From assembly GCA_964370755.1 (NCBI GenBank), contig CAYJKL010000004.1, positions 1,136 through 65,135 of the forward strand: a DNA stretch of 64,000 bases. Direction: 5' to 3'. Of the stretch, positions 1 through 64,000 are shown one piece after another (within the stretch, counting starts at the first letter, position 1; every line of letters starts with the position of its first letter). The position numbers and the translations under genes are program-made. Below the pieces are notes generated by a model, which had not been told where the DNA came from, did no database searches, and saw nothing but the letters and a program-made list of their open reading frames with translations. Source of the DNA: an uncultured Muribaculaceae bacterium. Its GTDB lineage: Bacteria > Bacillota_I > Bacilli_A > RF39 > UBA660.

Positions 1-84
1 TACAGTGAAAAAAAAGGCAGAAAGAACGCCTACTGATATTACTACAATTACAGTCACGTTTAAGTCTCCCGTTGCCTCTTTCAT
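1..84 (-). CDS. Pilin-like protein, paralog of 118..405; only the 5' end is in the window
   Basis: ATG at 84 with GGAG upstream. My translation of the reverse strand gives MKEATGDLNVTVIVVISVGVLSAFFFTV, nearly identical at the N-terminus to the 118..405 product. Confidence 0.5.
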   Translation of the reverse strand, partial: MKEATGDLNVTVIVVISVGVLSAFFFTV

Positions 85-117
85 ATTTATTCTCCTTCGA
101 AATTTTTTTTATGTTAC

Positions 118-405
118 TTATGGCGCGTCAGTTCCACCAGTACCACCAGTACCACCAGTACCTTCTGGACACGAAACATTTGTCTCATCAGTGTCAGTTG
201 CACCATTGCCATCTGCGTCATATGTACAAACTCTATCTGCACCTGTTCCCGTACAAGTACTTGCTATAGCACCATTACAGAACGTTGTTCTATTTAAACT
301 AGTTTGGATAGCTGGCCATACAAATGCGTAAAAAAATGCACCTACTGCTGCAATAGCTACTACTGTAACTACTGTCATATTTAATTCTCCTGTAGCTTCT
401 TTCAT
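118..405 (-). CDS. Candidate Flp/Tad-type major pilin (95 aa)
   Basis: Short charged leader MKEATG, then an acidic residue and about 22 hydrophobic residues. It lies immediately downstream of tadC-like and has RBS GGAGGA. The C-terminal part has 4 Cys and a GTGGTGGTGGT tail. Confidence 0.55.
   Translation of the reverse strand: MKEATGELNMTVVTVVAIAAVGAFFYAFVWPAIQTSLNRTTFCNGAIASTCTGTGADRVCTYDADGNGATDTDETNVSCPEGTGGTGGTGGTDAP
131..162. repeat. In-frame 9-bp tandem repeat (ccaccagta, about 3.5 copies) encoding the (GTG)n tail of the pilin
   Basis: Read directly: ccaccagta at 134-142, 143-151 and 152-160, with partial copies flanking. Confidence 0.9.
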
Positions 406-438
406 ATTCTAATATTCCTCCTTCTATTTTATATATTT

Positions 439-467
439 ATTATACCTAATATTTTATCAAATATCAA
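439..467 (-). promoter_or_regulatory. Sigma-A-type promoter dedicated to the pilin gene(s)
   Basis: Minus strand TTGATA (462-467), 17-nt spacer, TATAAT (439-444), in the 85-nt gap between the tadC-like stop and the pilin start. Confidence 0.45.
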
Positions 468-490
468 TGTTTTTTTTAATATTGTGTAAA

Positions 491-1279
491 CTAACCGTTC
501 ATCATTTGTAATACTGCTAATATTAGTAATATCATCACACCAAGTCCAGTCGCCATTAACATCTTCATTGTTTTTCCTTCCATCTTCTCAAGTCTGTTTT
601 TATACCTTGTATCTCTTGATTTTTGTTGTAAGCTTGATATTGACTTTGAAAATGTAAGCAGCTGTTCTTGTTTTCTTTCTTGTCTACCGAGTGATAGACG
701 GTAAAGTAAACGCATCATTCTCATAGAATCCCTTACTGGATACTTTTTAGCAAAGTTCATATATGGGTCAATTGAATCGTTTCCTGTATTAATTTCGATA
801 ATTAATTCCCTTAATCCTGGTCTAAATATTTCTGGCGCATCGTCTATTGATTTACCAAGAGCTACCGGTATTGTATAATGTTGTATTAATATCTCAATAC
901 TTTTTAAGTAATGAGGTAGCATTTGGTCAATATGAAACATGTTTCTTTTGTAAAAAGTTTTAAGCTGAGAATATGCTTGTTTAAAAATAAAGTAACCAGC
1001 TAGTAATGATATTACTATTGAAAGTGCTGAAAAATCATTTATAAAAAATAACATTGCGACTCCAGCCGCCATTAAACCATTTCTAATTCTTTGATTAAAT
1101 AATGTTGTAGAATTTACGTTATCGCCGTATCTTGCTCTTACATAAAATTCCCAATCTTCTTCTTTTAATCTTCTGAAAATTGCTTCGTTATCACTTACAA
1201 GTTGAGCAATACTTATTTGACCAGATACTGTCATTACAGTGAATATTATGGCTGCTATAATTACTATTTCAATTTGCAT
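491..1279 (-). CDS. tadC: TadC-like pilus assembly membrane protein (T2SSF-like)
   Basis: 262 aa with N- and C-terminal TM segments flanking a cytoplasmic helical domain. It is adjacent to and coupled with the tadB-like gene and the ATPase. Confidence 0.7.
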   Translation of the reverse strand: MQIEIVIIAAIIFTVMTVSGQISIAQLVSDNEAIFRRLKEEDWEFYVRARYGDNVNSTTLFNQRIRNGLMAAGVAMLFFINDFSALSIVISLLAGYFIFKQAYSQLKTFYKRNMFHIDQMLPHYLKSIEILIQHYTIPVALGKSIDDAPEIFRPGLRELIIEINTGNDSIDPYMNFAKKYPVRDSMRMMRLLYRLSLGRQERKQEQLLTFSKSISSLQQKSRDTRYKNRLEKMEGKTMKMLMATGLGVMILLILAVLQMMNG

Positions 1280-1281
1280 AA

Positions 1282-2187
1282 TTATTCGCCTCCTACATCT
1301 TCATTGTAGTATTTTTCCCCCGTTATTAAGAAATAACCGTTAACTAATAAAACAAAATGTAATATTATCTGAACATAAAAAGTCTCTATAAGTTCTAAGT
1401 AGTTATCTACACCAAACATATATTGAAGTGCAAGTACAAGTAAGAATAATATCATACCAAATCTAATAAATCTTCCGTGAAAATTCTTTCTATCTATTTG
1501 ATCTCGATAAACTCCCTCTACAAGTGCGTCTATATCCATTGACATATTTTCTAATGCTTGACCTGAATCCCTTGCTCCTTCTTTTGTAATTTGAAGAAAT
1601 AATTGATTCATGTTTTTCACCATATAAAACGGGTATTTTTCGTTGAAGTAAATTACTGATTCGTCAATTGTACCATTTTCATATGACATATCTATCATTC
1701 TTTTTACATCTGATAATACTGGATCTTCTAATATTCCTGAATCCCTAACTCCTTCGAGTGATTTTATGAAACTTTGAGTTGTATTAAACTCCATAATAAC
1801 GTTAGTAGTATAAATTTGTATTTGCTCAAATATAAATTCACTATATATTCTTTGACTTCTTAAATAAGATAGATAAGGAATAAAAGAAACAGCTAGCACA
1901 GCATAAACTATGCACAATATTAAACTATGAAAGTAAAAATATGATATTAATCCTGCACCACTTGCAAATATTATAACTTGCGTAGAATATTGTCTTGCCG
2001 AAAATTCTTGACCTAAAGCTTTAGTTTTTTCCCTTACTTCTTTATAAGAATATGGTGCGTATTTATCATACACTGTTGATACTCTATCTACTATAAAATT
2101 ATATATATTTTCACCAGGATTTAATCTGTAAAAAATCACAAATACAGTAATTACTAAGAGTATAACTAATTCTAAACTTGTTCCCAT
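1282..2187 (-). CDS. tadB: TadB-like pilus assembly membrane protein (T2SSF-like)
   Basis: 301 aa with the same TM-cytoplasmic domain-TM layout. It starts 12 nt after the ATPase stop. Confidence 0.7.
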   Translation of the reverse strand: MGTSLELVILLVITVFVIFYRLNPGENIYNFIVDRVSTVYDKYAPYSYKEVREKTKALGQEFSARQYSTQVIIFASGAGLISYFYFHSLILCIVYAVLAVSFIPYLSYLRSQRIYSEFIFEQIQIYTTNVIMEFNTTQSFIKSLEGVRDSGILEDPVLSDVKRMIDMSYENGTIDESVIYFNEKYPFYMVKNMNQLFLQITKEGARDSGQALENMSMDIDALVEGVYRDQIDRKNFHGRFIRFGMILFLLVLALQYMFGVDNYLELIETFYVQIILHFVLLVNGYFLITGEKYYNEDVGGE

Positions 2188-2198
2188 ATTATTCCTTT

Positions 2199-3317
2199 CT
2201 AAAGAGTTTCTAACTCTTCTAATTCATTTTGAATATTTTCTTTAGGTATTTTTGTATTAGTTGTTAAATTAAAAATATTATCTTTAAGTTTGACACCTTG
2301 TGCACCTAAATAGTCATGAAGTGCTTTTGATGGATTATTAAAATGATATTCTCCTCCGACACTTTTTTTGAATAATATATTTGCACATGCTTCATTTTCT
2401 TCTGATACATAAAATTCACATACTTCGATTATTTCACGCTGGAATCTTTCGTGCTCTGCACTATAATACCCTTTAACATGTATAGCAAGTTGTACATATC
2501 TGTGTATAGATTTTAAAAACTGATCAATATCTATATTATTTTCAAGCAAACTGTAAAGTCGCATTGGTACATTTCTAGCTCTATCTGAGTGGATTGTTGA
2601 TATGATATTGTGTCCCGATGATATTGAATTTCTTACGGCGGTAACCGCTTCTGCGGTTCTTACTTCTGAAAGTAAAATCCATCTTGGATTTTGTCTCATA
2701 CATGTAACTAGTACATCTGAATATGATGCAATATTATTTGTTTTCATCGCGACTATATCTCTATGCGGAAATATTTTATCAAGATGAAGTTCTAGTGTAT
2801 CTTCTATTGTAATTATTTTTTCGGTTTCACCAGTATGTGATGTTAAGTATTTAACAAGTTCTGTTTTACCTGAACCAGTTTCCCCACTTACTATTATGTT
2901 ACAGTGTCCTTTAACACATGTAATTAAAAAGTCATGAAGTTCTTCTGTAACATATTTTTCAGAAAGTAATTTGTCTTTATTTAATCTTATCTTTGCTGGA
3001 GTTTTACGTATAACACATGCTACTCCATTAGTTGCTATTGATTCATGCACAAAGTTAAGACGAAGCTCAGAACTTTCAGCATCTAAAAAGGGATGCGCCA
3101 TATTAAATGTCGTACCCATTACGTTTGAACACTGGAATGCAAGTTTTTCTAAAAGAGCGTTATTTATATCTGAACGCTCTATTCTATAAACTCCTTTATC
3201 TAGTGTCTTTAAATGTATTTGTCCATTATTTCCATATGAAACGTCTGTTACGTTTTCATCCTCTAAAAATTCTGTTAATGGTCCAAAATCTAATTGTGAA
3301 AATATTGCATCATTCAC
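2199..3317 (-). CDS. cpaF: CpaF/TadA-family type II/IV secretion ATPase
   Basis: Walker A GETGSGKT, followed by the ITIEDTLEL and RQNPRWILLSEVR blocks typical of T2SSE/VirB11-like ATPases. Confidence 0.9.
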   Translation of the reverse strand: MNDAIFSQLDFGPLTEFLEDENVTDVSYGNNGQIHLKTLDKGVYRIERSDINNALLEKLAFQCSNVMGTTFNMAHPFLDAESSELRLNFVHESIATNGVACVIRKTPAKIRLNKDKLLSEKYVTEELHDFLITCVKGHCNIIVSGETGSGKTELVKYLTSHTGETEKIITIEDTLELHLDKIFPHRDIVAMKTNNIASYSDVLVTCMRQNPRWILLSEVRTAEAVTAVRNSISSGHNIISTIHSDRARNVPMRLYSLLENNIDIDQFLKSIHRYVQLAIHVKGYYSAEHERFQREIIEVCEFYVSEENEACANILFKKSVGGEYHFNNPSKALHDYLGAQGVKLKDNIFNLTTNTKIPKENIQNELEELETL

Positions 3318-3339
3318 AAAATCACTCCCTTTTTATTTT

Positions 3340-4131
3340 TTAATCTGATACTGTATTTGTTTTGATTTCAATGTATGTTTTTATTGTTTGACTTGTTACC
3401 GTTGTTTCACCTTCAGAATCTGTATAGTTACTGTTACGTGGAACTGGTATTATTTCCAGTCCGCTTATAAAACTTGCTTGAGTCAGTAGGTTAAATAAAT
3501 TTTTATCATCATCTGAAGGATCGTCCGGTACTGCGAATAACAGTAGTGCTGATTGTCCTGTTTCAGTATTTTCAAATACATCTTCTTGTGATGAATCCCT
3601 AACTGCTAACACTTCTATTTTTTCGATAAACTTACCAAAATTTATTTCTCCTAAGTCATCTGTATATTTGATATATAAATCTATTCTATCTCCTGGATAA
3701 ATTGAGTTACCATAAGTTGAATTATTATTTACCGGTAAAGAAAATAGTGTATAACCTTCTGGTATATCATCAAATACTGCATTAGGTAATTTACTTTTTT
3801 CAACCACCTGAGTTTGATAAAAGAACCCTGACTTAGGTATTGATGTTCCTGTTGTTATGTATTTTCCTACTAATTCATTTACATTTGTCATGATTGGAAT
3901 TGTGGATAACATTCTTTGATTTATTTCTACGTAACCAATGTTATCTTGAATTATTTCCTCTGTTGCACTAATTGCTTCAAGTGCATAAGGAACTGTTGTT
4001 GGCGCAATAGCATCATTAACCCTCATATTATAAAAGAACCATAGTACTATTACTCCAGCAATTACTCCAAGGATTGTAACTGTATTTTTATTAGATATAA
4101 ATCTTTTAAATCCGCCTAGTATATTCCCCAT
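3340..4131 (-). CDS. CpaB/RcpC-like pilus assembly protein (N-terminal TM, SAF-like domain)
   Basis: N-terminal TM segment. The pattern EGYTLFSLPV...IYPGDRIDLYI resembles the CpaB family, and the gene sits directly upstream of the ATPase. Confidence 0.6.
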   Translation of the reverse strand: MGNILGGFKRFISNKNTVTILGVIAGVIVLWFFYNMRVNDAIAPTTVPYALEAISATEEIIQDNIGYVEINQRMLSTIPIMTNVNELVGKYITTGTSIPKSGFFYQTQVVEKSKLPNAVFDDIPEGYTLFSLPVNNNSTYGNSIYPGDRIDLYIKYTDDLGEINFGKFIEKIEVLAVRDSSQEDVFENTETGQSALLLFAVPDDPSDDDKNLFNLLTQASFISGLEIIPVPRNSNYTDSEGETTVTSQTIKTYIEIKTNTVSD

Positions 4132-4149
4132 ATTATTTCATTCCTTTCA

Positions 4150-4560
4150 TTATTCTATTGCTTCTCCTTCAAGTATTGCATCTACAGTATCGACAATATC
4201 AAATGTTTCAGTATCACCTGCTACATTAAATGAACTAGATTTACTTGAGACTTTAACACTGATTTTTGGCGGAGCTTCATATATTTGATAAAATTCAATA
4301 TCATATGTTGTTCCTCCATCGCTAGATTCTGCCATTCTTCTTAAAAAAGTTTCAATAAATTTTTCTTTATTTATTCTTAATTCTCCATATTCTCTATAAT
4401 AAGCATAATCTACAGAATCTACCATTGCAGCTTCCGAAATTTCCCTTACCATTGTATTAGTAATAGTATTACTGTTAGTTAGATTTTGAACTAACAGCAT
4501 TACTACCACAACAAATACTCCTAAAATTATTAACCAATATCCCCAATAAGCATTACTCAT
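4150..4560 (-). CDS. Membrane-anchored hypothetical protein (136 aa) in the Tad operon
   Basis: One N-terminal TM helix and an acidic C-terminus. It starts 13 nt after the 1149-aa gene stop. No family recognised. Confidence 0.5.
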   Translation of the reverse strand: MSNAYWGYWLIILGVFVVVVMLLVQNLTNSNTITNTMVREISEAAMVDSVDYAYYREYGELRINKEKFIETFLRRMAESSDGGTTYDIEFYQIYEAPPKISVKVSSKSSSFNVAGDTETFDIVDTVDAILEGEAIE

Positions 4561-4572
4561 TTATAAAACCTC

Positions 4573-7500
4573 CTATTTCCATGCTGGTCCACCTATAGTA
4601 GACTCTGTTATCTGATTGGGAATTCCCGTTACAAAAAGTTCCCAATAACTACTCGGATCATCTCTATTTATTTGATTGTCATCAGCATCTTTTCCATACT
4701 GGAATTTATCTTTGTGCTCGTCGCTTGTAATCCATTCGCCTAGCGGTTCACTATAGCATAGTAGGTTTTTATAAGTAATTCCATCTACTTTTGCGTTTTG
4801 ACAGTCAAGAGAATTATTTGAGTAACCACCACCTTGATCTTCAACTGTATCAGAACTATTGTAGTTCTTTATTGTATTTACGAGCGCTGGGTCGAGTGTT
4901 ACTGTTAAAAACGGCGTTTCAGCATATATTGCATTGCCTTCAGCTAGTATTCCAGTACTATTTTCATCAATTATCAGATTTCCTGAATTATCAACTCCTG
5001 TAATACCTAGTGTTTTTTGTGCTTTAAGCGAAACAAATCCGTACTTGGTATCTGTTGTATAATTGTAATTCCAGTTATACCCAAGTGGTCTATTATTTGG
5101 ATTAAATGCATCTGGTGAGTATGTTCTATAAACTAAGTTGACTGTTACATCGAATTTACAAGTTGGACAGTAAGGATCTGGTGTATCAAAGTTTCCTTCG
5201 ATATTAATATCACATTCTGGACAATTTATTGGAGCATAACATACATATTCTCCTGTAAATGTGTCTTCTTTTTCCATTACATCATCTACTGATTGATCCG
5301 ATTTATCGTCACCTTTATCCACTAATCTTCCAGTTTCATCACATTCTTCGCTGTAATATTCTCCTAGATTATCAATATTAATTTTATATGTGTATGCACC
5401 ATTTACTGTAGGTCTCATTTCTGTAGGCAAACCGTCTACTACTATCGATTCATCTGTTGCTTCATAAACTATATTTCCATTAGGTACTAGTTGATAATAA
5501 TTTCTTTCGGTTTGATATTTTTCATTATCTGACATAGTCCATTTAATATAATTAGATGTACCTATTGTTATATATTCTTCTGGAAGAGAACATCCTGAAG
5601 TACTACAACTTAGGTATTTGACTTGTTTTGATTGAGCAGTGTAATTTGTAACTAAATTTCCACTACATGTATTATATTCATTACTTCCCAAAGCTCCATC
5701 ACAGTACCATTTTTCTACTGTTGTGGGAGTATTTGTTGTTGATACCATTTCATCTTCAACTTTACTTAAATCATAATATTCTGAATCATATGTATAAGTT
5801 AGTGTTGGATTAAGTTCATAATTAACTGTCCACGTTGAACAAGCTCTGTAATCGCTTATTAATGCGTTAAGTTGATTTTGAAGACTTGTTATTTTTATTG
5901 CTGCGGCTGATGCTGTTGTTTCATAATCGGCTGCCACACTAGTTTGTGTAGTATTTGAACTACAACCCCCTGCAGAAGCTGGATATACTTCACTACTTGA
6001 AGTTGATATTGTAGCCTCCCCATATTCACCAAATGTTATTGAATAGTGTGTATATGTTCCTGAAGAACTATACTTTGTCTTTGATGAAGGTATAGGAAAT
6101 AAACTGCATATCTCCACAGTACCTGCATCATTTTTTAATGAAGTTGCTGTATTGATATTTTTATTATATATATTCATTTGATTAATTAATTCTGTTTGAA
6201 TTGTTTTAATATCACTAACATATTGATCTATTTTAATTTCGCTTGTGTAACATGTTTTTACTCCATATACACTTGCATCTATATTAAAATACCTAGCATT
6301 ATTTACATTTTTTACTGCAGGGAATTTTAAACTATAATCTTCTTTACAGTATACTGCGCAGTAATTATTATTTACTACGGAACCGCCTGATTCAGTTTTT
6401 ATTATACCTGTTTCGCAAGTGTTTTTATATGAATTGCCACCATCATCTAATTTATCAGACCAGGTAGTATCACTTACATTGTCACCTGTTACTGTTGTGG
6501 TTGGAGTCCCTGTAATACATCCTACTATATCAAATGGGTCTTTTACATCAAAATCACCAGTAGAATTTTGATCTATCCATTCATTATCTTCATCTATATC
6601 TGATGGATTTATACAGTAGTTTGGTACTGTTATTTCATTCTTACACATATCTGGACATATTTCAACTTGAGTTGATAAACTTCCATCTATTAAATCTGTA
6701 CCTGTATCTGATCCTTCGTCTAGAAATACTGCAAATGTCTGAACTGCTCCAGTACCAGATAAATACAGAACTTCTGAAGGACTTACATTACCGTTATAAG
6801 AATAATTTATTGTAAAATGAGCGGGTGGACATTCACCATCTGGTATGTTATATACTAATTTGAAATTAATTTCTTTTATAGTATCAAGCGATATGTGTTT
6901 AAGTGCTTCTTCTGCTGCCGCAGTGCTAGTGTATGTTACTTTTGATTCGTCTTTTTTTACAATATCTATATTCATTGTTACTATATTATGTACTTGTGTT
7001 GTGATATAAAGTTTTTGTATATAATTATCACTTTCAAAGTTTGTTGGATTTAAACTTGCTTGAACAACAGATTGTTTTAGTGTTTCATCCACTACATTTG
7101 GTCCTAGTTCATTAACAAATGATGGTGCAGCCGTTACTGAACTACCGTCTTTTTCTTGTTCAATTAAACGAGCTTCTTCTAAAGCAGCATTGATGCCTTT
7201 ACTTATTAATAATTGAATAATAAATGTAAAATAGTTATTTTGATATAAATCATATTTATATCCACCACTTTCCCAAATAGGTGACCCAGATTCATTTAAT
7301 AAAGCACTATGAAAGGTTTTACCAGGGTTATACCAACTTCTTGTTGAGTTAAAATCTTCTTTCATAATATTTACTAAATTTGATAAATCATCAATTGGTT
7401 TATCTGTCATGAATTGTGTTAAATATTTAACATCTTCTTTTTGTTCTGCTGTTGTACTAGGATCATTTGCTATAAACGCCAAATATCCTAGTGCGAAGTC

Positions 7501-8022
7501 TACGTGGGCAGAAGCTGTTGTGCTCCATGTTGAATAACTAGAATCATTAAATATACCAATATAATAGGCTCTTATAGCAACTGATGTAACAAGATATAAT
7601 TCATCATCAGTTAAGGAATAGTTTTTGCCATAAAATTCGAAGTTTTGACTTTCCCCTTGCTTGCTGCCTCCTAAACCGTATTTTAAGATTTCCGCTACTC
7701 CAGCATCCCTAATTCTAGTTTCTTCAAAAGTAACTCCAAAATCATGCTGTTTTAAGTTGTAACCTGACGCGGCTGCTCCAGGATCCAAACAATATGCTGG
7801 TTGATCCAACCATGTACCTATGCTTATTTGATATCTATTTGTTCCATATCCTGACCCAATAGACGTTGCGCTACCGGTGTCTCCAATATTTATTAGTTGA
7901 GTTGTCTTATTACCATAACTTTTCCAAACAGGAGTTTCGTTTATTTCAATGGCATTAACATCATGACTTATAAGTAAAATTGTTAACAATAAAAATAAAT
8001 TATATATTTTAATTTTTTTCAT
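4573..8022 (-). CDS. Large secreted Cys-rich protein (1149 aa), function unknown; candidate pilus-associated adhesin
   Basis: Signal peptide ending HDVNA/IE. Many Cys, including CPECD...CPTCK. No LPXTG motif and no C-terminal TM. The start overlaps the upstream gene by 14 nt. Confidence 0.75.
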   Translation of the reverse strand: MKKIKIYNLFLLLTILLISHDVNAIEINETPVWKSYGNKTTQLINIGDTGSATSIGSGYGTNRYQISIGTWLDQPAYCLDPGAAASGYNLKQHDFGVTFEETRIRDAGVAEILKYGLGGSKQGESQNFEFYGKNYSLTDDELYLVTSVAIRAYYIGIFNDSSYSTWSTTASAHVDFALGYLAFIANDPSTTAEQKEDVKYLTQFMTDKPIDDLSNLVNIMKEDFNSTRSWYNPGKTFHSALLNESGSPIWESGGYKYDLYQNNYFTFIIQLLISKGINAALEEARLIEQEKDGSSVTAAPSFVNELGPNVVDETLKQSVVQASLNPTNFESDNYIQKLYITTQVHNIVTMNIDIVKKDESKVTYTSTAAAEEALKHISLDTIKEINFKLVYNIPDGECPPAHFTINYSYNGNVSPSEVLYLSGTGAVQTFAVFLDEGSDTGTDLIDGSLSTQVEICPDMCKNEITVPNYCINPSDIDEDNEWIDQNSTGDFDVKDPFDIVGCITGTPTTTVTGDNVSDTTWSDKLDDGGNSYKNTCETGIIKTESGGSVVNNNYCAVYCKEDYSLKFPAVKNVNNARYFNIDASVYGVKTCYTSEIKIDQYVSDIKTIQTELINQMNIYNKNINTATSLKNDAGTVEICSLFPIPSSKTKYSSSGTYTHYSITFGEYGEATISTSSSEVYPASAGGCSSNTTQTSVAADYETTASAAAIKITSLQNQLNALISDYRACSTWTVNYELNPTLTYTYDSEYYDLSKVEDEMVSTTNTPTTVEKWYCDGALGSNEYNTCSGNLVTNYTAQSKQVKYLSCSTSGCSLPEEYITIGTSNYIKWTMSDNEKYQTERNYYQLVPNGNIVYEATDESIVVDGLPTEMRPTVNGAYTYKINIDNLGEYYSEECDETGRLVDKGDDKSDQSVDDVMEKEDTFTGEYVCYAPINCPECDINIEGNFDTPDPYCPTCKFDVTVNLVYRTYSPDAFNPNNRPLGYNWNYNYTTDTKYGFVSLKAQKTLGITGVDNSGNLIIDENSTGILAEGNAIYAETPFLTVTLDPALVNTIKNYNSSDTVEDQGGGYSNNSLDCQNAKVDGITYKNLLCYSEPLGEWITSDEHKDKFQYGKDADDNQINRDDPSSYWELFVTGIPNQITESTIGGPAWK

Positions 8023-8743
8023 TTGATTTCTCTCCTATTTTTTTTCTGAATATAATTAAAGAACCTAATAATAATACTACAACAATTATTATTACAATTA
8101 GTAATACGTTATTACTATCATGACTTTCTTCGGTTTCTTCAGCGTCATCTTCTGTCTCAAATTTTTCTTCTTTTAGATCATCTAATTTTTGATAAAAAGA
8201 ATCAGCGGATAAGTTTTCGTTAGTAGTAAATTCTTGACATATTGGTTCATCTTTAAAATCCAAACATTCATCTCTACCACTATACATGTTATATTTTGGC
8301 GTTGTTAAATAAAAAATTTTATTATTCTCGTTAGGGCAGCCTGTTATATCTGAAGTTTTAACTGTAAAAGTATATGTTATTACTTCATTATCATTGTAAC
8401 CTTCCATTGCATATGTTCCTTCAACAAAATCTGTATATAATATAGTTTTTACCTCTGTATTATAATCATTAGTTACTTCTATAGTAAAATTATCTGTCAT
8501 ATTTAATACATTAATACTAATATATGGAACAAATAATTTATAGTCTTCAGCTTCCTCTTCTGTTAAATCTTCTGGTGGTTCGTACATACTAGGATCCAAT
8601 TCTAATTGTAGTATTTCATAATCCACCTTTATTAAATTTGCCTCTGTTTTTAACTCCGATTGCTCCTCTACTGAGCATGCAGAATTTGCATTTACTATTA
8701 GTGGCATTGTTAATAGTAAAAAAGTATATAGTATTTTTTTCAT
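8009..8743 (-). CDS. Secreted acidic protein with a C-terminal TM anchor (244 aa); first gene of the Tad-like operon
   Basis: Signal peptide (LIVNA/NS), an acidic ectodomain, a C-terminal hydrophobic helix and a basic tail (FRKKIGEK). Confidence 0.65.
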   Translation of the reverse strand: MKKILYTFLLLTMPLIVNANSACSVEEQSELKTEANLIKVDYEILQLELDPSMYEPPEDLTEEEAEDYKLFVPYISINVLNMTDNFTIEVTNDYNTEVKTILYTDFVEGTYAMEGYNDNEVITYTFTVKTSDITGCPNENNKIFYLTTPKYNMYSGRDECLDFKDEPICQEFTTNENLSADSFYQKLDDLKEEKFETEDDAEETEESHDSNNVLLIVIIIVVVLLLGSLIIFRKKIGEKSNEKN

Positions 8744-8864
8744 TTAGTTATATCCTACCTTTCTAAATAATTTTAACATAATATATTATTAATTTCAACA
8801 CTCTAATTGTATATTTAGGAAATTTATGGTATTATATTTTTATACTACGAGAGGAAGTTTTCTT

Positions 8865-9677
8865 ATGAAAAAAATTATCATTGTTGTTTTACTTTTATTT
8901 ATTTTATTATTTTTATATACGAGATATGTAGAACTATATCAAATAAATGTAAATGAATATACTATTGAAAATTCTAATATACCGGTTTCTTTTGATGGAA
9001 TTAAAATTGTTCAATTTTCTGATACTTTAATTAGTGAAGTTTATACTTTAGAGCACTTTGAGAAAATAGTTAACGAAATTAACTCTTTAGATGCTGATAT
9101 TGTTATTTTTTCTGGAGATTTAATTGATGATAATTATAAACTAAGTGATAGTGATAAAACTAAATTAATTAAGTTATTATCTAGTATTAAAAGTACCCAA
9201 TTTAATTTTGCTATAGTTGGCGATAATGATCAAAAGATCATTACAGATTATAGTGATATAATGAAGCATAGTGAATTTATTTTGCTAGATAATAAATCTT
9301 ATCCTTTATTTTACAAAGATAACTCACCTATTGTTTTAACTGGTTTAACAGATACTAGTAATTTAACTGAAAGTTATAAAATAGACGATACTATAGATAG
9401 TACTTACAGCATTACTCTAATGCATAAACCTGATGATGCTAGTAAAATTATTGATTATACTGATTTAGTACTTGGGGCACACTCTTTAGGCGGATATATT
9501 AATTTACCTTTTATCGGTCCTGTACTTGAAAAAGATGGAGCCACTAAGTATATTAATGGTTATTATAATTTAAATGATACCCCGATATACGTTAGTAATG
9601 GACTTGGTACTGAGAATACTCACCTTAGATTTAATAACTCTCCTTCAATTAATTTATATAGATTAAAAGTTAGCTAG
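8865..9677 (+). CDS. Membrane-anchored metallophosphoesterase (YkuE-like)
   Basis: Motifs FSGDLID, VGDND and GAHSLGG. I moved the start to MKKIII, which has a GAGAGGAAG RBS. Confidence 0.8.
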   Translation: MKKIIIVVLLLFILLFLYTRYVELYQINVNEYTIENSNIPVSFDGIKIVQFSDTLISEVYTLEHFEKIVNEINSLDADIVIFSGDLIDDNYKLSDSDKTKLIKLLSSIKSTQFNFAIVGDNDQKIITDYSDIMKHSEFILLDNKSYPLFYKDNSPIVLTGLTDTSNLTESYKIDDTIDSTYSITLMHKPDDASKIIDYTDLVLGAHSLGGYINLPFIGPVLEKDGATKYINGYYNLNDTPIYVSNGLGTENTHLRFNNSPSINLYRLKVS

Positions 9678-9726
9678 TATAACTTTTTTTTATTGGTTAA
9701 TAATATTTATGAAAGGATTGATATAT

Positions 9727-9936
9727 ATGGGTAAAGTACCTAAAATGATTTCTACTAAAGATTTATCTTATATAAGTGATATGTTTAACTGGAATATGAT
9801 ACTAGTTAATAAACTTAATTTATTTTTAGAAGAAGTTACTGATGAAGAAATGAAAACATTATTTAGTAATGCTCTTGATATGCATACTAAGCACGCTAAT
9901 AATTTAATTGGAATTTTAAAAGGAGGTAATGAGTAA
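9727..9936 (+). CDS. Small helical protein, possible CotF-like partner
   Basis: Start MGKVPK follows AAAGGA. The stop overlaps the next start as TAATG. Confidence 0.45.
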   Translation: MGKVPKMISTKDLSYISDMFNWNMILVNKLNLFLEEVTDEEMKTLFSNALDMHTKHANNLIGILKGGNE

Positions 9937-10196
9937 TGGATGAAAAATATTATCTATTTGATTTACTAGCTAGCGAAAAGAATATGGGAGTTAATATGGC
10001 TACTGCTATAAATGAGGCAAGCTGTGATTATTTATATAAAAAATATATGACAATGTATAAAGAAGTTAGTGAAATGCAAAAAGATTTATTTAACTATGCT
10101 TATTCTTCAAACTTTTATACACTTGAAGAAGCAGATTCTAAGAAATGTCAAACTGAGGTTGATAAAATGGAAAGTGAAATGAATAACTCAATATAA
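9936..10196 (+). CDS. Coat F domain (CotF-like) spore coat protein
   Basis: DLLASEKNM...AINEASC...pattern typical of the Coat_F domain. RBS AGGAGG lies 9 nt upstream. Confidence 0.6.
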   Translation: MDEKYYLFDLLASEKNMGVNMATAINEASCDYLYKKYMTMYKEVSEMQKDLFNYAYSSNFYTLEEADSKKCQTEVDKMESEMNNSI

Positions 10197-10201
10197 AAAA
10201 A

Positions 10202-10564
10202 TTAGGATTTTTTTCTTCTCCTAATTTTTTTTATTTTAATATAAACAAATTCTGTTATTACAAATATTATACATAATAATCTAGCAACAAAGTATGTATT
10301 TAGTATATATGAAAGTATTCCTGGAAGCATGAAACCTAGTATGAATATGATAATTATAATTATCGATAGTACTATGGATATTATTTCACCAAAAACTATT
10401 TTTAATAAAATATATTCTCTTAAAAGCGGAATCCATACTATATAGGTTCTTTTTTTATAGTGTTTTTCATGTAATTGATTTAGTATTTCTCCGAGTAATC
10501 CATAAAATGCGACTAATATAATAAATATAATTATGTGTGCTGGCACACTTAGATCTAAAAGCAT
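10202..10564 (-). CDS. Hypothetical polytopic membrane protein (120 aa)
   Basis: Three or four hydrophobic helices and a basic tail. No family recognised. Confidence 0.45.
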   Translation of the reverse strand: MLLDLSVPAHIIIFIILVAFYGLLGEILNQLHEKHYKKRTYIVWIPLLREYILLKIVFGEIISIVLSIIIIIIFILGFMLPGILSYILNTYFVARLLCIIFVITEFVYIKIKKIRRRKKS

Positions 10565-10630
10565 AATATCACTTCCTTTACTTCGAAGTTCAATGTTAGT
10601 ATTTATGCCTTAATTATACAAGTAAAAAAG

Positions 10631-13511
<2,881 letters not shown>

Positions 13512-13512
13512 T

Positions 13513-14412
13513 TTAATTCTCCCATAAATTTCTTGGATATTCTCCAGCTTCTATCATTTTATTTATTTCACTTTTGAACCCTTCTAAATCTTCTTTATAT
13601 GTAATTCCCATCCATTTTGAATCTGTAATTACTTCGAATAACTTAATTTTTTCTTTTTTTATGTATTCATTTAAGAATATTGATAATAAACACTCGTTAG
13701 TGTCATTTATATTTTTTAGGAATTCTAAATAATATTCTTCTAAATGTTTAAATATTGAAGTTTTATAAACAAAGAAATTCATTGAACATCCCATATTACC
13801 ATCTACTTCAAATAATTCTTCTTTATCTAGTTCTTTAGCTATGTATTTACCATTTTCTTCTTTTATTACTGATTCTAGTACATTATTAAGGTTTCCTTCA
13901 TTATCTTTATAACAAAGACCTCTTTTAACTTCAAGTGCACCACTTGTAACATTTTTAAGTGGATAATTAATCGTTAAATGTGTATCTTCGTTTAAACTAA
14001 TGTCCATAAATGCTGATGCACTTTCTAAAGCTTTTTCTCCATAAAAGTCATCTGCATTAAGTATTCCAAACGTTCCATCTATAACATTTTTTGCACAAAG
14101 TAATGCATGCACTGTACCAAGCATTTTTGTTCTTGTTTCAGGTATCTTATATTCTGGATATATTTCATTTAACTCTTGAAAAGCAAATGCAATTTCTACT
14201 TTATCTTTATATTTACTAACTATTTTTTCTTCAAAAATTTGCAAGTGCTCTCTTCTAATTATAAATACTATTTTTGTAAAACCATGCTTAATTGCGTTAT
14301 AAATATTGTAATCACTTATTATTTCTCCACTTGGTCCTACTGGTTCAAGTTGTTTTATTCCTCCAAATCTTGATCCCATTCCTGCTGCTAATATTACTAG
14401 CGTCTTTTTCAT
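13513..14412 (-). CDS. Sugar-phosphate nucleotidyltransferase-fold protein (paralog 1)
   Basis: The same AAGMGSRFGGIKQ motif. There is a 1-nt gap to the next paralog. Confidence 0.7.
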   Translation of the reverse strand: MKKTLVILAAGMGSRFGGIKQLEPVGPSGEIISDYNIYNAIKHGFTKIVFIIRREHLQIFEEKIVSKYKDKVEIAFAFQELNEIYPEYKIPETRTKMLGTVHALLCAKNVIDGTFGILNADDFYGEKALESASAFMDISLNEDTHLTINYPLKNVTSGALEVKRGLCYKDNEGNLNNVLESVIKEENGKYIAKELDKEELFEVDGNMGCSMNFFVYKTSIFKHLEEYYLEFLKNINDTNECLLSIFLNEYIKKEKIKLFEVITDSKWMGITYKEDLEGFKSEINKMIEAGEYPRNLWEN

Positions 14413-14431
14413 ATTTTATTTTCTCCTTCTC

Positions 14432-16516
14432 TTATCCTCTTTTTAATCCTTTAAAATCTTTTAGTACTTTTTTATTTCCAAATCTTGCAGAAAAAGCTAT
14501 TGTTACAAATCTATCATCTACACTTGTTACTGTTCCTCTTCCAAAAGTTACATGAAATAATGTTTCTCCAACACTGTACTCTTCTTTGTTTCCATAATAT
14601 ACAGTAGTATCTACTACTTTGTCAATTATTTTTCTTTTTTCTTCTTTTCTTTCTAACAATGAATCATTTATTTCATCAATAAATCTTGATGGCATATTAG
14701 CACTCATTTTACCATATAACATTCTGCGCTCTGCATTTGTTATATAAAGTTTTTCTTTTGCTCTTGTGATTGCTACATAACAAAGTCTTCTTTCTTCTTC
14801 AAGTGCTTCTCTATCAAATAATGAATTTTGATGAGGAAGTATTCCCTCTTCACTACCTATTATAAACACTATCTTAAACTCTAAACCTTTAGATCCATGT
14901 ATTGTCATAAGCGTTACTACATCATCATAATCTTTATGGTCTGTAATGTCTGCTACTAATGAAATATCTTCTAAAAAGTCTTCTAAGTTTACTGACCCAG
15001 TTTCTTTTTGATAATTTTCAGTTATACTTTTAAACTCAAGTAAGTTTTCTATTCTAAGATCTGCTTCAAGCGCTTTTTCACTTTCAAGTTCTTTTAATAT
15101 CCCACTTTTATCAAGTACACAGTCAATAAGCTCAGTGAGTGATAAATTTTCTTTTTCTTTGATAATATCTAATATTATATCTTTAAATACTAACTGTTTT
15201 TTATCTTCTATTGATGCAAACATACTATTATTTTCTAGAGTTGCTTTATCTCTAAGTGTCGCTACTGCTTTTTCTCCAATTCCTCTTTTCGGTACATTTA
15301 TTATTCTTTCAAGTGAAATATCATCACTATTATTTGATATAAGTTTTAAATATGCAAGTAAATCTTTAATTTCTTTACGCTTATAAAAGAAAAAACTTCC
15401 TACTACTTTATATGGTATATTTGCTTTCATCATTGCTTCTTCTATACCTCGTGATTGTGCATTAGTTCTGTAAAATATCGCAATATCTTTTCTGTTATAT
15501 CCACTTGAAACTAAATTTTTAATTTCTTCTGTTACATAACTTACTTCACTATGATCGTTAAACGCTCTATTATATTTTATTTTAAAACCGTCACCAAGTT
15601 CTGAGAATAAATCAACATCTTTTTTATCTTTATTATTTTTTATAACATCATTTGCGGCTTTTAATATTGTTGTTGTACTTCTATAATTTTGATTAAGTGT
15701 TATTACTTTACAATCTTTGAAATCTTTTTCAAAATTTAAAATATTTTTATAATTTGACCATCTAAATGCGTATATACTTTGATTTACATCTCCTACTACA
15801 AATATATTTCCATGCTTTTTAGAAAGTAATCTAACTAATTTATACTGCACTTCATTTGTATCTTGATATTCATCTATTAAGATATATTTAAATCTTTCTT
15901 GGTATGCCTCTAATACATCTGGATTACTCATTAAAAGTTCTACTGGTTTTCTAAGCAAATCATCAAAATCTATTGCGTTATTTTTCTTAAGTATATCTTC
16001 ATATTTATAATAAATTTCTGCTGCTTTTTTATCTATGTAAGATGTAAAGTATTTTTCAACTCCTGCACTTGTTAACATTTCATTTTTTATAAAACTAATT
16101 TTATTTTTTACATATGAAGGACTAATCTCTTTTGGGTCATAACCTAAATCTTTAATTATTTTTTTTATTACATTCGCTGCATCATCTGAATCTATTATAC
16201 TAAAGTTTCTAAGTAGATTCATTTTTTCAAAATTTTCTCTTATAACTTTAACACCAAATGAATGAAATGTTCCAACAAATGCATAATTATCAGGTACTAG
16301 ATGACCTAATCTTTCTCTCATCTCTTTAGCTGCTTTATTTGTAAATGTGATTGCTAAAATATTTCCAGAGTGTTCTCCACTATCAATTAGATTTGCAATT
16401 CTTGTTGTTAATACTTTAGTCTTTCCAGAACCTGCTCCTGCTATAACTAAGCAAGGCCCTTCCTTATGTGTTGCTGCCAATTTTTGATTTTCGTTTAATC
16501 CATCTATATAACTCAT
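14432..16516 (-). CDS. pcrA: ATP-dependent DNA helicase PcrA (UvrD family)
   Basis: Walker A GAGSGKT, DEYQDT, and the helicase motifs VGDVNQSIYAFR and TIHGSKGLEF. Confidence 0.95.
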   Translation of the reverse strand: MSYIDGLNENQKLAATHKEGPCLVIAGAGSGKTKVLTTRIANLIDSGEHSGNILAITFTNKAAKEMRERLGHLVPDNYAFVGTFHSFGVKVIRENFEKMNLLRNFSIIDSDDAANVIKKIIKDLGYDPKEISPSYVKNKISFIKNEMLTSAGVEKYFTSYIDKKAAEIYYKYEDILKKNNAIDFDDLLRKPVELLMSNPDVLEAYQERFKYILIDEYQDTNEVQYKLVRLLSKKHGNIFVVGDVNQSIYAFRWSNYKNILNFEKDFKDCKVITLNQNYRSTTTILKAANDVIKNNKDKKDVDLFSELGDGFKIKYNRAFNDHSEVSYVTEEIKNLVSSGYNRKDIAIFYRTNAQSRGIEEAMMKANIPYKVVGSFFFYKRKEIKDLLAYLKLISNNSDDISLERIINVPKRGIGEKAVATLRDKATLENNSMFASIEDKKQLVFKDIILDIIKEKENLSLTELIDCVLDKSGILKELESEKALEADLRIENLLEFKSITENYQKETGSVNLEDFLEDISLVADITDHKDYDDVVTLMTIHGSKGLEFKIVFIIGSEEGILPHQNSLFDREALEEERRLCYVAITRAKEKLYITNAERRMLYGKMSANMPSRFIDEINDSLLERKEEKRKIIDKVVDTTVYYGNKEEYSVGETLFHVTFGRGTVTSVDDRFVTIAFSARFGNKKVLKDFKGLKRG

Positions 16517-16549
16517 ATTATACCCACCATTCGTATAACTATTATACCA

Positions 16550-16577
16550 AAATAAAAAGGTCTTTTAAACCTTTTTT
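16550..16577 (-). terminator. Rho-independent terminator after the vWA-pilin gene
   Basis: AAAAGGT / ACCTTTT stem with a 7-nt loop, followed by a T-rich run on the minus strand. Confidence 0.55.
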
Positions 16578-16579
16578 GA

Positions 16580-18586
16580 TTAGTTATTGTAATAATATAT
16601 TATTTGAACATCTGAAAAATTTCCATCTAATTTGAGGTAACTATCTATTTTTGTCAAATCTATGCTATCTTTAGTATCGTTTAAAAACTTAATTATGTCA
16701 TTATATTCTGTTGTCTCAAAATATATTTCTTCAGTCTTTGGATTTATAATTGTAAATGGTTTATCAATATCTACTACTATTCCAGGTGTGCTTATTAGTC
16801 CGTTTACTGAGTATGTTGGAATTATTTCTGCTATATCTTCTGTAATATCCTTTAACACTTCTGTTAATTCTTCTGAACCAACACTTGATTCATAATATAG
16901 TTTTTCCCCCTCATCATTTTCGCTTGCAAAATTTTTTAAAAAAGATGAGTTTACAGAATCACCAAGTCCAATAGTATATAATTTATTTATATATTCACTT
17001 TTTAAAGTATCAGCTTCTGTAGTACCATCATTTGAAGATCCATCACTTAAGAATATTACAAAAGAGTTTTCTTTATTAAATTCTTCTGGAGCTCCTTTTA
17101 TTACATTTATTGCTTCTGACAACCCACTAGAAAAACTTGTTCCTCCTGATGCATTCATGTCATTTACTATATCGATTACATCATTTTTATCTTCTAAATA
17201 TTCTCCTGCGGTATGAGCTGAAGAGGAGAATATAACTACAGAAAATATAGTTCCTGGTACATAATCCGTATTATCCATCAATACTTTTACTGCATTTTGT
17301 AAAGCATCTAGACCTCTTCCAGCCATACTTCCTGAATCATCTAGCACAAATACAATATGGGATTTTCCAACAGTATTCATATTGTCTTCGTTATATTTAA
17401 TTAAATTTATACTACGGTCATTAAAATTATATTTTGCAGTAAGCGTTATATTTTCAGTTATGTCTTTTGAACTTACGTCTTTTGAACTTGTAATTTTGTT
17501 TCCTAATTCATCATACCATCCATCAAATGTATATCCGTTTTTTTGTGGTATTGAAAGTGGTATATTTGGATCATTTTTATCAAATAATTTTGTTTCATCT
17601 TCAAATTGAGGATTGTCATAAATTATAGTTATTTTTCCTATATCCATTTCGCTTTTATATTTGTTTCCAACATTATCTATTGCGCATAAATACTGAATTC
17701 CTGTAGTGGTTACACTTATGCTTGATGGTAGTGTATCATTTTCATTAAATGTACAGTCTTCATCTCCTAATTTATAACTTTTAAGTCCTGAACCTACATC
17801 AGATACTTTTATTTCTAGTTCTTGAGTTTCGTCAGTGCTTATTTTTTTTGATGTTACTATAGGAGCTGCTTTATCCACTCTAATTCTAGAATCTGTTACA
17901 AACTGATAATCTTTTTCTTCGTGTGTATATTCTAAAGTTACATAAAAATATGCGTCTAATACATCCGTAGGCATTTCAAAAGTTATTTTTTTTCCATTTT
18001 CTAAACTTTCTGTATTCATGTAATATCCATGGTCACTATACCAAGTTAGTTTTACGTTTGTCGCGGTATTTAAATGCTCATTTATCTCTGTTCGATTTAT
18101 TTCTAAATTAAGTTCATTTAATGTTCCGAGCCAATTTTCACATTCTTTTCCATCACATTTTATTTTTATATCATCTTCTTTTGCTTCAAAATATTCGCAT
18201 GAAAAATCCAAATCTTTACTTTCAATTTCGTCTTCATTTTCTAAAGTTACTATGTACTCTCCGTCTTTATATTCTATTTTATACATTAAACAATTTAATT
18301 TTTTTGAATTATCTCTTGGGTCATATATAAAACCATCTGAGTCATCAGCTATAATGTAACCGCCTTTAATTAGTTCATCAATTGTTACGTATGTTATTTT
18401 AGATGTAGCATTTTCAAAAGCAAAAGTTTTAGCTTTACTTTCAATATTCGTAAGTATATTTGTTAGCTGGTTATCTTCTATATCTCTTTTTATGCTAAGA
18501 AATGAACTCGCTGCTATACTAACTATAATAGCAAGCACAATTATTACCGCTAGTAGTTCTGTTAGTGTAAATCCTTTATTATTCAT
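16580..18586 (-). CDS. Modular type IV pilin-like protein with a C-terminal von Willebrand factor A domain
   Basis: Class III prepilin signal MNNKG/FTLTELLAVIIVLAII. It also has a GYTFDGWYDELGN repeat (Listeria-Bacteroides type) and the vWA MIDAS motif VLDDSGSM. Confidence 0.8.
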   Translation of the reverse strand: MNNKGFTLTELLAVIIVLAIIVSIAASSFLSIKRDIEDNQLTNILTNIESKAKTFAFENATSKITYVTIDELIKGGYIIADDSDGFIYDPRDNSKKLNCLMYKIEYKDGEYIVTLENEDEIESKDLDFSCEYFEAKEDDIKIKCDGKECENWLGTLNELNLEINRTEINEHLNTATNVKLTWYSDHGYYMNTESLENGKKITFEMPTDVLDAYFYVTLEYTHEEKDYQFVTDSRIRVDKAAPIVTSKKISTDETQELEIKVSDVGSGLKSYKLGDEDCTFNENDTLPSSISVTTTGIQYLCAIDNVGNKYKSEMDIGKITIIYDNPQFEDETKLFDKNDPNIPLSIPQKNGYTFDGWYDELGNKITSSKDVSSKDITENITLTAKYNFNDRSINLIKYNEDNMNTVGKSHIVFVLDDSGSMAGRGLDALQNAVKVLMDNTDYVPGTIFSVVIFSSSAHTAGEYLEDKNDVIDIVNDMNASGGTSFSSGLSEAINVIKGAPEEFNKENSFVIFLSDGSSNDGTTEADTLKSEYINKLYTIGLGDSVNSSFLKNFASENDEGEKLYYESSVGSEELTEVLKDITEDIAEIIPTYSVNGLISTPGIVVDIDKPFTIINPKTEEIYFETTEYNDIIKFLNDTKDSIDLTKIDSYLKLDGNFSDVQIIYYYNN

Positions 18587-18641
18587 ATTTTTATTCCTTT
18601 ATTATATATAAATAATACCTTATTTTTGACTTTTTTTCAAT

Positions 18642-18665
18642 AAAAAAATTAGTTTTCACTAATTT
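18642..18665 (-). terminator. Rho-independent terminator after the CotY/Z-like gene
   Basis: AAATTAGT-GAAA-ACTAATT T stem-loop (8 bp, GAAA tetraloop), followed by a T run on the minus strand. Confidence 0.6.
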
Positions 18666-18667
18666 TT

Positions 18668-19105
18668 CTAACAAACGCATTCAACGTATGTATCTGTTAA
18701 ACACCTTAAAGAACATAAACAGTCTGTATTCATAGTGAAGAAAGATGTTGTTGCTACATAAGGATTTAAGCTAGTTGTATCTGGATTTGGAATAAGCACT
18801 CTAAATGTTGCACAGTTACAATCTATTTTTTCTACTCTAAATACTGATGAGCAGTCAGAAGTTATTCCTTGTCCTCCGCAGTCTGTAGTTGTATCCTTAG
18901 AAACAGGCATTGACCATGGTGTTCCATTGCCACAGCATGTATATAACATTACCGGTCTAGTATTACATACTAAACAGTTTGGACCTCCACCTAGTAGTGG
19001 TCTATCACAAGTGTCCATACAGTTTTCTGGACAAGCATTTTCTTGAAGCACTAAGATTACATTTAAGATATCTGTAATACAGCTTGAATTTTTTGTATCG
19101 TTCAT
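18668..19105 (-). CDS. CotY/CotZ/ExsY-family Cys-rich spore coat or crust protein
   Basis: About 20 Cys in 145 aa. The ITDIL..IL.LQE...C...NTRPVMLYT pattern is typical of the CotZ/CotY family. Confidence 0.65.
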   Translation of the reverse strand: MNDTKNSSCITDILNVILVLQENACPENCMDTCDRPLLGGGPNCLVCNTRPVMLYTCCGNGTPWSMPVSKDTTTDCGGQGITSDCSSVFRVEKIDCNCATFRVLIPNPDTTSLNPYVATTSFFTMNTDCLCSLRCLTDTYVECVC

Positions 19106-19133
19106 AATTTCACCCTTTCATATATTTCATTAG

Positions 19134-19160
19134 TAATTTATGTGAAGTTTTTACTTTTGT
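19134..19160 (-). promoter_or_regulatory. Possible sigma-K-type sporulation promoter
   Basis: Minus strand AC, 16 nt, CATAAATTA (consensus AC-16/17-CATAnnnTA), about 30 nt upstream of the CotY/Z-like start. Confidence 0.3.
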
Positions 19161-19241
19161 GATGGTGCTTTACTATTAATTTTATATTTATTGTTTTTTT
19201 TTAGACTAAAATGTAGTATAATTATTTTAGGTGATATGAAA

Positions 19242-19559
19242 ATGGAAATATGGTTACAATATATAATAATAGGTTTTATCTTAGTTATAATTACTTTAGT
19301 AATTGCTAAACTTAATAAAAAAGGCTTTGATGTTGAGGCAAATAAGCTTATTACATATTTAGGTGGAAAAGATAATATAGTTAATGCTGAAGTTAATGTT
19401 AGTAGAATAAGAGTTATTTTAAAAGATGTTTCTAAAGCAGATAAAGAAGCTATTCAAAAACTTGGAGCTAAAGGTGTTGTAGAAATTGATAATCAGCTTA
19501 AAATCATTTTTGATAAAAAAGCTAAGTCATTTAAAAAATATATCGAAGATTTAATCTAA
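19242..19559 (+). CDS. Membrane-anchored PTS EIIB-like domain protein lacking the phospho-Cys
   Basis: LGGKDNIVNAEVNVSRIRVILKD aligns by eye to the EIIB(Glc) motif LGGxxNIxxxxxCxTRLR, with Cys replaced by Val. I moved the start to MEIW after AGGTGA. Confidence 0.5.
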   Translation: MEIWLQYIIIGFILVIITLVIAKLNKKGFDVEANKLITYLGGKDNIVNAEVNVSRIRVILKDVSKADKEAIQKLGAKGVVEIDNQLKIIFDKKAKSFKKYIEDLI

Positions 19560-19571
19560 GATATATTTTTT

Positions 19572-19862
19572 TTATGCAAGTTCAATGTCTAGAATGTCTG
19601 ATATTTTTATTTTTTCACCTTCAAATGTGAGCAAATAATTTCCAACTCTACCTACTATTACTTTTTCAAGAGTTTCACTATTTTTAATTATTCTAACTTT
19701 TTTCTTATAAATGTAACTACTTGAAGCAAAAATATCTTTTATCTTCATTGATAAATTTCTTTTGTCCATATTTCTATTATTATTTTTTGTTGTGCACTCA
19801 CGCTGAAAATTATCAAACTCTTTGTCTATTGGATTTACATATACATTTGGTAAATCTTTCAT
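19572..19862 (-). CDS. Hypothetical protein (96 aa)
   Basis: ORF with an ATG start (MKDLPN) after AAGGGTGA. The track start at 19871 is a GTG lying inside the RBS. Confidence 0.45.
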   Translation of the reverse strand: MKDLPNVYVNPIDKEFDNFQRECTTKNNNRNMDKRNLSMKIKDIFASSSYIYKKKVRIIKNSETLEKVIVGRVGNYLLTFEGEKIKISDILDIELA

Positions 19863-19885
19863 AATTATCACCCTTTGTATAATTT

Positions 19886-20983
19886 ATGTTAAAATTAGGT
19901 ATTTTGTACCATAATAATAGTATGAATGTAAAAAAGGAAATAAAAATACTGTTTTTTATTTTTATTATAATGATTTTTAGTTTACTAAATATGTTTAATG
20001 CATCAGTTACTAATGATCTTTATAGTGATTATTTTATAAAACAATTAGTTTGGTATGTAATAGGTTTTATATGTTTTTTTGTAATGTTTAAAATTAATTT
20101 TAAAACTGTATTTAAACTTAGTTTTTTTCTTTATTTATTTAGTATTTTGCTACTTATTTTAGTACTTATTTTTGGTGTAGAAGTAAATGGCGCTAAAGCA
20201 TGGTTTGATTTTAAGTTTTTTTCTTTTCAGCCAAGTGAGTTCACGAAACTTTCTTTAGCTTTATATTTAACTTATATTACAAATGAATATAATAAAAGTA
20301 ATAAAATAAATGATTTTTTATTTATTGTCAAATTATCTATTTTGACATTAATACCTTCAATATTAGTGTTTATCGAACCTGATACTGGTGCTATTATTTT
20401 TTATTTAATAATTTTATTTGTTTGTTTGGTAAACTCAAAGATAAACAAAAAGTGGTTATTACTTATTCTTGCTTTGGTTTTAGTAGTTTTAGCTGCATTT
20501 AGTTATTTATTTTTTTTTCAAAGTGATCTATTAATAGATTTAATAGGTACTACTTTTTTTTATAGAGTTGATAGACTTATTAACTTTGGTGATAATTATC
20601 AAATTGTAAACGCACTTACTTTAATTGGGTCTAGTGGTTTATTTGGAAGCGGTCTTTATATGAGTTCTTTATATGTACCAGAGGCTCCAACAGATTTTAT
20701 ATTTGCTTATAATATTGGTAATTTTGGACTATTAGGTTTTAGTATAGTTACACTTTCATATCTAATTTTAAATATTTTTCTTATAACAAATGTAAAACAA
20801 GCAACTAATAAATTGCTTGCTTATATCTTTATTTCATTATTTATTTTTCAACAATTATATAATATTTTAATGAATATTGGACTTTTACCTATAATGGGTA
20901 TTCCTCTTCCATTTTTATCTTATGGTGGAACTAGTTTAGTTATTTATTTTGTATTCTTATCTTTTTACTTTAAATCTACTTAA
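19886..20983 (+). CDS. SEDS-family peptidoglycan polymerase (FtsW/RodA/SpoVE)
   Basis: FQPSEFTKL and LPFLSYGGTSL motifs and about 10 TM helices. The start is uncertain (19886 or 19922). Confidence 0.9.
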   Translation: MLKLGILYHNNSMNVKKEIKILFFIFIIMIFSLLNMFNASVTNDLYSDYFIKQLVWYVIGFICFFVMFKINFKTVFKLSFFLYLFSILLLILVLIFGVEVNGAKAWFDFKFFSFQPSEFTKLSLALYLTYITNEYNKSNKINDFLFIVKLSILTLIPSILVFIEPDTGAIIFYLIILFVCLVNSKINKKWLLLILALVLVVLAAFSYLFFFQSDLLIDLIGTTFFYRVDRLINFGDNYQIVNALTLIGSSGLFGSGLYMSSLYVPEAPTDFIFAYNIGNFGLLGFSIVTLSYLILNIFLITNVKQATNKLLAYIFISLFIFQQLYNILMNIGLLPIMGIPLPFLSYGGTSLVIYFVFLSFYFKST

Positions 20984-21216
20984 TATGTTGGATAATAATA
21001 ACTATAGCTTTGGTATCCGTATGGTCTTGGTGGATAGGCTTGCGCTGGTGGATATACGTAAACTGGTCTTGGCCTTGCTACAGATGCTACTGCTCCTCCT
21101 GCAAGTGCTCCAAATAAAAATGGTGCTGCTAAAAAGAATCTATCCCCTTCACCTTGTTTGTAACTCATTTTGTTAATATTATTATATTTCATGTAAGGAT
21201 TGTATGTTTGATTCAT
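20980..21216 (-). CDS. Small Pro/Tyr-rich protein with one hydrophobic Gly/Ala segment (78 aa)
   Basis: ORF with RBS AGGAGG. The tail is RPRPVYVYPPAQAYPPRPYGYQSYSYYYPTY. Confidence 0.45.
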   Translation of the reverse strand: MNQTYNPYMKYNNINKMSYKQGEGDRFFLAAPFLFGALAGGAVASVARPRPVYVYPPAQAYPPRPYGYQSYSYYYPTY

Positions 21217-21261
21217 AAAAAAATCCTCCTTTCTTTATAATATATGAAAGTGAGGATTTTT
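21217..21261 (-). terminator. tyrS terminator hairpin
   Basis: AAAAATCCTC(A)CTTTC ... GAAAGGAGGATTTTTTT on the minus strand. The 3' arm contains the SD of the 78-aa gene. Confidence 0.6.
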
Positions 21262-21263
21262 AC

Positions 21264-22499
21264 TTAGTTGTAAATGCCTAGATAGAAGTTTTTCTTTCCT
21301 TTTTTTATTACTATTACTTTGTTTTCAATAGAGTTTTCTGCTTTTATTATTTCATCATAATTAGTTACTTTTACATTGTTAATTGAAACTGCTCCAGCTT
21401 CAATCATTTCTCTTGCTTCTCTTTTTGATGAACAGATACTATATTTAACAAGTAACTCATTAATAACAAGTTCTTTTTCTTCAATGTTTATTTTTTTAAC
21501 ACCTGAAAGTGAATTTAATATTTCGTTTGCTGTTAATTTGAAAATATTTTCAGTAAACAAACATTCACTTACTTTTTTTGCACTTTCGTAATCTTCTTTA
21601 CTATGAATTTCACTTATAATTTCTTTTGCAAGTGTTTTTTGTGCTAATCTATTTTCTGGCGCTTTTAGATGCTCTTTTTCAATGTCTTCTATTTCTTCTT
21701 TACTTAAGAAAGTATACACTTTAAGATAATTTATAATCATTGAATCATCAAAATTTAGTAAGTATTGGTACATTTCATAACTTGATGTTTTGTTTTTATC
21801 AAGCCACATTGCATTACCTTCTGACTTACCTATTTTATTTCCATTTTTATCTAGTATTAATGGCATTGTAAAACCGTATGCTTCCTTATCATGTTTTTTT
21901 CTAATAAGCTCTATACCTGCTGTGATGTTACCCCACTGGTCAGACCCAGCTGCTTGCACAGTACAACCTTTAGTTTGGTATAAATATTCAAAATCTAAAG
22001 CTTGCATTATCATGTAAGAAAATTCAGTATATGTTATACCTGTATCTAATCTTCTTTTAATAATATCTTTATCAAGCATGTAGTTAACACTAAAATATTT
22101 TCCATAATCTCTTAAAAAGTCTATAAAGTTTATATCTTTTGACCAGTCATAATTATTTACTACCTCTGCTTTTCCTTCTAATATTTTTGTAACTTGTGCT
22201 TTTAACCCTTCTAAATTTTTAGCAACATCTTCTTTTGATATTATACTTCTTTCACTAGATGGTCTTGGGTCTCCAATTAGCCCAGTAGCTCCTCCAATTA
22301 ATAGTATTGGATTATGTCCGTGTTTTGCTAATCTTTTTGCTGTTAAAAGCGACGAATAGTGACCAATGTGAAGACTGTCTGCTGTTGGATCCGTTCCCCA
22401 GTAAAAAGTTATTTTTCCTTCGTTTAATTCTTTTTTTAGTTCTTCTGAAGAGATATCTTTAATCAATCCTCTCCATACTAATTCTTCATATAATTTCAT
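21264..22499 (-). CDS. tyrS: Tyrosine--tRNA ligase
   Basis: HIGH motif (LHIGHY), a KMSKS-like motif (KIGKSEG) and a C-terminal S4-like domain. Confidence 0.97.
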   Translation of the reverse strand: MKLYEELVWRGLIKDISSEELKKELNEGKITFYWGTDPTADSLHIGHYSSLLTAKRLAKHGHNPILLIGGATGLIGDPRPSSERSIISKEDVAKNLEGLKAQVTKILEGKAEVVNNYDWSKDINFIDFLRDYGKYFSVNYMLDKDIIKRRLDTGITYTEFSYMIMQALDFEYLYQTKGCTVQAAGSDQWGNITAGIELIRKKHDKEAYGFTMPLILDKNGNKIGKSEGNAMWLDKNKTSSYEMYQYLLNFDDSMIINYLKVYTFLSKEEIEDIEKEHLKAPENRLAQKTLAKEIISEIHSKEDYESAKKVSECLFTENIFKLTANEILNSLSGVKKINIEEKELVINELLVKYSICSSKREAREMIEAGAVSINNVKVTNYDEIIKAENSIENKVIVIKKGKKNFYLGIYN

Positions 22500-22510
22500 A
22501 TTTTCCTCCC

Positions 22511-23134
22511 TTATAAAACATTTTTTAAATCTTCTATTTTTTTAATACTCTCGTAAATGTTTTCATTATATTCCTTTGATAAAAGTATTGCTCTCATACC
22601 TAGTTTGTGAGGCACTACTATATCACTATTCATGCTATCTCCTATTATTACACATTCTTCATAATTATATGGACTACAAATTTTTTCAAATGTGCTTTCT
22701 AGTGGTTTTGCTCCTATTTTATCAAATCCATTTATACTTGCAAAGTATTTACTTAGATTTGCATTATCCATTCTTGTTGTTTGCTCTTTTTCAAACCAAT
22801 TTGTAAGTGCTACTAATTCATATTTTTCTTTTAAATATTCAAGTGTACTTGGTATATTTTCTTCTAGAAGTGTACTTTTACTTTCATAATAACTTAAAAA
22901 TATTTTTATGTCTTCTGAAGTAAAAGTTTCATCTATATATTTTTTTATGTGATCTAGCAGTGTTTCATAATTATGATTTATATCGTTATCTATAAAATCA
23001 TCTAATATTTTATATAACTCTTCTGGTGCTATATTTAATTTTTTATGAGTTAGATATTCTTTATATGCCTCCTTTGTATCTTTTGATGATGCAAGTAGTG
23101 TGTTATCTATATCAAATATTATTCTTTTTATCAT
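22511..23134 (-). CDS. HAD-superfamily hydrolase
   Basis: DIDNTL (DxDxT) at the N-terminus and IIGDSMNSD near the C-terminus. Confidence 0.8.
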   Translation of the reverse strand: MIKRIIFDIDNTLLASSKDTKEAYKEYLTHKKLNIAPEELYKILDDFIDNDINHNYETLLDHIKKYIDETFTSEDIKIFLSYYESKSTLLEENIPSTLEYLKEKYELVALTNWFEKEQTTRMDNANLSKYFASINGFDKIGAKPLESTFEKICSPYNYEECVIIGDSMNSDIVVPHKLGMRAILLSKEYNENIYESIKKIEDLKNVL

Positions 23135-23149
23135 TTTTCCCTTTCCATT

Positions 23150-23287
23150 AAAAAAATCATAAACTTAGGATAAGGACGAAATTATTTTTCCGCGGTACCA
23201 CCTTAATTTATGACTTGTCATACTCTTTTAGTTTTAACGAAACTTCTCCGATTTAGCTCCAGGGTTGTAAGGCCTTTCATCACTAAC
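23150..23287 (-). promoter_or_regulatory. T-box riboswitch leader (tRNA-sensing, probably tRNA-Tyr)
   Basis: The minus strand contains AAAUUAAGGUGGUACCGCG (23191-23209). An antiterminator is readable: UAAGG/CCUUA with a UGGUACC bulge and GCGG/CGUC. The competing terminator UCAUAAAUUAAGG / CCUAAGUUUAUGA plus U7 is also readable. Confidence 0.85.
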
Positions 23288-23293
23288 ATTTAT

Positions 23294-23322
23294 ATTATAT
23301 AAAATTTTTTTATAATTATCAA
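23294..23322 (-). promoter_or_regulatory. Sigma-A promoter for the T-box/HAD/tyrS operon
   Basis: TTGATA (23317-23322), 17 nt, TATAAT (23294-23299) on the minus strand. Confidence 0.55.
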
Positions 23323-23327
23323 TGGTT

Positions 23328-24044
23328 TTAGTCTAATTTAACATTATGATATATACTAGTTACATCATCTATTTCATCTAATAGTCTATATAATTTTTGG
23401 AAATTTTCTAAATCTTCACCTTCTAAAACAGTTTCTTCTTTAGCAAACATTCCTACTTCATCAAATTCATATGCTATATCTTTGTTAATAGATTCAAGTG
23501 CACTTTTAAGTTTATCATAATCTCTAGGATGAACACTTATTGTTACTATTCCATCTTCATTTTCCATATCTACTGGATCTATGTCATTTTCAATTAATGC
23601 ACTGAAAATTACTTCTTCATCTTCTTTAACTGAAACAATTGCTAAATAATCGTAATTATATGAAACTGAGTTTGTTACTCCTAAACTTTTATTTAGTTTA
23701 TTAAATGATGCTCTAACCATACCAACTGTGCGGTTTACATTATCAGTTAAAGTTTTAATAATAAGGGTTGATGAACCAGGTCCAAAACCTTCATATACTA
23801 CTTCAGTATACTCATCAGTTCCTGCTCCTTTTGCTTTATCTATTGCTCTAACTATGATATCATTTGGAACTTGCTCTTTTTTAGCTTTATCAATCAATCT
23901 TCTAAGTGCGTCATTAGTTTCAGGATCTGGATTACCTTTTTTAGCTAATAAATATATTTCTTTAGCGTATGTTGTATACACTTTTCCTTTTGCTGCTCCT
24001 GTTTTTAAAATACTTGCTTTTCTTACTTCATATGCTCTTCCCAT
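23328..24044 (-). CDS. YebC/PmpR-family DNA-binding regulator
   Basis: The N-terminus MGRAYEVRKASILKTGAAKGKVYTTYAKEIY and a length of 238 aa are typical of the family. Confidence 0.9.
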   Translation of the reverse strand: MGRAYEVRKASILKTGAAKGKVYTTYAKEIYLLAKKGNPDPETNDALRRLIDKAKKEQVPNDIIVRAIDKAKGAGTDEYTEVVYEGFGPGSSTLIIKTLTDNVNRTVGMVRASFNKLNKSLGVTNSVSYNYDYLAIVSVKEDEEVIFSALIENDIDPVDMENEDGIVTISVHPRDYDKLKSALESINKDIAYEFDEVGMFAKEETVLEGEDLENFQKLYRLLDEIDDVTSIYHNVKLD

Positions 24045-24056
24045 AATTACCTCCTG

Positions 24057-25091
24057 TTATAGTATTTTTAATTCTTTAATAAATTTATATACTAATAAAT
24101 CATTGTCTATATTTTTTATTCTTCTAATTTCACTAAAAGAATCATAGACTTTTGCATACTCTGCATTTTCTCTACTTAAAACATATTCAATTGATTTTAA
24201 TATTAAATCTTTATTATTATATGTCATAAAGAATGCTCTTGCTCTTCTTAAAGTTTTTTTAGAAACTCTTCTTGCTAATAAATTATATACCCATTTTGGC
24301 TTTTTTGCAAATACAAACTTATACCCATCTAAATTTTTAAATATTTTTATTGCGTCATAATAACCCATTTCAATATTTTTTTTAATACTCTCTCTGTTTG
24401 TATTAAGCATACCACCAAGTGATCTAGATGGCATTATTTTAATTATTTCAGCATTATTTAATTTCTTTTTTTGTACTCCAATTGCTTTTAAACCAATAAC
24501 ATATATTTTTTTATAACCTTTTTCTTCTAACATGTTTGAAGGGGATACATCATGAAATCCGCCATCTAAGTAATAACTTTCATCATCAAGTTTAATTGGT
24601 TTAAATACTGGTAAATAACAGCTTGCTATTATATAGTCAACAAGTGTTCCTTCAGGCATGTCTTCTTTGAATATATATAAAGGTTTCGAATCTTTTACTT
24701 TATATGTTGCAAGTCCAAAATCTTTGTTACTATTTCTTATTTTTTCTTCGTCAATAAATAATTTTAAATGTTTTCTAAATGGTTCAACATCTATTCCTTC
24801 ATTTTTAATTATACTTAAAACTGGAATTATTGCTTCTTTAATTTCATCAAATACATTTTTCTTTTCGAAGTTTGTATCTTCAATGAATCCTAGTAGGTCA
24901 CTAAGGTTTTCATTTAACCAAAAATCTTCAAGAGCTTTATAGTCATTATTAATAATCATTGCTGCATTAAACGAACCAATAGAAGTACCTGTTGCTCCAT
25001 CAATTTTAATATTACATTCAAGCATAGCTCTATAAACTCCTACTTGATATGCACCTTTAGTACCCCCACCTTCGAGTGCTATACCGGTCAT
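24057..25091 (-). CDS. Patatin-like phospholipase
   Basis: Oxyanion GGGTKG and nucleophile GTSIGS motifs. Confidence 0.85.
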   Translation of the reverse strand: MTGIALEGGGTKGAYQVGVYRAMLECNIKIDGATGTSIGSFNAAMIINNDYKALEDFWLNENLSDLLGFIEDTNFEKKNVFDEIKEAIIPVLSIIKNEGIDVEPFRKHLKLFIDEEKIRNSNKDFGLATYKVKDSKPLYIFKEDMPEGTLVDYIIASCYLPVFKPIKLDDESYYLDGGFHDVSPSNMLEEKGYKKIYVIGLKAIGVQKKKLNNAEIIKIMPSRSLGGMLNTNRESIKKNIEMGYYDAIKIFKNLDGYKFVFAKKPKWVYNLLARRVSKKTLRRARAFFMTYNNKDLILKSIEYVLSRENAEYAKVYDSFSEIRRIKNIDNDLLVYKFIKELKIL

Positions 25092-26020
25092 TTAATTCTC
25101 CTAATTATTAAATATAGTTTACCAAATAACTTTCTAACTCTAATTTTTCTTGCATTATATTTTACTCTGTCTATATAGTTTTCAAATGTATCGTTTTGAT
25201 ACTTCAATATATCATTATACTTGTCAATATCACTACACACTGGTGAATAATAATTTTTATCTAGAAATATATCTGATAATATTAGTTTGTAATTTATTCC
25301 TCTACTTTTTACAGTTTTATTTAGTAAATCACTATATAACATTGTAAAATCTTTGCTACCACCTATATTAATTGCTTTTTTATTTAAAGTTTTAACATTG
25401 TCTAATATTTTTACAAATGCATAACTTGCATCTTCTTTTGTAATACAATTAATCATGCTTTTTTTAGGAATACTGTATATTGCATGTTCTTTTAGATGTG
25501 AATTAAGAACTAGAGGCACTCTTACTATTGTATATTTTGATAGTTTTTCTTTTATCATACGTTCTGCTTTGAATTTATATTCTGAGTAGTATTCACCTTG
25601 CTCATACCCTGTATCACTTTTACTGGTAAATTCTTTATCATCTTTACCATATATTGTTGTAGATGATGCGTAAATTAAGTAACAGTTTGGATTATAGTAA
25701 TTTATTGATCTAATTATATTTTCAAGTGCATCGTACTCTATCATTTTGGTGATACCCCTTTTAATAGATGCTAATGGCGGAAGTATTGACGCTAAATGTA
25801 AAATAAAATCATGATCTTTTACTAATGCTTCAATCAATATTCGATCACATATATCACCATAAATTACATTGACTCTTTTTTTATATTTTTTTAGAAGGCC
25901 ATGTACTTTTTTGTTTTTTAAATCTAAAATAGTTATTTCGTATTTTCCTTCACTTAATAAATACTTTATTGCGTTGTAACCTACCGTTCCTGCTGCTCCT
26001 GTTACTAATATTTTTTTCAT
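25088..26020 (-). CDS. NAD-dependent epimerase/dehydratase family (SDR) protein
   Basis: Rossmann motif TGAAGTVG. 4-nt overlap with the patatin gene. Confidence 0.8.
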   Translation of the reverse strand: MKKILVTGAAGTVGYNAIKYLLSEGKYEITILDLKNKKVHGLLKKYKKRVNVIYGDICDRILIEALVKDHDFILHLASILPPLASIKRGITKMIEYDALENIIRSINYYNPNCYLIYASSTTIYGKDDKEFTSKSDTGYEQGEYYSEYKFKAERMIKEKLSKYTIVRVPLVLNSHLKEHAIYSIPKKSMINCITKEDASYAFVKILDNVKTLNKKAINIGGSKDFTMLYSDLLNKTVKSRGINYKLILSDIFLDKNYYSPVCSDIDKYNDILKYQNDTFENYIDRVKYNARKIRVRKLFGKLYLIIRRIK

Positions 26021-26071
26021 CTACATACTCCTTAAATCTTTATATTATAAATTATATCACGATTTTAACAT

Positions 26072-26094
26072 AAAAAAAAGACCAATTAAGGTCA
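26072..26094 (-). terminator. Weak terminator after the 229-aa TasA-like gene
   Basis: GACC..GGTC short stem followed by T8 on the minus strand. Confidence 0.35.
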
Positions 26095-26105
26095 TATTTT
26101 AGTTA

Positions 26106-26795
26106 TTAAGGAGTTACTGTTGTACAAAGTTCTGAACCTGTTTCAACGAATTCTAAACTTCCACCAAATGTTTTACCAGCATTTACAGTTTGATCGATTG
26201 CTAAATTATAGTATCTAACATCAAATGTCCAAGTAATACTTGAAGATTCGTTTCCATCAACTGCACCTGTTACTGCAAATGTAATAGGTGTTGCATTAAG
26301 ATTTGTTGGAGTTGCTGTACTTATTGTTCCTAAATCATATTCAGGAATTGTAGTAACTGATGATGTTCCACTACCTACTACATTAGCTGTTGCTTGAATA
26401 GTAAATTCACGTAAACTATTAGTTACAGCTTCTGGAGTTGTTACATAAACACCATCTGCTCTTGGAGTATATACTATATTGTAAGAACAAGTTCTTGTTC
26501 CACCTGCTGCACCAACACTATTTTCTAGTTGAATTGTAGCATCTGTATTGTTTTTGTAAACAGAATGATCATTAGCACCATTACCTTGTACCATGTCAGA
26601 TAGTTGAACTACCATTGTAACGTCAGTTGCTGTAGTACTTGTAACGTCTACTGATCTAGTTTGAACGTTTACCTCACTAGCTTCATTAGTTCCTGACGAT
26701 GCTGTAAAGTATGCAAATGTAGCCCCCACAACTGCAACTAAAAGTGTTGCAACAGCTATAACTGTAAGTAATAACGTATTTTTTTTATCCATCAT
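26106..26795 (-). CDS. Secreted protein with a TasA/camelysin/BsaA-type (SipW-cognate-like) signal peptide, paralog A
   Basis: N-terminus MMDKKNTLLLTVIAVATLLVAVVGATFAYFTASSG. I moved the start to 26795 after GGAGAA. It shares CxYxIVYxP, WTFxVxYYN and FGGSL blocks with 26872..27510. Confidence 0.6.
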   Translation of the reverse strand: MMDKKNTLLLTVIAVATLLVAVVGATFAYFTASSGTNEASEVNVQTRSVDVTSTTATDVTMVVQLSDMVQGNGANDHSVYKNNTDATIQLENSVGAAGGTRTCSYNIVYTPRADGVYVTTPEAVTNSLREFTIQATANVVGSGTSSVTTIPEYDLGTISTATPTNLNATPITFAVTGAVDGNESSSITWTFDVRYYNLAIDQTVNAGKTFGGSLEFVETGSELCTTVTP

Positions 26796-26871
26796 AATTT
26801 TTTCTCCTCTCTCTATTATACATATTATCAAATATTATGATTATTTTCAAGTGTTTTTTTAATTTTTTTTG

Positions 26872-27510
26872 TCAATTTATAGTATTTTCACATTCTAGGT
26901 TTTTTATATTAAGAGAACCACCGAATGTAATGTTCCTATTATCGTCTTGATTAAACGTTTGATTGTAGTATGAAACTGTAAATGTCCAATTTTCAATTAA
27001 CTTTTTGTTTACTCCTGTAACACTTATTTTCGAGTTGTCCACTAATACAAATTCACTTGTAATATCAGCTAGACTTATTTCACTTAATGATTTTCCATTT
27101 CTATCAGATGAACCTTTTATAGTATACTCATTTAATTTTGCGGTATTCATTGCACTAGAATTATATGGAGTTGTTGGAACGTATACAATATCATAGTTAC
27201 ATGATAACGTTCCTCCATCTGCTGTTGTTTCAAGTATTATTCTAACTGGATCAACATTTGTTGCTGTAGCTGCTGGTATGACTGGGTCGATGTTTTCATA
27301 CTTCATTACGTCACCGTCAACTAGTAAATCTATATTACTACCTGATTCTGTGTATGCCACACCAAACTCTCTAGATTGTAGTTTAAAATTAGATAACTCT
27401 CCACTACCTGATGCCGTGAAATACGCATAAGTTGCAGATATAGTACTAATTAATACCGTAATTAGTAAAATGATTGCTAAAAGTATTTTTTTATCTACTT
27501 TCTTCTTCAT
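26872..27510 (-). CDS. Secreted protein with a TasA/camelysin/BsaA-type signal peptide, paralog B
   Basis: N-terminus MKKKVDKKILLAIILLITVLISTISATYAYFTASGSG. Conserved blocks are shared with paralog A. Confidence 0.6.
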   Translation of the reverse strand: MKKKVDKKILLAIILLITVLISTISATYAYFTASGSGELSNFKLQSREFGVAYTESGSNIDLLVDGDVMKYENIDPVIPAATATNVDPVRIILETTADGGTLSCNYDIVYVPTTPYNSSAMNTAKLNEYTIKGSSDRNGKSLSEISLADITSEFVLVDNSKISVTGVNKKLIENWTFTVSYYNQTFNQDDNRNITFGGSLNIKNLECENTIN

Positions 27511-27520
27511 GTTTATCCTC

Positions 27521-28621
27521 CTATTTTATTCTTAATTCTTCTTCAACTAATAAATTTAAAGGTATTTCACTATTTGCTGTTATATTTAATTTATAACTTT
27601 CTGGAATAAGCAATTCTTTACCTTTACTTAATTTTACATCATTTGCACTAATTTGTAAATTATTTATTTCTTTTAATTGTGACAATGTTACACCATATGT
27701 AAAGGCAATGCTATAAATATTATCATTTTCTTTTATAGTATGACTCGTAATAAACTTTTCATATGAAATTGTATTTGAAGAACTTACGAATAAATTAGTA
27801 GTATATTTCATTCCAGTTATGTCTTGAATAGTTACTGGATAAACACCAGGTACTATATCGTTTATTGTAAAGTTTCCAGCGGCATCTATAGTTGTTTTGT
27901 ATGAATCGTTTAAAAAACTAATTGTCCCTTCTGATAATGTTACTCCACTCAAATTTCCATTTAAGTTCGCTGTAGGTTCTGAACTTATTTCACTAATATT
28001 TAGTTTAAGCATTATTTCATCGCTTTTATATTCTTCTGGAATACTTTCATCTAACCAAATTTTAATACTTAATGTTTTAGCATTATCTCCTGATGATGCT
28101 CTATTTATTTCATCTGTAAATACTGAGAACATATTATTATATATGTCAGTTGTATCTGTATATTTAAGTGGTGTTTCACTTAAAGATATAACACTGCTTA
28201 CTTGATTTAATTCCTTATTTACTGTGTCAAACTCGAATACTGCTAACTTTATATATTCTAGTGGTATTAAGTTGTCGCCATCAACGAAGTTTTCTTCATT
28301 TATAAAACTATCATAATCATAACCTACTGATATATTATAAAAATTGTTTACTTTACTATTATTTTGAATATATACTGTGCTTTGTGCTGCGCCTTCAAGG
28401 CCTTCTTCATCTGTCAGCACTTTAATATAATCATTATTTAGTGTTGAGCTACTATCTGAATAATTTACTGTAAGATTACCAATATTAATATCTCGATTTG
28501 CATTATTACTACTTACATCTAAAATTGTTGCGTATGATACGCCTATTGTGGTAAGCGTTAAAACGATAACACACACTGCTATAATCATTGTTTCTTTTTT
28601 AAATTTTTTTATTTTATCCAT
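27521..28621 (-). CDS. Secreted or anchored protein with a related N-terminus, a CarboxypepD_reg-like beta-sandwich and a C-terminal LysM domain
   Basis: N-terminal TM/signal ...TTIGVSYATILD. GNFTINDIVPGVYPVTIQD matches the beta-sandwich. The LysM-like segment is YTIKENDNIYSIAFTYGVTLSQLKEINNL (about 27602-27743). Confidence 0.6.
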   Translation of the reverse strand: MDKIKKFKKETMIIAVCVIVLTLTTIGVSYATILDVSSNNANRDINIGNLTVNYSDSSSTLNNDYIKVLTDEEGLEGAAQSTVYIQNNSKVNNFYNISVGYDYDSFINEENFVDGDNLIPLEYIKLAVFEFDTVNKELNQVSSVISLSETPLKYTDTTDIYNNMFSVFTDEINRASSGDNAKTLSIKIWLDESIPEEYKSDEIMLKLNISEISSEPTANLNGNLSGVTLSEGTISFLNDSYKTTIDAAGNFTINDIVPGVYPVTIQDITGMKYTTNLFVSSSNTISYEKFITSHTIKENDNIYSIAFTYGVTLSQLKEINNLQISANDVKLSKGKELLIPESYKLNITANSEIPLNLLVEEELRIK

Positions 28622-28684
28622 AACATATCACCATACTCTATTGATATCTTATCATAAATTTTTGGAATTAACAATTTATTTTGC

Positions 28685-28719
28685 AAAAAAAAAAAAAAAA
28701 CACACTTAATTTTGTGTGT
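28685..28719 (-). terminator. Strong rho-independent terminator
   Basis: ACACAC-AAAATTAA-GTGTGT followed by T16 on the minus strand (A16 at 28685-28700 on plus). The 5' arm overlaps the end of the 60-aa ORF. Confidence 0.8.
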
Positions 28720-28888
28720 CTTCATAACTTATATTTTGAAATTCTTCACTAGAGTAATACTCTGCAGTTTCTCTATAATCATTTAACTCTAAATTATTCC
28801 ATATTGGAATAGATATAATTATAAGAGAAGTTGCTACTATTATTTCTAGTATACTTTCTATAATAAGCCCTTTCTTAGCTTTATCCAT
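28706..28888 (-). CDS. Small membrane peptide (60 aa) with a prepilin-like N-terminus
   Basis: MDKAKKG/LIIESILEIIVATSLIIISIPIW plus an acidic tail. It has a near-consensus promoter, a GGGGGA RBS and a strong terminator. Confidence 0.55.
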   Translation of the reverse strand: MDKAKKGLIIESILEIIVATSLIIISIPIWNNLELNDYRETAEYYSSEEFQNISYEDTQN

Positions 28889-28912
28889 ATCATTTCCCCC
28901 TGATATGCATAT

Positions 28913-28941
28913 ATTATAACATATTTGTTACAAAAAGTCAA
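28913..28941 (-). promoter_or_regulatory. Near-consensus sigma-A promoter for the 60-aa gene
   Basis: TTGACT (28936-28941), 17 nt, TGTTATAAT (extended -10; TATAAT at 28913-28918). Confidence 0.6.
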
Positions 28942-29094
28942 TTTAGCACAAAAAAAGTATTATTTTACTAATACTTATATCTACATTGTAGCTATTACTA
29001 CAACTACTAAACTCACTAAAATTATACAAACTATTTTTGCTGATTTATCCATTAATTACCTCTTGCAAAAATCATTTTACTTTATTTTTGTCTA

Positions 29095-29140
29095 TTGTGC
29101 AAGTTTATTGCACAAAAAAAGTGATACTTTACATCACTTT
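29095..29140 (-). terminator. Tandem terminator hairpins ending the Wzx/Wzy glycan operon
   Basis: AAAGTGAT-GTAAAGT-ATCACTTT plus a T run, then the TTGTGCAA/TTGCACAA hairpin. Confidence 0.65.
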
Positions 29141-30245
29141 AACATTTAAATTTACTTATTATTGCATCTACGATTTGTTTACTTGCAGTTCCATCTCCGT
29201 ATGGATTTGATGCTTTACTCATACTTGCATACTCTTTTTCATCAGTAAGTAGTTTTTTAGTTTCATTATATATAACATCTGAATCTGTTCCTACTAGTTT
29301 TAGAGTTCCAGCTTTAATTCCCTCTGGTCTTTCAGTTGTATCTCTAAGTACTAATACTGGTTTGCCTAAACTTGGAGCTTCTTCTTGAATACCTCCCGAA
29401 TCAGTTAAAATTATATAAGATTTATTTTGGAAATTATGGAAATCAAATACTTCAAGTGGTTCAATAAGTTTTACTCTATCAGTATTTCCAAATACTTCGT
29501 TTGCTACTTCTCTAACTTTTGGATTTAAATGTATAGGGTAAATTACCTTTACATCTTCAAATTCATCTACTATTTTCTTGATACCTGTAAATATATGTTT
29601 CATTGGCTCACCTAAATTTTCTCTTCTGTGAGCAGTAAGTAGAATCAGTTTTTCATTATCTTTTATCCAATCAAGCTCTGGGTGAGTGTAATTTTCATCT
29701 ACAGTTGTAGCCATTGCGTCTATAGCAGTATTTCCTGTTACGTAAATTATTTCTTCTTTCTTACCTTCATTTAATAAATTTTGTTTACTAAGGTTAGTTG
29801 GTGCGAAATGCATATCTGCAATGCATCCTACCATTTGACGGTTCATTTCTTCTGGAAATGGACTATATTTATCATATGTTCTAAGACCTGCTTCAACGTG
29901 ACCTACCGCAACCTGATTATATAGTGCTGCTACTGCACCAGCAAATGTCGTAGTAGTATCACCATGAACAAGTACTATATCAGGATTTACTTCTTTAATT
30001 ACTCCTTCAAGTCCATTAAGGGCTCTAGTTGTTACATCTGCAAGAGTTTGACCTTGCTTCATTATATTTAAATCATGGTCTGGTGTTATATCAAATGTTT
30101 CTAACACTTGATCAAGCATTTCTCTGTGCTGAGCTGTTACACATACAATACTTTCTATTTCTTTTCTTTTTTCTAGTTCTTTTACTAGAGGAGCCATTTT
30201 AATTGCTTCTGGTCTTGTTCCAAAGACACTCATTACTTTAATCAT
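29139..30245 (-). CDS. wecB: UDP-N-acetylglucosamine 2-epimerase (non-hydrolysing)
   Basis: The N-terminus VFGTRPEAIKMAPLV and the HGDTTT and LTDSGGIQEEAP motifs. Confidence 0.92.
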   Translation of the reverse strand: MIKVMSVFGTRPEAIKMAPLVKELEKRKEIESIVCVTAQHREMLDQVLETFDITPDHDLNIMKQGQTLADVTTRALNGLEGVIKEVNPDIVLVHGDTTTTFAGAVAALYNQVAVGHVEAGLRTYDKYSPFPEEMNRQMVGCIADMHFAPTNLSKQNLLNEGKKEEIIYVTGNTAIDAMATTVDENYTHPELDWIKDNEKLILLTAHRRENLGEPMKHIFTGIKKIVDEFEDVKVIYPIHLNPKVREVANEVFGNTDRVKLIEPLEVFDFHNFQNKSYIILTDSGGIQEEAPSLGKPVLVLRDTTERPEGIKAGTLKLVGTDSDVIYNETKKLLTDEKEYASMSKASNPYGDGTASKQIVDAIISKFKC

Positions 30246-31420
30246 ATCTTACCTTCTTTCTTTATTTTAACTTCTACGTATGGATGTATACATAAAAACT
30301 TTAAAATCTTATTTATTTTTTCATAGTCTTCTTTATTTGTAACTTCAACTATGTTAAACCCGTTTTCCATTCTTGATAAAATTATATCATATATTTTATC
30401 TGTTTTACTAGCAAAATATTTTTTTGCAAATATTCTTATATCTTTTCCTTCATATATAGTATCTTCTATTTTATCTATTTTTATTGTTTCTTTTGAATCA
30501 TGATTTTTGTAAAAAGATAACATGCTTAAATATAATTTATCTTCTTTTTCACTTATTAATTCTTTTAGAATTCCATACACTTTTTCTTTTGGAGTTTTTT
30601 CTTTAATAGCATTTATTTTTATTTTACCTGATAAATTTAGTTTTCTAATTCCTCTTTGTCTTAGTAATCTAAATATTGTTTTTTGAAAATTAAAGTTTTT
30701 AATATGATATTTTCCAAGCAAACTTATAAGGGTTCTTATTTCACCATTAAGTGCACAAAATTTCCCTATATCATTTGATATATAATTAGAATCGTGAATT
30801 CGGTATTTAAGTGCTGGATAATTTACTTTTTTTATATTAGGTAAAATATATGGATTATCCATGTTTATCCAAAAAGGTGTATTCCATGTAAGGTAGTTAT
30901 TTTTTATTTGATTTAAGTAAAATTCTTTTTTATGAACTCCTACATCTCCATATATATTTGCACCTTTATTTAATATTAACTTTGCTGGACTATTTTCATG
31001 TCTACTGAAATTCATAGCAGGCCATAAGCCAGTTATTTCATCTTTCTCATTTATAATAACTAAATCCCCAATAATAGAATCTAACTTTTTGTCTAATTTA
31101 AATTCGTTTACAACTTTATCAAAAAAATCTATACTTGGCACTAAATCATCTGAGTGAAGTATGTATATTAAATCACCAGTGATATGATTTAGTCCATTTA
31201 TTATTGCATTTAATTGGTCTTTATTTTCCTGGTATATGTAACTTATGTCATATTTATTTTCTTTAATAAACTTAGTTATAACTTCTTTTGTGTTATCTGT
31301 AGATCCATCATCCACTATAATCCATTCTATGTTTTTATATGCACTTTTAAAAATAGATTTCCCTGTGTTTATAATAGATGATGCATCATTATATGTTGGT
31401 GTTATAATACTTATTTTCAT
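30242..31420 (-). CDS. Family 2 glycosyltransferase with a C-terminal extension (paralog of 33650..34795)
   Basis: MKISIITPTYNDASS...VDDGSTDNT. The C-terminal LCIHPYVEVK block is shared with the paralog. Confidence 0.85.
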   Translation of the reverse strand: MKISIITPTYNDASSIINTGKSIFKSAYKNIEWIIVDDGSTDNTKEVITKFIKENKYDISYIYQENKDQLNAIINGLNHITGDLIYILHSDDLVPSIDFFDKVVNEFKLDKKLDSIIGDLVIINEKDEITGLWPAMNFSRHENSPAKLILNKGANIYGDVGVHKKEFYLNQIKNNYLTWNTPFWINMDNPYILPNIKKVNYPALKYRIHDSNYISNDIGKFCALNGEIRTLISLLGKYHIKNFNFQKTIFRLLRQRGIRKLNLSGKIKINAIKEKTPKEKVYGILKELISEKEDKLYLSMLSFYKNHDSKETIKIDKIEDTIYEGKDIRIFAKKYFASKTDKIYDIILSRMENGFNIVEVTNKEDYEKINKILKFLCIHPYVEVKIKKEGKI

Positions 31421-31423
31421 TTA

Positions 31424-32926
31424 TTACCTCTTCTTTAATATATTAAATCTTGATGTAAAGTCAAACTGTTTTGTTGCTTTATAAAATATTGTAGTAGCCC
31501 CTACAATCACGAAGAAAAATCCTGCTGAATAACCTAAAAATAATAAAAATGAACTATAGTTAGTTGGTGCTAAGAAGTATATTACAGCTCCAAGTACGCT
31601 TGCAAATATTATATTTTTAAATGCCAGTATGTAGTAATTCTTAGTTTTTTGATTTAATATTTTATTTGTTATTACTCTTGGTTTTACAGCGAAGTCTGCA
31701 ATAATTAGTGAGATAATAGTTGCTAGTAATACTCCAGCAATTCCCATTTCTTGTACTAAAATAATTGATAATCCTAAATTAATTATTATTTCTACAATTA
31801 CGAAGTTTTTAATTAGTTTAAATTTACCTGCTCCAAAAACATATACCTTAAGAGGTAATCTTATTATTTGGTAAAATAAAATAATTGTAAATAAAATACT
31901 AAGAGCATTTGTTACTTCGATTTTACCCTCATACCAAATTGATATAAACTGGTTTATACATACTAAGACACTTAAACTAAGCACTGTGCCTATGTAAAAT
32001 ACAAAGTGATTAAACTCTTTAAATATTTCATAACTTTTTTCTTTGTCAGTTACCATTAAGTTACCTACTGATGCCATTGTTGAACCAGTTATTTTATCTA
32101 TGAAAGTTTTAATACCTTCAACAAAATAATTGTATGTTGTGTATATTACTACTGCAGGCAAGCCTATTACTGTTGATATAATTATTACATCAATATTATT
32201 TGTTAGTAAATTACCTAATGTGTTTACAAATAAATGTTTAACATCTTTAAGCATCGAAAAATCTTTTTTATCTTTGCTTTTGCTTTCAATTTTAACAAGT
32301 TTACTGTACTCTTTTTTATAAAAATAATTAAGTACTATATTTGATAAAATAGAAAATACTACTAAAGATGATACTATTGTTAATAGTCCATTTCCTGTTA
32401 AAACTATTATTATTTCTACTATAGATTTTATTATGTTTGATGTTTGAAAAATAATATTTGGAACATATCTTTTTTGATCCGCTTCAAACATTATTCTTTG
32501 AGGTATTGTTAAATAAAATACTGCTTGACCTATTAAATAAATTATAAATACTAACTGCATATAATGATATTTAAAATCTACATTAGTTATAAATAAATCT
32601 AAGTTATACGAAATTATAATTCCTACTAAAACTATTAGTATTCCTATTACGTTAAATATTGTTCTAGAGGCACTCATTAACGAACTTACTTTTTTACTAT
32701 CTTTTCCTGATAGTGGTTTATATAATCTGTATAATAGTGCGCTTCCCACTCCGCCTTCTAGCAATACTAAGTAAGCTACTATTTGAGCATATAACTGGTA
32801 TAAACCTAAAGCATCTGCACCTAGTAAGTCTATAAAAATTTTTATTTTAAATATACCAAGTATAAATATAATTACTTGAGGAAAAGCATCAGATATAAAG
32901 TTTAACATTACTGTTTTAGTTCTCAA
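31424..32926 (-). CDS. Wzx-type (MOP superfamily) polysaccharide flippase
   Basis: 500 aa with about 14 TM helices and an N-terminal Polysacc_synt-like pattern. Confidence 0.8.
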   Translation of the reverse strand: MRTKTVMLNFISDAFPQVIIFILGIFKIKIFIDLLGADALGLYQLYAQIVAYLVLLEGGVGSALLYRLYKPLSGKDSKKVSSLMSASRTIFNVIGILIVLVGIIISYNLDLFITNVDFKYHYMQLVFIIYLIGQAVFYLTIPQRIMFEADQKRYVPNIIFQTSNIIKSIVEIIIVLTGNGLLTIVSSLVVFSILSNIVLNYFYKKEYSKLVKIESKSKDKKDFSMLKDVKHLFVNTLGNLLTNNIDVIIISTVIGLPAVVIYTTYNYFVEGIKTFIDKITGSTMASVGNLMVTDKEKSYEIFKEFNHFVFYIGTVLSLSVLVCINQFISIWYEGKIEVTNALSILFTIILFYQIIRLPLKVYVFGAGKFKLIKNFVIVEIIINLGLSIILVQEMGIAGVLLATIISLIIADFAVKPRVITNKILNQKTKNYYILAFKNIIFASVLGAVIYFLAPTNYSSFLLFLGYSAGFFFVIVGATTIFYKATKQFDFTSRFNILKKR

Positions 32927-32942
32927 TAGATATTCTCCCTTC

Positions 32943-33647
32943 TTATTTTTTAAATTTATATTTTATGTTTCGATAAAATGAATAAATTGCTATATTTCTT
33001 TTGTTACACATTTTCATTCTTAAAAATTCATGAATTCTATTTTTGAGTGGTGAATTATCAAGCCATGTTCCTAAAAATACATGCACTGTTAGTGAATCTT
33101 TTGACGGGTTACATAAAACTCCTTCTTTGTATACTTTAATTCCAGTATTAAGAAGCTGCTCAATATTTCCTTTTTTACATTTATATTTATCTATTAATAA
33201 TTTAGATACTGATAGAGTATTGTTATCCGAAAACTCAAATTTAATTTCTAAACCATCGTAGTAATCAAGCATATCTTTTATAAACGGATGTTTTTTTTCT
33301 GCACCAAAAACTGCTGTGAATGGATAATCTGGATCTTCATAACCTACAAAGGCTTTGTTATCTAAAAGAGAATCTAGTTTATCTATAACAAAAACATCAG
33401 TGTCTAAATAAATTCCACCTTCATTATAAATTGCCCATGCTCTTACATAATCACTAACAAATGCCCATTTCTTATTTTCATAAGCTTTTTTTACAAATGG
33501 ATGAGAGTTTACATCAAAGTTTTCTTCATTCCACTCTATTATTTCATAATCACTTAAATATTTTTTCCATGTTTTCATACATTTTTCGATTTGCTTAGGC
33601 TTTTTTTTACCACCCATCCATACGTAGTGTATTTTTTTTGGTATCAT
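32943..33647 (-). CDS. GT32-like glycosyltransferase (Gly_transf_sug / capsular synthesis type)
   Basis: IPKKIHYVWMGG, FVSDYVR and GGIYLDTDV (DXD) motifs. Confidence 0.8.
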   Translation of the reverse strand: MIPKKIHYVWMGGKKKPKQIEKCMKTWKKYLSDYEIIEWNEENFDVNSHPFVKKAYENKKWAFVSDYVRAWAIYNEGGIYLDTDVFVIDKLDSLLDNKAFVGYEDPDYPFTAVFGAEKKHPFIKDMLDYYDGLEIKFEFSDNNTLSVSKLLIDKYKCKKGNIEQLLNTGIKVYKEGVLCNPSKDSLTVHVFLGTWLDNSPLKNRIHEFLRMKMCNKRNIAIYSFYRNIKYKFKK

Positions 33648-33649
33648 AA

Positions 33650-34795
33650 CTATTTCCTCACTTCAACTTTTACAAATGGGTGTATACATAACATTTCACA
33701 TATTACTTCCATCTTTTCTTTTTCTTCACTATTTATAACAATAATTTTATTAAATCCTTTTTTCATTTCACTAAATAATTCATAATATACTTTTTCAAGA
33801 TTTTCTTCTACTAATTTTTTATTAAATAATCTCATATCTTTTCCGAAATATACTTTGTCTATTTTATTATTTAATGTAAAACTTCTGTTATTTTCATTTT
33901 TATAAAACTCTACTAAAGAATTTAAATACTCATTTTTCCTATAATTTTCATTAAATCTCTTTTCAATCACAAACTTTATTTTTTCATATTTATTTTTTTC
34001 TTCACACTTATTATATAATGGTCTATATAAACTTTCAAGACCCAGTTTATTAAGAACTCTATATTTTAAATACTGTGCTTTATAAAGTGGTAAATTATAA
34101 TCTTTCATAAGATTTACTAAGGTTCTAAGTTCACCATTTATTACATTTAACTTTCCTATTTCACTGTTAATATAGTTTCCTTCAAAAACTCTATACTTAA
34201 GTATAGGAAATGGAGCATTTTTAATATTTCCTATTTTATTTTTTTTAAAATCTATCCAGTGCGGAGTATTCCATGTTAAATAATTATTTTTTACTCTATC
34301 AAGATAAACTTCTTTTTTATAAAATGCTACATCAATGTATAAATTTCTTCCAAGCCATAAATACTGAAGTGGAAGAATGTATTTTGCATCTTTATATTTT
34401 TTAACTTTTTGGTATCCAGTAACTTCATCTTTTTCATTAATAATTATTAAATCTCCAATAAATGCGTCGCATTCATTTTCTTTCATAAATTTTACTGAAT
34501 CCTCAAAAAAATTATTATTTGGTAATAAATCGTCTGAATGTAATATATAAATATAATCACCAGTAATTTTATCAAGTGATGAAAGAATTGCATTAAGCTG
34601 GTCTTCGTTTTCTTTATAGAAGTAATTTATTCTTTTGTCTTTAATACTATTTACAATTTCTTTTGTATTATCAGTAGATCCATCATCCATAATAATAACT
34701 TCAAAATTTTCATAACTTTGACTTAATAAAGACTCAATTGTTTTAACCAAACTATCTGCATCATTATATGTTGGCATTATTACTGATATTTTCAT
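33650..34795 (-). CDS. Family 2 glycosyltransferase with a C-terminal extension (paralog of 30242..31420)
   Basis: MKISVIMPTYNDADS...MDDGSTDNT. C-terminal LCIHPFVKVE block. Confidence 0.85.
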   Translation of the reverse strand: MKISVIMPTYNDADSLVKTIESLLSQSYENFEVIIMDDGSTDNTKEIVNSIKDKRINYFYKENEDQLNAILSSLDKITGDYIYILHSDDLLPNNNFFEDSVKFMKENECDAFIGDLIIINEKDEVTGYQKVKKYKDAKYILPLQYLWLGRNLYIDVAFYKKEVYLDRVKNNYLTWNTPHWIDFKKNKIGNIKNAPFPILKYRVFEGNYINSEIGKLNVINGELRTLVNLMKDYNLPLYKAQYLKYRVLNKLGLESLYRPLYNKCEEKNKYEKIKFVIEKRFNENYRKNEYLNSLVEFYKNENNRSFTLNNKIDKVYFGKDMRLFNKKLVEENLEKVYYELFSEMKKGFNKIIVINSEEKEKMEVICEMLCIHPFVKVEVRK

Positions 34796-34803
34796 TCACT
34801 CAC

Positions 34804-35919
34804 CTATAAACTTTCTATAAATAAAAACCACTCTTCGCTTATACTTTCCTTTGTATATTTTTTTATATACTTTCTTGCATATTCACCAAGTGAATTTCTT
34901 AAAGATTCATTTTCCATTAACTCTTCGATTTTTTCTTGCAATTTATCGTAATTTCTTTCTTCAAGTAAAACGCCATTTTTATTATTTTCTATAATTTCTG
35001 TCACACCTTTTGCATCACTAAACGCTATTACAGGAACTTTATAACTCATTGCTTCTATAAGTACTAGACCAAATGATTCTGATTCACTTGGTAGCACAAA
35101 TAAGCTAGTATCTAAATATAATTTTTCTAATTCTTCTTTAGATTGATAACCTAAAAAATTTACTCTTTTTTCTAAGTTATGTTCTTTAGCTAATTTCTCA
35201 AGAGATTCTTTTTCTAATCCATCTCCTGCTATGTTTAATGTATATTTTGTATTCATTTTTGCAAAAACTTTTATTAACTCATCTATTTTTTTTACTTTCT
35301 CGAGTCTTCCGACACTAAGTATATTATTTGATTTTAAATTACTCGTTTTTTCAGGATAGTTATCTAGCATATGCGAAATATATTTTATTTTAGTATTTTT
35401 TAAAAGCGGTTTATAAAAATCATATAACTCTTTTGATACTGGCATAAAATAATCAATATTATCTAGTGAACTTATTAAACCATTTATATATTTTTGATTA
35501 TTATTATGGTGGTTATGGTCACTTGCAATTTTGATTATGTTTTTACTTGCGTACTTTCCTATTATTTCATTGTGTATTTCTCTTGTTGTAATTATAATAT
35601 CAGATTCAATATTTTTTGCAGCTTTTATCATTGTACTTTTTTTAACATATACAATATGCATTGCTTTTATAAATTCTTTTATCATCTTAAGTATATTTTT
35701 ATTATTTTTAGCTTCATAAAAACTTTTTTTATTTGGTTTAAGTTTAGTTAAATATTTGATTTTAACTTTATCACTTATTTTATATGCAGGCTCTCCTAGT
35801 TTATAAGTTGCTATAATTTCTACATCATATTTTTCACTTAATATATTTGCTAAATTACTTACATAATTTTCAATACCTCCGTGAGATAAGTGAAGTGCAA
35901 TTATTGTTATTTTTTTCAT
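34804..35919 (-). CDS. GT4 (GT-B fold) glycosyltransferase
   Basis: C-terminal ESFGLVLIEAMSYKVPVIAF motif. Confidence 0.85.
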   Translation of the reverse strand: MKKITIIALHLSHGGIENYVSNLANILSEKYDVEIIATYKLGEPAYKISDKVKIKYLTKLKPNKKSFYEAKNNKNILKMIKEFIKAMHIVYVKKSTMIKAAKNIESDIIITTREIHNEIIGKYASKNIIKIASDHNHHNNNQKYINGLISSLDNIDYFMPVSKELYDFYKPLLKNTKIKYISHMLDNYPEKTSNLKSNNILSVGRLEKVKKIDELIKVFAKMNTKYTLNIAGDGLEKESLEKLAKEHNLEKRVNFLGYQSKEELEKLYLDTSLFVLPSESESFGLVLIEAMSYKVPVIAFSDAKGVTEIIENNKNGVLLEERNYDKLQEKIEELMENESLRNSLGEYARKYIKKYTKESISEEWFLFIESL

Positions 35920-37316
35920 ACTGCATCTCCTTTTTTTAATCTATTATAAAGTAGTATTATAATAAATGCTAAATAAGTGCTTACTGCTGGGGCTGATAAT
36001 ACATGACCTGCTACTAATGCTGAAACTAATGCTATTCCTACTGAGAAGCCTAAAAATAAAACTTTAGCATCTAATAATATTTTAATATTTTTTATTATAT
36101 CTTTAATAATAACGATAAGAATAAATATAAGTGGTGCAAAATAAATTATAAATCCTATAATACCTTGGCAAAATAATATATCAAAATAATCCATTTCAAC
36201 TAATTTGAGCGGAGATATTGTTTCTTTATCAACATAACCTATTCCAAATAGTTTTTGAATGTTATCACTATTTTCATATTTTTGTTTATTTACTTCTAAA
36301 AGCCAATCTCTTCCGCTTAATATGTTACTTGTTAATGTAGATGGAACATAATCATCTGGCACTACTACATCTGGAGAAGTTGTTTCTATTTCATCATTTG
36401 ATAGACTTATTACTGGAGTGCTTATTACTCCACTAAAATCTTTTTTAGGTGTATAAATATCTTCAAATGGTGTTATATTTAAGTTTTTTCCTATTGGTGT
36501 AAACCCTATTAATAAACCAATTGATATTACTATTATGAAAAAACTTGCTATTTTAAAGTTGTATTTTTTTTCTTTAGTTTTAACTCTATATATTATACTG
36601 GTTATTAGATAAATAGTTAGTAGTGAGCATAAACCTAAAAATGGTACTTTAGTTCCAAGTTCTAGCGCTGCATATATATATAATATCAACGCTACTAATG
36701 TGTAAATATTTTTTCTAGAAAACTTATTGTCAGCTTTTAAAACTTTGTAGAATAAAAATGATGCAAGAATTGTTATCGTTATTCCTATTTCGTTTGCTGC
36801 ATAATACAATCCTACTGTGCCAAGACTTAACCCTGTAATGTAACTGTTATAGGCAATACCTAGTATTCTTGCTAAAAATATTACAAGAGTGTAACCAGTA
36901 AGCGATATAACAAATGCTCTTTTGTTAATACTTATTTTGTTTTTTAGATTTATAAAATATAAAGATATTAATATTACTGGAAAATAAAATGTTTTTATTA
37001 AACCGTTTAAATGTGTTGTAAAATAAGTTAGGCCTGTACTGTTATACTGTACATATAAAAATATCAAGGCATATAAGCCTATTAGTCCATATATAAGTAA
37101 TTCTATAAATTTATGTTTTCTTGAACTTATGATAAAAGCATAAAGTGCAAATGAAATCATTAAAAGCGTTCTAATTAGCATACCTAAACTAAAATCACCA
37201 TCAGTGTTTCTAGCATATAAAGATGTAATTAAATCTATTACTGGTTGCACACATATATATATGTATAAAAGAGTGCTGAAATCAAAACTTAGTTTGTGCT
37301 TATTTATTGCCTTCAT
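35916..37316 (-). CDS. O-antigen polymerase/ligase-like (Wzy-type) polytopic membrane protein
   Basis: 466 aa with more than 10 TM helices and one large loop, placed in a Wzx-containing operon. Confidence 0.6.
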   Translation of the reverse strand: MKAINKHKLSFDFSTLLYIYICVQPVIDLITSLYARNTDGDFSLGMLIRTLLMISFALYAFIISSRKHKFIELLIYGLIGLYALIFLYVQYNSTGLTYFTTHLNGLIKTFYFPVILISLYFINLKNKISINKRAFVISLTGYTLVIFLARILGIAYNSYITGLSLGTVGLYYAANEIGITITILASFLFYKVLKADNKFSRKNIYTLVALILYIYAALELGTKVPFLGLCSLLTIYLITSIIYRVKTKEKKYNFKIASFFIIVISIGLLIGFTPIGKNLNITPFEDIYTPKKDFSGVISTPVISLSNDEIETTSPDVVVPDDYVPSTLTSNILSGRDWLLEVNKQKYENSDNIQKLFGIGYVDKETISPLKLVEMDYFDILFCQGIIGFIIYFAPLIFILIVIIKDIIKNIKILLDAKVLFLGFSVGIALVSALVAGHVLSAPAVSTYLAFIIILLYNRLKKGDAV

Positions 37317-37382
37317 AATATCCTCTCAAATTTAACTATTTCTACTATATAGAATATCATATTTTGATGTTTATTGCAAATT

Positions 37383-37407
37383 AAAGGCACCAAATTTTAG
37401 TGCCTAA
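37383..37407 (-). terminator. Terminator separating the tagA/tagO unit from the Wzy unit
   Basis: AGGCAC / GTGCCT stem followed by a T-rich tract on the minus strand. Confidence 0.55.
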
Positions 37408-37880
37408 TTATTTATATATTCTTCTATATATTTTATCATTTTACCTGTATTACTTTTATATTTAGCAGGCTTAAATTTTCTTGCTTCATTTATAACTTCA
37501 CTAATTTTATTAAAATTACTAAGTTCTAAAATATAACCATCTCTTTTAAACGTTTCTATTATTTGTTTTTGATGATCATTTGCATGTTCTTTATATTTTT
37601 TTAGTCTTGCTGCTGCAATAACTTTTTTATTATTTTTAAGGCCTGTAATAATTGAGCCTACTCCACCATGAGTTATTAATATATCACATGTAGATATAAA
37701 TTTACTAAATTCATCATATGGAATTAAATCAAGTATTTTCATATGCTCAGAAGTGAATTCAGTAGTACCTGCTTGCACTACTACTTCTTCTGTTATATTA
37801 CCTGCTATAATTTCTTTTTCAAGCGCTTCTAAAAGTCTTACAAAGCTTTTATCTTGCGTTCCAAGTGTTACTAATATCAT
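37404..37880 (-). CDS. Alg13-like (PssE/Cps14G family) glycosyltransferase catalytic subunit
   Basis: MILVTLGTQ...HGGVGS pattern of Glyco_tran_28_C. Confidence 0.8.
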   Translation of the reverse strand: MILVTLGTQDKSFVRLLEALEKEIIAGNITEEVVVQAGTTEFTSEHMKILDLIPYDEFSKFISTCDILITHGGVGSIITGLKNNKKVIAAARLKKYKEHANDHQKQIIETFKRDGYILELSNFNKISEVINEARKFKPAKYKSNTGKMIKYIEEYINN

Positions 37881-37889
37881 ATTACCACC

Positions 37890-38363
37890 TTAATATATCC
37901 AGCCAATGCATTTGGCTTCTGGGTATAAATCAAGCATACTTTCCCACTGTACTATGAATAAATCCGCAATGGGGTAAACAAATGAACCTGATAATGTTTT
38001 TGATGTTTGATTAGCAAATGTTTCAATAAATATAACTCTTTTTCTGAATAATTTTGCTATATAACACATCGGTACTCCAGTATGTGAACCAGTAGTAATT
38101 ATTACTTCTGGTTTAATCTTTAAAAATATAAAGAATGATTTTATACAGTTATATGGAAATTTGAAAAGGTATGAAAAAAAGTGATGTTTGCTTCCAAATA
38201 CTAAGAATGATACTTTGTTTTCAAATTTTTTCAAAAGCGATAAATTTGCTTTAATTTTTTCTGTAACTAGATAATAATCATAATCTTTGAACATTGGTTC
38301 TAGCTGCATAAGCTCATTTAGATGACCACCTGCACTTGCTATAAAAAGAACTCTCTTTTTCAT
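37890..38363 (-). CDS. Alg14-like (PssD/Cps14F family) glycosyltransferase membrane subunit
   Basis: FIASAGGHLNELMQL motif. Paired with the Alg13-like gene. Confidence 0.8.
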   Translation of the reverse strand: MKKRVLFIASAGGHLNELMQLEPMFKDYDYYLVTEKIKANLSLLKKFENKVSFLVFGSKHHFFSYLFKFPYNCIKSFFIFLKIKPEVIITTGSHTGVPMCYIAKLFRKRVIFIETFANQTSKTLSGSFVYPIADLFIVQWESMLDLYPEAKCIGWIY

Positions 38364-38371
38364 AACTCCTC

Positions 38372-39448
38372 CTACTTTAATTTTTTGTTTTTTGATTTTT
38401 CTTCTTTTGCTTTAAATAATATATTTGTTTTAAGCACTAAGAATAATAACATAATCATTAAGAATATGTATATTATTAGTGCAATTTCACCGTCACCTAT
38501 AACATAGAATATTGATACTGCAGAAAAGCAAATATTAATACAATATATTAGTATTACTGTTACTCTTGTTGAAAATTTCATTTTTAGAAGCTGATGATGA
38601 AAATGATCTTTATCTGGTGCTCCTATTGATTCGCCTTTAATAAGTCTTCTTCCTATTGCTAGTAGTGTATCAACTATTGGTATTGATAAAATTAATATTG
38701 GCACTAAAAGTGATGTAAGTGTTGCTGTTTTAAATCCAAGAAGTGATATTACTGCTATCATATATCCTAAAAATAAACTTCCTGAGTCCCCCATAAATAC
38801 AGATGCTGGATTAAAGTTATAAACTAAAAACCCAAGTGTTGAACCAAGCATTATTACTGCAAGTATAACATCTAGTCCGTTTAGCTGATTAAGAATAAGT
38901 GCTATTATTGCGATGGTCGCAAAATATATTGATGAAACACCAGCTGCAAGTCCATCTAGACCGTCTATTAAATTTATTGCATTTGTAATTGCTACTATAA
39001 AAAATATGGTTATTATATGTGTTACTGATTCTGGAAATACAAAATCAAAACCTAGTATACTTATATCTGTTAAAAGCATATTTCCATAAAATACTATAAT
39101 ACAAGCAGCTACTGTTTGAACAATGAATTTAGGTAGTGCCTTAATTGGTTTAATATCATCGAATAAACCTAGCATTATTATTAAAAATCCTCCTAAAAGA
39201 ATTGATAACATTTGCGGTGTTGTATCTGCAAAAAACATATAACCTACTACAAATGCTCCAAATATTCCAAGTCCACCCATTCTAGGCATTGGTTTTTTAT
39301 GAACTTTTCTTTCATTTGGAATATCTATAGCACCTGTATGGTGTGCTACTTTTTTTGCAATTGGTACTAATACTAAACTGCTTATAAATGATACTAATAT
39401 AATTATAAGTACATTGTGTTCATTAACCATGATATTCATTATATACAC
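38372..39448 (-). CDS. tagO: Undecaprenyl-phosphate N-acetylhexosamine-1-phosphate transferase (MraY/WecA/TagO family)
   Basis: NAINLIDGLDGLA motif and 10-11 TM helices. Confidence 0.9.
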   Translation of the reverse strand: MYIMNIMVNEHNVLIIILVSFISSLVLVPIAKKVAHHTGAIDIPNERKVHKKPMPRMGGLGIFGAFVVGYMFFADTTPQMLSILLGGFLIIMLGLFDDIKPIKALPKFIVQTVAACIIVFYGNMLLTDISILGFDFVFPESVTHIITIFFIVAITNAINLIDGLDGLAAGVSSIYFATIAIIALILNQLNGLDVILAVIMLGSTLGFLVYNFNPASVFMGDSGSLFLGYMIAVISLLGFKTATLTSLLVPILILSIPIVDTLLAIGRRLIKGESIGAPDKDHFHHQLLKMKFSTRVTVILIYCINICFSAVSIFYVIGDGEIALIIYIFLMIMLLFLVLKTNILFKAKEEKSKNKKLK

Positions 39449-39455
39449 TTCCTTT

Positions 39456-40163
39456 TTATCTTCTTAAGAAAAACACTAAATTATATTTTATAAATTTTTT
39501 AATTCTTTTTGGTTCACTTACTATTCTGTATAACCATTCTAAATTTGCTTTTCTCATAAACATTGGTGCTCTTTTTTTAGATCCTGATAATACATCAAAG
39601 GATCCTCCAACACCTATAAAAATTCCTTTTTTAAATTTATGTAAGTTATTATATATTAATTTTTCTTGTATTGGAACCCCTAAAGCAACCATTACTACAT
39701 CTGGTTTAAGTTTAGCAATTTTATTAAATTCTTTATTTTTGGCAGTAATGTATCCATTTGAAGTACCTACTACATCTGCATTTGGATATTCTTTTTTTAT
39801 TTTTTCTCTTAATTTGTTTAATACCTCTGGTGTACTTCCGAATAAATAAATACTCTTTTTATGTTTATCACAAAATTCAAAAAGAGTACTTGTAAGTTCT
39901 ATTCCTGGTAATCTATTTTTTATATTTTTATTATACTTTTTACTTTTTTTAACAACACCAATTCCATCTGGTATTAAGTCTATATTTGGGTCAATTAAAA
40001 TCTTATGCATGACTTTATCTATTTCTCCAGTCATCATAATTTCAGAGTTAACTGTTATAATTAACTTTTTTTCTTTATTTACCAAAACCTTTTCTAGATT
40101 ATTTATATAATCCTCTCTAGTCCCAGTATATATGTTTTCATAATACTTTCTTATCTTATTCAT
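39456..40163 (-). CDS. tagA: WecG/TagA/CpsF-family (GT26) N-acetylmannosaminyltransferase-type enzyme
   Basis: GVGGSFDVLSG..KRAP...LEWLYR pattern. Confidence 0.88.
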   Translation of the reverse strand: MNKIRKYYENIYTGTREDYINNLEKVLVNKEKKLIITVNSEIMMTGEIDKVMHKILIDPNIDLIPDGIGVVKKSKKYNKNIKNRLPGIELTSTLFEFCDKHKKSIYLFGSTPEVLNKLREKIKKEYPNADVVGTSNGYITAKNKEFNKIAKLKPDVVMVALGVPIQEKLIYNNLHKFKKGIFIGVGGSFDVLSGSKKRAPMFMRKANLEWLYRIVSEPKRIKKFIKYNLVFFLRR

Positions 40164-40217
40164 ATATAACCTTTATCTTCCCTTATATTCATTATACACA
40201 AATTTTGACAAATAAAA

Positions 40218-40250
40218 AAGATATTTATTAATTTTTTTAATAAATATCTT
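40218..40250 (-). terminator. Perfect 14-bp hairpin terminator
   Basis: AAGATATTTATTAA-loop-TTAATAAATATCTT, then TTTTTAT on the minus strand. It overlaps the stop codon at 40249. Confidence 0.7.
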
Positions 40251-41505
40251 ACTTTACACCATCAATTATTGCTTTTGCTTTTATGCTCCAGTCATTTTCT
40301 TTAGCTTCTTTTTTCAGAAGTTCTATATATTTTTTATCATTTTGTTTTTTTAAAGCTTCTTCAAGTTTTTCTAAGAACTCTTTATGCGTTTTACCAATGA
40401 ATACTGATTTATATTTTCTACATTCATTCATATCAGTAACTACTATTGGTTTTTCAAGCGCCATATATTCAAATATTTTAACTGGACTTGTTGCCTTAGT
40501 TATATCATTTATAATAAATGGTATCGAAAGTATATCAGCTTTTTTAGCATAATTTTTGAGCACTTTATAATCCCTTGGTCCTAAAAAATATATGTTCTTT
40601 TCATCACTTATATTTTCATCATATGATTCATCATACTTAATACCAAATAATACGATGCTATACTTATTTGTTTTAGCAATTTTTTTTAGTAAATCATAGT
40701 CAAACCACTTTGCAAGCGCTCCATAATACATTATAACTGGTTTTCCCTTATCTAAAATATCTGTAAACTCCTTTTCATATTCGAAGTTTTTATCAAAAGT
40801 TTCAAAAAAATTATAATCTACTCCGTTTGATGAATAAATTAAATTTTTAGTACCTCTTTTACTTACTACATCTTCTTTTAAAAGATCTGCTGTTACAACT
40901 ATGTAAGTTTCATCATTATTCATAACATAATCATATTTTTCAGTAATATTTTTAGGTAGTTCTTTAGTTCCTGCTAATACCGGTGATATATCATCAATAT
41001 ACTCATATATAAATTTAAGCCCTTTGCTCATGTAATCTTCTATATTTTTAACGCTTAATTTCCAGTCAGTTGAATATAATTGTACAAATTTTGGTTTATT
41101 TATTTTACTAAGTTCTTCCATAAGTATTTTATTTAATACTATATTGTTAAAATTAATTAAATACATATTGTCATACTGTTTTTTTATTATTTTAACTTTA
41201 TCTGTCATCGTAGTTACTTCATAGAATACTAAACATTTTTGTTTTGCTAAGTTTCTTGATATATGCTGCGGCCTTTGATAAAGCGGAACATTGTAACCAA
41301 AACTACTTCTCCAAAGAATGATTCTGTCATATTTTAATGATAATATTTTTTTTATTTCTTTTCTGTAATGGTTTCTCCTAATAAAAGTAACTGGACTTAT
41401 TTTATTTAAGTAGTTTGCTACAATATATGCGTATAGTTTTTTACAAAATCCAGTGAAGCCATATTTTTTATAGACGTTTGTCAATTTTGATATTTTTTCT
41501 CTCAT
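40249..41505 (-). CDS. Glycosyltransferase with a GT-B C-terminal domain (paralog of 44390..45688)
   Basis: QRPQHI block, and the C-terminal SPVKIFEYMALEKPIVVT motif. Confidence 0.7.
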   Translation of the reverse strand: MREKISKLTNVYKKYGFTGFCKKLYAYIVANYLNKISPVTFIRRNHYRKEIKKILSLKYDRIILWRSSFGYNVPLYQRPQHISRNLAKQKCLVFYEVTTMTDKVKIIKKQYDNMYLINFNNIVLNKILMEELSKINKPKFVQLYSTDWKLSVKNIEDYMSKGLKFIYEYIDDISPVLAGTKELPKNITEKYDYVMNNDETYIVVTADLLKEDVVSKRGTKNLIYSSNGVDYNFFETFDKNFEYEKEFTDILDKGKPVIMYYGALAKWFDYDLLKKIAKTNKYSIVLFGIKYDESYDENISDEKNIYFLGPRDYKVLKNYAKKADILSIPFIINDITKATSPVKIFEYMALEKPIVVTDMNECRKYKSVFIGKTHKEFLEKLEEALKKQNDKKYIELLKKEAKENDWSIKAKAIIDGVK

Positions 41506-41545
41506 GGTTTACCTCTTAAATCTATTATACACAATTTTTTACAAG

Positions 41546-41577
41546 AAAAAAAGCAAATACTTATTTATTTTGCTTTT
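41546..41577 (-). terminator. Terminator after the ABC-route operon
   Basis: AAAGCAAA / TTTGCTTT 8-bp stem with an 11-nt loop and a T run on the minus strand. Confidence 0.5.
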
Positions 41578-41924
41578 TATCTTTTTATTCCTAGTAATAC
41601 AACTCCTGCAATTATTAGTATTATTCCAATAACGTTGAAAATTGTTACTTTTTCTTTAAATATTACAAGTGCAATTACAACTACTGCAACTTGAACGATG
41701 CCTGTTAATACTGGCACAATTATGGATATATTTGAAGTTACTATAATCTTTTGCCATAAAATAAAACTTACTATGTAACAAATAAAACCTAATAATGTTA
41801 CATAACCTATTTTAAAAGAAAAAATATCTTTTGTGGTAATGTTAAGCGAGTCTCCACCTAACTTCATAAAAGTTATACCACTTACTGTAAATAATAAATA
41901 TAAAATATATATTATGTAATTCAT
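41577..41924 (-). CDS. Small 4-TM DMT/EamA-like protein (ArnE/F- or GtrA-like lipid-sugar flippase candidate)
   Basis: 115 aa with four hydrophobic helices. ATGA overlap with the DUF2304-like gene. Confidence 0.5.
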   Translation of the reverse strand: MNYIIYILYLLFTVSGITFMKLGGDSLNITTKDIFSFKIGYVTLLGFICYIVSFILWQKIIVTSNISIIVPVLTGIVQVAVVVIALVIFKEKVTIFNVIGIILIIAGVVLLGIKR

Positions 41925-42262
41925 TTTTCCTCCGTATTTTTTTTAATTTTAGATACTTCTTGTATAAGTAATCTAATTTTTTCATTTTGGGCAGTTACTA
42001 TTATTGTTAAAGAAAGGCTTATTAGCAACAATATTATTATAACTATTACAAATAACATATTTGATAATGTTTCAAAATTAAAAAACACTGATATTTTTTC
42101 TAGAGTACTCGGAAATATTGAAGAAAATAATATAAATAAACTTGATAATATCCATATCATTGAATATTTTAGTGATATTAAGCCCTTTTTTACTATAAGG
42201 ATTATTATTACTATTAGAAATATTGAACCTAATATCATTTCAAATTGAAGTAATGGTGTCAT
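41921..42262 (-). CDS. DUF2304-like small membrane protein
   Basis: 113 aa with three TM helices and a C-terminal amphipathic helix. TAATG overlap with the GT2 fusion. This family typically accompanies polyprenyl-P GT2 genes. Confidence 0.55.
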   Translation of the reverse strand: MTPLLQFEMILGSIFLIVIIILIVKKGLISLKYSMIWILSSLFILFSSIFPSTLEKISVFFNFETLSNMLFVIVIIILLLISLSLTIIVTAQNEKIRLLIQEVSKIKKNTEEK

Positions 42263-44397
42263 TATTTTCCTCCTTTCATATTAGTAATTATCATCAATAA
42301 TATTACATTAATCATGTAGTATACACTTTTCCAAGATTTTATTGATGATTCTCCATTTTCTCTAGCGTGCATTTTTACTGCAACTTCTTCTATTTTTAAA
42401 TTATATTTTTTTAATATTATCGGACATATTGGTTCTGGATACTCTATTGGATACTTTTCAGCAAATATTTTTATTACATTCTTATTTGCTGCTCTAAATC
42501 CACTTGTTGGATCTGTTATTGTTTGATTCGATATTAATTTTATAAATTTTGAAATTATTTTTATCCCTACTTGTCTCATAGCAGTTGATTTAAATTCACT
42601 TGAGTTTATATCTACGAATCTTGAGCCAATCACAAAATCGGCGCCTGATTTAATTGGTTTAATTAATTCCTTAACGTAATTAACGTCATGCTGTCCATCT
42701 CCGTCAAATTGTATGGCAACATCATAATTATTTACTAGTGCATACTTATAACCAGTTTGTACTGCTCCTCCAATACCCAAATTATGTATTAGATTAATTG
42801 TATTAAAATTATTTTTCGCACAAATTTCTTTGGTTTTATCTGTTGATCCATCATTTATGATTATATAATCAATATTTTGTTTAGACTTTTCTATACTATT
42901 AATAGTTTTTACAATATTTTCTTCTTCATTATAAGCTGGTATAATTAATAATATTTTCTCTGCTTTTTTTTGTGTTTCCATTTCTTCTTTTGTATTCATT
43001 TTAATTTTTTCAACTTGATTCTTATTTGCTGCTATTATAATCAGTAATAATATTGCCGGGAAACTATATCTGCCATTTAGAACCACTAATAAATTAGATA
43101 ATATGTATCCTACTGTAAACAACTGCAATATTATGAGTTTGTGATTATTATTTTTTATATTTGAGTATACTGCAATTATAGAAAATGATATTATTGCAGT
43201 ATATATTATTAAATTTACATTATTTATTGTTTCGTAATTTTTTTGTACTATTGCTAAGCTCTCTTCGTCAATAATATATGATACATAATCTAGTGATGTG
43301 TTATGCGTAGTCCATAGTGATGTATATTTACAATTCATTAGTTCACTCGTTCCACTAATTCCATAACTTTTGTATCTATTAATTGTTTCATCAATTAAAA
43401 TACTACTTCCATTTTTTTCTTCTAATATCTCAAATGCATATTCAGAATCTTCTACTGTCCAACTTCCACAGTATTCTTTGTTTGCACCAAAATATAGTGA
43501 CCATTCAGTTGCACCTGGTCTAAGTTCCATATCTAATCGATTTTCAATATAAATGTTAATTAAACTACTTGTTATTGTATATGTAAGTATTATAATTACT
43601 AAACTTAGTATTTCTCTTAATTTCTTAATTGTCAAAATATAATAGATTACAAGTGCGATTAATAATATTAACATTATAGGTCTAATATTATTGCTCACTG
43701 CCATTATTATTCCAAGTAATATTATATAAAGTATACTTTTTTTATTCACTTCAAGTGTTTCTAAATTTTTAATTTTTTCTAATATTATTATTGTTAGTAT
43801 TAAAAACAGCATAAATATTGTTTCTGTTGCTACTAAAAAATTTGTAAATATTACTACTGGCATTATGAAATATAAACCACTAAGTAAAGTTCCAACCGGT
43901 TTTGACGTATACTTAATTATAACTTTATAAAGTAACAAGGTTGTTATTATCTGAACAATTACATTCCCAATTATAACTGAACTTACTCCTTTGCCAAATA
44001 GAAATAAAAAGAAGGCGAAAATGTTAGAAACCATTACAACATATCCATTGAATGCTAGATATGCATTATTAAAATTTTCTCCATTTAGTATTGAAATTGC
44101 GGTTTCATAATATAATAAGAAATCTGATTCTAATTCAAAATTTAAATTCAAGAAATAGTAACCTCTGATAATTAAACCTACAATTATAAATGAAATGAGT
44201 ATATATTTACTATTTTTATTGTTTATGAGATTTTTTTTATATAAAAAATAGAATGAGAATATCAGTATTATCACTACTATTCCTTCAATCGAAAAATAGT
44301 TCATATTGAATTTATGTAAATTCAAACCTAATATATATACTAATAATATTAGCAGTATAATTTGTATTACTTTTTTTAGTATATTCATACTATTCAC
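42262..44397 (-). CDS. Fusion protein: N-terminal GT-C-like polytopic domain plus C-terminal GT2 polyprenyl-phosphate glycosyltransferase (GtrB/ArnC/Dpm1-like)
   Basis: Residues 1 to about 455 have at least 12 TM helices, with ELESDFLLYYETA in the first loop. From about residue 475 on: LLIIPAYNEEENI, INDGSTDKT and QFDGDGQH. Confidence 0.75.
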   Translation of the reverse strand: MNSMNILKKVIQIILLILLVYILGLNLHKFNMNYFSIEGIVVIILIFSFYFLYKKNLINNKNSKYILISFIIVGLIIRGYYFLNLNFELESDFLLYYETAISILNGENFNNAYLAFNGYVVMVSNIFAFFLFLFGKGVSSVIIGNVIVQIITTLLLYKVIIKYTSKPVGTLLSGLYFIMPVVIFTNFLVATETIFMLFLILTIIILEKIKNLETLEVNKKSILYIILLGIIMAVSNNIRPIMLILLIALVIYYILTIKKLREILSLVIIILTYTITSSLINIYIENRLDMELRPGATEWSLYFGANKEYCGSWTVEDSEYAFEILEEKNGSSILIDETINRYKSYGISGTSELMNCKYTSLWTTHNTSLDYVSYIIDEESLAIVQKNYETINNVNLIIYTAIISFSIIAVYSNIKNNNHKLIILQLFTVGYILSNLLVVLNGRYSFPAILLLIIIAANKNQVEKIKMNTKEEMETQKKAEKILLIIPAYNEEENIVKTINSIEKSKQNIDYIIINDGSTDKTKEICAKNNFNTINLIHNLGIGGAVQTGYKYALVNNYDVAIQFDGDGQHDVNYVKELIKPIKSGADFVIGSRFVDINSSEFKSTAMRQVGIKIISKFIKLISNQTITDPTSGFRAANKNVIKIFAEKYPIEYPEPICPIILKKYNLKIEEVAVKMHARENGESSIKSWKSVYYMINVILLMIITNMKGGK

Positions 44398-45688
44398 CTT
44401 CCTTTGATTTCAGATAACTTAATATTATTTCGCATTTTTTTAACCATGAGTTTTCATTTGCTTCTTTCTCTAATAGTTTCAAATATTTTTTATCTTTGGT
44501 TAGCTTTAATGCTTCATCTAATTTATCCATAAAATCATCATGATTTTTACCTATTAATACGCTTTCGTGTTTCATACACTCGTGCATAGCTGTTGTTACA
44601 GAAGGTTTTCCTAGGGCCATATATTCATATAACTTTAGAGGCGATGTTGCTTGTGTTATTTCGTTTATCAAAAATGGTATTGTACATACATCAAACTCCT
44701 TAGCATAATAAGGTAATATATTGTAATCAATTGATCCTATAAAGTGAATATTTTTTAGTTCATGAATATTGTGTTTATCATATTCTTCGTCATATTTTAC
44801 TCCAATTAATACAAATTCATAATCTGGTCTTTTTTTAGCGAATTCTTTTAAAAGATCATAATCAAACCAAACGGCAAGTGCTCCATAATAACCGATGATA
44901 GGTTTATTAAGTTTAATTATTTTTTGCATTTCTACACTTAGTTTAGTTTTTTTATTTAAATTTGTAAAATGATTGATATCTACACCATTTGAAGAATAGA
45001 CATATTCATCTCTATATTTTTTTACATCATCCATTATGTTGTCAGCTGTAACCACTACAATACAATTTTCTGTGTCTGACATTGCATAATTATATTTTTC
45101 TTCAACATTTTTTGGAAGTCTTTTAGCGTTTGATATCGCAGGGCTTAAGTCATCTATATAATCATAAATAATTTTATAACCTTTTTTAATATACTGTTTC
45201 ATCTTTTTAACTGTAAGTGATAACTCAGTAGAAAATAGATATATATATTTTGGTTTATCAATTTCATCTATCTTTTTATATAATGCTTTAACAAAATCTT
45301 TACTATACGTGAAATTTATAAGATATAAATTTTTTTCAAGTTTTGAACATAGTTCTATGTTATCTGAAAATATATTAACTTCATATAAGAATAATGTATT
45401 GTTTCTAGCCATTGCTCTAGCTATATGCTGTGGTCTTTGAAATAGTTTTGCATTCCATCCAAAACTATCATTTTTCCATATAACTATTCTATCAAAACTT
45501 TTTTCATTATCAAATATTTTTGCGATTTCTTTATTTATTTTTTCAAAATATTTTTTCCTGTCTTTTTGTTTTTCAATGAACTGACTTATTTTATTTATCA
45601 ATCTTCTTACTTTTCTTTTTATTATAGCAATTGGTTTTAATATTAGATGCCATCTTAAATACTTTAATACTTTAATAATAAATTTCAT
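44390..45688 (-). CDS. Glycosyltransferase with a GT-B C-terminal domain (paralog of 40249..41505)
   Basis: QRPQHI block and SPLKLYEYMALGKPSVTT. Confidence 0.7.
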   Translation of the reverse strand: MKFIIKVLKYLRWHLILKPIAIIKRKVRRLINKISQFIEKQKDRKKYFEKINKEIAKIFDNEKSFDRIVIWKNDSFGWNAKLFQRPQHIARAMARNNTLFLYEVNIFSDNIELCSKLEKNLYLINFTYSKDFVKALYKKIDEIDKPKYIYLFSTELSLTVKKMKQYIKKGYKIIYDYIDDLSPAISNAKRLPKNVEEKYNYAMSDTENCIVVVTADNIMDDVKKYRDEYVYSSNGVDINHFTNLNKKTKLSVEMQKIIKLNKPIIGYYGALAVWFDYDLLKEFAKKRPDYEFVLIGVKYDEEYDKHNIHELKNIHFIGSIDYNILPYYAKEFDVCTIPFLINEITQATSPLKLYEYMALGKPSVTTAMHECMKHESVLIGKNHDDFMDKLDEALKLTKDKKYLKLLEKEANENSWLKKCEIILSYLKSKEGE

Positions 45689-45689
45689 T

Positions 45690-46457
45690 TTATACCTCTT
45701 CTTTCATTATTGTTCGATAGTATTCATCACACACAGTTATATCCCCTATTTTTTTAACTTTACCTTTTTCTAACCAAATAACTTTATCACATATTTTTTT
45801 TACTTGTTCAAGCGAATGAGATACAAACAAAACTGTCGTTCCACCTGTTATCATTTCCATCATTTTGTTTTCACTCTTACTTTGAAATGCTATATCTCCA
45901 ACTGATAAAATTTCATCTACTATTAATATTTCTGGATCTACTATAGTAGCTATTGAAAATGCAAGTCTAGCTATCATTCCCGAAGAGTAATTTTGGACTG
46001 GTACATCTAAAAATTCTTTTAACTCTGAAAATTCTACTATTTCATCAAATTTATTATCGATTAGATCTTTTGAATAACCCATCACTGCCCCATTTAAATA
46101 GATATTTTCACGTGCTGTAAGTTCCATATCGAATCCTGCTCCAAGTTCTATCATAGGACAAATATTACCATATGTTTCCATTTTTCCTTCAGTAGGTTTC
46201 ATAACTCCTGCAATTATTTTTAATAGTGTTGATTTTCCAGCACCATTTGCACCTATGAAACCAACTACTTCGCCACTTTTTATTTCAAAGCTTACATTAT
46301 TAATTGCTTTAAATTCCATTTTTTTCTTTTTTTCTTTTCTCTTAGTAATGTTTACAAACCACTGTTTAAATGAAAATGTTTTTTCTATTCCTAGATTAAA
46401 TTTCATTGTGATTTTTTCCAACTTGATCATTATTTTTTTTTGATTTTCCATATTCAC
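45690..46457 (-). CDS. tagH: Polysaccharide/teichoic acid export ABC transporter ATP-binding protein
   Basis: Walker A GANGAGKST, signature YSSGM and Walker B ILIVDE. Confidence 0.9.
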   Translation of the reverse strand: MNMENQKKIMIKLEKITMKFNLGIEKTFSFKQWFVNITKRKEKKKKMEFKAINNVSFEIKSGEVVGFIGANGAGKSTLLKIIAGVMKPTEGKMETYGNICPMIELGAGFDMELTARENIYLNGAVMGYSKDLIDNKFDEIVEFSELKEFLDVPVQNYSSGMIARLAFSIATIVDPEILIVDEILSVGDIAFQSKSENKMMEMITGGTTVLFVSHSLEQVKKICDKVIWLEKGKVKKIGDITVCDEYYRTIMKEEV

Positions 46458-46459
46458 CT

Positions 46460-47245
46460 CTAAACGTAATATATAAATTTGTCTTGTTTTTTTCTAAAGA
46501 CAAATATACCTATAAATAATGCTATTATTGCTGATAAAAAGCATATTAAAAATTGAAAGCCAGATGGCATATTACCAAAAAGTATTATTTCTCTAGCAAA
46601 ATCTATAAATTGATACAGTGGATTAAATTTCATAAAATCTTGTAGAGGCATTTCTATAATATTAATGTCATACATTATTGGTGTTAAATACATTAAAATT
46701 GTAGTTAATATACCATAAATATAAAACATATCTCTTAAAAACACTGACACAGTTGATAAAATTAAACCTACTCCTAATGTAAATAAAAATAAACATAAGA
46801 ATATAAATGGTAATAACAAATGATATACATTAAGTGAGTGACCTGTTGCTAATATTACTATATAAAGTGGAATTAAAGTTAATATAAAGTTAATTCCTAT
46901 GAAAAGGCATTTTGCCAAAGGGAAAATGTATTTTGGTATATATACTTTGTTAATCAAACTAAAATTACCTACAACTGATCCCATTGCTAGATTAGATGCT
47001 TCTGAAAAATAATTGAAAAAAGTAAGTCCTATTAGTAAATATGTTATATAACTAATGCCTGGTGTAGAAAATTTAAATACATTTGAAAAAACTACTGCCA
47101 TCACACTCATCATTAAAATTGGATACAGTAAACTCCATAATACGCCTAGTACACTTCTTTTATATTTTACTTTAAAATCTCGAATAATTAATTGTTTTAG
47201 TAAAAAGTTATATTTTTGATATGTATATTTTAAGTTTTTAATCAT
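46460..47245 (-). CDS. tagG: ABC-2 type polysaccharide/teichoic acid export permease
   Basis: Six TM helices with an ABC2_membrane-like pattern. I moved the start to MIKNLKY after GAGGAG, which removes the overlap with the upstream gene. Confidence 0.85.
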   Translation of the reverse strand: MIKNLKYTYQKYNFLLKQLIIRDFKVKYKRSVLGVLWSLLYPILMMSVMAVVFSNVFKFSTPGISYITYLLIGLTFFNYFSEASNLAMGSVVGNFSLINKVYIPKYIFPLAKCLFIGINFILTLIPLYIVILATGHSLNVYHLLLPFIFLCLFLFTLGVGLILSTVSVFLRDMFYIYGILTTILMYLTPIMYDINIIEMPLQDFMKFNPLYQFIDFAREIILFGNMPSGFQFLICFLSAIIALFIGIFVFRKKQDKFIYYV

Positions 47246-47270
47246 TGTTATATTACTCCTCATATGTTTA

Positions 47271-48728
47271 TTATACACTATTTTTTCTTTTATTAGCAAG
47301 ATTTCTTTTATTATTACCCTTATTTTCTTCAAATTCTATAAACATAAAAAGACTTACTAATAAAAGTGGCACTAACTGATTAAAAATATTTCCACTTAGA
47401 TACGCTATAAAAAATGTAATCGCACATATTGATGCTTTTATAAAATGATAATATTTATTTGTTTTAAAATATGCAAATGTCATCTTAAAAGTTTGATATA
47501 TATATATTCCTAAAAATAGTATTAACCCAATTATTCCATACGCATAGTACTGAAGAGTTATATCACTTTCTATATTAAATATATTTTGAACTCTAGAGTT
47601 AGTTATACCAAAAAATACATCATTATTATTATCGTTTATTTCTATTACTCTTTTAATCATTTCTGTTTCTAAATATCTATAATTTGTTCTAGAACTTTCG
47701 TCTTGCTGAAGTATTTCATACCAAAAATCAGGGTCGTACTGATATGGGTATCTGTTTATAATAAAATTTGCATTAATTTTTAATTCTTCGTAATTTTCTT
47801 CAATATATTCTTCTTTTGATAATTCTTTTTTTTCTTCCAATTTTTCTTCGTATGCAAGTATATAAGTTGTTTTAGCATTTAACAAATCATAAGTTTCCAC
47901 TCGTCTAATACTTGGGGAATATGGAAGCAGTATTCCGAATAATATCATTAAGCTTATTGTTTTTAAAATATCTTTTTTTGAATAATCAATTTGTTTAGTT
48001 ATCTTATATAAAATGGTAAATATAAAAACTACTATGAAAATTGCAGCCAGTCCGATACTAGATACTCTTGTACCTAACATAAGACTTGCTATAATAATTA
48101 AGATTATATAATTAAAATTTATTTTTTTGTTTATAAAGTAGTAGAAACTTATTACGAATAGTATATTTAATATTAAACATATTTGATTTGCATACATAAA
48201 ATAACCTTTACTAGCTAAGTCTGCATAGTAATAACCATTGCTGAACCATGAAAAAATATTGCCTTTTATTATTTGATCTGCATAACTACTTTCTGATATT
48301 ACAAATATGTTAGTTATTACTATACTACCTGCGACAAATAAAATATAGTATTTTATTAGCTTAATAAAAAACATTTTATTTATTTTTGTGTGTCTAATTA
48401 TGTAGATAAATAATATAGGTACACATAATTTGGCGATTTGCAATATTTCATCATATAAATTGTAATTGAAATTCCCTGGAACTAGAGAATTAAAATTATT
48501 AGAGTTTAAGTGATGAAATATATAATATACTAGCACAATACTAAAATATGCAATAATGTACTTCACATTTTTTCTTGATCCTTTATTTGTATATAATAAC
48601 ATTATAAAAAGCATTACTACTGTTATTAATAATGCTAGTGTAACTATTGAATTATAAAAACTCCCTAATAAAAATATAGGTAAAGTAATAAGTAACATAT
48701 TTAATAATTTTGCATATAGATTATTCAT
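47271..48728 (-). CDS. O-antigen ligase/polymerase-like polytopic membrane protein
   Basis: 485 aa with more than 10 TM helices and a large hydrophilic loop (about residues 290-370). Confidence 0.55.
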   Translation of the reverse strand: MNNLYAKLLNMLLITLPIFLLGSFYNSIVTLALLITVVMLFIMLLYTNKGSRKNVKYIIAYFSIVLVYYIFHHLNSNNFNSLVPGNFNYNLYDEILQIAKLCVPILFIYIIRHTKINKMFFIKLIKYYILFVAGSIVITNIFVISESSYADQIIKGNIFSWFSNGYYYADLASKGYFMYANQICLILNILFVISFYYFINKKINFNYIILIIIASLMLGTRVSSIGLAAIFIVVFIFTILYKITKQIDYSKKDILKTISLMILFGILLPYSPSIRRVETYDLLNAKTTYILAYEEKLEEKKELSKEEYIEENYEELKINANFIINRYPYQYDPDFWYEILQQDESSRTNYRYLETEMIKRVIEINDNNNDVFFGITNSRVQNIFNIESDITLQYYAYGIIGLILFLGIYIYQTFKMTFAYFKTNKYYHFIKASICAITFFIAYLSGNIFNQLVPLLLVSLFMFIEFEENKGNNKRNLANKRKNSV

Positions 48729-48815
48729 AATATACTCTTTTCTTAAAATATTTTATCATATTAGGCATTAAAAATCTATATTTGACATCAAATCTTTTCT
48801 TTAAGATAAATTTAG

Positions 48816-48843
48816 TAAAAAAATAAGCGATTTTTTCGCTTAT
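48816..48843 (-). terminator. Rho-independent terminator
   Basis: ATAAGCGA-AAAAA-TCGCTTAT followed by a T run on the minus strand. Confidence 0.7.
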
Positions 48844-48855
48844 CTTATTTTTTGT

Positions 48856-50535
48856 CTATAGTCCGTAATGTGCTAAACCAAATTTGATTAATTCAATTAT
48901 TCCAGGTATATTTATTGCGATTAATGAAACTATTAATAGGTAATAAATGATTATTTTAAATTTCAATTTATTTTTTAATAACTTTTCTATTAGCATAATT
49001 ATTAGTATTATATACGCCCAGGAAAAGTATAATGAATATAGTATCAAACCATTTTCTGATGTTCCCCAACCAACTAGGCATAACATAACGAAGGAAAATA
49101 TTACCCAAGAAAAACATATTTTACATAATTTTTCTTTATAATTTAAAATAAATGATATTATAACGAGTAGTATTATCCCAACGCCTATATAATTTACTTT
49201 TAAAGAATCTTCTAACTGATATACTATATTTCCGTGTTTGTTTATTTCTATTATTGTATCTAATTTATAAAAACAATTCGCAACAAAATCTGTGAATTGA
49301 TAAAATTTTTCATAAAAATATAATTCTTTTCCTGTATAATGAGTAGTATAAATTGTTAGCAATTGTATTGCATCTAATAATTTTGGTAACTGACCAAATA
49401 TTGATATAGTTGTTATTGTATTAATAAATAAATAAACTAAATTTATTATTTTGTCTTTTAATTTTTTCGAACTAATAGTCAACGGAAATAATATTCCACT
49501 TGTTAATAGTGTACCTGTTGAACAGATATAAAGTTCGTCTTTATTTTTCTTATCTTTTATATATGCATTAATTAACATTATTAGCCAAAAAAATGCTATT
49601 ATGTATTGCTCTATATTTAACACAAATAGTAAAAATGGATAAGATACAAAGAATATAAATAAAAATATTTTTTTAGTAAGATTATCAAAATTTAGTAATT
49701 TACTTAAGGTTACTGCGCTAAATATTAATAACATACAATGTAAGATTGCCGTTGTAATAAAATATATATTTGGTACAAACGGTAATGTATTTGACACTGC
49801 TTTTACAAAAACTGTAAACGGTAGCGCTATTATACCAAATAAAGGTTGTCTTAAATCATTTTCATGGGCATTTACATAATAATATGTGTCTGTGTATAGT
49901 AAAAAACCTGTGTCTGTTGTATATACAACATCATAAGGAATACTATTGCCATAATCGTCTACTGGTTGATAAAATACTGTTGTGTTATTATAAATAATTA
50001 TAATTAATATAGATATTATAATTGTCATAATTATAAATAGTTTTTTTTCTTTTTTTTCGAATCCAACAAAATCTTCAATTATATCTCTTATAATTTTTGT
50101 GTAGAAAAAGTTCGTTGCTACATATACTGCGAAAAAAGAAAGCAGTGTAAATAATTCTAAAAATAGTAATGCTCGATCTACTGAAAAGTTAAAATTATGG
50201 ATATTATCATTAATAAAAGTTTGTACAAAAATGTTATCTATATAATTTTGCGAAACTGCGTAAGTAAGTAGAACTGACCATAGTAGAACTGGATAGTTTA
50301 TTCCTTTTTCAAATATTTTTTTCAAAAAGTTCTTTTTAAACGCTAAATAACAAACTGTAATTAGAGATATAACTAAAGTTACAAAAGTATATAAATACGG
50401 CAGCTTATACCCTATAAGTGAAAATGTTAAAATTAGTCCTGATAATATAAATATTACTTCAAGAACTGTGGTTTTTGATAGTTTAATAACTATACTATCA
50501 ACTTTATCTCTTAATTTTTTTATTATAGTTTTCAT
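48856..50535 (-). CDS. Large polytopic membrane protein, GT-C-like candidate glycosyltransferase
   Basis: About 14 TM helices. One loop contains VDDYGNSIPYD...HENDLRQPLFG. I moved the start to MKTIIKK after AGGGAGG. Confidence 0.55.
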   Translation of the reverse strand: MKTIIKKLRDKVDSIVIKLSKTTVLEVIFILSGLILTFSLIGYKLPYLYTFVTLVISLITVCYLAFKKNFLKKIFEKGINYPVLLWSVLLTYAVSQNYIDNIFVQTFINDNIHNFNFSVDRALLFLELFTLLSFFAVYVATNFFYTKIIRDIIEDFVGFEKKEKKLFIIMTIIISILIIIIYNNTTVFYQPVDDYGNSIPYDVVYTTDTGFLLYTDTYYYVNAHENDLRQPLFGIIALPFTVFVKAVSNTLPFVPNIYFITTAILHCMLLIFSAVTLSKLLNFDNLTKKIFLFIFFVSYPFLLFVLNIEQYIIAFFWLIMLINAYIKDKKNKDELYICSTGTLLTSGILFPLTISSKKLKDKIINLVYLFINTITTISIFGQLPKLLDAIQLLTIYTTHYTGKELYFYEKFYQFTDFVANCFYKLDTIIEINKHGNIVYQLEDSLKVNYIGVGIILLVIISFILNYKEKLCKICFSWVIFSFVMLCLVGWGTSENGLILYSLYFSWAYIILIIMLIEKLLKNKLKFKIIIYYLLIVSLIAINIPGIIELIKFGLAHYGL

Positions 50536-51505
50536 AAATACCTCCCTTGAATGCATAGTTTTTCATTAGTAAGAAAGTAACTGGAACACCGAGAGCTACT
50601 GCTATTATATAGGAATATACTTCACTGATTCCAATAATATTATAAAATAAAAACACTACAATATTTTGAATTAAAAAATTAGGGATATATGATATTACAA
50701 ATTTTATAAATTTTTTAGTTGAATAATTAGTTTTGAATGTAATACTTGTATTTAAAATATAAGATATTATTAAACTTGTGATATATCCTAATATGAAACT
50801 AATATTAGCATTACTAATTATGTTGGAATATAAAATTGCAAATAATACTCCATTTATTGCATTTATTCCACCTACAAATAAAAATTTTAAAAATTCTTTA
50901 TTTATAAATTGTTTTTGTGTTTTTTGCATTAGTGAACTTCTATTATACTCCCAGTCACTTATATCATTCCCCTCCACGATAAAAGATTTTTTCGCTAACT
51001 TGGCCAATGGTTCATCTGAATATGAATCAGAGTAAAATTCATTTATTTTTGCATTTGGATATGCAATCTTAAACCTAAATACTTTTTCTTTGCCATAACA
51101 ATTTAACCCTGTATACGTACCTGTTTTCATATCTACTATAGACGCTAACACATTGTTTACACCAAGCCTTTTCATCATTGGCTTTACTAAAAATTCTGGA
51201 GAAGCTGATATGATAATATCACTTTCTTTTGTTTGCTTTAAATAATATTCTAAAATATTTTTTTCCTTAGCATCCCAAAATTTTTCAACTAGTTTTTTTG
51301 TGTTTCTACTCTTAGTTAGAAATACATAAAACTTTTCTTTGAATTCAGTTTTTGTATATATTTTAAATATATACTTTATAAAGGCAATACCTTGTTTTGG
51401 AAGGCATAGTAATATTTTTGGGTTATTTTTTATACAAAAAAAATAAAAATCCTTTGTTGAATCATTTTTATAGATTGTTTTATCAAAATCATATACATTA
51501 ATCAT
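50504..51505 (-). CDS. HAD phosphatase::GtrA-like flippase fusion protein
   Basis: N-terminal YDFDKT (DxDxT) with a HAD-IB-like body. The C-terminal 130 aa form a 4-TM GtrA-like domain (FLKFLFVGGINAINGVLF). Confidence 0.75.
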   Translation of the reverse strand: MINVYDFDKTIYKNDSTKDFYFFCIKNNPKILLCLPKQGIAFIKYIFKIYTKTEFKEKFYVFLTKSRNTKKLVEKFWDAKEKNILEYYLKQTKESDIIISASPEFLVKPMMKRLGVNNVLASIVDMKTGTYTGLNCYGKEKVFRFKIAYPNAKINEFYSDSYSDEPLAKLAKKSFIVEGNDISDWEYNRSSLMQKTQKQFINKEFLKFLFVGGINAINGVLFAILYSNIISNANISFILGYITSLIISYILNTSITFKTNYSTKKFIKFVISYIPNFLIQNIVVFLFYNIIGISEVYSYIIAVALGVPVTFLLMKNYAFKGGIYENYNKKIKR

Positions 51506-52566
51506 TTTAACTCCTTAAACTTTTCTGTGAAAGCAAACATATTTCCTATAATTGATGATAATATAATTGATATTATACAACATATTATAAAAAATAGAAT
51601 TTCAATTATTATATTATCATTTAGCATTGCATCTAAATTAAGTGTATACATTATAAATACAAATACTAGTGGATGAAATAAGTATATCACAAATACATTA
51701 TTTTTATATGAACTTATTAAATTTTTAGTTAACTTTTTATGCGATAAATATTCTATAAGATTATTAATTTTATCGGAAAGTAAATATATTAATACCATAC
51801 TTGAACATGAGTATAAGAAAAAAATCATATTTGGTGGAAATTTGTTATTTTGCATAATCAGACTTATTCCTGTTGCGCTAGAAAAAATTAGTATTAATAT
51901 TATAAAAACCGTAACTAATTTTAATACGCTTCTTGCGGATATTTTTTGTTTACTATGACTATTATAAAATAAACCCAGGTATGTAAAAAATATATAAAAT
52001 ATTATATTTATAAGTATGTCATTTACAAATATACCTTTTATATTTAGTAAAGTGCTTAACATTATTAGACCTGTTGTTATATAAAATATTATATATTTTG
52101 TTTTTATATTATTTTTAAGTTTTTTTAATAATGGTATCATTAACATTATTCCGATATATACTGGTATAAACCATAATGCGTATGTTAGATAAGGAACATT
52201 TGATATTGAATATTGACTAGGTAATATCCAGCTTGTTATAAAATAAAAGTTGTTTTCTATTTCTAATCCATAGTATTCATTCCAGATTAAGTTTATTATC
52301 ATTGCAGCGTGAGAATAAACAATAATTGGTACTGCAATTCTTAGCATTTTATTTTTAAGATATAAAGAGTATTTTTTTGTACTTGATAATGAATTTGAAG
52401 CACCAGTTAGATAAAAAAATAACGACATTTCTATTAGGAGTAATGATTTAATAACCATACCTAGTTCATCCACAAATACTGGTATCCAAAATAAGCAATG
52501 AATAAATATAACATGCATTATTGCAAATGTTCTTAAATTGTCTATTTTATTATCTCTTAACTTCAT
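51502..52566 (-). CDS. Acyltransferase_3 family membrane O-acyltransferase
   Basis: N-terminal DNLRTFAIMHVIFIHC and about 10 TM helices. Confidence 0.8.
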   Translation of the reverse strand: MKLRDNKIDNLRTFAIMHVIFIHCLFWIPVFVDELGMVIKSLLLIEMSLFFYLTGASNSLSSTKKYSLYLKNKMLRIAVPIIVYSHAAMIINLIWNEYYGLEIENNFYFITSWILPSQYSISNVPYLTYALWFIPVYIGIMLMIPLLKKLKNNIKTKYIIFYITTGLIMLSTLLNIKGIFVNDILINIIFYIFFTYLGLFYNSHSKQKISARSVLKLVTVFIILILIFSSATGISLIMQNNKFPPNMIFFLYSCSSMVLIYLLSDKINNLIEYLSHKKLTKNLISSYKNNVFVIYLFHPLVFVFIMYTLNLDAMLNDNIIIEILFFIICCIISIILSSIIGNMFAFTEKFKELK

Positions 52567-52580
52567 TTTTCCCCCTGGTA

Positions 52581-53450
52581 TCAGAAATAAATTAAAAATA
52601 TTAATATCCCTGAAAATAGCGTTGATAATAGTAGTAGGCCTTTATCTTTAAATAACACCTCTACTGGATCTCCATCTGAGTCTCCTTCTACTTGTAAACT
52701 GTACTTCATACATATTAGAATTAGTATTGGTACACTGTAAATTAAATTATTTGAACCTATCGCCTTTATTGTATTTTGATCTATTGTCCATAATGTATAA
52801 AATGCTATAGATAGTGTAAGATTCATATACATATTTTTATCTAAAAAATCTTTGTTGTAATGTTTTAATACATCTCTTACTTTGTCTGATTTATTAACTC
52901 TTATTAATTCATTTCTTCTTTTTCCTAAACCTAGGTAAAATGCAAATGTAATTACTGTAAGATAAAGCCAATTTGATATTTCAATATTTGTTATCATCGA
53001 ACCAAATAATATTCTAAATATAAAACCTGATACTAAAATTGCAACATCAACTATAGGTATATTTTTTAGGCCAAAACTATAAGCTATATTAAATATAAAA
53101 TATGAACTAATAATTATATACGGATATATATTGCTTTTCGATGCTATAGCTGCAACTACTAGCGCTGATATAAATAAAATTGAACCTAATATACATGCTT
53201 TTTTTACTGAAACACTTCCATTTGCTATAGGTCTATTTTTTTTAGTTGGATGTTTACTATCTTTTTCTTTATCTCTAATATCATTTATTATGTATACAAC
53301 TGATGAAATTAAACTAAATGAAATAAATCCTAGAAAACCAATTTTTAATATTTCTATATTAGTTATATTTCCACTGAATATTATCGGCAGTAGTATTAAT
53401 AAATTTTTTATATAGTGCTTTATTCTCATTAACTTCAAATATTTTTTCAT
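52581..53450 (-). CDS. UbiA-family prenyl-phosphate phosphoribosyltransferase-like (DPPR synthase-like)
   Basis: NDIRDKEKDSKHPTKKNRPIANG motif and 8-9 TM helices. I moved the start to MKKYLK after GTGAGGA. Confidence 0.78.
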   Translation of the reverse strand: MKKYLKLMRIKHYIKNLLILLPIIFSGNITNIEILKIGFLGFISFSLISSVVYIINDIRDKEKDSKHPTKKNRPIANGSVSVKKACILGSILFISALVVAAIASKSNIYPYIIISSYFIFNIAYSFGLKNIPIVDVAILVSGFIFRILFGSMITNIEISNWLYLTVITFAFYLGLGKRRNELIRVNKSDKVRDVLKHYNKDFLDKNMYMNLTLSIAFYTLWTIDQNTIKAIGSNNLIYSVPILILICMKYSLQVEGDSDGDPVEVLFKDKGLLLLSTLFSGILIFLIYF

Positions 53451-53523
53451 TACAAAAATCCTCACTTTACTTGTTAATTATAACAAATTTTCTATTATTG
53501 TCAAAATATAGTTAGGCTTTATT

Positions 53524-53552
53524 AAAAAAAAATACGACTTAAAAATCGTATT
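53524..53552 (-). terminator. Terminator after the cohesin-protein gene
   Basis: AATACGA-TTTTTAAG-TCGTATT followed by T9 on the minus strand. It overlaps the stop codon. Confidence 0.65.
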
Positions 53553-54933
53553 CATCTTTCTTCTTTTTCTTTTTTTCTTTTTTTACTTTTTCTTTTTTAG
53601 GTTTACTATCTTTATTATTTTCTTTTTCTTCACCATCAAAAGAATGTTTTTTTGAAGTTTTTTTGTTTTTTCTCATAAGTCCGAATATTATAATAAATAA
53701 AAGTATTATGAAACCAGATAGACCCATGATTACATAAAGATACAATTCTTTATCGTCATTTACTTCGTCTACGTTTTGAGCATCATAAGCAATTACTGAT
53801 TCATTTTTACTATCATATGTGTAAAAACCTTCTTCTCCAGTTATTACACTTTTTCCATATACTACCCAAAACTCTGAATTTGCTTCTAGTTTTAAAACTT
53901 CCGCACTGTTACCAAAAATTGTTTCTGTGTATTTAGTATATCCATCAAGTGTCTTAGTAGTTTCTATTGGAACTATCATTAATCCATTAAATTTATATTC
54001 GATATACTTTGTGTAAGTGTTTTTACTTTCATCATAGATATAAAGTTCTACTAACCCTTCATCATCTTTAAGACCTACTAAAGTGTAACTTAGTTTATCG
54101 TTAGTGTATGTCGGTATTTCAAACTCACCCATTACTAGTGTTGACTCAACAAAGTTAGTAGGTGCTACTAGTTGCTCACGAAGTTTAACAACTGTTTTAT
54201 TATCACCTTCTACTGTTACTGGTATTGGATTTTGATCTATTACATTTACTGTTAATTTATAAACTCTTTCAGAACCATTTTGTGCCCGAACAGTTATATC
54301 AAAATTATTTATACCAGGTGTTACTGCAAGAGTACCTGCACCTTCTACTGAAGACCTTGAGTCATTTACACTTGCTCCTATGTTTATCTCTTTTGTTCCT
54401 TCAGGAACTTCTACTGTGTACTCTGATGTATCTTTATCAAATGCTGGTGATATTTCATAACCTTCTACAGTTAATCCTTTTAAATAATTATCTTTTGAAT
54501 AACTTGCTTCTATTTCAGCTTGAGTTTTTACTGTAATTGTTCTTGATGATGAACTTATTTGCATTTCACTCATATCATTTGCTATTACTTGATAACTATT
54601 TACTGCTAAATTTGTGCTCCCTGTTTTAAGTGTTTTAAATTTAAAAGTATAATCTTTATATGTAATACCTGCACTTGAATTTGCCATTCTAGTTCCACCA
54701 GCTTCTGCTGATGATGAAGTAAGTTGTAAGACACTTGGATCATATGATAAATCCATTATCCATGACCCTATTGCAGTACTACTTGATAACTTTACCGTTA
54801 CTGTTACCGTGTTTCCCTTTACAACCGTCGTGGCATTTGACGAAACACTAATACTTCCTGATGCGGCACTTACTATATTTGGAAATATTACTCCTGCTAT
54901 TAAAAGTAATAATAAATATTTTATTTTTCTCAT
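53539..54933 (-). CDS. Membrane-anchored surface protein: cohesin-like domain, cadherin-like beta-sandwich and a C-terminal TM with a Lys-rich tail
   Basis: Signal peptide ...NIVSA/AS. Cohesin-like GNTVTVTVKLSSSTAIGSWIMDLSYDPSVLQL. Cadherin-like YLKGLTVEGYEISPAFDKDTSEYTVEV. TM segment LYLYVIMGLSGFIILLFIIIFGL. Confidence 0.7.
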   Translation of the reverse strand: MRKIKYLLLLLIAGVIFPNIVSAASGSISVSSNATTVVKGNTVTVTVKLSSSTAIGSWIMDLSYDPSVLQLTSSSAEAGGTRMANSSAGITYKDYTFKFKTLKTGSTNLAVNSYQVIANDMSEMQISSSSRTITVKTQAEIEASYSKDNYLKGLTVEGYEISPAFDKDTSEYTVEVPEGTKEINIGASVNDSRSSVEGAGTLAVTPGINNFDITVRAQNGSERVYKLTVNVIDQNPIPVTVEGDNKTVVKLREQLVAPTNFVESTLVMGEFEIPTYTNDKLSYTLVGLKDDEGLVELYIYDESKNTYTKYIEYKFNGLMIVPIETTKTLDGYTKYTETIFGNSAEVLKLEANSEFWVVYGKSVITGEEGFYTYDSKNESVIAYDAQNVDEVNDDKELYLYVIMGLSGFIILLFIIIFGLMRKNKKTSKKHSFDGEEKENNKDSKPKKEKVKKEKKKKKKDEYDF

Positions 54934-54948
54934 TTTATTCCTTTCTTT

Positions 54949-56652
54949 TTATTGAACTATTGTATATGTTCCTAAGATGTTTTTTTGAACTTGTAATAAG
55001 TCAAAAGCATCTATTACTCCATCTTTTGTTGGATCTGCTGCTTTAGAGTAAACATCTACTAAACTATATGTTCCTAAAATACTTTTTTGTACTTGAAGTA
55101 AGTCTAGGGCATCTATATTTCCATCACCTGATGTATCTCCATATATTACTACTGATAAAACTTCTGTTCCAGCTTCTGATTTAATTGATATTTTATCTCC
55201 TGTTGCTAACTTTCCAGTTGTTTTTACATTTTCATTTTTATCCATAATTACTACGTTACCATGACCAGCAGCACCTTCAAGAGTACCTTTCATTGTTTCT
55301 GCTGTTGTTTCTGGAACTACTTTTGATATTGTTGTTGATGTATAGTCAAATCCACTTGATACTACTAGAGTACTTACTGGCATTTCAGATAAATCGTTAT
55401 CTGGATTTTCTCCAGTTGCTCCAGAGCCAGTATTGTCAATAATTGTGTCCATGTTATTGTAAACTGGAATCTTGAACATGTATGCATTATTTAAGAAGTT
55501 TGTATCTCTATAATTAGCATAAACTGTCTTAGCTTCACTCATCGGAGCTTGTATATTTGTCATGTACTGATTTAAATATAACTTATTTGCACTAGTAGGA
55601 ACTACATTAAACTTTTGTAAGTATGTTGTGTACTGTCCTACTGATATATATTTTGTTGCTAAGAAGTTAGAACCTCCTTGAAGTGCTTCATCTACTGAGT
55701 CCCATCCATAATTTCTAGCGTATGTTAGACCACAGTATGTTGTACCATTTTGTTTTACACAATCATCTGATACTCCTATGTTGTAAAAATTGTAAAGTCC
55801 ATAATATCCATCTGTTACTCCACTGTAAAGATTGTAAAGTGATGTTCCAGAACCTAATTCTTGTCTTATTCTTGACGCTAAGAAAGTTGGATTAACATCC
55901 GTACTTTTCCCTGCATTTAATACCATATTTGTAAAATCTAAGCCTTTTCCAGTATGATATGTGTAAAAAGATGCTCCCGAGAATATCGATGATATAACAT
56001 GCGTGTACTGACTTTCAAGTGATGCTTCGTATTTTAAGTATTCGAACTGAAATATAAAGTTTTCTCCTAAGAAGTTTCTTGGGTCTAAATAGTATGCTAC
56101 AGCCTCTTTTGTAGGTGGCTCCCATCCTGAATATCCATAACTACATGTTGAATCTATATAATTTGTATTACTTGTATAAAATAAACTAATACCGCAGTTA
56201 CTTTCTGCTTGCACAGCTGATGCCCATTCTAGATTTGTTGGAATTGCTTCGAATTGCCAGTTTGGGTGCTGCTCTTTAATAAAGCATAAATACGGAATAT
56301 AACTGCTTGGAAATCCTGCATTTTTCATATCTACTTCGCACTGTGTACTACCAGTTGCGTCTCCATAATTTATATACGGAATTGCATAGTTTGCAGATAC
56401 ATATCCTATTTTTCCAGTAGCTGGATCTTTTACTTTCCACCAATTACCTTCATATTTTGTTGTATCTACTAAATCAAGTATTGCATCAGCATAAAAGGTT
56501 TCTGAATAACTTGACCAACCATATGGACTTGAATGTAAATCTGCCCATCCATTAATATCTACTATTCTAACGTGATAAGTTTTTGCAAAGACATCAGAAG
56601 CTAATATGAAATATAAACATAATAAAAATACTAAATATACTACTTTTTTCAT
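54949..56652 (-). CDS. Secreted SH3b, glucosaminidase-like (GH73/LytD-type) protein with a C-terminal type I dockerin
   Basis: Signal peptide. SH3b-like WWKVKDPATGKIGYVSANY. AYYLDPRNFL and NPTFLASRIRQELG blocks. Two dockerin repeats, DTSGDGNIDALDLLQVQKSILG and DPTKDGVIDAFDLLQVQKNILG (54952-55143). Confidence 0.8.
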   Translation of the reverse strand: MKKVVYLVFLLCLYFILASDVFAKTYHVRIVDINGWADLHSSPYGWSSYSETFYADAILDLVDTTKYEGNWWKVKDPATGKIGYVSANYAIPYINYGDATGSTQCEVDMKNAGFPSSYIPYLCFIKEQHPNWQFEAIPTNLEWASAVQAESNCGISLFYTSNTNYIDSTCSYGYSGWEPPTKEAVAYYLDPRNFLGENFIFQFEYLKYEASLESQYTHVISSIFSGASFYTYHTGKGLDFTNMVLNAGKSTDVNPTFLASRIRQELGSGTSLYNLYSGVTDGYYGLYNFYNIGVSDDCVKQNGTTYCGLTYARNYGWDSVDEALQGGSNFLATKYISVGQYTTYLQKFNVVPTSANKLYLNQYMTNIQAPMSEAKTVYANYRDTNFLNNAYMFKIPVYNNMDTIIDNTGSGATGENPDNDLSEMPVSTLVVSSGFDYTSTTISKVVPETTAETMKGTLEGAAGHGNVVIMDKNENVKTTGKLATGDKISIKSEAGTEVLSVVIYGDTSGDGNIDALDLLQVQKSILGTYSLVDVYSKAADPTKDGVIDAFDLLQVQKNILGTYTIVQ

Positions 56653-56791
56653 ATAGCCTCCAATCATACTATATCATTATAACATTTTTTGTCGAATATT
56701 TGGTGATAAATTTATGAAAATTTTAACTTTTTGTAAAACAACCCTAGTTTTTTTTTAATCTTTATAATATAATTAAGTTGGTGAGAGATAT

Positions 56792-57400
56792 ATGCTTGGA
56801 AATAGTTATGATAAAATTGATTTTGTTTTTATATCATTAATAACACTTTATTTAGTTGTTTTACTAATATTAGTTTTATTTTTATTGATGAGACCAAGCA
56901 AGAAAGATGACAACAAAAATATAGAAGAAATTAATAAAATTAAAAATATTAAGAAGGTTAGAACTAAAGAATTTAAGATGCCAACTTTTGAATTACCTAA
57001 ACTTAATAGACCTGTTTGGCTAGATAAATTTATTTTACTTATGAAAGAACCTATTATTAAGAAGGTTGTTGTTAGCGAAACAAAAAAAGTTGCTTCTGCT
57101 AGCGTAATTATTAGTCCCGATAATATAAATACTAATAATGTTGAACCTAAAGTTAAAACTAACGCTAAAAACAAAGAGGAAAATACTGTTAAAAATAAAG
57201 AAGAAATTACGAAAAAGAAAACTTCGAAAATTAGTAATGCTACTAAAAATAAAACTACTTCTACTAAAAAACCAAGTAGTACTAAAAAAGCTTCTGCTAC
57301 TAAAAAAACAACTAATACTACAGTTAAAACTACCACTAAGAAAAAACCAACTAGAAAGAAAACTCCTAAAACTTATCATAAAAACAAAAAGAAAAAGTAA
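56792..57400 (+). CDS. Membrane-anchored Lys/Thr/Asn-rich low-complexity protein
   Basis: RBS GGTGAGAG, an N-terminal TM helix and an extremely basic KKT/TKK-rich tail. Both antisense frames are also open, so the strand call rests on the RBS and TM helix. Confidence 0.45.
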   Translation: MLGNSYDKIDFVFISLITLYLVVLLILVLFLLMRPSKKDDNKNIEEINKIKNIKKVRTKEFKMPTFELPKLNRPVWLDKFILLMKEPIIKKVVVSETKKVASASVIISPDNINTNNVEPKVKTNAKNKEENTVKNKEEITKKKTSKISNATKNKTTSTKKPSSTKKASATKKTTNTTVKTTTKKKPTRKKTPKTYHKNKKKK

Positions 57401-57427
57401 CTTAGATATTATTCTAAATTACTTTTT

Positions 57428-59359
57428 TTATTCTGTAACCATATCATTTACATTCGGATCTACTTCATCATCAGTTGGTTTTTGGTCCTCTTCTTCGTCT
57501 TCTTCTGGTTCCTCTTCAATAATTTCTCCATTTATGTAAAAGTCTATACTTTTAAATGTACCTATTAACTGATTTATATGAATACTTTGGTCACCAATTA
57601 AATTACTATCCACTGAACTATTATACTCATCTTGTGTTGAATCAACGGTTATAAAGTCACAACTTAAATTATAGTCATTACAAAAGTCTTGTGCTTTTGA
57701 TTTAGATAGACCAATGAAACTTGGCATAACTTCGTACGTTCTGTCTTTAGTGTATCCAGAACCAGCTATAGTTGTTTCGTAAACTTCGTTTCCTGAAAAA
57801 CTAAATGTCTTGATGTTTTCATGTGTTTCAAGTTCTAAATTTATTTTCATCATTTTTATAATATTATCAAGTGAGTCTTGATAATACCCAAGTGATTCTG
57901 CTTCTCTACCACTTGAAGGTAAATAAACTCTTAAGTTGTAGTACTCTAAGTAACTTTTTTCGATATTAATTAGTTCTTCCCCTGCTAGTGAGTTTAGTAA
58001 AGCGTCTTTCATTACTTCATAACCCGATAACATTTGCTCTGGACTCATATTTGTTATGATATTATCTGATACTGTATTTAATACTTTTTCAAAATCACTA
58101 AAACTATTTAATGTTGTTACTTTATTTGCTATAGCTGTAACCACTTCTTGTTGATGTCTATTTCTATCTATATCTGATAACATATATAAATTTCTATTTC
58201 TAGCATATGCAAGCGCTTGTTCTCCGTTAAGTGTTTGATATCCAGTATCCATACATATTAAATGTACACCTGTGTATCTATCTGAATTTTGCTCACATAC
58301 TTGTCCATCATACGTATCATAGTCAGGTTCTTCAACATTTACATTTACTCCACCCAGTGCATCTACTAGTTCTACAACACCTTTAAAGTTTATTTTTATA
58401 TAATAATCTACATCTACATCTGTAAGTTTTTCTACTGTTTCAATAACACATTCTGTTCCATACGCTGCAGATGAATTAATTTTAGAAACACTATTATTAT
58501 TACATGTAATAGGTACTAAAATATCTCTTGGCATACTAAACATTGTTGCATTAAGAGTCGTTGGATTAAACGTAATAAGCATTAAAGTATCCCCATTAAA
58601 TGCTGCATTTGCATCAAGTCCATCTTCTGCTGAATCTACACCCATTATTAAGAATGTTAATGGTTCATCAAAATCTTTAGTAGCAACTATAGTTTTATCC
58701 GTATTTTCCATTTTTTCTTTATATGAATATAACACTATAGTATCTGCTGCTATATTTTCAAAACCTTCTTCACTACCTAATAATGAAACATAATTACTTT
58801 GCATGAATGCACCATCAATTTCACCACTATATAGATCATCTAACATCATTATATAACTATCGTATTTTACTATTTCATTTGTAAGCGATTCTTCAGTCAT
58901 TATTTTTTTTGCTAAAGTATAACCTTCTATATCACTAGTATTAGTAATCATACCAATTTTACTATCTTCTGTTAAATTTCCATCAGTTAAAGTAACTAGA
59001 TATGATGTATACTCTACTTCATCTCTTTCTCCAAAACCAGAAATTCCTTCATATATTGCATCTATATAAAAACTTCCAACTCCTAAAAAAATTGATGATA
59101 TAGTTATCATAACCGCACTTACTACAAATCTTTTATATTTTCTTTTAACTATTCTTGATGCACTCATTATAAAATAGTGAACTGCACTTCCAAATAAAAG
59201 TGCTATACCAATATACCTAAAAAGAGTTTCTACACCTTCTAAACTTAGTAAACTTCTAGTAAAAAGTATAAAGGTCACTAAGTACGCAATTAATGTAACT
59301 GCATATATTACTAGATATATTTTTTTTCTGCGAGCTAGTTTTCTTATTATACTTTTCAT
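57428..59359 (-). CDS. LytR-CpsA-Psr (LCP) family glycopolymer ligase with a C-terminal PASTA-like module and acidic tail
   Basis: N-terminal TM helices. LCP core FLIMGVDS...GDTLMLITFNP...SMPRD. Tail EEEPEEDEEEDQ. Confidence 0.85.
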   Translation of the reverse strand: MKSIIRKLARRKKIYLVIYAVTLIAYLVTFILFTRSLLSLEGVETLFRYIGIALLFGSAVHYFIMSASRIVKRKYKRFVVSAVMITISSIFLGVGSFYIDAIYEGISGFGERDEVEYTSYLVTLTDGNLTEDSKIGMITNTSDIEGYTLAKKIMTEESLTNEIVKYDSYIMMLDDLYSGEIDGAFMQSNYVSLLGSEEGFENIAADTIVLYSYKEKMENTDKTIVATKDFDEPLTFLIMGVDSAEDGLDANAAFNGDTLMLITFNPTTLNATMFSMPRDILVPITCNNNSVSKINSSAAYGTECVIETVEKLTDVDVDYYIKINFKGVVELVDALGGVNVNVEEPDYDTYDGQVCEQNSDRYTGVHLICMDTGYQTLNGEQALAYARNRNLYMLSDIDRNRHQQEVVTAIANKVTTLNSFSDFEKVLNTVSDNIITNMSPEQMLSGYEVMKDALLNSLAGEELINIEKSYLEYYNLRVYLPSSGREAESLGYYQDSLDNIIKMMKINLELETHENIKTFSFSGNEVYETTIAGSGYTKDRTYEVMPSFIGLSKSKAQDFCNDYNLSCDFITVDSTQDEYNSSVDSNLIGDQSIHINQLIGTFKSIDFYINGEIIEEEPEEDEEEDQKPTDDEVDPNVNDMVTE

Positions 59360-59964
59360 GACTCTTCTCCAGTTGAAAATTCAATTACATCAAGTCTATC
59401 TTCTTCTAAAATTATTGTTACTACTCCAGCTGTATCATATCCTAAATTTTTTACATAACTCCAAGTCATATTTACTTCATAACTTTTATAAGTTAATTCC
59501 CCTAATAAGTATTCACTCTCAGTTACTTCTAATTTTGAAATTTCGCTAACTTCAGGTAAATTACTTTTTTCTTCTTCAGCGATATATTTATACATTGTAT
59601 CAATTACTTTTAAATCATGATTTTCTCTAAAATCAAGTTTTACATAATCACTTCCACCAACATCGTATTTACTAACTTTATTACTAATTGTATATAAATC
59701 TATAATATATAGCGCTGCTAAGTTTTTAGCGTATGATTCATAATTTATACTATCTTTTGTTAATATACTTTTTAAATTTTCGTAGTAGTCGTTAAATAAT
59801 TCTGTATCTCTATCTTCAAGAGTATAGCCGTATTTATCTATAGTATCAAGAACTAAAATATCTTTTTCTCCGCCTCTAAGAATAAAAATTAGTCCTACGT
59901 ATATTAACCCCCCTATAATTAGTAATACTATAAGTGCTAGTATTATTTTATTCTTCCTCTTCAT
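59356..59964 (-). CDS. Membrane-anchored extracytoplasmic hypothetical protein (202 aa)
   Basis: A single N-terminal TM. Translationally coupled on both sides (17-nt and 4-nt overlaps). Confidence 0.55.
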   Translation of the reverse strand: MKRKNKIILALIVLLIIGGLIYVGLIFILRGGEKDILVLDTIDKYGYTLEDRDTELFNDYYENLKSILTKDSINYESYAKNLAALYIIDLYTISNKVSKYDVGGSDYVKLDFRENHDLKVIDTMYKYIAEEEKSNLPEVSEISKLEVTESEYLLGELTYKSYEVNMTWSYVKNLGYDTAGVVTIILEEDRLDVIEFSTGEES

Positions 59965-61984
59965 CAGTTCCCTTCCTTAATCCTTCTTTAAGAATTAAAT
60001 CATGTACTATTATTGAGTTAGAAATATCCAACTCTTCCTCTGCTATTTTTATAAGATTACTAATATAATCGTCTGTTAATATTGTTCCTTCTTTAAGAAT
60101 TTTATAATCTCCAGTTGAATTATTATAGTATATTTGTTCTGTTATAAAACTTGCATTTGGAAATATAACGTGATTATTTTCTTTGTATTCAAATATATCA
60201 TTTCCAAGAGCATATGAATTTTCTAAATTCATCATATTAAGTATTGTTGGTGATATATCTATCATACCCATTGGATATGTTATTTCACCTTGAAGTTCTT
60301 TTCTAAGTTCCTCATTTTTTGTCCATATTATTAAAGGAGTCTTTTTATTTACTTCGTGGTCAAAGCTATCATACTCAATGTATCCTTCTTCATCTTCTTC
60401 AGTAAATATTCCAGTTTCTTGATTATAATTTATAAGCTCCGCTAAATCATTTCTAGAAAATTTAGCGTCATGGTCCCCGTAAAATACGAATACAGTGTCA
60501 TTGAAATTTTCACTTGTTCTAACCATTTCCATAAATTCACCTAATGCTTGGTCTGCAAAATGTGCACTTTTAATATATCTACCAATTGATTCTTCACTAA
60601 GTGGATCAACTACAGTTTCTACTAAATTTCCATTTTCATCTTCTTCAGTAATTGTCGTAGATAAATCATATTCAGCATATCTGCTTACATCTTCAAATGG
60701 TGAATGGTTAGATAATGTAATTATTGTCCCCATATAACTTTCATTATTGTTTTCGATATTTTTTAAGTGTTCAAATGACTGACTAAAGAATAAAGAATCA
60801 TTAATTCCTAATCCCACTACGTCTTCATCGGTAAAATCATACTCAGTTTTGTAATAAAATTCTTGGTATCCTAAAGATGGATGAGCATAACTTCTGTTCC
60901 ACATACTAAAGTTATTACCATGCATACTAAACGATGTGTATCCTTCAGCACCTAAAATTTTAGGTAAAGTTTCATAATATCTATCGTAGTAACTTACAAA
61001 TACAGTTCCACTTGCTGCTGGGTATAATCCTGATAATAAACTAAATTCTGAGTCAGATGATGTACCTGTTGATATTTGTGGATAAAAGTTTGAAAAATAC
61101 ATTCCTTCATCTATTAACTGTTTTGTGTAAGGAAGAACATCTTCTCCATTAAATGACATATCTAAAAGGAATGTTTGTATACTTTCCATATGAACAAATA
61201 TTACATTTTTACCTTCCATAATACCCGTGTACTCATTAGGTTCTTTTGCTGGTAAATTTTCGTAATATTCATTAAACTTTTCAGCTGCTTCTTCATAACC
61301 AAATAAACTAGTAAATCTAGGTGTTAAAGTTTGTATTAAATCATTTACTTGATAAAACATTATTCCAAATCTCTCAACATTTAGATTTCTGTTCCACTGC
61401 TTTGCAAGTCTACTATAGTCAGTTGGCGTTGATGTTGCTAAAATAAATACTATCATTCCTAAACCAACTAAGAATGTTGATAATACCATTTTTTTAGTTT
61501 TTTCTATTTTTTCTATGAAATTATAATATGTTGATTTACTTAATTTTCTATGTATTACGTAAAATATTATTGGAAAAATTATGAACATTATATCTAAAGC
61601 TGATACTCTATCAAATATTGAATCTGCTACTGTTTCAGTTTGCCCTGCTGTTGCTAAGTCGCCAAATGATGCAAATGATGTATAAAATTTATAATATATT
61701 GTATTAACTATTTGTAAAGCACAAAAAACAATCATCCATACAAATAAGTAATTGAATCTTCTTTTAGCTTTTACTAAATATCCAAAAGATCCTATTATTA
61801 TAATTATTCCTGTGTTTGCAATGAATGACCTAAGAGTTATAAAATCTCCCAAAGTAAAATATCTAACTAGACACATTCCTATTAACGAAAGTATTACATA
61901 CGTTATAAATAGCCTACTAGTTAGTATATATTCAATAATAAATTTACGAAATTTCCTTAGATTTTTACTAATTTTCTTTTTCAT
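59948..61984 (-). CDS. ltaS: Lipoteichoic acid synthase family (LtaS, sulfatase-fold) protein
   Basis: Five N-terminal TM helices and an extracellular sulfatase-like domain (FVHMESIQ, GTSSDSEF, YGDHD). I moved the start to MKKKISK after AGAAGG. Confidence 0.88.
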   Translation of the reverse strand: MKKKISKNLRKFRKFIIEYILTSRLFITYVILSLIGMCLVRYFTLGDFITLRSFIANTGIIIIIGSFGYLVKAKRRFNYLFVWMIVFCALQIVNTIYYKFYTSFASFGDLATAGQTETVADSIFDRVSALDIMFIIFPIIFYVIHRKLSKSTYYNFIEKIEKTKKMVLSTFLVGLGMIVFILATSTPTDYSRLAKQWNRNLNVERFGIMFYQVNDLIQTLTPRFTSLFGYEEAAEKFNEYYENLPAKEPNEYTGIMEGKNVIFVHMESIQTFLLDMSFNGEDVLPYTKQLIDEGMYFSNFYPQISTGTSSDSEFSLLSGLYPAASGTVFVSYYDRYYETLPKILGAEGYTSFSMHGNNFSMWNRSYAHPSLGYQEFYYKTEYDFTDEDVVGLGINDSLFFSQSFEHLKNIENNNESYMGTIITLSNHSPFEDVSRYAEYDLSTTITEEDENGNLVETVVDPLSEESIGRYIKSAHFADQALGEFMEMVRTSENFNDTVFVFYGDHDAKFSRNDLAELINYNQETGIFTEEDEEGYIEYDSFDHEVNKKTPLIIWTKNEELRKELQGEITYPMGMIDISPTILNMMNLENSYALGNDIFEYKENNHVIFPNASFITEQIYYNNSTGDYKILKEGTILTDDYISNLIKIAEEELDISNSIIVHDLILKEGLRKGTDEEEE

Positions 61985-62038
61985 CTTACCTTCTCGCATT
62001 GTAATTATATCAAAATTTTATTTTTTTTTCAATTATTC

Positions 62039-62067
62039 TTGATTAATTTATAAAATTTTGATACAAT
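62039..62067 (+). promoter_or_regulatory. Sigma-A promoter for tRNA-Gly
   Basis: TTGATT (62039-62044), 17 nt, TACAAT (62062-62067), about 10 nt upstream of the tRNA 5' end. Confidence 0.5.
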
Positions 62068-62077
62068 TTTGTTACAT

Positions 62078-62152
62078 GCAGGTGTAGTATAATGGTTAAT
62101 ATGCGGCCTTGCCAAGGCTGAGATGGGAGTTCGATTCTCCTCACTTGCTCCA
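62078..62152 (+). tRNA. tRNA-Gly (anticodon GCC) with encoded CCA
   Basis: Cloverleaf read by eye: acceptor GCAGGTG/CACTTGC, anticodon stem CGGCC/GGCTG with loop TTGCCAA, T-arm GGGAG-TTCGATT-CTCCT, discriminator T, then CCA. Confidence 0.9.
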
Positions 62153-62198
62153 AATTTATAGGAAACTCGGACTAATAGTCTTCCGAGAGTAATAAATG

Positions 62199-62222
62199 CT
62201 AACAGAAATGTTAGTTTTTTTT
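62199..62222 (+). terminator. Rho-independent terminator after the tRNA
   Basis: CTAACA-GAAA-TGTTAG followed by T8. It is preceded by another hairpin, CTCGGA..TCCGAG (62167-62188). Confidence 0.7.
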
Positions 62223-62240
62223 GTCTAAAGGAGTGATTAT

Positions 62241-62393
62241 ATGTTAACGATTGAAATTAAAAGAATTGAAATAAGCCAAGTATTTAAAAGAAAAATTGAA
62301 ATGCTAGGTAAATTTACAAATACTAACCCTATTATATTAAATGGTGAAGTAATGAATATTAAAGGCACTAATATCAAAAAATGCATTTTCTGA
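62241..62393 (+). CDS. Small ORF (50 aa), unknown function
   Basis: Below the track cutoff. AAAGGAG RBS 8 nt upstream of the ATG. My translation is MLTIEIKRIEISQVFKRKIEMLGKFTNTNPIILNGEVMNIKGTNIKKCIF. Confidence 0.3.
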   Translation: MLTIEIKRIEISQVFKRKIEMLGKFTNTNPIILNGEVMNIKGTNIKKCIF

Positions 62394-62553
62394 TATCAAT
62401 TTCGCAAGTGCGAAATAAGAGTTGCACATATATAAATCCTTATAAAATAAGGTGTTATGATATATGTATGTGCAATTTCCCTTATCCTGTTTTTAAAATT
62501 CTAGGTAAATTCGAATATTTTTATTAAATATAAATACTAGAAATTAAGAATAA

Positions 62554-62582
62554 TTGAATTAATAATAAAAAAAGTGTATAAT
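62554..62582 (+). promoter_or_regulatory. Sigma-A promoter upstream of the S51 fusion gene
   Basis: TTGAAT (62554-62559), 17 nt, TGTATAAT (extended -10; TATAAT at 62577-62582). Confidence 0.45.
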
Positions 62583-62717
62583 AAAAGCAATTGAAAGGAT
62601 AATAGAATTTAATATGGATACAAGTACAATTAATATATTAACTGAATTAGGTATTAGTTTAAGTTCATTAGCGGTCAAAGAAACAAAAGAAATAAATATG
62701 ATAGGAGATGAATATAT

Positions 62718-63938
62718 ATGAGATTATTTATATGCGGCGGTGGTTCTGGTGACCAAACTACTATAGCAAACAATAGATTTAACGAAATCATTAATAATGA
62801 TAAGAGACCTTTATTATATATCCCATTCGCCATGACTAAATTTCCTCTTGAAAGCTGTTATGAGTGGATTAAAGGTGAATTGCAAGATGTAAATATTTCA
62901 TCAATAAAAATGGTTAAAAGTGTTGAAGAACTAGAAAAAGAAAATTTTGAAAATTATTGTGGGATTTTCATCGGTGGTGGTAATACTTATTTATTACTAT
63001 CTTTATTAAAAAGTAATTCATCTTTTGAAAAACTTAAAAACTACGCTATGAATGATGGAATAATATTCGGTGGAAGTGCTGGCGCTGTAATATGTGGCAA
63101 TGACATAGATACAATAAAATTAATGGATAATAATGATGTCAATTTAGTTGATACAAAAGGTTTAAATTTATTAAATGGATTTTCTATTTATCCACATTAT
63201 ACGAATAAATCAGAAGACTTTGAAAAAAAAGCAACAAATCATTTAATGGATTTTGATACTAAAGTATTCGCACTACCGGAGGAAGTAACATTATACATTG
63301 AAAATGGTAAATGTGAAATTTTAGGTAACAAATCATTTTATGTGTTTGATGCTCATGAAAAAATTGAATTTAACACTGCTAACAATAATAGAATTTTTGA
63401 ATTTAAAAACTTAAAAACAGATAACGAGTTAATGAATTTTATGAATAAAAATATTACTTACGGTTGGTTAGATGCAAATAATAATTTACACTTTAATAAT
63501 CTATTTAATTTCAGAAAAAATTACAAAGTAAGTTCTATTAAAGAAATATTAGAATTTGGTGTTGGTACTTGTATTGAACAAGCTAAATTAATAAAATACT
63601 TTTTTGATATGATAGGCTTAGAAAACAGATTGTTTTGTCATAGAACATACGAAAACGAAGACAATATAATTAACGAAGTAAAAATGCATTGTATAGTTTT
63701 ATTCAGTTACAATAATGCATGGTATCATTTTGAGCATTCTAATCAACCTAAACGAGGAATACATAAATATGATGATGTGGATTCTGCCTTAATTAATATA
63801 ACAAGTGAATTTGAAAAAAATGATATTAGAGTATTAAGCGAAATTAGTGAAATTCCAGATGGTTTTTCTTTTAAACAATTTAATGACTATGTTAATAGTT
63901 TCCCAGAATATAAACATTCAGAAAATAAAATTAAATAG
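62718..63938 (+). CDS. Peptidase S51 (dipeptidase E/cyanophycinase-like)::transglutaminase-like cysteine peptidase fusion
   Basis: The N-terminal half has FIGGGNTY and GGSAGAV (the S51 nucleophile elbow). The C-terminal half has GVGTCIEQA, with downstream His and polar residues (MHCIVLF, WYHFEHS) resembling a Cys-His-Asp core. Confidence 0.65.
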   Translation: MRLFICGGGSGDQTTIANNRFNEIINNDKRPLLYIPFAMTKFPLESCYEWIKGELQDVNISSIKMVKSVEELEKENFENYCGIFIGGGNTYLLLSLLKSNSSFEKLKNYAMNDGIIFGGSAGAVICGNDIDTIKLMDNNDVNLVDTKGLNLLNGFSIYPHYTNKSEDFEKKATNHLMDFDTKVFALPEEVTLYIENGKCEILGNKSFYVFDAHEKIEFNTANNNRIFEFKNLKTDNELMNFMNKNITYGWLDANNNLHFNNLFNFRKNYKVSSIKEILEFGVGTCIEQAKLIKYFFDMIGLENRLFCHRTYENEDNIINEVKMHCIVLFSYNNAWYHFEHSNQPKRGIHKYDDVDSALINITSEFEKNDIRVLSEISEIPDGFSFKQFNDYVNSFPEYKHSENKIK

Positions 63939-64000
63939 ATTGCGATTTGTTTAACTTTATTATATAATTAAATCAGTTAGTAGTTATTACTATCTATAAT

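Follow-up and report, generated by a model that had tools for sequence, protein, structure and literature searches.

The window analysed here, a stretch of 64,000 nucleotides from one of the uncultured, reduced-genome Bacilli that occur frequently in the guts of humans and animals, carries three consecutive minus-strand genes for proteins with hydrophobic N-termini, one of which ends in a LysM domain. They raise the question of whether their products are assembled at the cell surface and, if so, whether this would occur as in the TasA-type fibres of other Bacillota or in a different manner. The genes are designated here geneA, geneB and geneC.

Organization and distribution of the module

The features of the module, including a small membrane-protein gene upstream of geneA which is its fourth member in the clade of the window, are provided in Table 1. 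The start of geneC was placed at the ATG at position 26795 (229 aa, RBS AGGAG) and not at the TTG at position 26831, because the homologues begin with MERKNT. Homologues of the small ORF were found directly 5' of geneA in seven related loci (L012-L015, L017, L019 and L020). Given its pilin-like segment KKGLIIES, the small ORF was also considered as a prepilin and rejected, with Glu at +4 and the Gly missing in the L020 homologue. In L020 there is, in addition, a natural in-frame read-through pair of two geneC-type genes (P0121).

Table 1. Features of the geneA-geneB-geneC module, in positions of the window. The slash marks the putative cleavage site.
Feature	Position	Strand	Remarks
Promoter-like site before the small ORF	28913-28941	minus	TTGACT-17-TATAAT with TG extension, 11/12; consensus match only
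Small membrane-protein gene, 60 aa	28706-28888	minus	Upstream of geneA
Terminator-like hairpin with long T run	28696-28723	minus	3' of the small ORF
geneA, 366 aa	27521-28621	minus	N-terminal hydrophobic helix (degenerate SYA motif), beta domain of about 185 aa of unassigned family, transthyretin-like CarboxypepD_reg, LysM
geneA, CarboxypepD_reg/fn3_3-like beta-sandwich	27800-27946	minus	Residues 226-274; Pfam 20.1 bits
geneA, LysM domain	27602-27742	minus	Residues 294-340; Pfam 34.6 bits
geneB, minor paralogue (probable), 212 aa	26872-27510	minus	Starts 10 nt past the geneA stop, behind GGAGG
geneB, signal region	27424-27510	minus	Ends in SATYA/YF
Promoter-like site in the 76-nt geneB-geneC spacer	26822-26850	minus	TTGAAA-17-TAATAT with TG extension; consensus match only
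geneC, major paralogue (probable), 229 aa	26106-26795	minus	21-kDa acidic beta-sandwich (predicted), two invariant Cys
geneC, signal region	26712-26795	minus	MMDKKNTLLLTVIAVATLLVAVVGATFA/YF; strongly conserved, putative sorting signal

The original prediction had given each gene a promoter of its own. This does not hold for geneB, in view of its distance from the geneA stop and the GGAGG before it, and the gene probably shares a transcript with geneA, with translational coupling between the two; for geneC, the promoter-like site in the spacer is plausible. It must be noted that promoter-like matches in this AT-rich DNA are about as frequent as expected by chance (26 found versus 24 expected).

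The family of geneB and geneC (2,277 matches; 2,926 clusters at 50% identity) is restricted to metagenome-assembled genomes of uncultured small-genome gut Bacilli. It has no match in Pfam, NCBIfam or PDB, and the best 150 matches listed in a full-library profile search were all close family members. Its genes occur in arrays of 1-6, with geneA directly upstream of the array in 69 of the 118 loci that had enough flanking sequence, while the geneB-type subfamily was found in 10 loci, including the window, and only in the clade of the window. The geneA-geneB-geneC module is a real, widely conserved and lineage-specific operon of these bacteria. In this 1.2-Mb genome, the family domain, an acidic beta-sandwich of about 200 aa, is present in 20 copies, and 17 of these form the N-terminal module of adhesin-like proteins of 468-825 aa (DUF285, DUF6273). 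In geneB and geneC this repeated domain stands alone, which the original prediction had overlooked. All 20 paralogues share the motif [ST][YF][AGS][YF]F, which closes the N-terminal hydrophobic helix, while at the C-terminus neither a membrane helix nor an LPXTG-type motif is present in any of them.

Domains, kinship and signal helix of the encoded proteins

The product of geneA had been described as a CarboxypepD_reg-like sandwich joined to a LysM domain. The latter is above its Pfam cut-off of 20.9 bits and was detectable in 17 of the 32 geneA orthologues, and the profile of the geneA family matches LytE and other LysM structures in PDB. The CarboxypepD_reg match of the copy in the window is below the cut-off of 32.3 bits, but the domain was matched in 31 of the 32 orthologues (best E-value 3.7e-14), and the geneA profile matched the transthyretin-like domain of NOMO in PDB (1.5e-14). 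The AlphaFold model of a geneA orthologue showed pLDDT values of 80-95 in all domains. Judged by these profile matches, geneA is a genuine LysM wall-binding protein, and its position alongside the two paralogues, as originally noted, is conserved.

Proteins geneB and geneC are 32% identical with an E-value of 3e-15, and therefore their relationship is not attributable to chance. The motif expected after the hydrophobic helix was found in both (GATFAYFTASSG in geneC and SATYAYFTASGSG in geneB), with (T)(F/Y)AYFTAS closing the helix, as were all the common blocks proposed for them (CxYxIVYxP, E(F/Y)TI, WTFxVxYYN, FGGSL and a C-terminal Cys). The N-termini of all three genes had been considered related, which is correct for geneB and geneC, whereas that of geneA (IGVSYATILDV) is only loosely similar. 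Most geneA orthologues have SYASFF at this point, and in the profile comparison of the geneA N-terminus with the paralogue family only residues 4-46 were aligned, with a probability of 39%. In the family alignment, residues M68, C103, E130, N197 and C224 are invariant. No Lys is invariant or near-invariant and the Asn-Lys-Glu triad of BsaA is absent, so that an isopeptide bond of that type is unlikely. The segment just past the motif is also conserved (T46 in the family; T47, G48 and L50 in geneA) and appears as low-confidence coil in the AlphaFold models. With pI values of 4.1-4.4 the mature proteins are acidic, and the fold of the geneC type was modelled as a jelly-roll-like beta-sandwich (pLDDT 89.6 for geneC). 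The codon usage of geneC resembles that of highly expressed genes (79.5th percentile of codon adaptation) and that of geneB is low (5th percentile), which suggests that geneC is probably the major paralogue and abundant.

The signal helix of the geneC-type proteins showed a mean pairwise identity of 86% across at least 77 species, versus 31% for the mature core. Since the synonymous sites under this helix are free to vary, an RNA or DNA element beneath the conserved signal was rejected. Strong conservation of a helix is typical of functional transmembrane helices and not of signal peptides. Conservation of this degree is unlike a disposable signal peptide, and a helix that is retained or specifically recognised fits it at least as well.

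Relation to SipW substrates and TasA-type fibres

The assignment of these N-termini to the SipW-cognate type was borne out, with marginal scores for TIGR04088 (cut-off 19 bits) that amounted to 15.6 bits for geneC and 15.1 bits for geneB by hmmscan and to 19.1 and 17.1 bits for the two paralogues in a six-frame search. The model matched 15 of the 38 family members at E<=1 (best 3.3e-4). The residues at -3 and -1 of the putative cleavage site, T and A, would suit a LepB-type peptidase too. No signal peptidase gene was found anywhere on the contig, in agreement with the original prediction. This had been interpreted as a divergence of the module; the absence is real but it is the norm of the family and not a local peculiarity, only 6 of the 159 related loci having a sipW within 3-8 kb. 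In this regard, the lack of a local sipW is compensated, because the search for it elsewhere in the genome revealed six SipW-type genes above the cut-off, off this contig and all with the SM.P and H motifs, besides one LepB-type gene (145.6 bits). Among 121 genomes sampled in the order, a SipW-type peptidase was present in all 65 that were family-positive. However, given that SipW is near-ubiquitous in the order (114 of the 121 genomes, the seven without it all lacking the family), this co-occurrence is weakly informative.

The proposed kinship to TasA, camelysin and BsaA was not confirmed. PF12389 (Peptidase_M73) had no match at E<=1 in geneA, geneB or geneC, nor was it among the 25 families most often matched by the 38 family members or by the 32 geneA orthologues, and the family profile gave 0 matches to PDB sequences. 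Foldseek of the geneC model against PDB yielded nothing at E<=1e-3. Among its best 50 matches, with TM-scores below 0.3, no TasA (fold references 5OF1 and 8AUR), AbpA, AbpX, CanA or thread structure was present; weak matches were to jelly rolls and Ena2A fibres. In sequence comparisons and in predicted structure, geneB and geneC are not recognisable relatives of TasA. A link to the secreted proteins of a SipW cluster on another contig (C11) was rejected as well (hhalign probability 4.5%; only 8 homologues and no PDB match for the C11 proteins).

No direct support was obtained for two polymerising subunits. The interface was modelled in an AlphaFold2 monomer run of a natural in-frame geneA-geneB read-through with 23 paired rows. 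The alignment consisted of fusions, geneA and geneB-type sequences, and geneC-type rows were dropped, as MAFFT split them across the two halves and false inter-protein couplings would have resulted. The resulting model (pTM 0.56) showed no donor-strand insertion, and both N-terminal segments were coil with pLDDT below 50. Its Foldseek matches were generic multi-sandwich proteins (sortase pilins, SdrD, RG-lyase) with TM-scores of about 0.1 and were discarded as uninformative. Fibre formation by geneB and geneC is possible.

The module resembles the biofilm fibre operons tapA-sipW-tasA of Bacillus subtilis and sipW-tasA-calY of B. cereus in the SipW-cognate class of its signals, with a TxAxF-type motif ending the hydrophobic region, in the small secreted beta-sandwich of the mature domain, and in the combination of a major and a minor paralogue with an accessory or anchoring protein and genomic SipW-type peptidases. 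It differs from both in that it has no similarity to PF12389, no detectable fold similarity and no sipW in the operon, and from the former in that its accessory is a LysM/transthyretin-like protein and not TapA. Moreover, 17 other copies of its domain in the genome are fusions to adhesin-like heads. The BsaA/BsaB/BsaC-SipW system of Clostridium perfringens (PMC11580942) likewise has SipW-type signals followed by a disordered N-terminal loop and paralogous subunits, one of which polymerises while another does not. BsaA is distantly homologous to TasA and contains an Asn-Lys-Glu isopeptide triad (PMC11580942), in contrast to the geneB/geneC family, which has neither an invariant Lys nor TasA similarity; oligomers of BsaA are reportedly membrane-anchored (PMC11580942), whereas the conserved partner in the module is a LysM protein. 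The AbpX-like loci of the TasA superfamily (bioRxiv 10.64898/2026.01.04.697558) share with the module acidic subunits (pI about 4) and an aromatic residue at mature position 2. They comprise major and minor subunits, tip proteins and SLH or LPXTG wall anchors, in place of which the module has LysM, as well as a 10-TM signal peptidase of their own and a DUF5305 accessory, both absent from the module; AbpX also has an acidic residue at mature position 4 (10.64898/2026.01.04.697558), which the module does not. Finally, the SAG1386/EF1546 LysM surface proteins (NF042931) matched the N-terminal hydrophobic region of the family and the LysM end of geneA weakly, at 18-19 bits versus a cut-off of 80, which probably reflects composition and is no sign of membership.

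Possible assembly at the cell surface

The explanation that we prefer, to which we would give about an even chance of being correct, is a cell-envelope operon for SipW-processed, wall-associated surface structural proteins held by the LysM base geneA. Its parts would be the small membrane protein, the LysM protein geneA, the minor paralogue geneB and the major paralogue geneC with its own promoter-like site. These proteins would be exported by Sec, and one of the six SipW-type peptidases would cut after the third residue of the motif (Ala in geneB and geneC), freeing mature subunits with a flexible and conserved N-terminal segment of about 20 residues. Non-covalent assembly could then keep the subunits on the cell, with geneA as the wall-bound base, in the form of a donor-strand fibre, a short stalk or a surface coat.

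The strict original prediction, in which geneB and geneC form a TasA/BsaA-like donor-strand-exchange fibre on the LysM base geneA with the long paralogues as tips or side-arms, seems rather unlikely to us. It would account for the SipW-type motif, for the conserved flexible segment past the cleavage site (compare residues 28-38 of BsaA, PMC11580942, and AbpX, 10.64898/2026.01.04.697558), for the jelly-roll-like sandwich with its weak matches to jelly rolls and Ena2A fibres, for a codon usage that fits major and minor subunits and for long paralogues without an anchor of their own, and subunits are paired with wall anchors in the AbpX loci too (10.64898/2026.01.04.697558). Against it stand the negative results with PF12389, PDB profiles and Foldseek, the read-through model without strand complementation, and the lack of an invariant Lys for a BsaA-type isopeptide bond. 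In addition, the mature N-terminus, Y-F-T-A, has no acidic residue at position 4, where that of TasA, AFND, has one. If the helix is not cleaved at all, geneA, geneB, geneC and the 17 long paralogues would be type-II membrane-anchored proteins with the domain as a membrane-proximal stalk, and packing of the helices may produce a coat or lattice. The near-identity of the geneC-type helix over freely varying synonymous sites points in this direction, as do the long hydrophobic stretch (about 17-20 residues), the adhesin-like paralogues with no other anchor and the weak N-terminal matches of 23 of the 38 members to the membrane-anchored SAG1386/EF1546 LysM family. We nevertheless hold an uncleaved helix to be rather improbable: a small-x-small motif and a Gly helix-breaker are conserved precisely where the helix ends on its outer side in the 20 paralogues and in the geneA orthologues, a placement like that of a peptidase site, a 1.2-Mb genome with six SipW paralogues must provide them with substrates, and the LysM of geneA would be redundant in a membrane-anchored protein.

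Conservation of the motif in the 20 paralogues and family-wide, together with the constant pairing with a LysM protein in the operon and the extremely conserved sorting signal, makes it very unlikely that we are dealing with ordinary soluble proteins, secreted by Sec and cut by the housekeeping LepB-type peptidase, with no role in assembly and an incidental likeness to SipW signals. The single LepB-type gene, the T-x-A site that obeys the -3/-1 rule and TIGR04088 scores at or below the cut-off would agree with such proteins, but their adhesin-like fusions would be pointless once released from the cell. A pilin-like filament with the conserved N-terminal helix retained as its core, as in type IV pili, is hardly credible. 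The helix is near-invariant in the major subunit and looser in the minor ones, which mirrors type IV pilins, but a prepilin-peptidase site ahead of it is absent from the family alignment (N-terminus M(E/D)(R/K)KNT-LLLTV...; no Gly/Ala at -1 and no Glu at +5), and no linkage of family genes to pilus ATPase or platform genes was seen in the 159 loci inspected.

We also propose, as an unlikely but more far-reaching possibility, a new surface-display system. The near-invariant helix and TFAYF would constitute a dedicated sorting signal read in the membrane by a specialised SipW-type peptidase, and the domain of about 200 aa would act as a universal plug that mounts geneC (major subunit), geneB (adaptor) and the 17 adhesin-headed paralogues on the geneA base, and the resulting filament or stalk would have a fold that is not related to that of TasA. 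The proposed analogue is found in the signals of exosortases and archaeosortases, which are read at C-termini.

The 20 genes of the family include most of the DUF285/DUF6273 adhesin-like proteins examined in the genome, and the module in the window looks like the core, in which a base is combined with one minor and one major subunit. Even if the proteins do not assemble, they define a large unannotated family without a Pfam or NCBIfam model. With its conservation of 86%, the signal helix would be rare among N-terminal sorting signals in being sequence-specific. Should the proteins assemble, they would represent a surface structure that is linked to SipW but does not have a fold of the TasA superfamily, and a candidate general route for the attachment of adhesins without sortase signals.

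Organization of the module and its proteins

The module (Table) consists of geneA, which encodes a LysM protein, and of geneB and geneC, which encode secreted beta-sandwich paralogues, preceded by a small membrane-protein ORF. The three-gene module of the original prediction was confirmed: geneB and geneC products were 32% identical (E 3e-15) and shared every sequence block that had been named, while the likeness of geneA to them was confined to its N-terminal region.

Table. Features of the module in transcription order
Feature	Position	Strand	Length (aa)	Remark
Membrane-protein ORF	28706-28888	minus	60	first
geneA	27521-28621	minus	366	second
geneB	26872-27510	minus	212	third
geneC	26106-26795	minus	229	fourth; length from the ATG behind AGGAG

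Of the promoter-like sites in the region, the best lay ahead of the 60-aa ORF, which was followed by a terminator-like hairpin with a long T run. The start of geneB lay 10 nt past the geneA stop, with GGAGG in front, and geneC was preceded by a 76-nt spacer holding TTGAAA-17-TAATAT with a TG extension. It must be noted that promoter-like matches showed no excess over shuffled sequence (26 found, 24 expected) and, therefore, the layout alone counts as evidence. The 60-aa ORF was kept directly upstream of geneA in seven related loci; despite its sequence KKGLIIES, its identification as a prepilin was rejected. The genes directly upstream of the module (29139-33647, minus strand) were presumed, from their ORF translations, to encode UDP-GlcNAc 2-epimerase-like, GT2, Wzx-like flippase and GT32-like proteins. 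We read them as a wall-glycopolymer set, so that the module would border on a region devoted to envelope biogenesis.

The LysM domain of geneA scored above the Pfam cut-off. The transthyretin-like CarboxypepD_reg domain of geneA was sub-threshold in the window copy and found in 31 of 32 orthologues, and the first ~215 residues of geneA had no match. No Pfam family was found for geneB or geneC. The mature proteins were acidic (pI 4.1-4.4) and abundant in Thr, Ser and Asn. With respect to a crude ribosomal, EF-G, GAPDH and DnaK reference set, codon adaptation fell in the 79.5th percentile for geneC, the 33rd for geneA and the 5th for geneB, a pattern that fits major and minor roles.

The family of geneB and geneC

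An exhaustive search with geneC gave 2,926 cluster representatives at 50% identity, and 2,277 homologues were retrieved from a 5.8-billion-protein set. Among the matches listed, no geneC homologue carried a Pfam domain, and the source names were only "hypothetical protein" or the automatic JGI label "SipW-like signal peptide"; our literature search found no paper mentioning the family. The records bearing it were gut metagenome-assembled genomes with labels including Bacilli bacterium, "Mycoplasma sp. CAG:472/776", uncultured Tenericutes and Candidatus Onthocola, which we take to be an RF39-like lineage. The family was present in 65 of 121 genomes sampled in the order, with up to 24 copies per genome.

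The genomic context was surveyed in 159 fetched loci. The anticipated LysM partner was recovered: of the 118 loci whose upstream flank was long enough, 69 had a geneA orthologue directly upstream of an array of one to six family genes. The nearest relatives kept the whole arrangement, including the flanking epimerase, patatin and YebC genes, and the geneB type was restricted to the clade of the window. At loci L061 (8001-12849), L070 and L040, five or six family genes (260-300 aa) stood in tandem, suggesting a lineage-specific expansion of the major-subunit type.

In the genome carrying the window, the family profile identified 20 ORFs: geneB, geneC, one further short copy and 17 long proteins of 468-825 aa with the family domain at the N-terminus, one ORF being truncated (188 aa). 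C103 and C224 were the two invariant Cys of the short subfamily, and the invariant or near-invariant E130, N197 and Q202 reappeared in the long paralogues. The C-terminal parts of six scanned long paralogues included DUF285/BspA-like repeats (E 1e-92) and DUF6273. The first ~60 residues of the 17 were near-identical and their C-terminal heads differed. They were partly clustered (three on contig C15, three on C29, two on C50), with some on C2 and other contigs, and look like a variable surface-protein repertoire.

Signal helix and signal peptidases

The prediction of a SipW-type signal held. The motif [ST][YF][AGS][YF]F closed the N-terminal helix in 20/20 copies. Scores with the SipW-cognate signal model TIGR04088 were marginal, at 15-19 bits (cut-off 19). 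The window geneA has a degenerate SYATILDV at residues 27-37 where most orthologues have SYASFF, and in this organism it may undergo different processing or none. In geneC-type proteins the helix of 25-27 residues (NTxLLTVIAVATLLVAVVGATFAYF) had a mean pairwise identity of 86%, against 31% for the mature domain, and a gene matching it was present in 77 of 80 species-level loci. Third codon positions under it were essentially random (0.54 identical versus 0.49 expected from composition), which argues for selection on the helix peptide itself; to our knowledge, ordinary signal peptides show no such conservation. GeneB-type proteins, geneA and the long paralogues kept the motif alone.

A SipW-type gene was found within the flanks of only 6 of the 159 loci, all six without geneA. 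The noted absence of a local sipW is therefore a rule of the family rather than an anomaly. Elsewhere in the 1.2-Mb genome, six SipW-type (TIGR02228) genes scored above the cut-off; they were spread over four other contigs, all with intact Ser and His motifs and each surrounded by other secreted proteins with related N-termini. One LepB-type peptidase was also encoded. All 65 family-positive genomes gave a strong SipW match and the seven SipW-less genomes lacked the family, but with SipW found in 114 of 121 sampled genomes, hence almost throughout the order, this co-occurrence lends weak support.

Some of these peptidases were unusual. Two on contig C7 (23282-24232 and 26227-27228) have, after the catalytic domain, an extra segment and a second membrane helix; the segment resembles the substrate N-termini of their neighbours (ARYISGSLGSDEAKVA vs ARYVATLSGSDAARVA), as if, judging by sequence, peptidase and substrate domain had been fused. 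Another, on C3 (18211-20607, 798 aa), has a long acidic cytoplasmic extension, and that on C11 (15440-16603) follows a polytopic membrane domain, to which it is fused, and adjoins a sortase and two secreted paralogues.

Structure models and the nature of the module

The geneC model (38 sequences, pLDDT 89.6) comprised a helix (5-29), a coil (30-50, pLDDT 53-73) and a ten-strand beta-sandwich. Foldseek found nothing in the PDB at E<=1e-3; the best weak matches were jelly-roll proteins and Ena2A. The kinship with TasA and BsaA that had been put forward was not supported, since geneB and geneC matched no Pfam family, the family profile matched no PDB sequence and no TasA-superfamily structure appeared among the top 50 Foldseek matches; the family thus failed the tests of TasA membership on sequence and on fold. 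Additionally, it has no conserved Lys, which makes a BsaA-type isopeptide bond unlikely. The closest working likeness is to SipW-linked fibre operons (TasA/TapA, BsaA and AbpX loci with wall anchors), from which the module differs in having no local peptidase and in its accessory protein.

GeneA and the family gene that follows it shared a reading frame, interrupted by one or a few stop codons, in five close relatives and in another 23 loci. The read-through protein of locus L015, its single TAG translated as Gly, served as a geneA-geneB proxy; the alignment for the model had 23 paired read-through rows along with single sequences of geneA (19) and of the geneB type (5). All domains were folded (pLDDT 82.9, pTM 0.56), and the segments directly after both motifs were coil (pLDDT <50), so that this model, which covers the geneA-geneB pair only, offers no support for donor-strand pairing between them.

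The conservation of the geneC-type helix suggests that its sequence is recognized specifically within the membrane, or else that the helix is not removed; retention would suit the main rival explanation, an uncleaved, membrane-anchored coat. Neither a C-terminal membrane helix nor an LPXTG-like motif was found in any of the 20 copies and, if the signal is cleaved, the adhesin-like long proteins would be cell-bound only via the family domain or its N-terminal segment. Under that condition, their lack of an anchor of their own provides the chief indirect reason to expect that they assemble on a partner bound to the cell, for instance geneA. In our best reading, to which we give an even chance, the module is a SipW-processed, wall-associated surface structure, in which geneA would be the base, geneB the minor and geneC the major subunit.

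Follow-up and report, generated by a model that had tools for sequence, protein, structure and literature searches.

Does the DNA studied here encode a complete route for making a pentofuranose on a lipid carrier, moving it across the membrane and attaching it to a surface polymer, and if so, which sugar and which acceptor are involved? The question is raised by four ORFs within a 64 kb window (the whole stretch of 64,000 nucleotides that was analysed). A preliminary description had read them as one unit of four coupled genes, encoding a UbiA-family phosphoribosyltransferase, an Acyltransferase_3 protein, a HAD::GtrA fusion and a GT-C-like protein.

Organisation of the operon

All four ORFs were confirmed, on the minus strand between 48856 and 53450. 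The features of the region, in the direction of transcription, are:

53477..53504, minus strand: putative sigma-70-type promoter (TTGACA, 16 nt, TATAAT with extended TG; consensus match only)
52581..53450, minus strand: predicted UbiA polyprenyl-phosphate 5-phosphoribosyltransferase (DPPRS/PPPRS-type), 289 aa (NCBIfam, PDB, motifs)
51502..52566, minus strand: standalone AT3-family membrane O-acyltransferase, 354 aa, accessory (Pfam Acyl_transf_3)
50504..51505, minus strand: HAD::GtrA fusion, 333 aa, with DFDKT at residues 6-10
50936..51505, minus strand: HAD-IB domain, residues 1 to about 190, proposed polyprenyl-P-ribose-5-phosphate 5-phosphatase (Pfam, TIGR01490, motifs)
50549..50887, minus strand: GtrA-type 4-TM domain, residues 207-319, proposed polyprenyl-P-ribofuranose flippase (Pfam, fold)
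48856..50535, minus strand: GT-C-fold membrane protein of an unclassified family, 559 aa, proposed extracytoplasmic pentofuranosyltransferase (AF2, Foldseek, topology)
48823..48843, no single strand assigned: hairpin terminator at the operon 3′ end, 8-bp stem with T-runs on both strands

The promoter (53504..53477) is the only 12/12 consensus match found by scanning 48600..53700; the ribosome-binding site and ATG of the UbiA gene follow about 25 nt downstream. The terminator scan called the hairpin on the plus strand; on the minus strand, by eye, a stem ATAAGCGA/TCGCTTAT followed by TTTTTTT occurs 12 nt past the stop codon of the GT-C-like gene. The UbiA and acyltransferase genes are separated by a 14-nt gap containing a ribosome-binding site, the acyltransferase and HAD::GtrA genes share an ATGA overlap, and the HAD::GtrA and GT-C-like genes overlap by 32 nt. 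The last of these agrees with the preliminary description, which had also placed 4-nt overlaps on both sides of the acyltransferase gene; that is true of the HAD::GtrA side only, the UbiA side being the 14-nt spacer. With a single promoter, a single terminator and tight or overlapping junctions, the four genes are assigned to one operon on sequence grounds, as had been proposed. Because the same adjacencies and domain fusions recur across many unrelated genomes, their grouping goes beyond chance.

The UbiA protein

The 289 aa of the UbiA protein are counted from an ATG, the longest ORF beginning with GTG at 53465. It carries NDIRDKEKDSKHPTKKNRPIANG and matches Pfam UbiA (3.8e-21). Its score against NCBIfam NF008978 (decaprenyl-phosphate phosphoribosyltransferase) is 208.7 bits (E=1e-61), above the cutoff of 207 bits, and the next-best subfamily outside DPPRS reaches E=8e-16. 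The only PDB matches are to M. tuberculosis DPPRS (8j8j/8j8k, E=1.9e-35, residues 5-277), with 30% identity over 267 residues, which is full length. The catalytic motifs NDxxDxxxD...RPxAxG and KRxxE are kept. NDxxDxxxD and KRxxE are the counterparts of residues mutated in Citrobacter ORF15 (N247, D248, D251, D255, R366 and E369), of which only the first four were essential for activity (PMC11127046). Family profiles, PDB matches and motifs thus place the protein with the phosphoribosyltransferases, on the side of Rv3806c. Assignment as a quinone or haem prenyltransferase (MenA, UbiA, haem O synthase) was rejected on the NF008978 score, the 8j8j match and the motifs.

The HAD::GtrA fusion

Pfam matches, intact motifs and fold agree that a HAD phosphatase is fused to a four-helix GtrA-like domain, as first described. 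The HAD domain matches Pfam HAD (2.3e-14) and TIGR01490 HAD-IB (1.5e-18), and its motifs DFDKT, SASP, K141 and DSxSD are invariant among 28 homologues. Its closest folds are 3fvv and phosphoserine phosphatases, and it is predicted to lie on the cytoplasmic side of the GtrA domain. It is 46% identical both to the HAD portion of a fusion with a GT-C-like homologue and to a standalone Lactococcus HAD protein. It is only 19% identical (E=0.029) to the HAD domain of a Rhizobium HAD::UbiA protein and gave no match to NF006088, so that by sequence it is not close kin of the proven ORF15-type phosphoribose phosphatase. The GtrA domain (Pfam GtrA_DPMS_TM, 7.4e-14) resembles in fold the TM domain of dolichyl-P-mannose synthase (5mlz), and the window holds no GtrA-like ORF besides the fusion. 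To our knowledge, flipping by a GtrA protein has never been directly shown.

The GT-C-like protein and the acyltransferase

The GT-C-like gene encodes 559 aa from an ATG following an AGGGAGG ribosome-binding site (longest ORF 566 aa). The protein gave no Pfam family above cutoff and no PDB sequence match, and its family comprises 961 clusters at 50% identity. The AF2 model (pLDDT 92.1, pTM 0.92) has about 14-15 TM helices, close to the figure of about 14 proposed previously. In a Foldseek search of the PDB, five of the first six matches were GT-C enzymes, the top one being ALG12 (9s6t), with a weak E=0.011, prob 1.0 and TM 0.44/0.50; the other early ones were AglB, PimE, Pmt1/2 and STT3 within a translocon complex. 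PglB, ALG3, AftA and EmbB appear further down, mixed among unrelated membrane proteins. The Foldseek matches and the topology of the model support a GT-C fold. A conserved acidic loop (residues 183-232, with D202, D208, N226, D227 and R229) is predicted to face outside.

The acyltransferase matches Pfam Acyl_transf_3 over residues 6-340 (7.2e-31), confirming its original assignment. No homologue of it was found beside HAD::GtrA in 80 other genome loci; an unrelated AT3 gene adjoins UbiA and GT-C-like genes at locus L090.

Gene neighbourhoods in other genomes

Loci encoding HAD::GtrA were fetched (83, L001-L083), and nearly all are from Bacillota. In 21 of 80 genomes, UbiA immediately precedes HAD::GtrA in the same orientation. 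In 31 of the 80, forming one clade, HAD::GtrA lies behind ispD-ispF with no UbiA within 10 kb, and outside this clade UbiA occurs within the fetched flank in 25 of 49. In Erysipelotrichaceae, HAD::GtrA adjoins a GtrB-like GT2. Given these ispD-ispF and GT2 contexts, HAD::GtrA may serve other lipid-linked sugars, although in the ispDF clade UbiA may just lie in another part of the genome. The GT-C-like family adjoins UbiA in 12 of 15 loci examined, and several loci that pair the two have no HAD or GtrA nearby. The module is also present in C. butyricum and L. cremoris F.2.7. The HAD domain itself has three fusion partners: GtrA (here), the GT-C-like family (P0017/P0376) and UbiA (Rhizobium, Citrobacter ORF15).

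Some modules include epimerases. An SDR epimerase gene immediately follows HAD::GtrA in Firmicute loci L039, L068, L070, L072, L074 and L083, an arrangement that mirrors the Citrobacter O2 xylofuranose variant, and Rhizobium pRt932 carries HAD::UbiA, DprE1-like, DprE2-like and SDR genes together with a GtrA gene. A search with the Rhizobium proteins gave no DprE1/DprE2-like ORF in L001-L083, in L084-L085 or in the 64 kb of this genome covered by the window, extending the earlier statement that the unit itself has none. One SDR 'Epimerase' ORF (25088..26020) is present in the window, beside a patatin gene and 23 kb from the operon; neither module-linked SDR probe matched it.

TagO-, TagA-, TagGH-, LCP- and LtaS-like genes mark the window as a region of glycopolymer assembly. 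Genes for cohesin/cadherin-like and dockerin-bearing surface proteins abut the operon (53539..56667), and Tad/type IV pilus components, an N_methyl pilin-like VWA protein and a PMT_2::GT2 fusion are also encoded.

Proposed pathway and alternatives

The operon, which belongs to a low-GC Gram-positive bacterium, probably encodes a Gram-positive three-component pentofuranose glycosylation system, and the sequence of making, dephosphorylating, flipping and transferring that was originally proposed is supported by homology, fold or context evidence at every step. The UbiA protein, judging by orthology and its conserved catalytic residues, would make polyprenyl-P-ribose-5-P from PRPP. The HAD-IB domain would strip the 5-phosphate, as suggested by its intact motifs, cytoplasmic placement and gene fusions, and the GtrA domain, by analogy, would move polyprenyl-P-ribofuranose to the outer leaflet. 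The GT-C-fold protein would place ribofuranose on an exported wall-associated glycopolymer, and the AT3 protein would add an O-acyl group, probably acetyl, to the same polymer or side chain. We infer both the sugar and the acceptor. The sugar is predicted to stay ribofuranose by default, because no epimerase attributable to the module occurs in the operon or the 64 kb window, and the likely acceptor is the polymer that the neighbouring TagO/TagA/TagGH/LCP-type cluster makes, or else lipoteichoic acid.

A pathway with the same start could end in arabinofuranose, xylofuranose or another epimer if an epimerase encoded elsewhere (a DprE1/DprE2 pair or an ORF13-like SDR) acted before flipping. The epimerase-bearing variants described above, the ability of the Citrobacter GT-C to take either donor and the SDR in the window all speak for this, and epimerases could lie outside the 64 kb in view. 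However, that SDR is distant and unmatched, DprE1/DprE2-like ORFs are missing from the window and from L001-L085, and participating epimerases are encoded inside the module, which makes a different final sugar unlikely. It is equally doubtful that the acceptor is a protein, such as a pilin, S-layer or cohesin/dockerin surface protein. The model here is Pseudomonas TfpW, which arabinosylates type IV pilins. In P. aeruginosa the donor for pilin glycosylation comes from a DPPRS homologue (cited in PMC11127046), and both the adjoining cohesin and dockerin genes and the pilus genes of the window would offer acceptors. Against this, polysaccharide genes (GT2/GT4, Wzx, O-antigen-ligase-like, LCP, TagGH) lie downstream of the operon and make up the surroundings in Lactococcus, L084, L089 and L090. 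Apart from the common GT-C fold, the GT-C-like protein does not detectably resemble known protein O-glycosyltransferases.

The least probable alternative, and a very unlikely one, concerns the fusion protein: HAD::GtrA could be a general housekeeping handler of polyprenyl-phosphate sugars, a carrier-lipid recycling phosphatase and flippase, the 5-phosphate being kept or removed by another enzyme. Its fixed position behind the isoprenoid precursor genes ispD-ispF in the 31-genome clade and its pairing with GtrB-like GT2 in Erysipelotrichaceae fit such a role, as do a weak resemblance of the HAD domain to PgpC-type lipid phosphatases and the presence of a PMT_2::GT2 fusion that also needs a flippase in a window with a single GtrA domain. 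The 21 genomes with direct UbiA to HAD::GtrA adjacency argue instead for a dedicated role, as does the occurrence of the same HAD domain fused to the GT-C family that is linked with UbiA, and a dedicated 5-phosphatase is required in both the mycobacterial and Citrobacter pathways (PMC11127046).

Comparison with known systems

The mycobacterial decaprenyl-phosphoarabinose pathway (Rv3806c UbiA, Rv3807c, DprE1/DprE2, Rv3789 GtrA-like, Emb/Aft GT-C) begins with a homologous enzyme (30% identity over the full length). In both, a polyprenyl-P-pentofuranose donor is used by a protein of the GtrA family and by a GT-C transferase. The mycobacterial pathway differs in having DprE1/DprE2, so no arabinose is expected here. 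The phosphatase of the operon is HAD-type, whereas Rv3807c is reported to be unrelated to HAD-family phosphatases (PMC11127046). The GT-C here has no sequence relation to Emb/Aft, and its likely role is to decorate side chains, not to build an essential arabinan polymer.

Gtr-type hexose systems (GtrA/GtrB/GtrC of Shigella and Salmonella; GtcA/CsbB/YfhO and GtlA/GtlB for Bacillus and Listeria teichoic acids) also make a polyprenyl-P-sugar inside, flip it with a GtrA-family protein and rely on a GT-C enzyme to attach the sugar, on the outer side, to a polymer that has already been exported. AT3 O-acetyltransferases are frequent companions of such modification systems. Their donor synthase is a GT2 using a nucleotide sugar, whereas here it is UbiA-type and uses PRPP, and an extra dephosphorylation step is therefore needed.

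An EPS/LCP cluster on plasmid pF27D of Lactococcus cremoris F.2.7 (NZ_CP068515.2), known from annotation only, has GT-C-like (34% identity), DPPRS (48%), HAD-IB (46%) and GtrA proteins within a polysaccharide cluster with an LCP ligase. It is plasmid-borne, HAD and GtrA are separate genes, GtrA is small at 83 aa, the N-terminal helices are missing from the GT-C-like protein, and the module has no AT3 gene.

The closest concept is that of the Gram-negative Citrobacter youngae, in which ribofuranosylation by a PPPRS+HAD protein, a flippase and a GT-C has been demonstrated (O1/O2 ORF15 PPPRS-PRP, ORF14 flippase and ORF12 GT-C/GT136; Kelly et al., PNAS 2024, PMC11127046). Logic and chemistry agree: there too the first enzyme is a PRPP-dependent, UbiA-type polyprenyl-P phosphoribosyltransferase that shares the catalytic motifs, and the later steps fall to a phosphatase of the HAD family, a flippase of the small-transporter kind and a GT-C transferase. 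A glycan assembly cluster adjoins the genes and, without an epimerase, the sugar remains ribofuranose. In the present operon the HAD domain is distant (19% to a HAD::UbiA domain) and is attached to the flippase rather than to the UbiA enzyme, the flippase is GtrA-type and not MATE, the GT-C has no CBM domain and falls into an unclassified sequence family of its own, and an AT3 acyltransferase is included. Because the host is Gram-positive, the acceptor would be a wall polymer or LTA, not O antigen. Kelly et al. also noted variants with GtrA/SMR-type transporters (SI) or a separate phosphatase, and Gram-positive candidates, with one in Bacillus (PMC11127046). The preliminary description knew of no such relay characterised in Firmicutes. 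No characterised Firmicute version was found in the literature searched, but the relay itself was proven in Citrobacter in 2024, and since that work established three-component pentofuranose systems, the operon is a variant of a published concept. What it adds is the fusion of HAD to GtrA, a GT-C from an unclassified family and an accompanying acyltransferase.

Organisation of the operon

ORF calling placed four co-directional ORFs, all on the minus strand, at 48856..53465.

Genes of the operon, in order of transcription
UbiA-family protein; 289 aa; minus strand; ATG at 53450
Acyl_transf_3 (AT3) protein; 354 aa; minus strand
HAD + GtrA_DPMS_TM fusion (HAD::GtrA); 333 aa; minus strand
Polytopic protein; 559 aa; minus strand; without a Pfam family above cutoff

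Read from the sequence, the UbiA and acyltransferase genes are separated by a 14-nt gap that contains a ribosome-binding site, and the acyltransferase and HAD::GtrA genes share an ATGA overlap. The preliminary description had placed 4-nt overlaps on both sides of the acyltransferase gene, which holds toward HAD::GtrA but not toward UbiA. Its 32-nt overlap between the fusion gene and the 559-aa gene was recovered when counted from the ATG at 50535, a start that is preceded by AGGGAGG and agrees with the starts of homologues. A perfect TTGACA-16-(TG)TATAAT sequence, the only such match in the region, lies immediately 5′ of the UbiA gene, and an 8-bp hairpin with a T-run is found 3′ of the last stop codon. 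Given the single promoter match, the 3′ hairpin and the junctions, the four genes look like one transcription unit, as had been described.

The UbiA-family protein

The best NCBIfam matches of the UbiA protein were three decaprenyl-phosphate phosphoribosyltransferase (DPPRS) models (E = 1e-62 to 3e-46). It scored 208.7 bits against NF008978 (cutoff 207; E = 1e-61) and 211.5 bits against NF008977, just under the cutoff of 234. The best non-DPPRS model reached 8e-16, the UbiA, MenA-like, haem O synthase, MqnP and chlorophyll synthase models having been compared. A sequence search of the PDB returned only M. tuberculosis DPPRS (8j8j/8j8k; E = 1.9e-35, residues 5-277), to which the protein is 30% identical over 267 aligned residues. 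A role as a quinone or haem prenyltransferase was rejected, such models scoring 1e-12 or worse against 1e-62 for DPPRS.

Both the loop II NDxxDxxxD (Mg/PRPP) motif and the R...E of loop IV are present. The segments NDIRDKEKD and GKRRNEL align with NDVRDVEAD and GKRYAEL of the M. tuberculosis enzyme, and the pattern NDxxDxxxD...RPxAxG plus KRxxE is shared by the window protein, the mycobacterial enzyme and 25 related loci. Six residues of Citrobacter ORF15 have been mutated (N247, D248, D251, D255, R366 and E369); activity needs N247, D248, D251 and D255, while the R366A and E369A variants are still active (PMC11127046). The motif residues of the window protein are the counterparts of these six positions. 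The NCBIfam scores, the 8j8j/8j8k match and the motifs agree with the earlier assignment of a phosphoribosyltransferase, and the protein does not cluster with quinone or haem prenyltransferases. By full-length homology to Rv3806c, the M. tuberculosis member, the protein is placed in the clade of polyprenyl-phosphate phosphoribosyltransferases (DPPRS/PPPRS), and PRPP-dependent transfer is predicted.

The HAD::GtrA fusion

The earlier recognition of a HAD phosphatase fused to a four-TM GtrA-like domain was upheld by Pfam, TIGR01490 and the modelled fold. The HAD half belongs to subfamily IB (TIGR01490, 1.5e-18), and its motifs I (DxDxT), II (S), III (K) and IV (DSxSD) are invariant among 28 homologues. 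The four-TM GtrA_DPMS_TM domain was matched at residues 207-319 (Pfam, 7.4e-14). In the AF2 model (pLDDT 85.5), the HAD half superposes on 3fvv and on phosphoserine phosphatases, and the four helices at the C-terminus on the membrane domain of dolichyl-phosphate mannose synthase (5mlz). Because no TM helix precedes it, the HAD domain must be cytoplasmic. Members of the GtrA family are candidate flippases for polyprenyl-P-sugars, and none is known to have proven flippase activity.

A PDB sequence search with HAD::GtrA gave no matches, and the sole PDB match of profile A2 was 3fvv, a HAD protein without known function. The HAD domain showed marginal similarity to that of a HAD::UbiA-type protein from Rhizobium (19% identity, E = 0.029) and did not match NF006088.

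Relatives of HAD::GtrA are numerous, with 2926 proteins at E ≤ 0.001 in a 90%-clustered database, and both domains were present in all but two of the 120 relatives listed. The fusion is encoded in at least 593 species genomes, mainly of Clostridia, and also occurs in Solibacillus, Desulfosporosinus, Erysipelotrichaceae, a Muribaculaceae MAG and a Methanocorpusculum MAG. The best HAD::GtrA identity among the scanned GTDB representatives was 54%.

The 559-aa GT-C-like protein

The sole Pfam signal in the 559-aa protein was a C-terminal DUF6080 match (E = 3.8e-4) under the gathering score, and a sequence search of the PDB gave no matches. A word-indexed search found 234 relatives, none with a Pfam domain, and searching 1.84 billion representatives exhaustively with an HMM gave 961 clusters (counted at 50% identity) at E ≤ 0.001, 702 of them at ≤ 1e-30. 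The family is compact and stands isolated in sequence space. Some homologues have N-terminal extensions of ~150 aa, which carry no Pfam domain except in HAD fusions.

The AF2 model, built from a 54-sequence alignment, had a pLDDT of 92.1 and a pTM of 0.92. In a Foldseek search of the PDB, GT-C glycosyltransferases were the first four matches and five of the first six, with weak E-values of 0.011 or worse. The top match was ALG12 (E = 0.011, prob 1.0, TM 0.44/0.50, 417 columns); other leading GT-C matches were AglB, PimE, Pmt1/2 and STT3 inside a translocon complex, with PglB, ALG3, AftA and EmbB lower in the list, mixed with unrelated membrane proteins. The modelled polytopic membrane fold resembles that of solved GT-C enzymes, at these weak Foldseek E-values.

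The loop at residues 183-232 contains an invariant D208, near-invariant D202, N226, D227 and R229, and one K/R against seven D/E. The Lys/Arg-rich parts of the protein are the N-terminus and loops 68-80 and 145-165, and on the positive-inside rule this distribution predicts that loop 183-232 is extracellular. The catalytic loop of a GT-C enzyme is expected to lie outside, after a TM helix, and to carry conserved acidic residues.

A divergent PMT_2 protein was considered and rejected, hhalign comparison with two clusters of alternative GT-C partners, the PMT_2-type c6 and the unassigned c15, giving probabilities of 1-2%. The family is probably also different from CAZy GT136, because it has no Pfam or PDB sequence match, lacks profile similarity to the PMT_2 type, and has its closest fold in ALG12.

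Predicted acylation and predicted sugar

The AT3 protein carries the 10-TM Acyl_transf_3 domain over nearly the whole profile (Pfam, 7.2e-31) without an SGNH partner domain. Its gene is not kept with the module in the other genome loci fetched, and the AT3 protein of locus L090 is unrelated to it; the acyltransferase is therefore not a conserved member of the module, and we read it as an O-acylation step recruited locally.

In mycobacteria the same type of phosphoribosyltransferase serves an arabinose pathway that depends on DprE1 and DprE2. The preliminary description had found no DprE1-like FAD oxidase or DprE2-like reductase in the unit, and this extends to the 64-kb window: no FAD_binding_4/ALO protein or DprE2-like SDR was present among all window ORFs of ≥ 150 aa, and phmmer searches with DprE1-like and DprE2-like probes from Rhizobium found nothing in the window or in the fetched loci L001-L085. 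Since the pair was not found there, the mycobacterial arabinose pathway was rejected. Another route to an altered sugar is epimerisation by a single enzyme. Several Firmicute loci have a GalE-like SDR epimerase gene directly after HAD::GtrA, paralleling Citrobacter O2, where one SDR converts the ribose donor to a xylofuranose donor (PMC11127046). The window operon has no SDR, and the sole SDR 'Epimerase' ORF in the window lies 23 kb off, at 25088..26020, and shows no relation to the module-linked SDR probes. Because the operon lacks an epimerase and the window SDR is distant and unrelated, ribofuranose is taken as the default prediction, resting on 64 kb of genome.

Plasmid pRt932 of Rhizobium tumorigenes (L086, record 687044..693234) has a seven-gene row with HAD::UbiA, a DprE1-like FAD oxidase, a DprE2-like SDR, an additional NAD epimerase, an additional FAD oxidoreductase and GtrA, forming a complex cassette for a pentofuranose donor in which several steps would be redox reactions or epimerisations.

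Gene neighbourhoods in other genomes

Eighty genome loci were fetched around HAD::GtrA relatives. A DPPRS-type UbiA gene was found in the flank of 25, and was directly upstream and co-directional in 21. A further 31 (for example L005 at 8322..10972, L013 and L028) show the order carD-ispD-ispF-HAD::GtrA with no UbiA within 10 kb and form one clade of Clostridia MAGs in a neighbour-joining tree; outside this clade, UbiA is nearby in 25 of 49 loci. The ispD-ispF placement may point to a housekeeping function linked to the metabolism of polyprenyl carriers, or may merely be fixed synteny.

The GT-C partner differs among loci, being of the window's family (nine loci), of the PMT_2 type (C. butyricum, C. 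puniceum and others) or of a third, unassigned family. Serotype-specific GtrC proteins show the same kind of variation. When examined from the side of the window's GT-C-like family, 12 of 15 loci had an adjoining UbiA gene, including those of Acetanaerobacterium elongatum, a Bacilli MAG and a Planctomycetaceae MAG. The co-occurrence of UbiA, HAD::GtrA and the large membrane protein, which the preliminary description had left to be surveyed, is supported by the 21 of 80 adjacencies and by these 12 loci.

Domain fusions also connect all of the components. Besides the HAD::GtrA of the window, proteins of ~730 aa (including P0017, P0018, P0039, P0052, P0054 and P0376) combine HAD with the GT-C-like family, the HAD of P0017 being 46% identical to that of the window, and HAD is fused to UbiA in R. 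tumorigenes pRt932 and in Citrobacter ORF15 (PMC11127046). The P0017 gene (L084, 1648..3840) comes after a UbiA gene, so that the module is reduced to two genes, neither of which encodes GtrA.

On the L. cremoris plasmid pF27D, genes for a GT-C-like protein (34% identity), DPPRS (48%), HAD-IB (46%) and GtrA occur in a row within an EPS cluster with an LCP ligase. This is a mobilizable dairy plasmid (L085, NZ_CP068515.2, record 22219..26355), on which the short GtrA gene is followed by phosphodiester glycosidase and LCP genes. The module predicts pentofuranose in that EPS, and no publication was found on the cluster.

Three other arrangements were observed. In a Bacilli MAG (L089, 2362..7578), genes for a PMT_2-type GT-C, UbiA, a standalone HAD, an unassigned 239-aa protein and the GT-C-like family lie in a row, an arrangement suggesting that two distinct GT-C transferases draw on a single donor pathway. 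Two contigs binned to Methanocorpusculum sp., a methanogenic archaeon (L069 and L073), carry UbiA then HAD::GtrA, with the GT-C-like gene next in L073, reflecting either horizontal transfer or a binning error. A MatE-family transporter gene lies directly upstream of HAD::GtrA (L009, L010) or of UbiA-HAD::GtrA (L016); it may be meaningful, given the predicted MATE flippase of Citrobacter, or a coincidental efflux gene.

Genomic surroundings and proposed acceptor

The window has a low GC content (about 22-33%) and Gram-positive envelope genes, and the closest relatives found for LigA show 77% identity. The envelope genes encode a TagO-like GT4, TagA/WecG and several GT1, GT2 and GT4 enzymes. A Wzx flippase and TagG/TagH-like components of an ABC transporter are also encoded, as are two proteins resembling O-antigen ligase/Wzy, an LCP ligase and an LtaS-like enzyme with a sulfatase fold. 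Judged by its gene content, the window is a Gram-positive envelope-polymer region. The operon itself lies between the ABC-transporter cluster and two surface-protein genes.

Other features of the window
491..8743 and 16580..18586; minus strand; Tad/type IV pilus-like genes (T2SSE ATPase, RcpC/CpaB-like), adjoining a 1149-aa protein without a Pfam match; further along, a pilin-like protein of 668 aa that has an N_methyl motif as well as a VWA domain and a Listeria-Bacteroides repeat
42262..44397; minus strand; 711-aa fusion of an N-terminal PMT_2-type GT-C and a C-terminal GT2 similar to synthases of polyprenyl-phospho-sugars (PpgS/GtrB-like)
53539..56667; minus strand; two adjacent surface proteins just upstream of the operon, one with cohesin and cadherin-like domains, a C-terminal TM helix and a Lys-rich tail, the other with a dockerin type I domain; possibly a cohesin-dockerin pair
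56792..57400; plus strand; putative 202-aa Lys/Thr/Asn-rich low-complexity ORF with one N-terminal TM helix, no Pfam match and overlapping antisense ORFs

The PMT_2::GT2 fusion would unite two of the three hexose modification components in a single protein. No separate GtrA gene was found in the window, where the only GtrA domain is that of HAD::GtrA, and this protein might serve both the pentofuranose and the PMT_2::GT2 systems. An exported wall polymer or LTA is the most economical choice of acceptor for the predicted pentofuranose, with a protein acceptor as the minority alternative.

Predicted pathway and implications

Homology, fold and gene context together support the overall interpretation of the preliminary description, in which polyprenyl-P-ribofuranose would be made, dephosphorylated and flipped by HAD::GtrA, and used by the GT-C-like enzyme on a putative acceptor. 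A broader proposal is put forward tentatively, at a little short of an even chance: that the 559-aa protein founds a new, sequence-isolated GT-C family of polyprenyl-P-pentofuranose-dependent transferases, that HAD::GtrA couples dephosphorylation to export, and that pentofuranose decoration is widespread. Such decoration, with ribofuranose or an epimer, would be found on wall polymers, EPS or LTA of gut Clostridia and dairy Lactococcus, where it is unreported in the literature searched. In the ispD-ispF clade of Clostridia, the fusion would on this proposal be a housekeeping gene of fixed position.

If confirmed, the PRPP-derived pentofuranose decoration pathway would reach Gram-positive bacteria, two large unannotated families (HAD::GtrA and the ~960-cluster GT-C family) would gain a function, and many gut Clostridia and a dairy Lactococcus exopolysaccharide would carry an unreported surface sugar epitope. 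Such epitopes influence the adsorption of phages, recognition by the immune system and the properties of EPS, and the enzymes would also extend the glycoengineering toolbox. C. butyricum, C. puniceum and L. cremoris F.2.7 are tractable carriers of the module, making the prediction directly testable.

Comparison with known systems

A system of this kind was worked out in Citrobacter youngae by Kelly, Duong, Nothof, Lowary and Whitfield (PNAS 2024, PMC11127046). There, ORF15, which combines a HAD phosphatase (PRP) domain and a UbiA-type PPPRS, produces polyprenyl-P-ribofuranose from PRPP, the predicted flippase is a MATE protein, and a GT-C enzyme, the founder of CAZy GT136, attaches alpha-ribofuranose residues to the O antigen on the periplasmic side (PMC11127046). 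The supplementary information of that study gives candidate systems whose transporters are of the MATE or the SMR/GtrA type, as well as a Bacillus strain and one phage system in which the PRP is separate (PMC11127046). In the present analysis, a phage collection yielded a single match, on an unannotated 6.6 kb scaffold. No Firmicute version of the pentofuranose system was found in the literature searched.

As in the Citrobacter system, a PPPRS, a transporter and a GT-C are encoded together, here as UbiA, a GtrA domain and a protein of GT-C fold in one operon beside TagGH, Wzy, LCP and glycosyltransferase genes, and the window operon is predicted from these components to work in the same way. 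It differs in several respects. The HAD is fused to the flippase, and is not demonstrably orthologous to the PRP of ORF15 (its identity to the HAD::UbiA protein is 19%, at E = 0.029); the GT-C comes from a different, unclassified family; and an AT3 gene is included. The concept is accordingly not new, and the window operon is a variant of the system published in 2024.

Follow-up and report, generated by a model that had tools for sequence, protein, structure and literature searches.

Two adjacent genes appear to form a dedicated operon which leashes a peptidoglycan glucosaminidase, putatively an autolysin, to the cytoplasmic membrane of its own producer, a reading that we consider fairly probable. 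The initial annotation had proposed such a tether between a dockerin-bearing hydrolase and a membrane-anchored cohesin protein, and the parts of this proposal that are testable in silico are all supported. Both open reading frames were found where it had placed them in the window, i.e. the whole stretch of 64 kb of DNA that was analysed. Gene 1 (54949..56652, on the minus strand as are all features given below) encodes a predicted secreted GH73-type peptidoglycan hydrolase of 567 aa with a C-terminal dockerin. Gene 2 (53539..54933) encodes a predicted type I membrane protein of 464 aa with a single cohesin. The window contains only this one dockerin and this one cohesin. The peptides on which the initial annotation was based (YYLDPRNFL, NPTFLASRIRQELG, both dockerin repeats and TVTVTVKLSSSTAIGSWIMDLSYDPSVLQL) are all present, and a public collection holds a protein, P0121, which is identical to the gene 1 product.

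The start of gene 1 was assigned to the ATG at 56652. A GGAGG ribosome binding site is read from the sequence 5' of it at 56657-56661, and the homologues of the hydrolase begin with MKK at the same ATG. A consensus scan placed a promoter-like site, together with the ribosome binding site, 5' of gene 1 (56657..56695; TCGACA-16-TATAGT with TG), but promoter-like sites in this region are not more numerous than in shuffles, which makes the site weak evidence for a promoter. The two genes share one reading frame and are separated by a spacer of 15 nt (54934..54948), not 16 nt as previously given, with an SD-like AAGGA at 54939-54943. The terminator that had been announced after the pair was recovered as a terminator-like hairpin (53522..53559), which overlaps the stop codon of gene 2, is followed by a T-run and folds as RNA with a dG of -10.9 kcal/mol (z -3.6). 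A simple terminator scan did not call this hairpin because its stem is AT-rich. Past the hairpin lies a perfect TTGACA-16-TATAAT promoter (53504..53477) serving the next gene. The short gap, the own promoter-like site and ribosome binding site, and the terminator-like hairpin mark the two genes as a tight unit on the level of the sequence.

The hydrolase starts with a signal peptide (56584..56652; aa 1-23) read from the sequence, and a hydrophobic helix at aa 2-16 is seen in the structure model. Cleavage is expected between SDVFA and KTY; sequence and model both indicate a signal peptide of the cleavable type and a protein without a TM helix. The following SH3b-like domain (56368..56583; aa 24-95) gives weak Pfam matches to SH3_1 and SH3_3 and resembles the bacterial SH3b domains 9ovi, 2krs and 4krt in Foldseek. 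For most homologues of the hydrolase PF08239 is precomputed, while the HMM signal is weak in the present copy.

The catalytic region (55453..56367; aa 96-400) is of the GH73 N-acetylglucosaminidase type. A phmmer search against the PDB returned 6fxp, 6u0o, 4pi7, 5wqw and 6fxo with E values between 6e-10 and 1e-8 (6fxp 6e-10, 4pi7 1e-9, 5wqw 2e-9, 6fxo 1e-8). The solved GH73 relatives of this region are SagB, AtlE, Atl and Acp of C. perfringens, and in Foldseek it matches solved GH73 enzymes with TM scores of 0.64-0.73. The NCBIfam model of SagB matches at aa 238-399 with an E value of 1.2e-13 and a score of 50.9 against a cut-off of 425. Pfam Glucosaminidase (PF01832) gave no match at E values up to 10, neither with the whole protein nor with the isolated GH73 region. 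In the HMMER alignment Glu265 in RIRQELG corresponds to the Glu of LLETG in SagB, and it is invariant in 66 of 66 hydrolase sequences. We take E265 to be the catalytic acid according to the GH73 helix motif ..LE[ST]G... At the site where many GH73 proteins show YATD this family reads YMTN. The region is a predicted glucosaminidase, with respect to activity as well as to specificity.

A small alpha/beta domain (55144..55377; aa 426-503) with an AlphaFold pLDDT of 72-95 precedes the dockerin. It matched no Pfam family, is kept as far out as Vescimonas, and could possibly support the dockerin in the manner of an X-module. The dockerin itself (54952..55143; aa 504-567) is of type I and is built from two tandem repeats of 22 residues, DTSGDGNIDALDLLQVQKSILG and DPTKDGVIDAFDLLQVQKNILG, each with an EF-hand-like Ca loop and a helix after it. 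Pfam PF00404 (Dockerin_1) covers aa 504-560 with 44.8 bits (cut-off 22.9, E 1.5e-11) over the complete profile, 1-57/57. The PDB sequence search returned 2ccl_B and 2vn6_B, and Foldseek superposes the dockerin on 2ccl_B with a TM score of 0.90, an rmsd of 1.1 A and 35% identity. The putative Ca ligands at loop positions 1, 3, 5 and 12 (D506/S508/D510/D517 and D540/T542/D544/D551) are mostly invariant in 66 homologues, and the helices, modelled at 515-526 and 549-560, are nearly invariant. No other part of the hydrolase is as conserved as the dockerin, which has a mean pairwise identity of 72% compared with 54-59% in the GH73 region.

The gene 2 product was analysed by an alignment of 73 homologues and an AlphaFold model with a mean pLDDT of 85. 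Its signal peptide (54865..54933; aa 1-23), read from the sequence, is probably cleaved between IVSA and ASG, and the motif A23/A24/S25 is invariant or nearly so among the homologues. The cohesin module (54526..54864; aa 24-136) is modelled with a pLDDT above 90. It matches Pfam PF00963 marginally, with 25.6 bits against a cut-off of 24.1 over profile positions 7-95 of 139 (89 positions); among the matches listed, about half of the homologues carry a precomputed PF00963. The ScaB cohesin 3l8q was found by phmmer with an E value of 1.6e-4. In Foldseek, no single-domain structures match better than solved cohesins (2w1n, E 3.9e-8; 2vo8, TM 0.69; 2jh2, TM 0.63-0.65), in a list which also contains many Ig-like folds; further cohesin matches are 6kgd (in the group with TM 0.5-0.69), 6kgf (TM 0.60) and 1qzn (TM 0.51).

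A cadherin-like beta-sandwich (54238..54501; aa 145-232) follows, to which Pfam PF12733 is assigned at aa 154-230 with 35 bits (cut-off 24.2, E 2e-8), and via this module a profile search matched thousands of repeat proteins. The part previously described as a long spacer turned out to be a third, membrane-proximal and conserved beta-rich domain (53779..54231; aa 235-385) with a pLDDT of about 90. It carries the conserved motifs LVGLKD and YG.N..TGE.GFY.YD., is kept in Bacilli and Vescimonas, and has neither a Pfam match nor a sequence relative in the PDB. The TM helix (53674..53745; aa 397-420, LYLYVIMGLSGFIILLFIIIFGLM) is part of a modelled helix spanning 385-422. RKNKK stands directly after it, which would fit the positive-inside rule. 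The remaining Lys-rich tail (53542..53673; aa 421-464) is predicted to be cytoplasmic, contains 45% K+R and is disordered (pLDDT below 50); it differs in length and sequence between homologues, with 39% identity. These topology signals put the cohesin outside the cell, anchored by a single membrane pass, and predict a secreted hydrolase.

The domain layouts of the initial annotation are therewith confirmed. For the hydrolase (signal peptide, SH3b, GH73-like region, dockerin) and likewise for the cohesin protein (signal peptide, cohesin, cadherin-like module, TM helix, Lys-rich tail), the domains are backed by Pfam, PDB sequence searches and AlphaFold/Foldseek. Among the Pfam families it had named, Dockerin_1, Cadherin-like and, marginally, Cohesin were found, SH3_3 was weak and Glucosaminidase gave no match.

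The marginal cohesin score and the many Ig-like folds in the Foldseek list could also speak for two modules which do not touch each other. The dockerin would then be a Ca-dependent stabiliser or a binder of wall polymers, the cohesin-like fold an Ig-like stalk domain, and the functional link between both proteins a different one. Non-cellulosomal dockerins without known partners are common, as Peer and colleagues reportedly stated in 2009. We regard this explanation as very improbable, since solved cohesins top the single-domain structural matches, the dockerin helices are conserved above the catalytic core, and the divergence of the dockerin follows the cohesin and not the adjoining stalk domains. 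The latter was seen in a co-divergence test of 75 pairs, for which distances were compared domain by domain in partial Mantel tests with 2000 permutations. Of all domain pairs, dockerin and cohesin diverge most closely in step; their distance correlation of 0.64 exceeds the values that either module gives with other domains of the same protein. The partial r of 0.48 was reached by 0 of 2000 permutations and survives outlier removal, being a mirror-tree correlation of the kind that shared rate variation can also produce without contact. Between the dockerin and the cadherin-like or the third domain the correlation is about 0. Variant recognition residues switch jointly in both dockerin repeats; covariation at the residue level is uninformative because dockerin and cohesin are so conserved. 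Taken together these data support a specific co-divergence of the dockerin and cohesin modules, which are predicted to be partners.

The initial annotation had implied that the pair is singular, while it turned out to be widespread. In 79 of 81 related loci, which stem from uncultured gut Bacilli, the cohesin gene is directly preceded by the hydrolase gene in the same orientation. In the remaining two the contig ends at the hydrolase position, which makes the adjacency 79/79 in informative loci. Of 73 related loci, 68 have a gap of 8-20 nt between the two genes, and each of the 81 loci contains exactly one ORF with a dockerin and one with a cohesin. Vescimonas fastidiosa, a member of the Clostridia, carries the pair with 27-29% identity over nearly the full length, and it is also found on a mislabelled gut contig. 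Judged by these homologues, the pair is conserved in many gut Firmicutes. For Ruminococcus bicirculans a lone cohesin and a dockerin associated with a GH73 enzyme were already noted (Wegmann et al. 2014, cited by Ze et al. 2015, PMC4611034). The gene pair of R. bicirculans probably belongs to the same family as the present one, because V. fastidiosa, another member of the Oscillospiraceae, possesses the pair. The searchable literature yielded no study that addresses the GH73-associated pair of R. bicirculans functionally, structurally or by comparison.

Anchoring scaffoldins of cellulosomes and of the R. bromii amylosome display several proteins at the surface (PMC4611034), and likewise gene 2 could encode a membrane scaffoldin for several dockerin proteins encoded elsewhere, with the GH73 protein merely as a neighbouring client. 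This seems unlikely in view of the single cohesin per protein and the single dockerin per locus throughout the 81 loci, the strict pairing with one hydrolase family in Bacilli and Clostridia, and the specificity of the co-divergence for the dockerin and cohesin modules. According to the account in PMC4611034, R. bicirculans also has one dockerin and one cohesin only, both of them GH73-associated.

The surroundings of envelope genes that had been pointed out for the pair are present as well. The pair has LtaS, LCP, UbiA-type prenyltransferase, TagO/TagA/TagGH-like and O-antigen-ligase-like genes as neighbours; of these, LtaS, LCP and TagO-like genes recur as flanking genes in dozens of related loci. 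The window also encodes a LysM protein and contains a SEDS gene, which together point to a walled cell. SH3b-plus-hydrolase layouts are also known from bacteriolysins and endolysins (Foldseek 4krt), and related reduced-genome Bacilli are predicted to require scavenged muropeptides (PMC10868615). Both would be in line with a tethered hydrolase which lyses neighbours or harvests environmental muropeptides instead of acting on the own wall. We think that this is rather improbable: the operon is without an immunity gene, it occupies a conserved housekeeping position between LtaS/LCP and the genes for wall polymers, the gene appears to be single-copy and core-like over 152 species hits, and a short membrane leash would confine the enzyme within the wall of its producer. 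The conserved housekeeping synteny favours an autolysin rather than a weapon.

In the tether proposed here, hydrolase and cohesin protein would both be exported by Sec, and the cohesin protein would be kept in the membrane by its C-terminal helix. Its three-domain stalk, composed of the third domain, the cadherin-like module and the cohesin, would project outward with the cohesin at the tip, into which the C-terminal Ca-binding dockerin of the hydrolase would dock. The SH3b-GH73 part would thereby be kept within about one stalk length of the membrane, presumably in the order of 10-15 nm, which would be the zone where new wall goes in and wall polymers get attached. There the tethered enzyme may cut glycan strands of the own wall, be it to let the cell grow, to trim strands or to separate daughter cells, in a logic analogous to that of GH73 enzymes with a membrane anchor, e.g. 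SagB of S. aureus. We infer the physical binding, its Ca dependence, the glucosaminidase activity, the self-wall substrate and the reach of the stalk.

Wall hydrolases are often controlled by membrane partners, as in SagB-SpdC (bioRxiv 10.1101/2020.05.21.109470) or LytH and its partner (PMC9245657), and no role is assigned to the third domain, which is conserved, or to the charged tail, which varies. The cohesin protein might accordingly hold the hydrolase inactive or off the wall until a signal such as a Ca2+ change or proteolysis arrives, which would constitute a switch for controlled autolysis. However, Pfam revealed no signal-sensing or protease domain in either protein and the cytoplasmic tail shows disorder and little conservation, and we assign such a switch a low probability.

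As a tether the pair is a widespread, so far uncharacterised variant of the known non-cellulosomal cohesin-dockerin systems. The best structural matches to the present cohesin are modules of the C. perfringens GH84C/GH33 enzymes (PDB 2w1n, 2jh2, 2vo8). There, as is predicted here, proteins of one organism are paired by cohesin and dockerin beyond plant-fibre degradation. However, the C. perfringens cohesins reside inside soluble secreted enzymes and link toxins or glycosidases to each other, while here a single cohesin crowns a non-catalytic stalk anchored in the membrane, its predicted client being a peptidoglycan hydrolase.

With cellulosome and amylosome scaffoldins (type I Coh-Doc 2ccl of C. 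thermocellum; Sca of R. bromii) the pair shares the type I-like duplicated dockerin in sequence and fold, as well as the, here predicted, binding of an enzyme-borne dockerin to a cell-bound cohesin. It differs from them by its one cohesin, the missing CBM, the TM helix in place of an SLH or sortase anchor, the single client gene in the operon, and a predicted substrate which is bacterial wall and not dietary polysaccharide. An assignment as cellulosome-type scaffoldin was rejected due to the single cohesin, the lack of a CBM, and the one dockerin and one cohesin in the window and per locus (81). The pair suggests that the coupling device of cellulosomes also serves to keep a wall enzyme on the own membrane.

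Among solved structures, SagB of S. aureus (6u0o, 6fxp) comes closest to the catalytic domain in sequence and fold; it is a GH73 glucosaminidase which acts at the membrane on nascent glycan strands together with a membrane partner, SpdC. SagB possesses its own N-terminal TM helix and its partner is polytopic and CAAX-protease-like, whereas the present enzyme has a cleavable signal peptide and would be held to a single-pass protein by cohesin and dockerin. A SagB-SpdC-type complex was rejected for these reasons, i.e. the enzyme without TM anchor and the single-pass partner, and for the NCBIfam score. A SagB-like role is an analogy only, because that score is far below the cut-off and Atl and AtlE match nearly as well.

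More speculatively, and with doubts of our own that outweigh our confidence, the cohesin-dockerin lock could be a widespread, unstudied housekeeping device of Firmicute wall biology. Its conserved membrane stalk would then keep a single dedicated GH73 glucosaminidase at a constant distance above the membrane and serve as a spatial ruler for the cutting of glycan strands, and for uncultured gut Bacilli with reduced genomes this would be a core autolysin arrangement. The pair may also represent an ancestral, pre-cellulosomal use of cohesin and dockerin. As a separate observation, a loss of most classical lyt/cwl hydrolases, and partly of sortases, has been reported for reduced-genome uncultured gut Bacilli.

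The hydrolase gene of the pair (54949-56652, minus strand) encodes 567 aa from an ATG start preceded by GGAGG, and the cohesin-protein gene (53539-54933, minus strand) encodes 464 aa; both open reading frames are as proposed in the initial annotation. The Pfam families expected from that annotation were recovered in part. Dockerin, Cohesin (marginally) and Cadherin-like were matched and SH3b had weak support, while the Glucosaminidase model gave no match to the catalytic region of the hydrolase.

Behind its signal peptide the hydrolase carries an SH3b-like domain, for which HMM support in the window copy is weak. Foldseek gives clear matches of this domain to bacterial SH3b domains, and PF08239 is found in most hydrolase homologues. 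The catalytic region (aa 96-400) is of the GH73 type. It is matched by the NCBIfam SagB model (E 1.2e-13) and by the solved GH73 enzymes SagB, AtlE, Atl and Acp from C. perfringens (E 6e-10 to 1e-8), with TM values of 0.64-0.73 in the Foldseek comparison to these structures. Residue E265 (RQELG) aligns with the glutamate of the SagB motif LLETG and is invariant in all 66 family members compared. A short linker of low confidence leads to a small alpha/beta domain (aa 426-503), which is followed by the C-terminal module (aa 504-567). The latter is unambiguously a type I dockerin: the Pfam score is 44.8 bits at a cut-off of 22.9, phmmer matches it to solved dockerins, and the Foldseek superposition on 2ccl_B has a TM of 0.90 and an rmsd of 1.1 A.

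The Pfam score of the cohesin module is marginal (25.6 bits, cut-off 24.1). The AlphaFold model has pLDDT values above 90 across this region, and its best single-domain Foldseek matches are solved cohesins, namely 2w1n (E 3.9e-8) as well as 2vo8, 2jh2, 6kgf and 1qzn, with TM values of 0.5-0.69. The protein starts with a signal peptide and also contains a cadherin-like beta-sandwich (Pfam, 35 bits). The part described earlier as a long spacer (aa 235-385; 53779-54231, minus strand) is in fact a well-predicted, conserved, beta-rich domain of about 150 aa next to the membrane. It has the motifs LVGLKD and GFY.YD, and the domain is common to the family from Bacilli through Vescimonas. It belongs to no Pfam family and has no relative among the PDB sequences, where the best hit (E 0.09, a GH97 fragment) was judged a chance match; this third domain is a candidate for a new domain family. 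BLASTP gave no support (E 0.08, out of register) for an internal duplication suspected on visual inspection. A transmembrane helix (aa 397-420) and a disordered C-terminal tail with 45% Lys/Arg complete the protein.

The cohesin-protein gene starts 15 nt after the hydrolase gene, and the gap holds a Shine-Dalgarno-like AAGGA. At the place of the terminator reported behind the pair, RNA folding gives a terminator-like hairpin that overlaps the stop codon of the cohesin-protein gene and is followed by a T-run (-10.9 kcal/mol, z -3.6). After this hairpin the next gene has its own promoter, a perfect match to the sigma-70 consensus, and the pair therefore looks like a transcription unit of its own.

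For both proteins, homologues that share these architectures number in the hundreds to thousands. In a scan of one genome per species, relatives of the cohesin protein were found in 152 species, and 80 loci were retained for comparison. They come from MAGs of uncultured gut 'Bacilli', 'Tenericutes' and 'Mollicutes' as well as from Ca. Onthocola, Ca. Caccenecus and Clostridium sp. CAG:609; the named genera are classified by NCBI as Bacilli incertae sedis. In 79 of 81 loci the dockerin-hydrolase gene directly precedes the cohesin gene in the same orientation, and in the other two the contig ends at the cohesin gene; the intergenic gap measures 8-20 nt in 68 of 73 loci. A profile search of 1.8 billion representatives was dominated by cadherin-like repeats of giant proteins and showed, beyond these, no more than that there are many full-length clusters at 50% identity.

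The cultured Vescimonas fastidiosa MM35 (Oscillospiraceae, Clostridia) also carries the pair, as genes 10 nt apart. Its proteins are annotated as 'dockerin type I domain-containing protein' (WP_212821509.1) and 'cadherin-like beta sandwich domain-containing protein' (WP_212821511.1) and are 29% and 27% identical to the window proteins over nearly the full length. With the Vescimonas protein as query, a homologue search recovered near-identical Vescimonas-like sequences only and did not reach R. bicirculans.

The pair was also found on a higher-GC gut contig that was deposited as 'UNVERIFIED: Bacteriophage sp.' and carries bacterial housekeeping genes. Two records with this label, MT836697.1 (locus L083) and MT839502.1, hold the GH73-dockerin/cohesin pair, and MT836697.1 also encodes a ClpC-like ATPase, a GT2 and a YfhO-like membrane protein. 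Due to this gene content the records are probably bacterial fragments and not phage. An origin of the hydrolase from a phage endolysin was rejected, because its full-length matches among phage entries, the two 'Bacteriophage sp.' records, are unannotated gut contigs with bacterial housekeeping genes; staphylococcal phage lysins match the GH73 core only, at about 30% identity. Closest to the window are loci L002-L006, L018 and further CAYJ.../CAZ... records, MAGs that carry the title 'uncultured Muribaculaceae bacterium' (Bacteroidota), a label that looks wrong for these low-GC Bacilli-type contigs.

Each locus contains exactly one cohesin ORF and, where its sequence is covered, one dockerin ORF, and the 64-kb window likewise has one of each. 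The cohesin protein could be thought of as a general anchor for several dockerin proteins, but this strict one-to-one pairing counts against such a role, which we disfavour.

Within the hydrolase, conservation is highest in the dockerin, with a mean pairwise identity of 72% (79-85% in the loop-helix segments) as compared to 54-59% for the catalytic domain and 36% for SH3b. Domain-wise distance matrices were compared over 75 hydrolase/cohesin-protein pairs. The strongest correlate of dockerin distance is cohesin distance (r 0.64); the correlations of the dockerin with the domains of its own protein are lower (0.39-0.49), as are those of the cohesin with its own cadherin-like domain (0.46) and third domain (0.42). 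With the other five domains regressed out, the partial correlation between dockerin and cohesin is 0.48, a value reached by none of 2000 label permutations, and it stays at 0.42-0.47 without the eight most divergent dockerins or without near-duplicates. The corresponding values for the dockerin against the cadherin-like or third domain are about zero. That the two modules make no contact at all is disfavoured by this module-specific co-divergence. The most divergent dockerin, that of locus L078, has one of the most divergent cohesins as its neighbour.

The predicted recognition positions 10, 11, 17 and 18 read A-L/Q-K in both dockerin repeats of 57 of the 75 sequences, and variant residues tend to change in both repeats jointly (AI/AI, ALVK/ALVK, ALHK/ALHK, IR..QQ/IR..QQ). 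Such joint changes would be expected if both dockerin faces must fit one partner, and may point to dual binding. Conservation, co-divergence and joint repeat changes thus point indirectly to a dockerin-cohesin interaction, as correlations and not as contacts. Residue covariation is uninformative on contacts, as the top mutual-information pairs come from few rare variants. Among the divergent members, recognition residues are I-R...Q-Q in L078 and of K-T/N-R types in L083. The hydrolases of both loci (L078, 4729-8281; L083, 5878-9298) have an extra cadherin-like module between GH73 and the small pre-dockerin domain, and the cytoplasmic tail of the L083 cohesin protein is acidic, not Lys-rich.

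Upstream of the pair lie genes for LtaS, a 202-aa protein and an LCP ligase. Downstream follow a UbiA-type prenyltransferase, an acyltransferase, a GtrA-HAD protein, O-antigen-ligase-like proteins and TagGH-, TagA- and TagO-like genes. In dozens of related loci the pair is bordered by the LtaS/LCP block and a TagO-like gene. A SEDS polymerase and a LysM protein, likewise encoded in the window, indicate that the organism is walled. By its domains the pair would position a peptidoglycan hydrolase on the producer's own membrane, and as far as sequence analysis goes the tethered wall hydrolase proposed in the initial annotation is supported. The enzyme could be a displayed weapon or serve in muropeptide foraging, but the housekeeping synteny without immunity components disfavours both. 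The cohesin protein as a sequestration switch for the hydrolase is likewise disfavoured, since no sensing components accompany the pair. On account of the envelope-gene context and the walled organism we favour a self-directed autolysin that would be held near the membrane, similar in principle to SagB, a membrane-anchored GH73 enzyme (bioRxiv 10.1101/2020.05.21.109470). The hydrolase is not itself a member of the SagB system, as it has neither a TM anchor of its own nor an SpdC-like partner and its NCBIfam score is far below the cut-off. The uncultured orders RFN20, RF39 and ML615J-28 were reported to have lost most lyt/cwl hydrolases, and sortases are missing in RFN20 and ML615J-28 (PMC10868615). 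If the window belongs to one of these orders, it would be plausible for one of the few hydrolases still present to be leashed to the membrane.

Cohesin-dockerin pairs are known chiefly as the glue of cellulosomes. Non-cellulosomal pairs have been catalogued, and to our knowledge a function was rarely assigned. A cellulosome or amylosome reading was rejected, as the cohesin protein has no CBM, the window contains neither a second cohesin nor a second dockerin, and genes for fibre-degrading enzymes are absent from the neighbourhood. The plug-and-socket logic is shared with scaffoldins of these systems, whereas copy number, anchoring, clients and substrate differ. The structures nearest to the cohesin are those of secreted C. 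perfringens glycosidases, which, unlike it, connect soluble enzymes with each other. Our literature search found no described function for a GH73-dockerin/membrane-cohesin pair. Ze et al. mention for R. bicirculans a lone cohesin/dockerin associated with a GH73 enzyme, citing Wegmann et al. 2014 (PMC4611034); this is very likely the same module, noted there without analysis. The pair is a widespread, uncharacterised variant of non-cellulosomal cohesin-dockerin tethering and no unique oddity of the window.

Its conservation spans at least 152 species-level genomes of uncultured gut Bacilli and extends to Clostridia including the cultured V. fastidiosa MM35. Autolysins are known to be anchored or controlled by LysM, SH3b and choline-binding modules, TM anchors and FtsEX-type control; the pair would, if confirmed, add a new way to anchor and spatially control them. 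It would also offer a handle for cell-wall biology on poorly understood reduced-genome gut lineages and, for protein engineering, a one-to-one cohesin-dockerin pair that is orthogonal by nature and whose specificity variants differ between lineages. The leash mechanism is unsurprising given the domains; its breadth, the one-to-one specificity, the stalk domain without a family and the cultured carrier make it directly testable.

The 202-aa ORF (56792-57400, plus strand) is transcribed away from the hydrolase gene and encodes a hydrophobic helix at the N-terminus and, behind it, a low-complexity region rich in Lys and Thr. The protein matches no Pfam family, and tblastn found no match over more than 50% of its length at E<=1e-8 in any related locus. 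The LCP-family ligase (57428-59359, minus strand) combines a long membrane/extracellular region at the N-terminus with an acidic tail at the C-terminus; aa 544-593 resemble PASTA weakly, below the cut-off. On the other side the wall-glycopolymer cluster covers about 18 kb (35900-53500, minus strand) with two O-antigen-ligase-like genes, TagO-, TagA- and TagGH-like genes, several glycosyltransferases and the acyltransferase, GtrA-HAD and UbiA genes. Its GC content is 0.22-0.25 as compared to 0.32 across the pair. Part of it looks like a variable insertion, because in many relatives the TagO-like gene directly follows the cohesin gene.

Tad/Flp-like pilus genes are located at 491-8743 and 16580-18586 (both minus strand), including a T2SSE ATPase (2199-3317) and an RcpC/CpaB-like gene (3340-4131). 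Beside them lies an ORF of 1149 aa (4573-8022) without a Pfam match, and further along a gene whose product has a VWA domain, a pilin methylation motif at its N-terminus and a Listeria-Bacteroides repeat.
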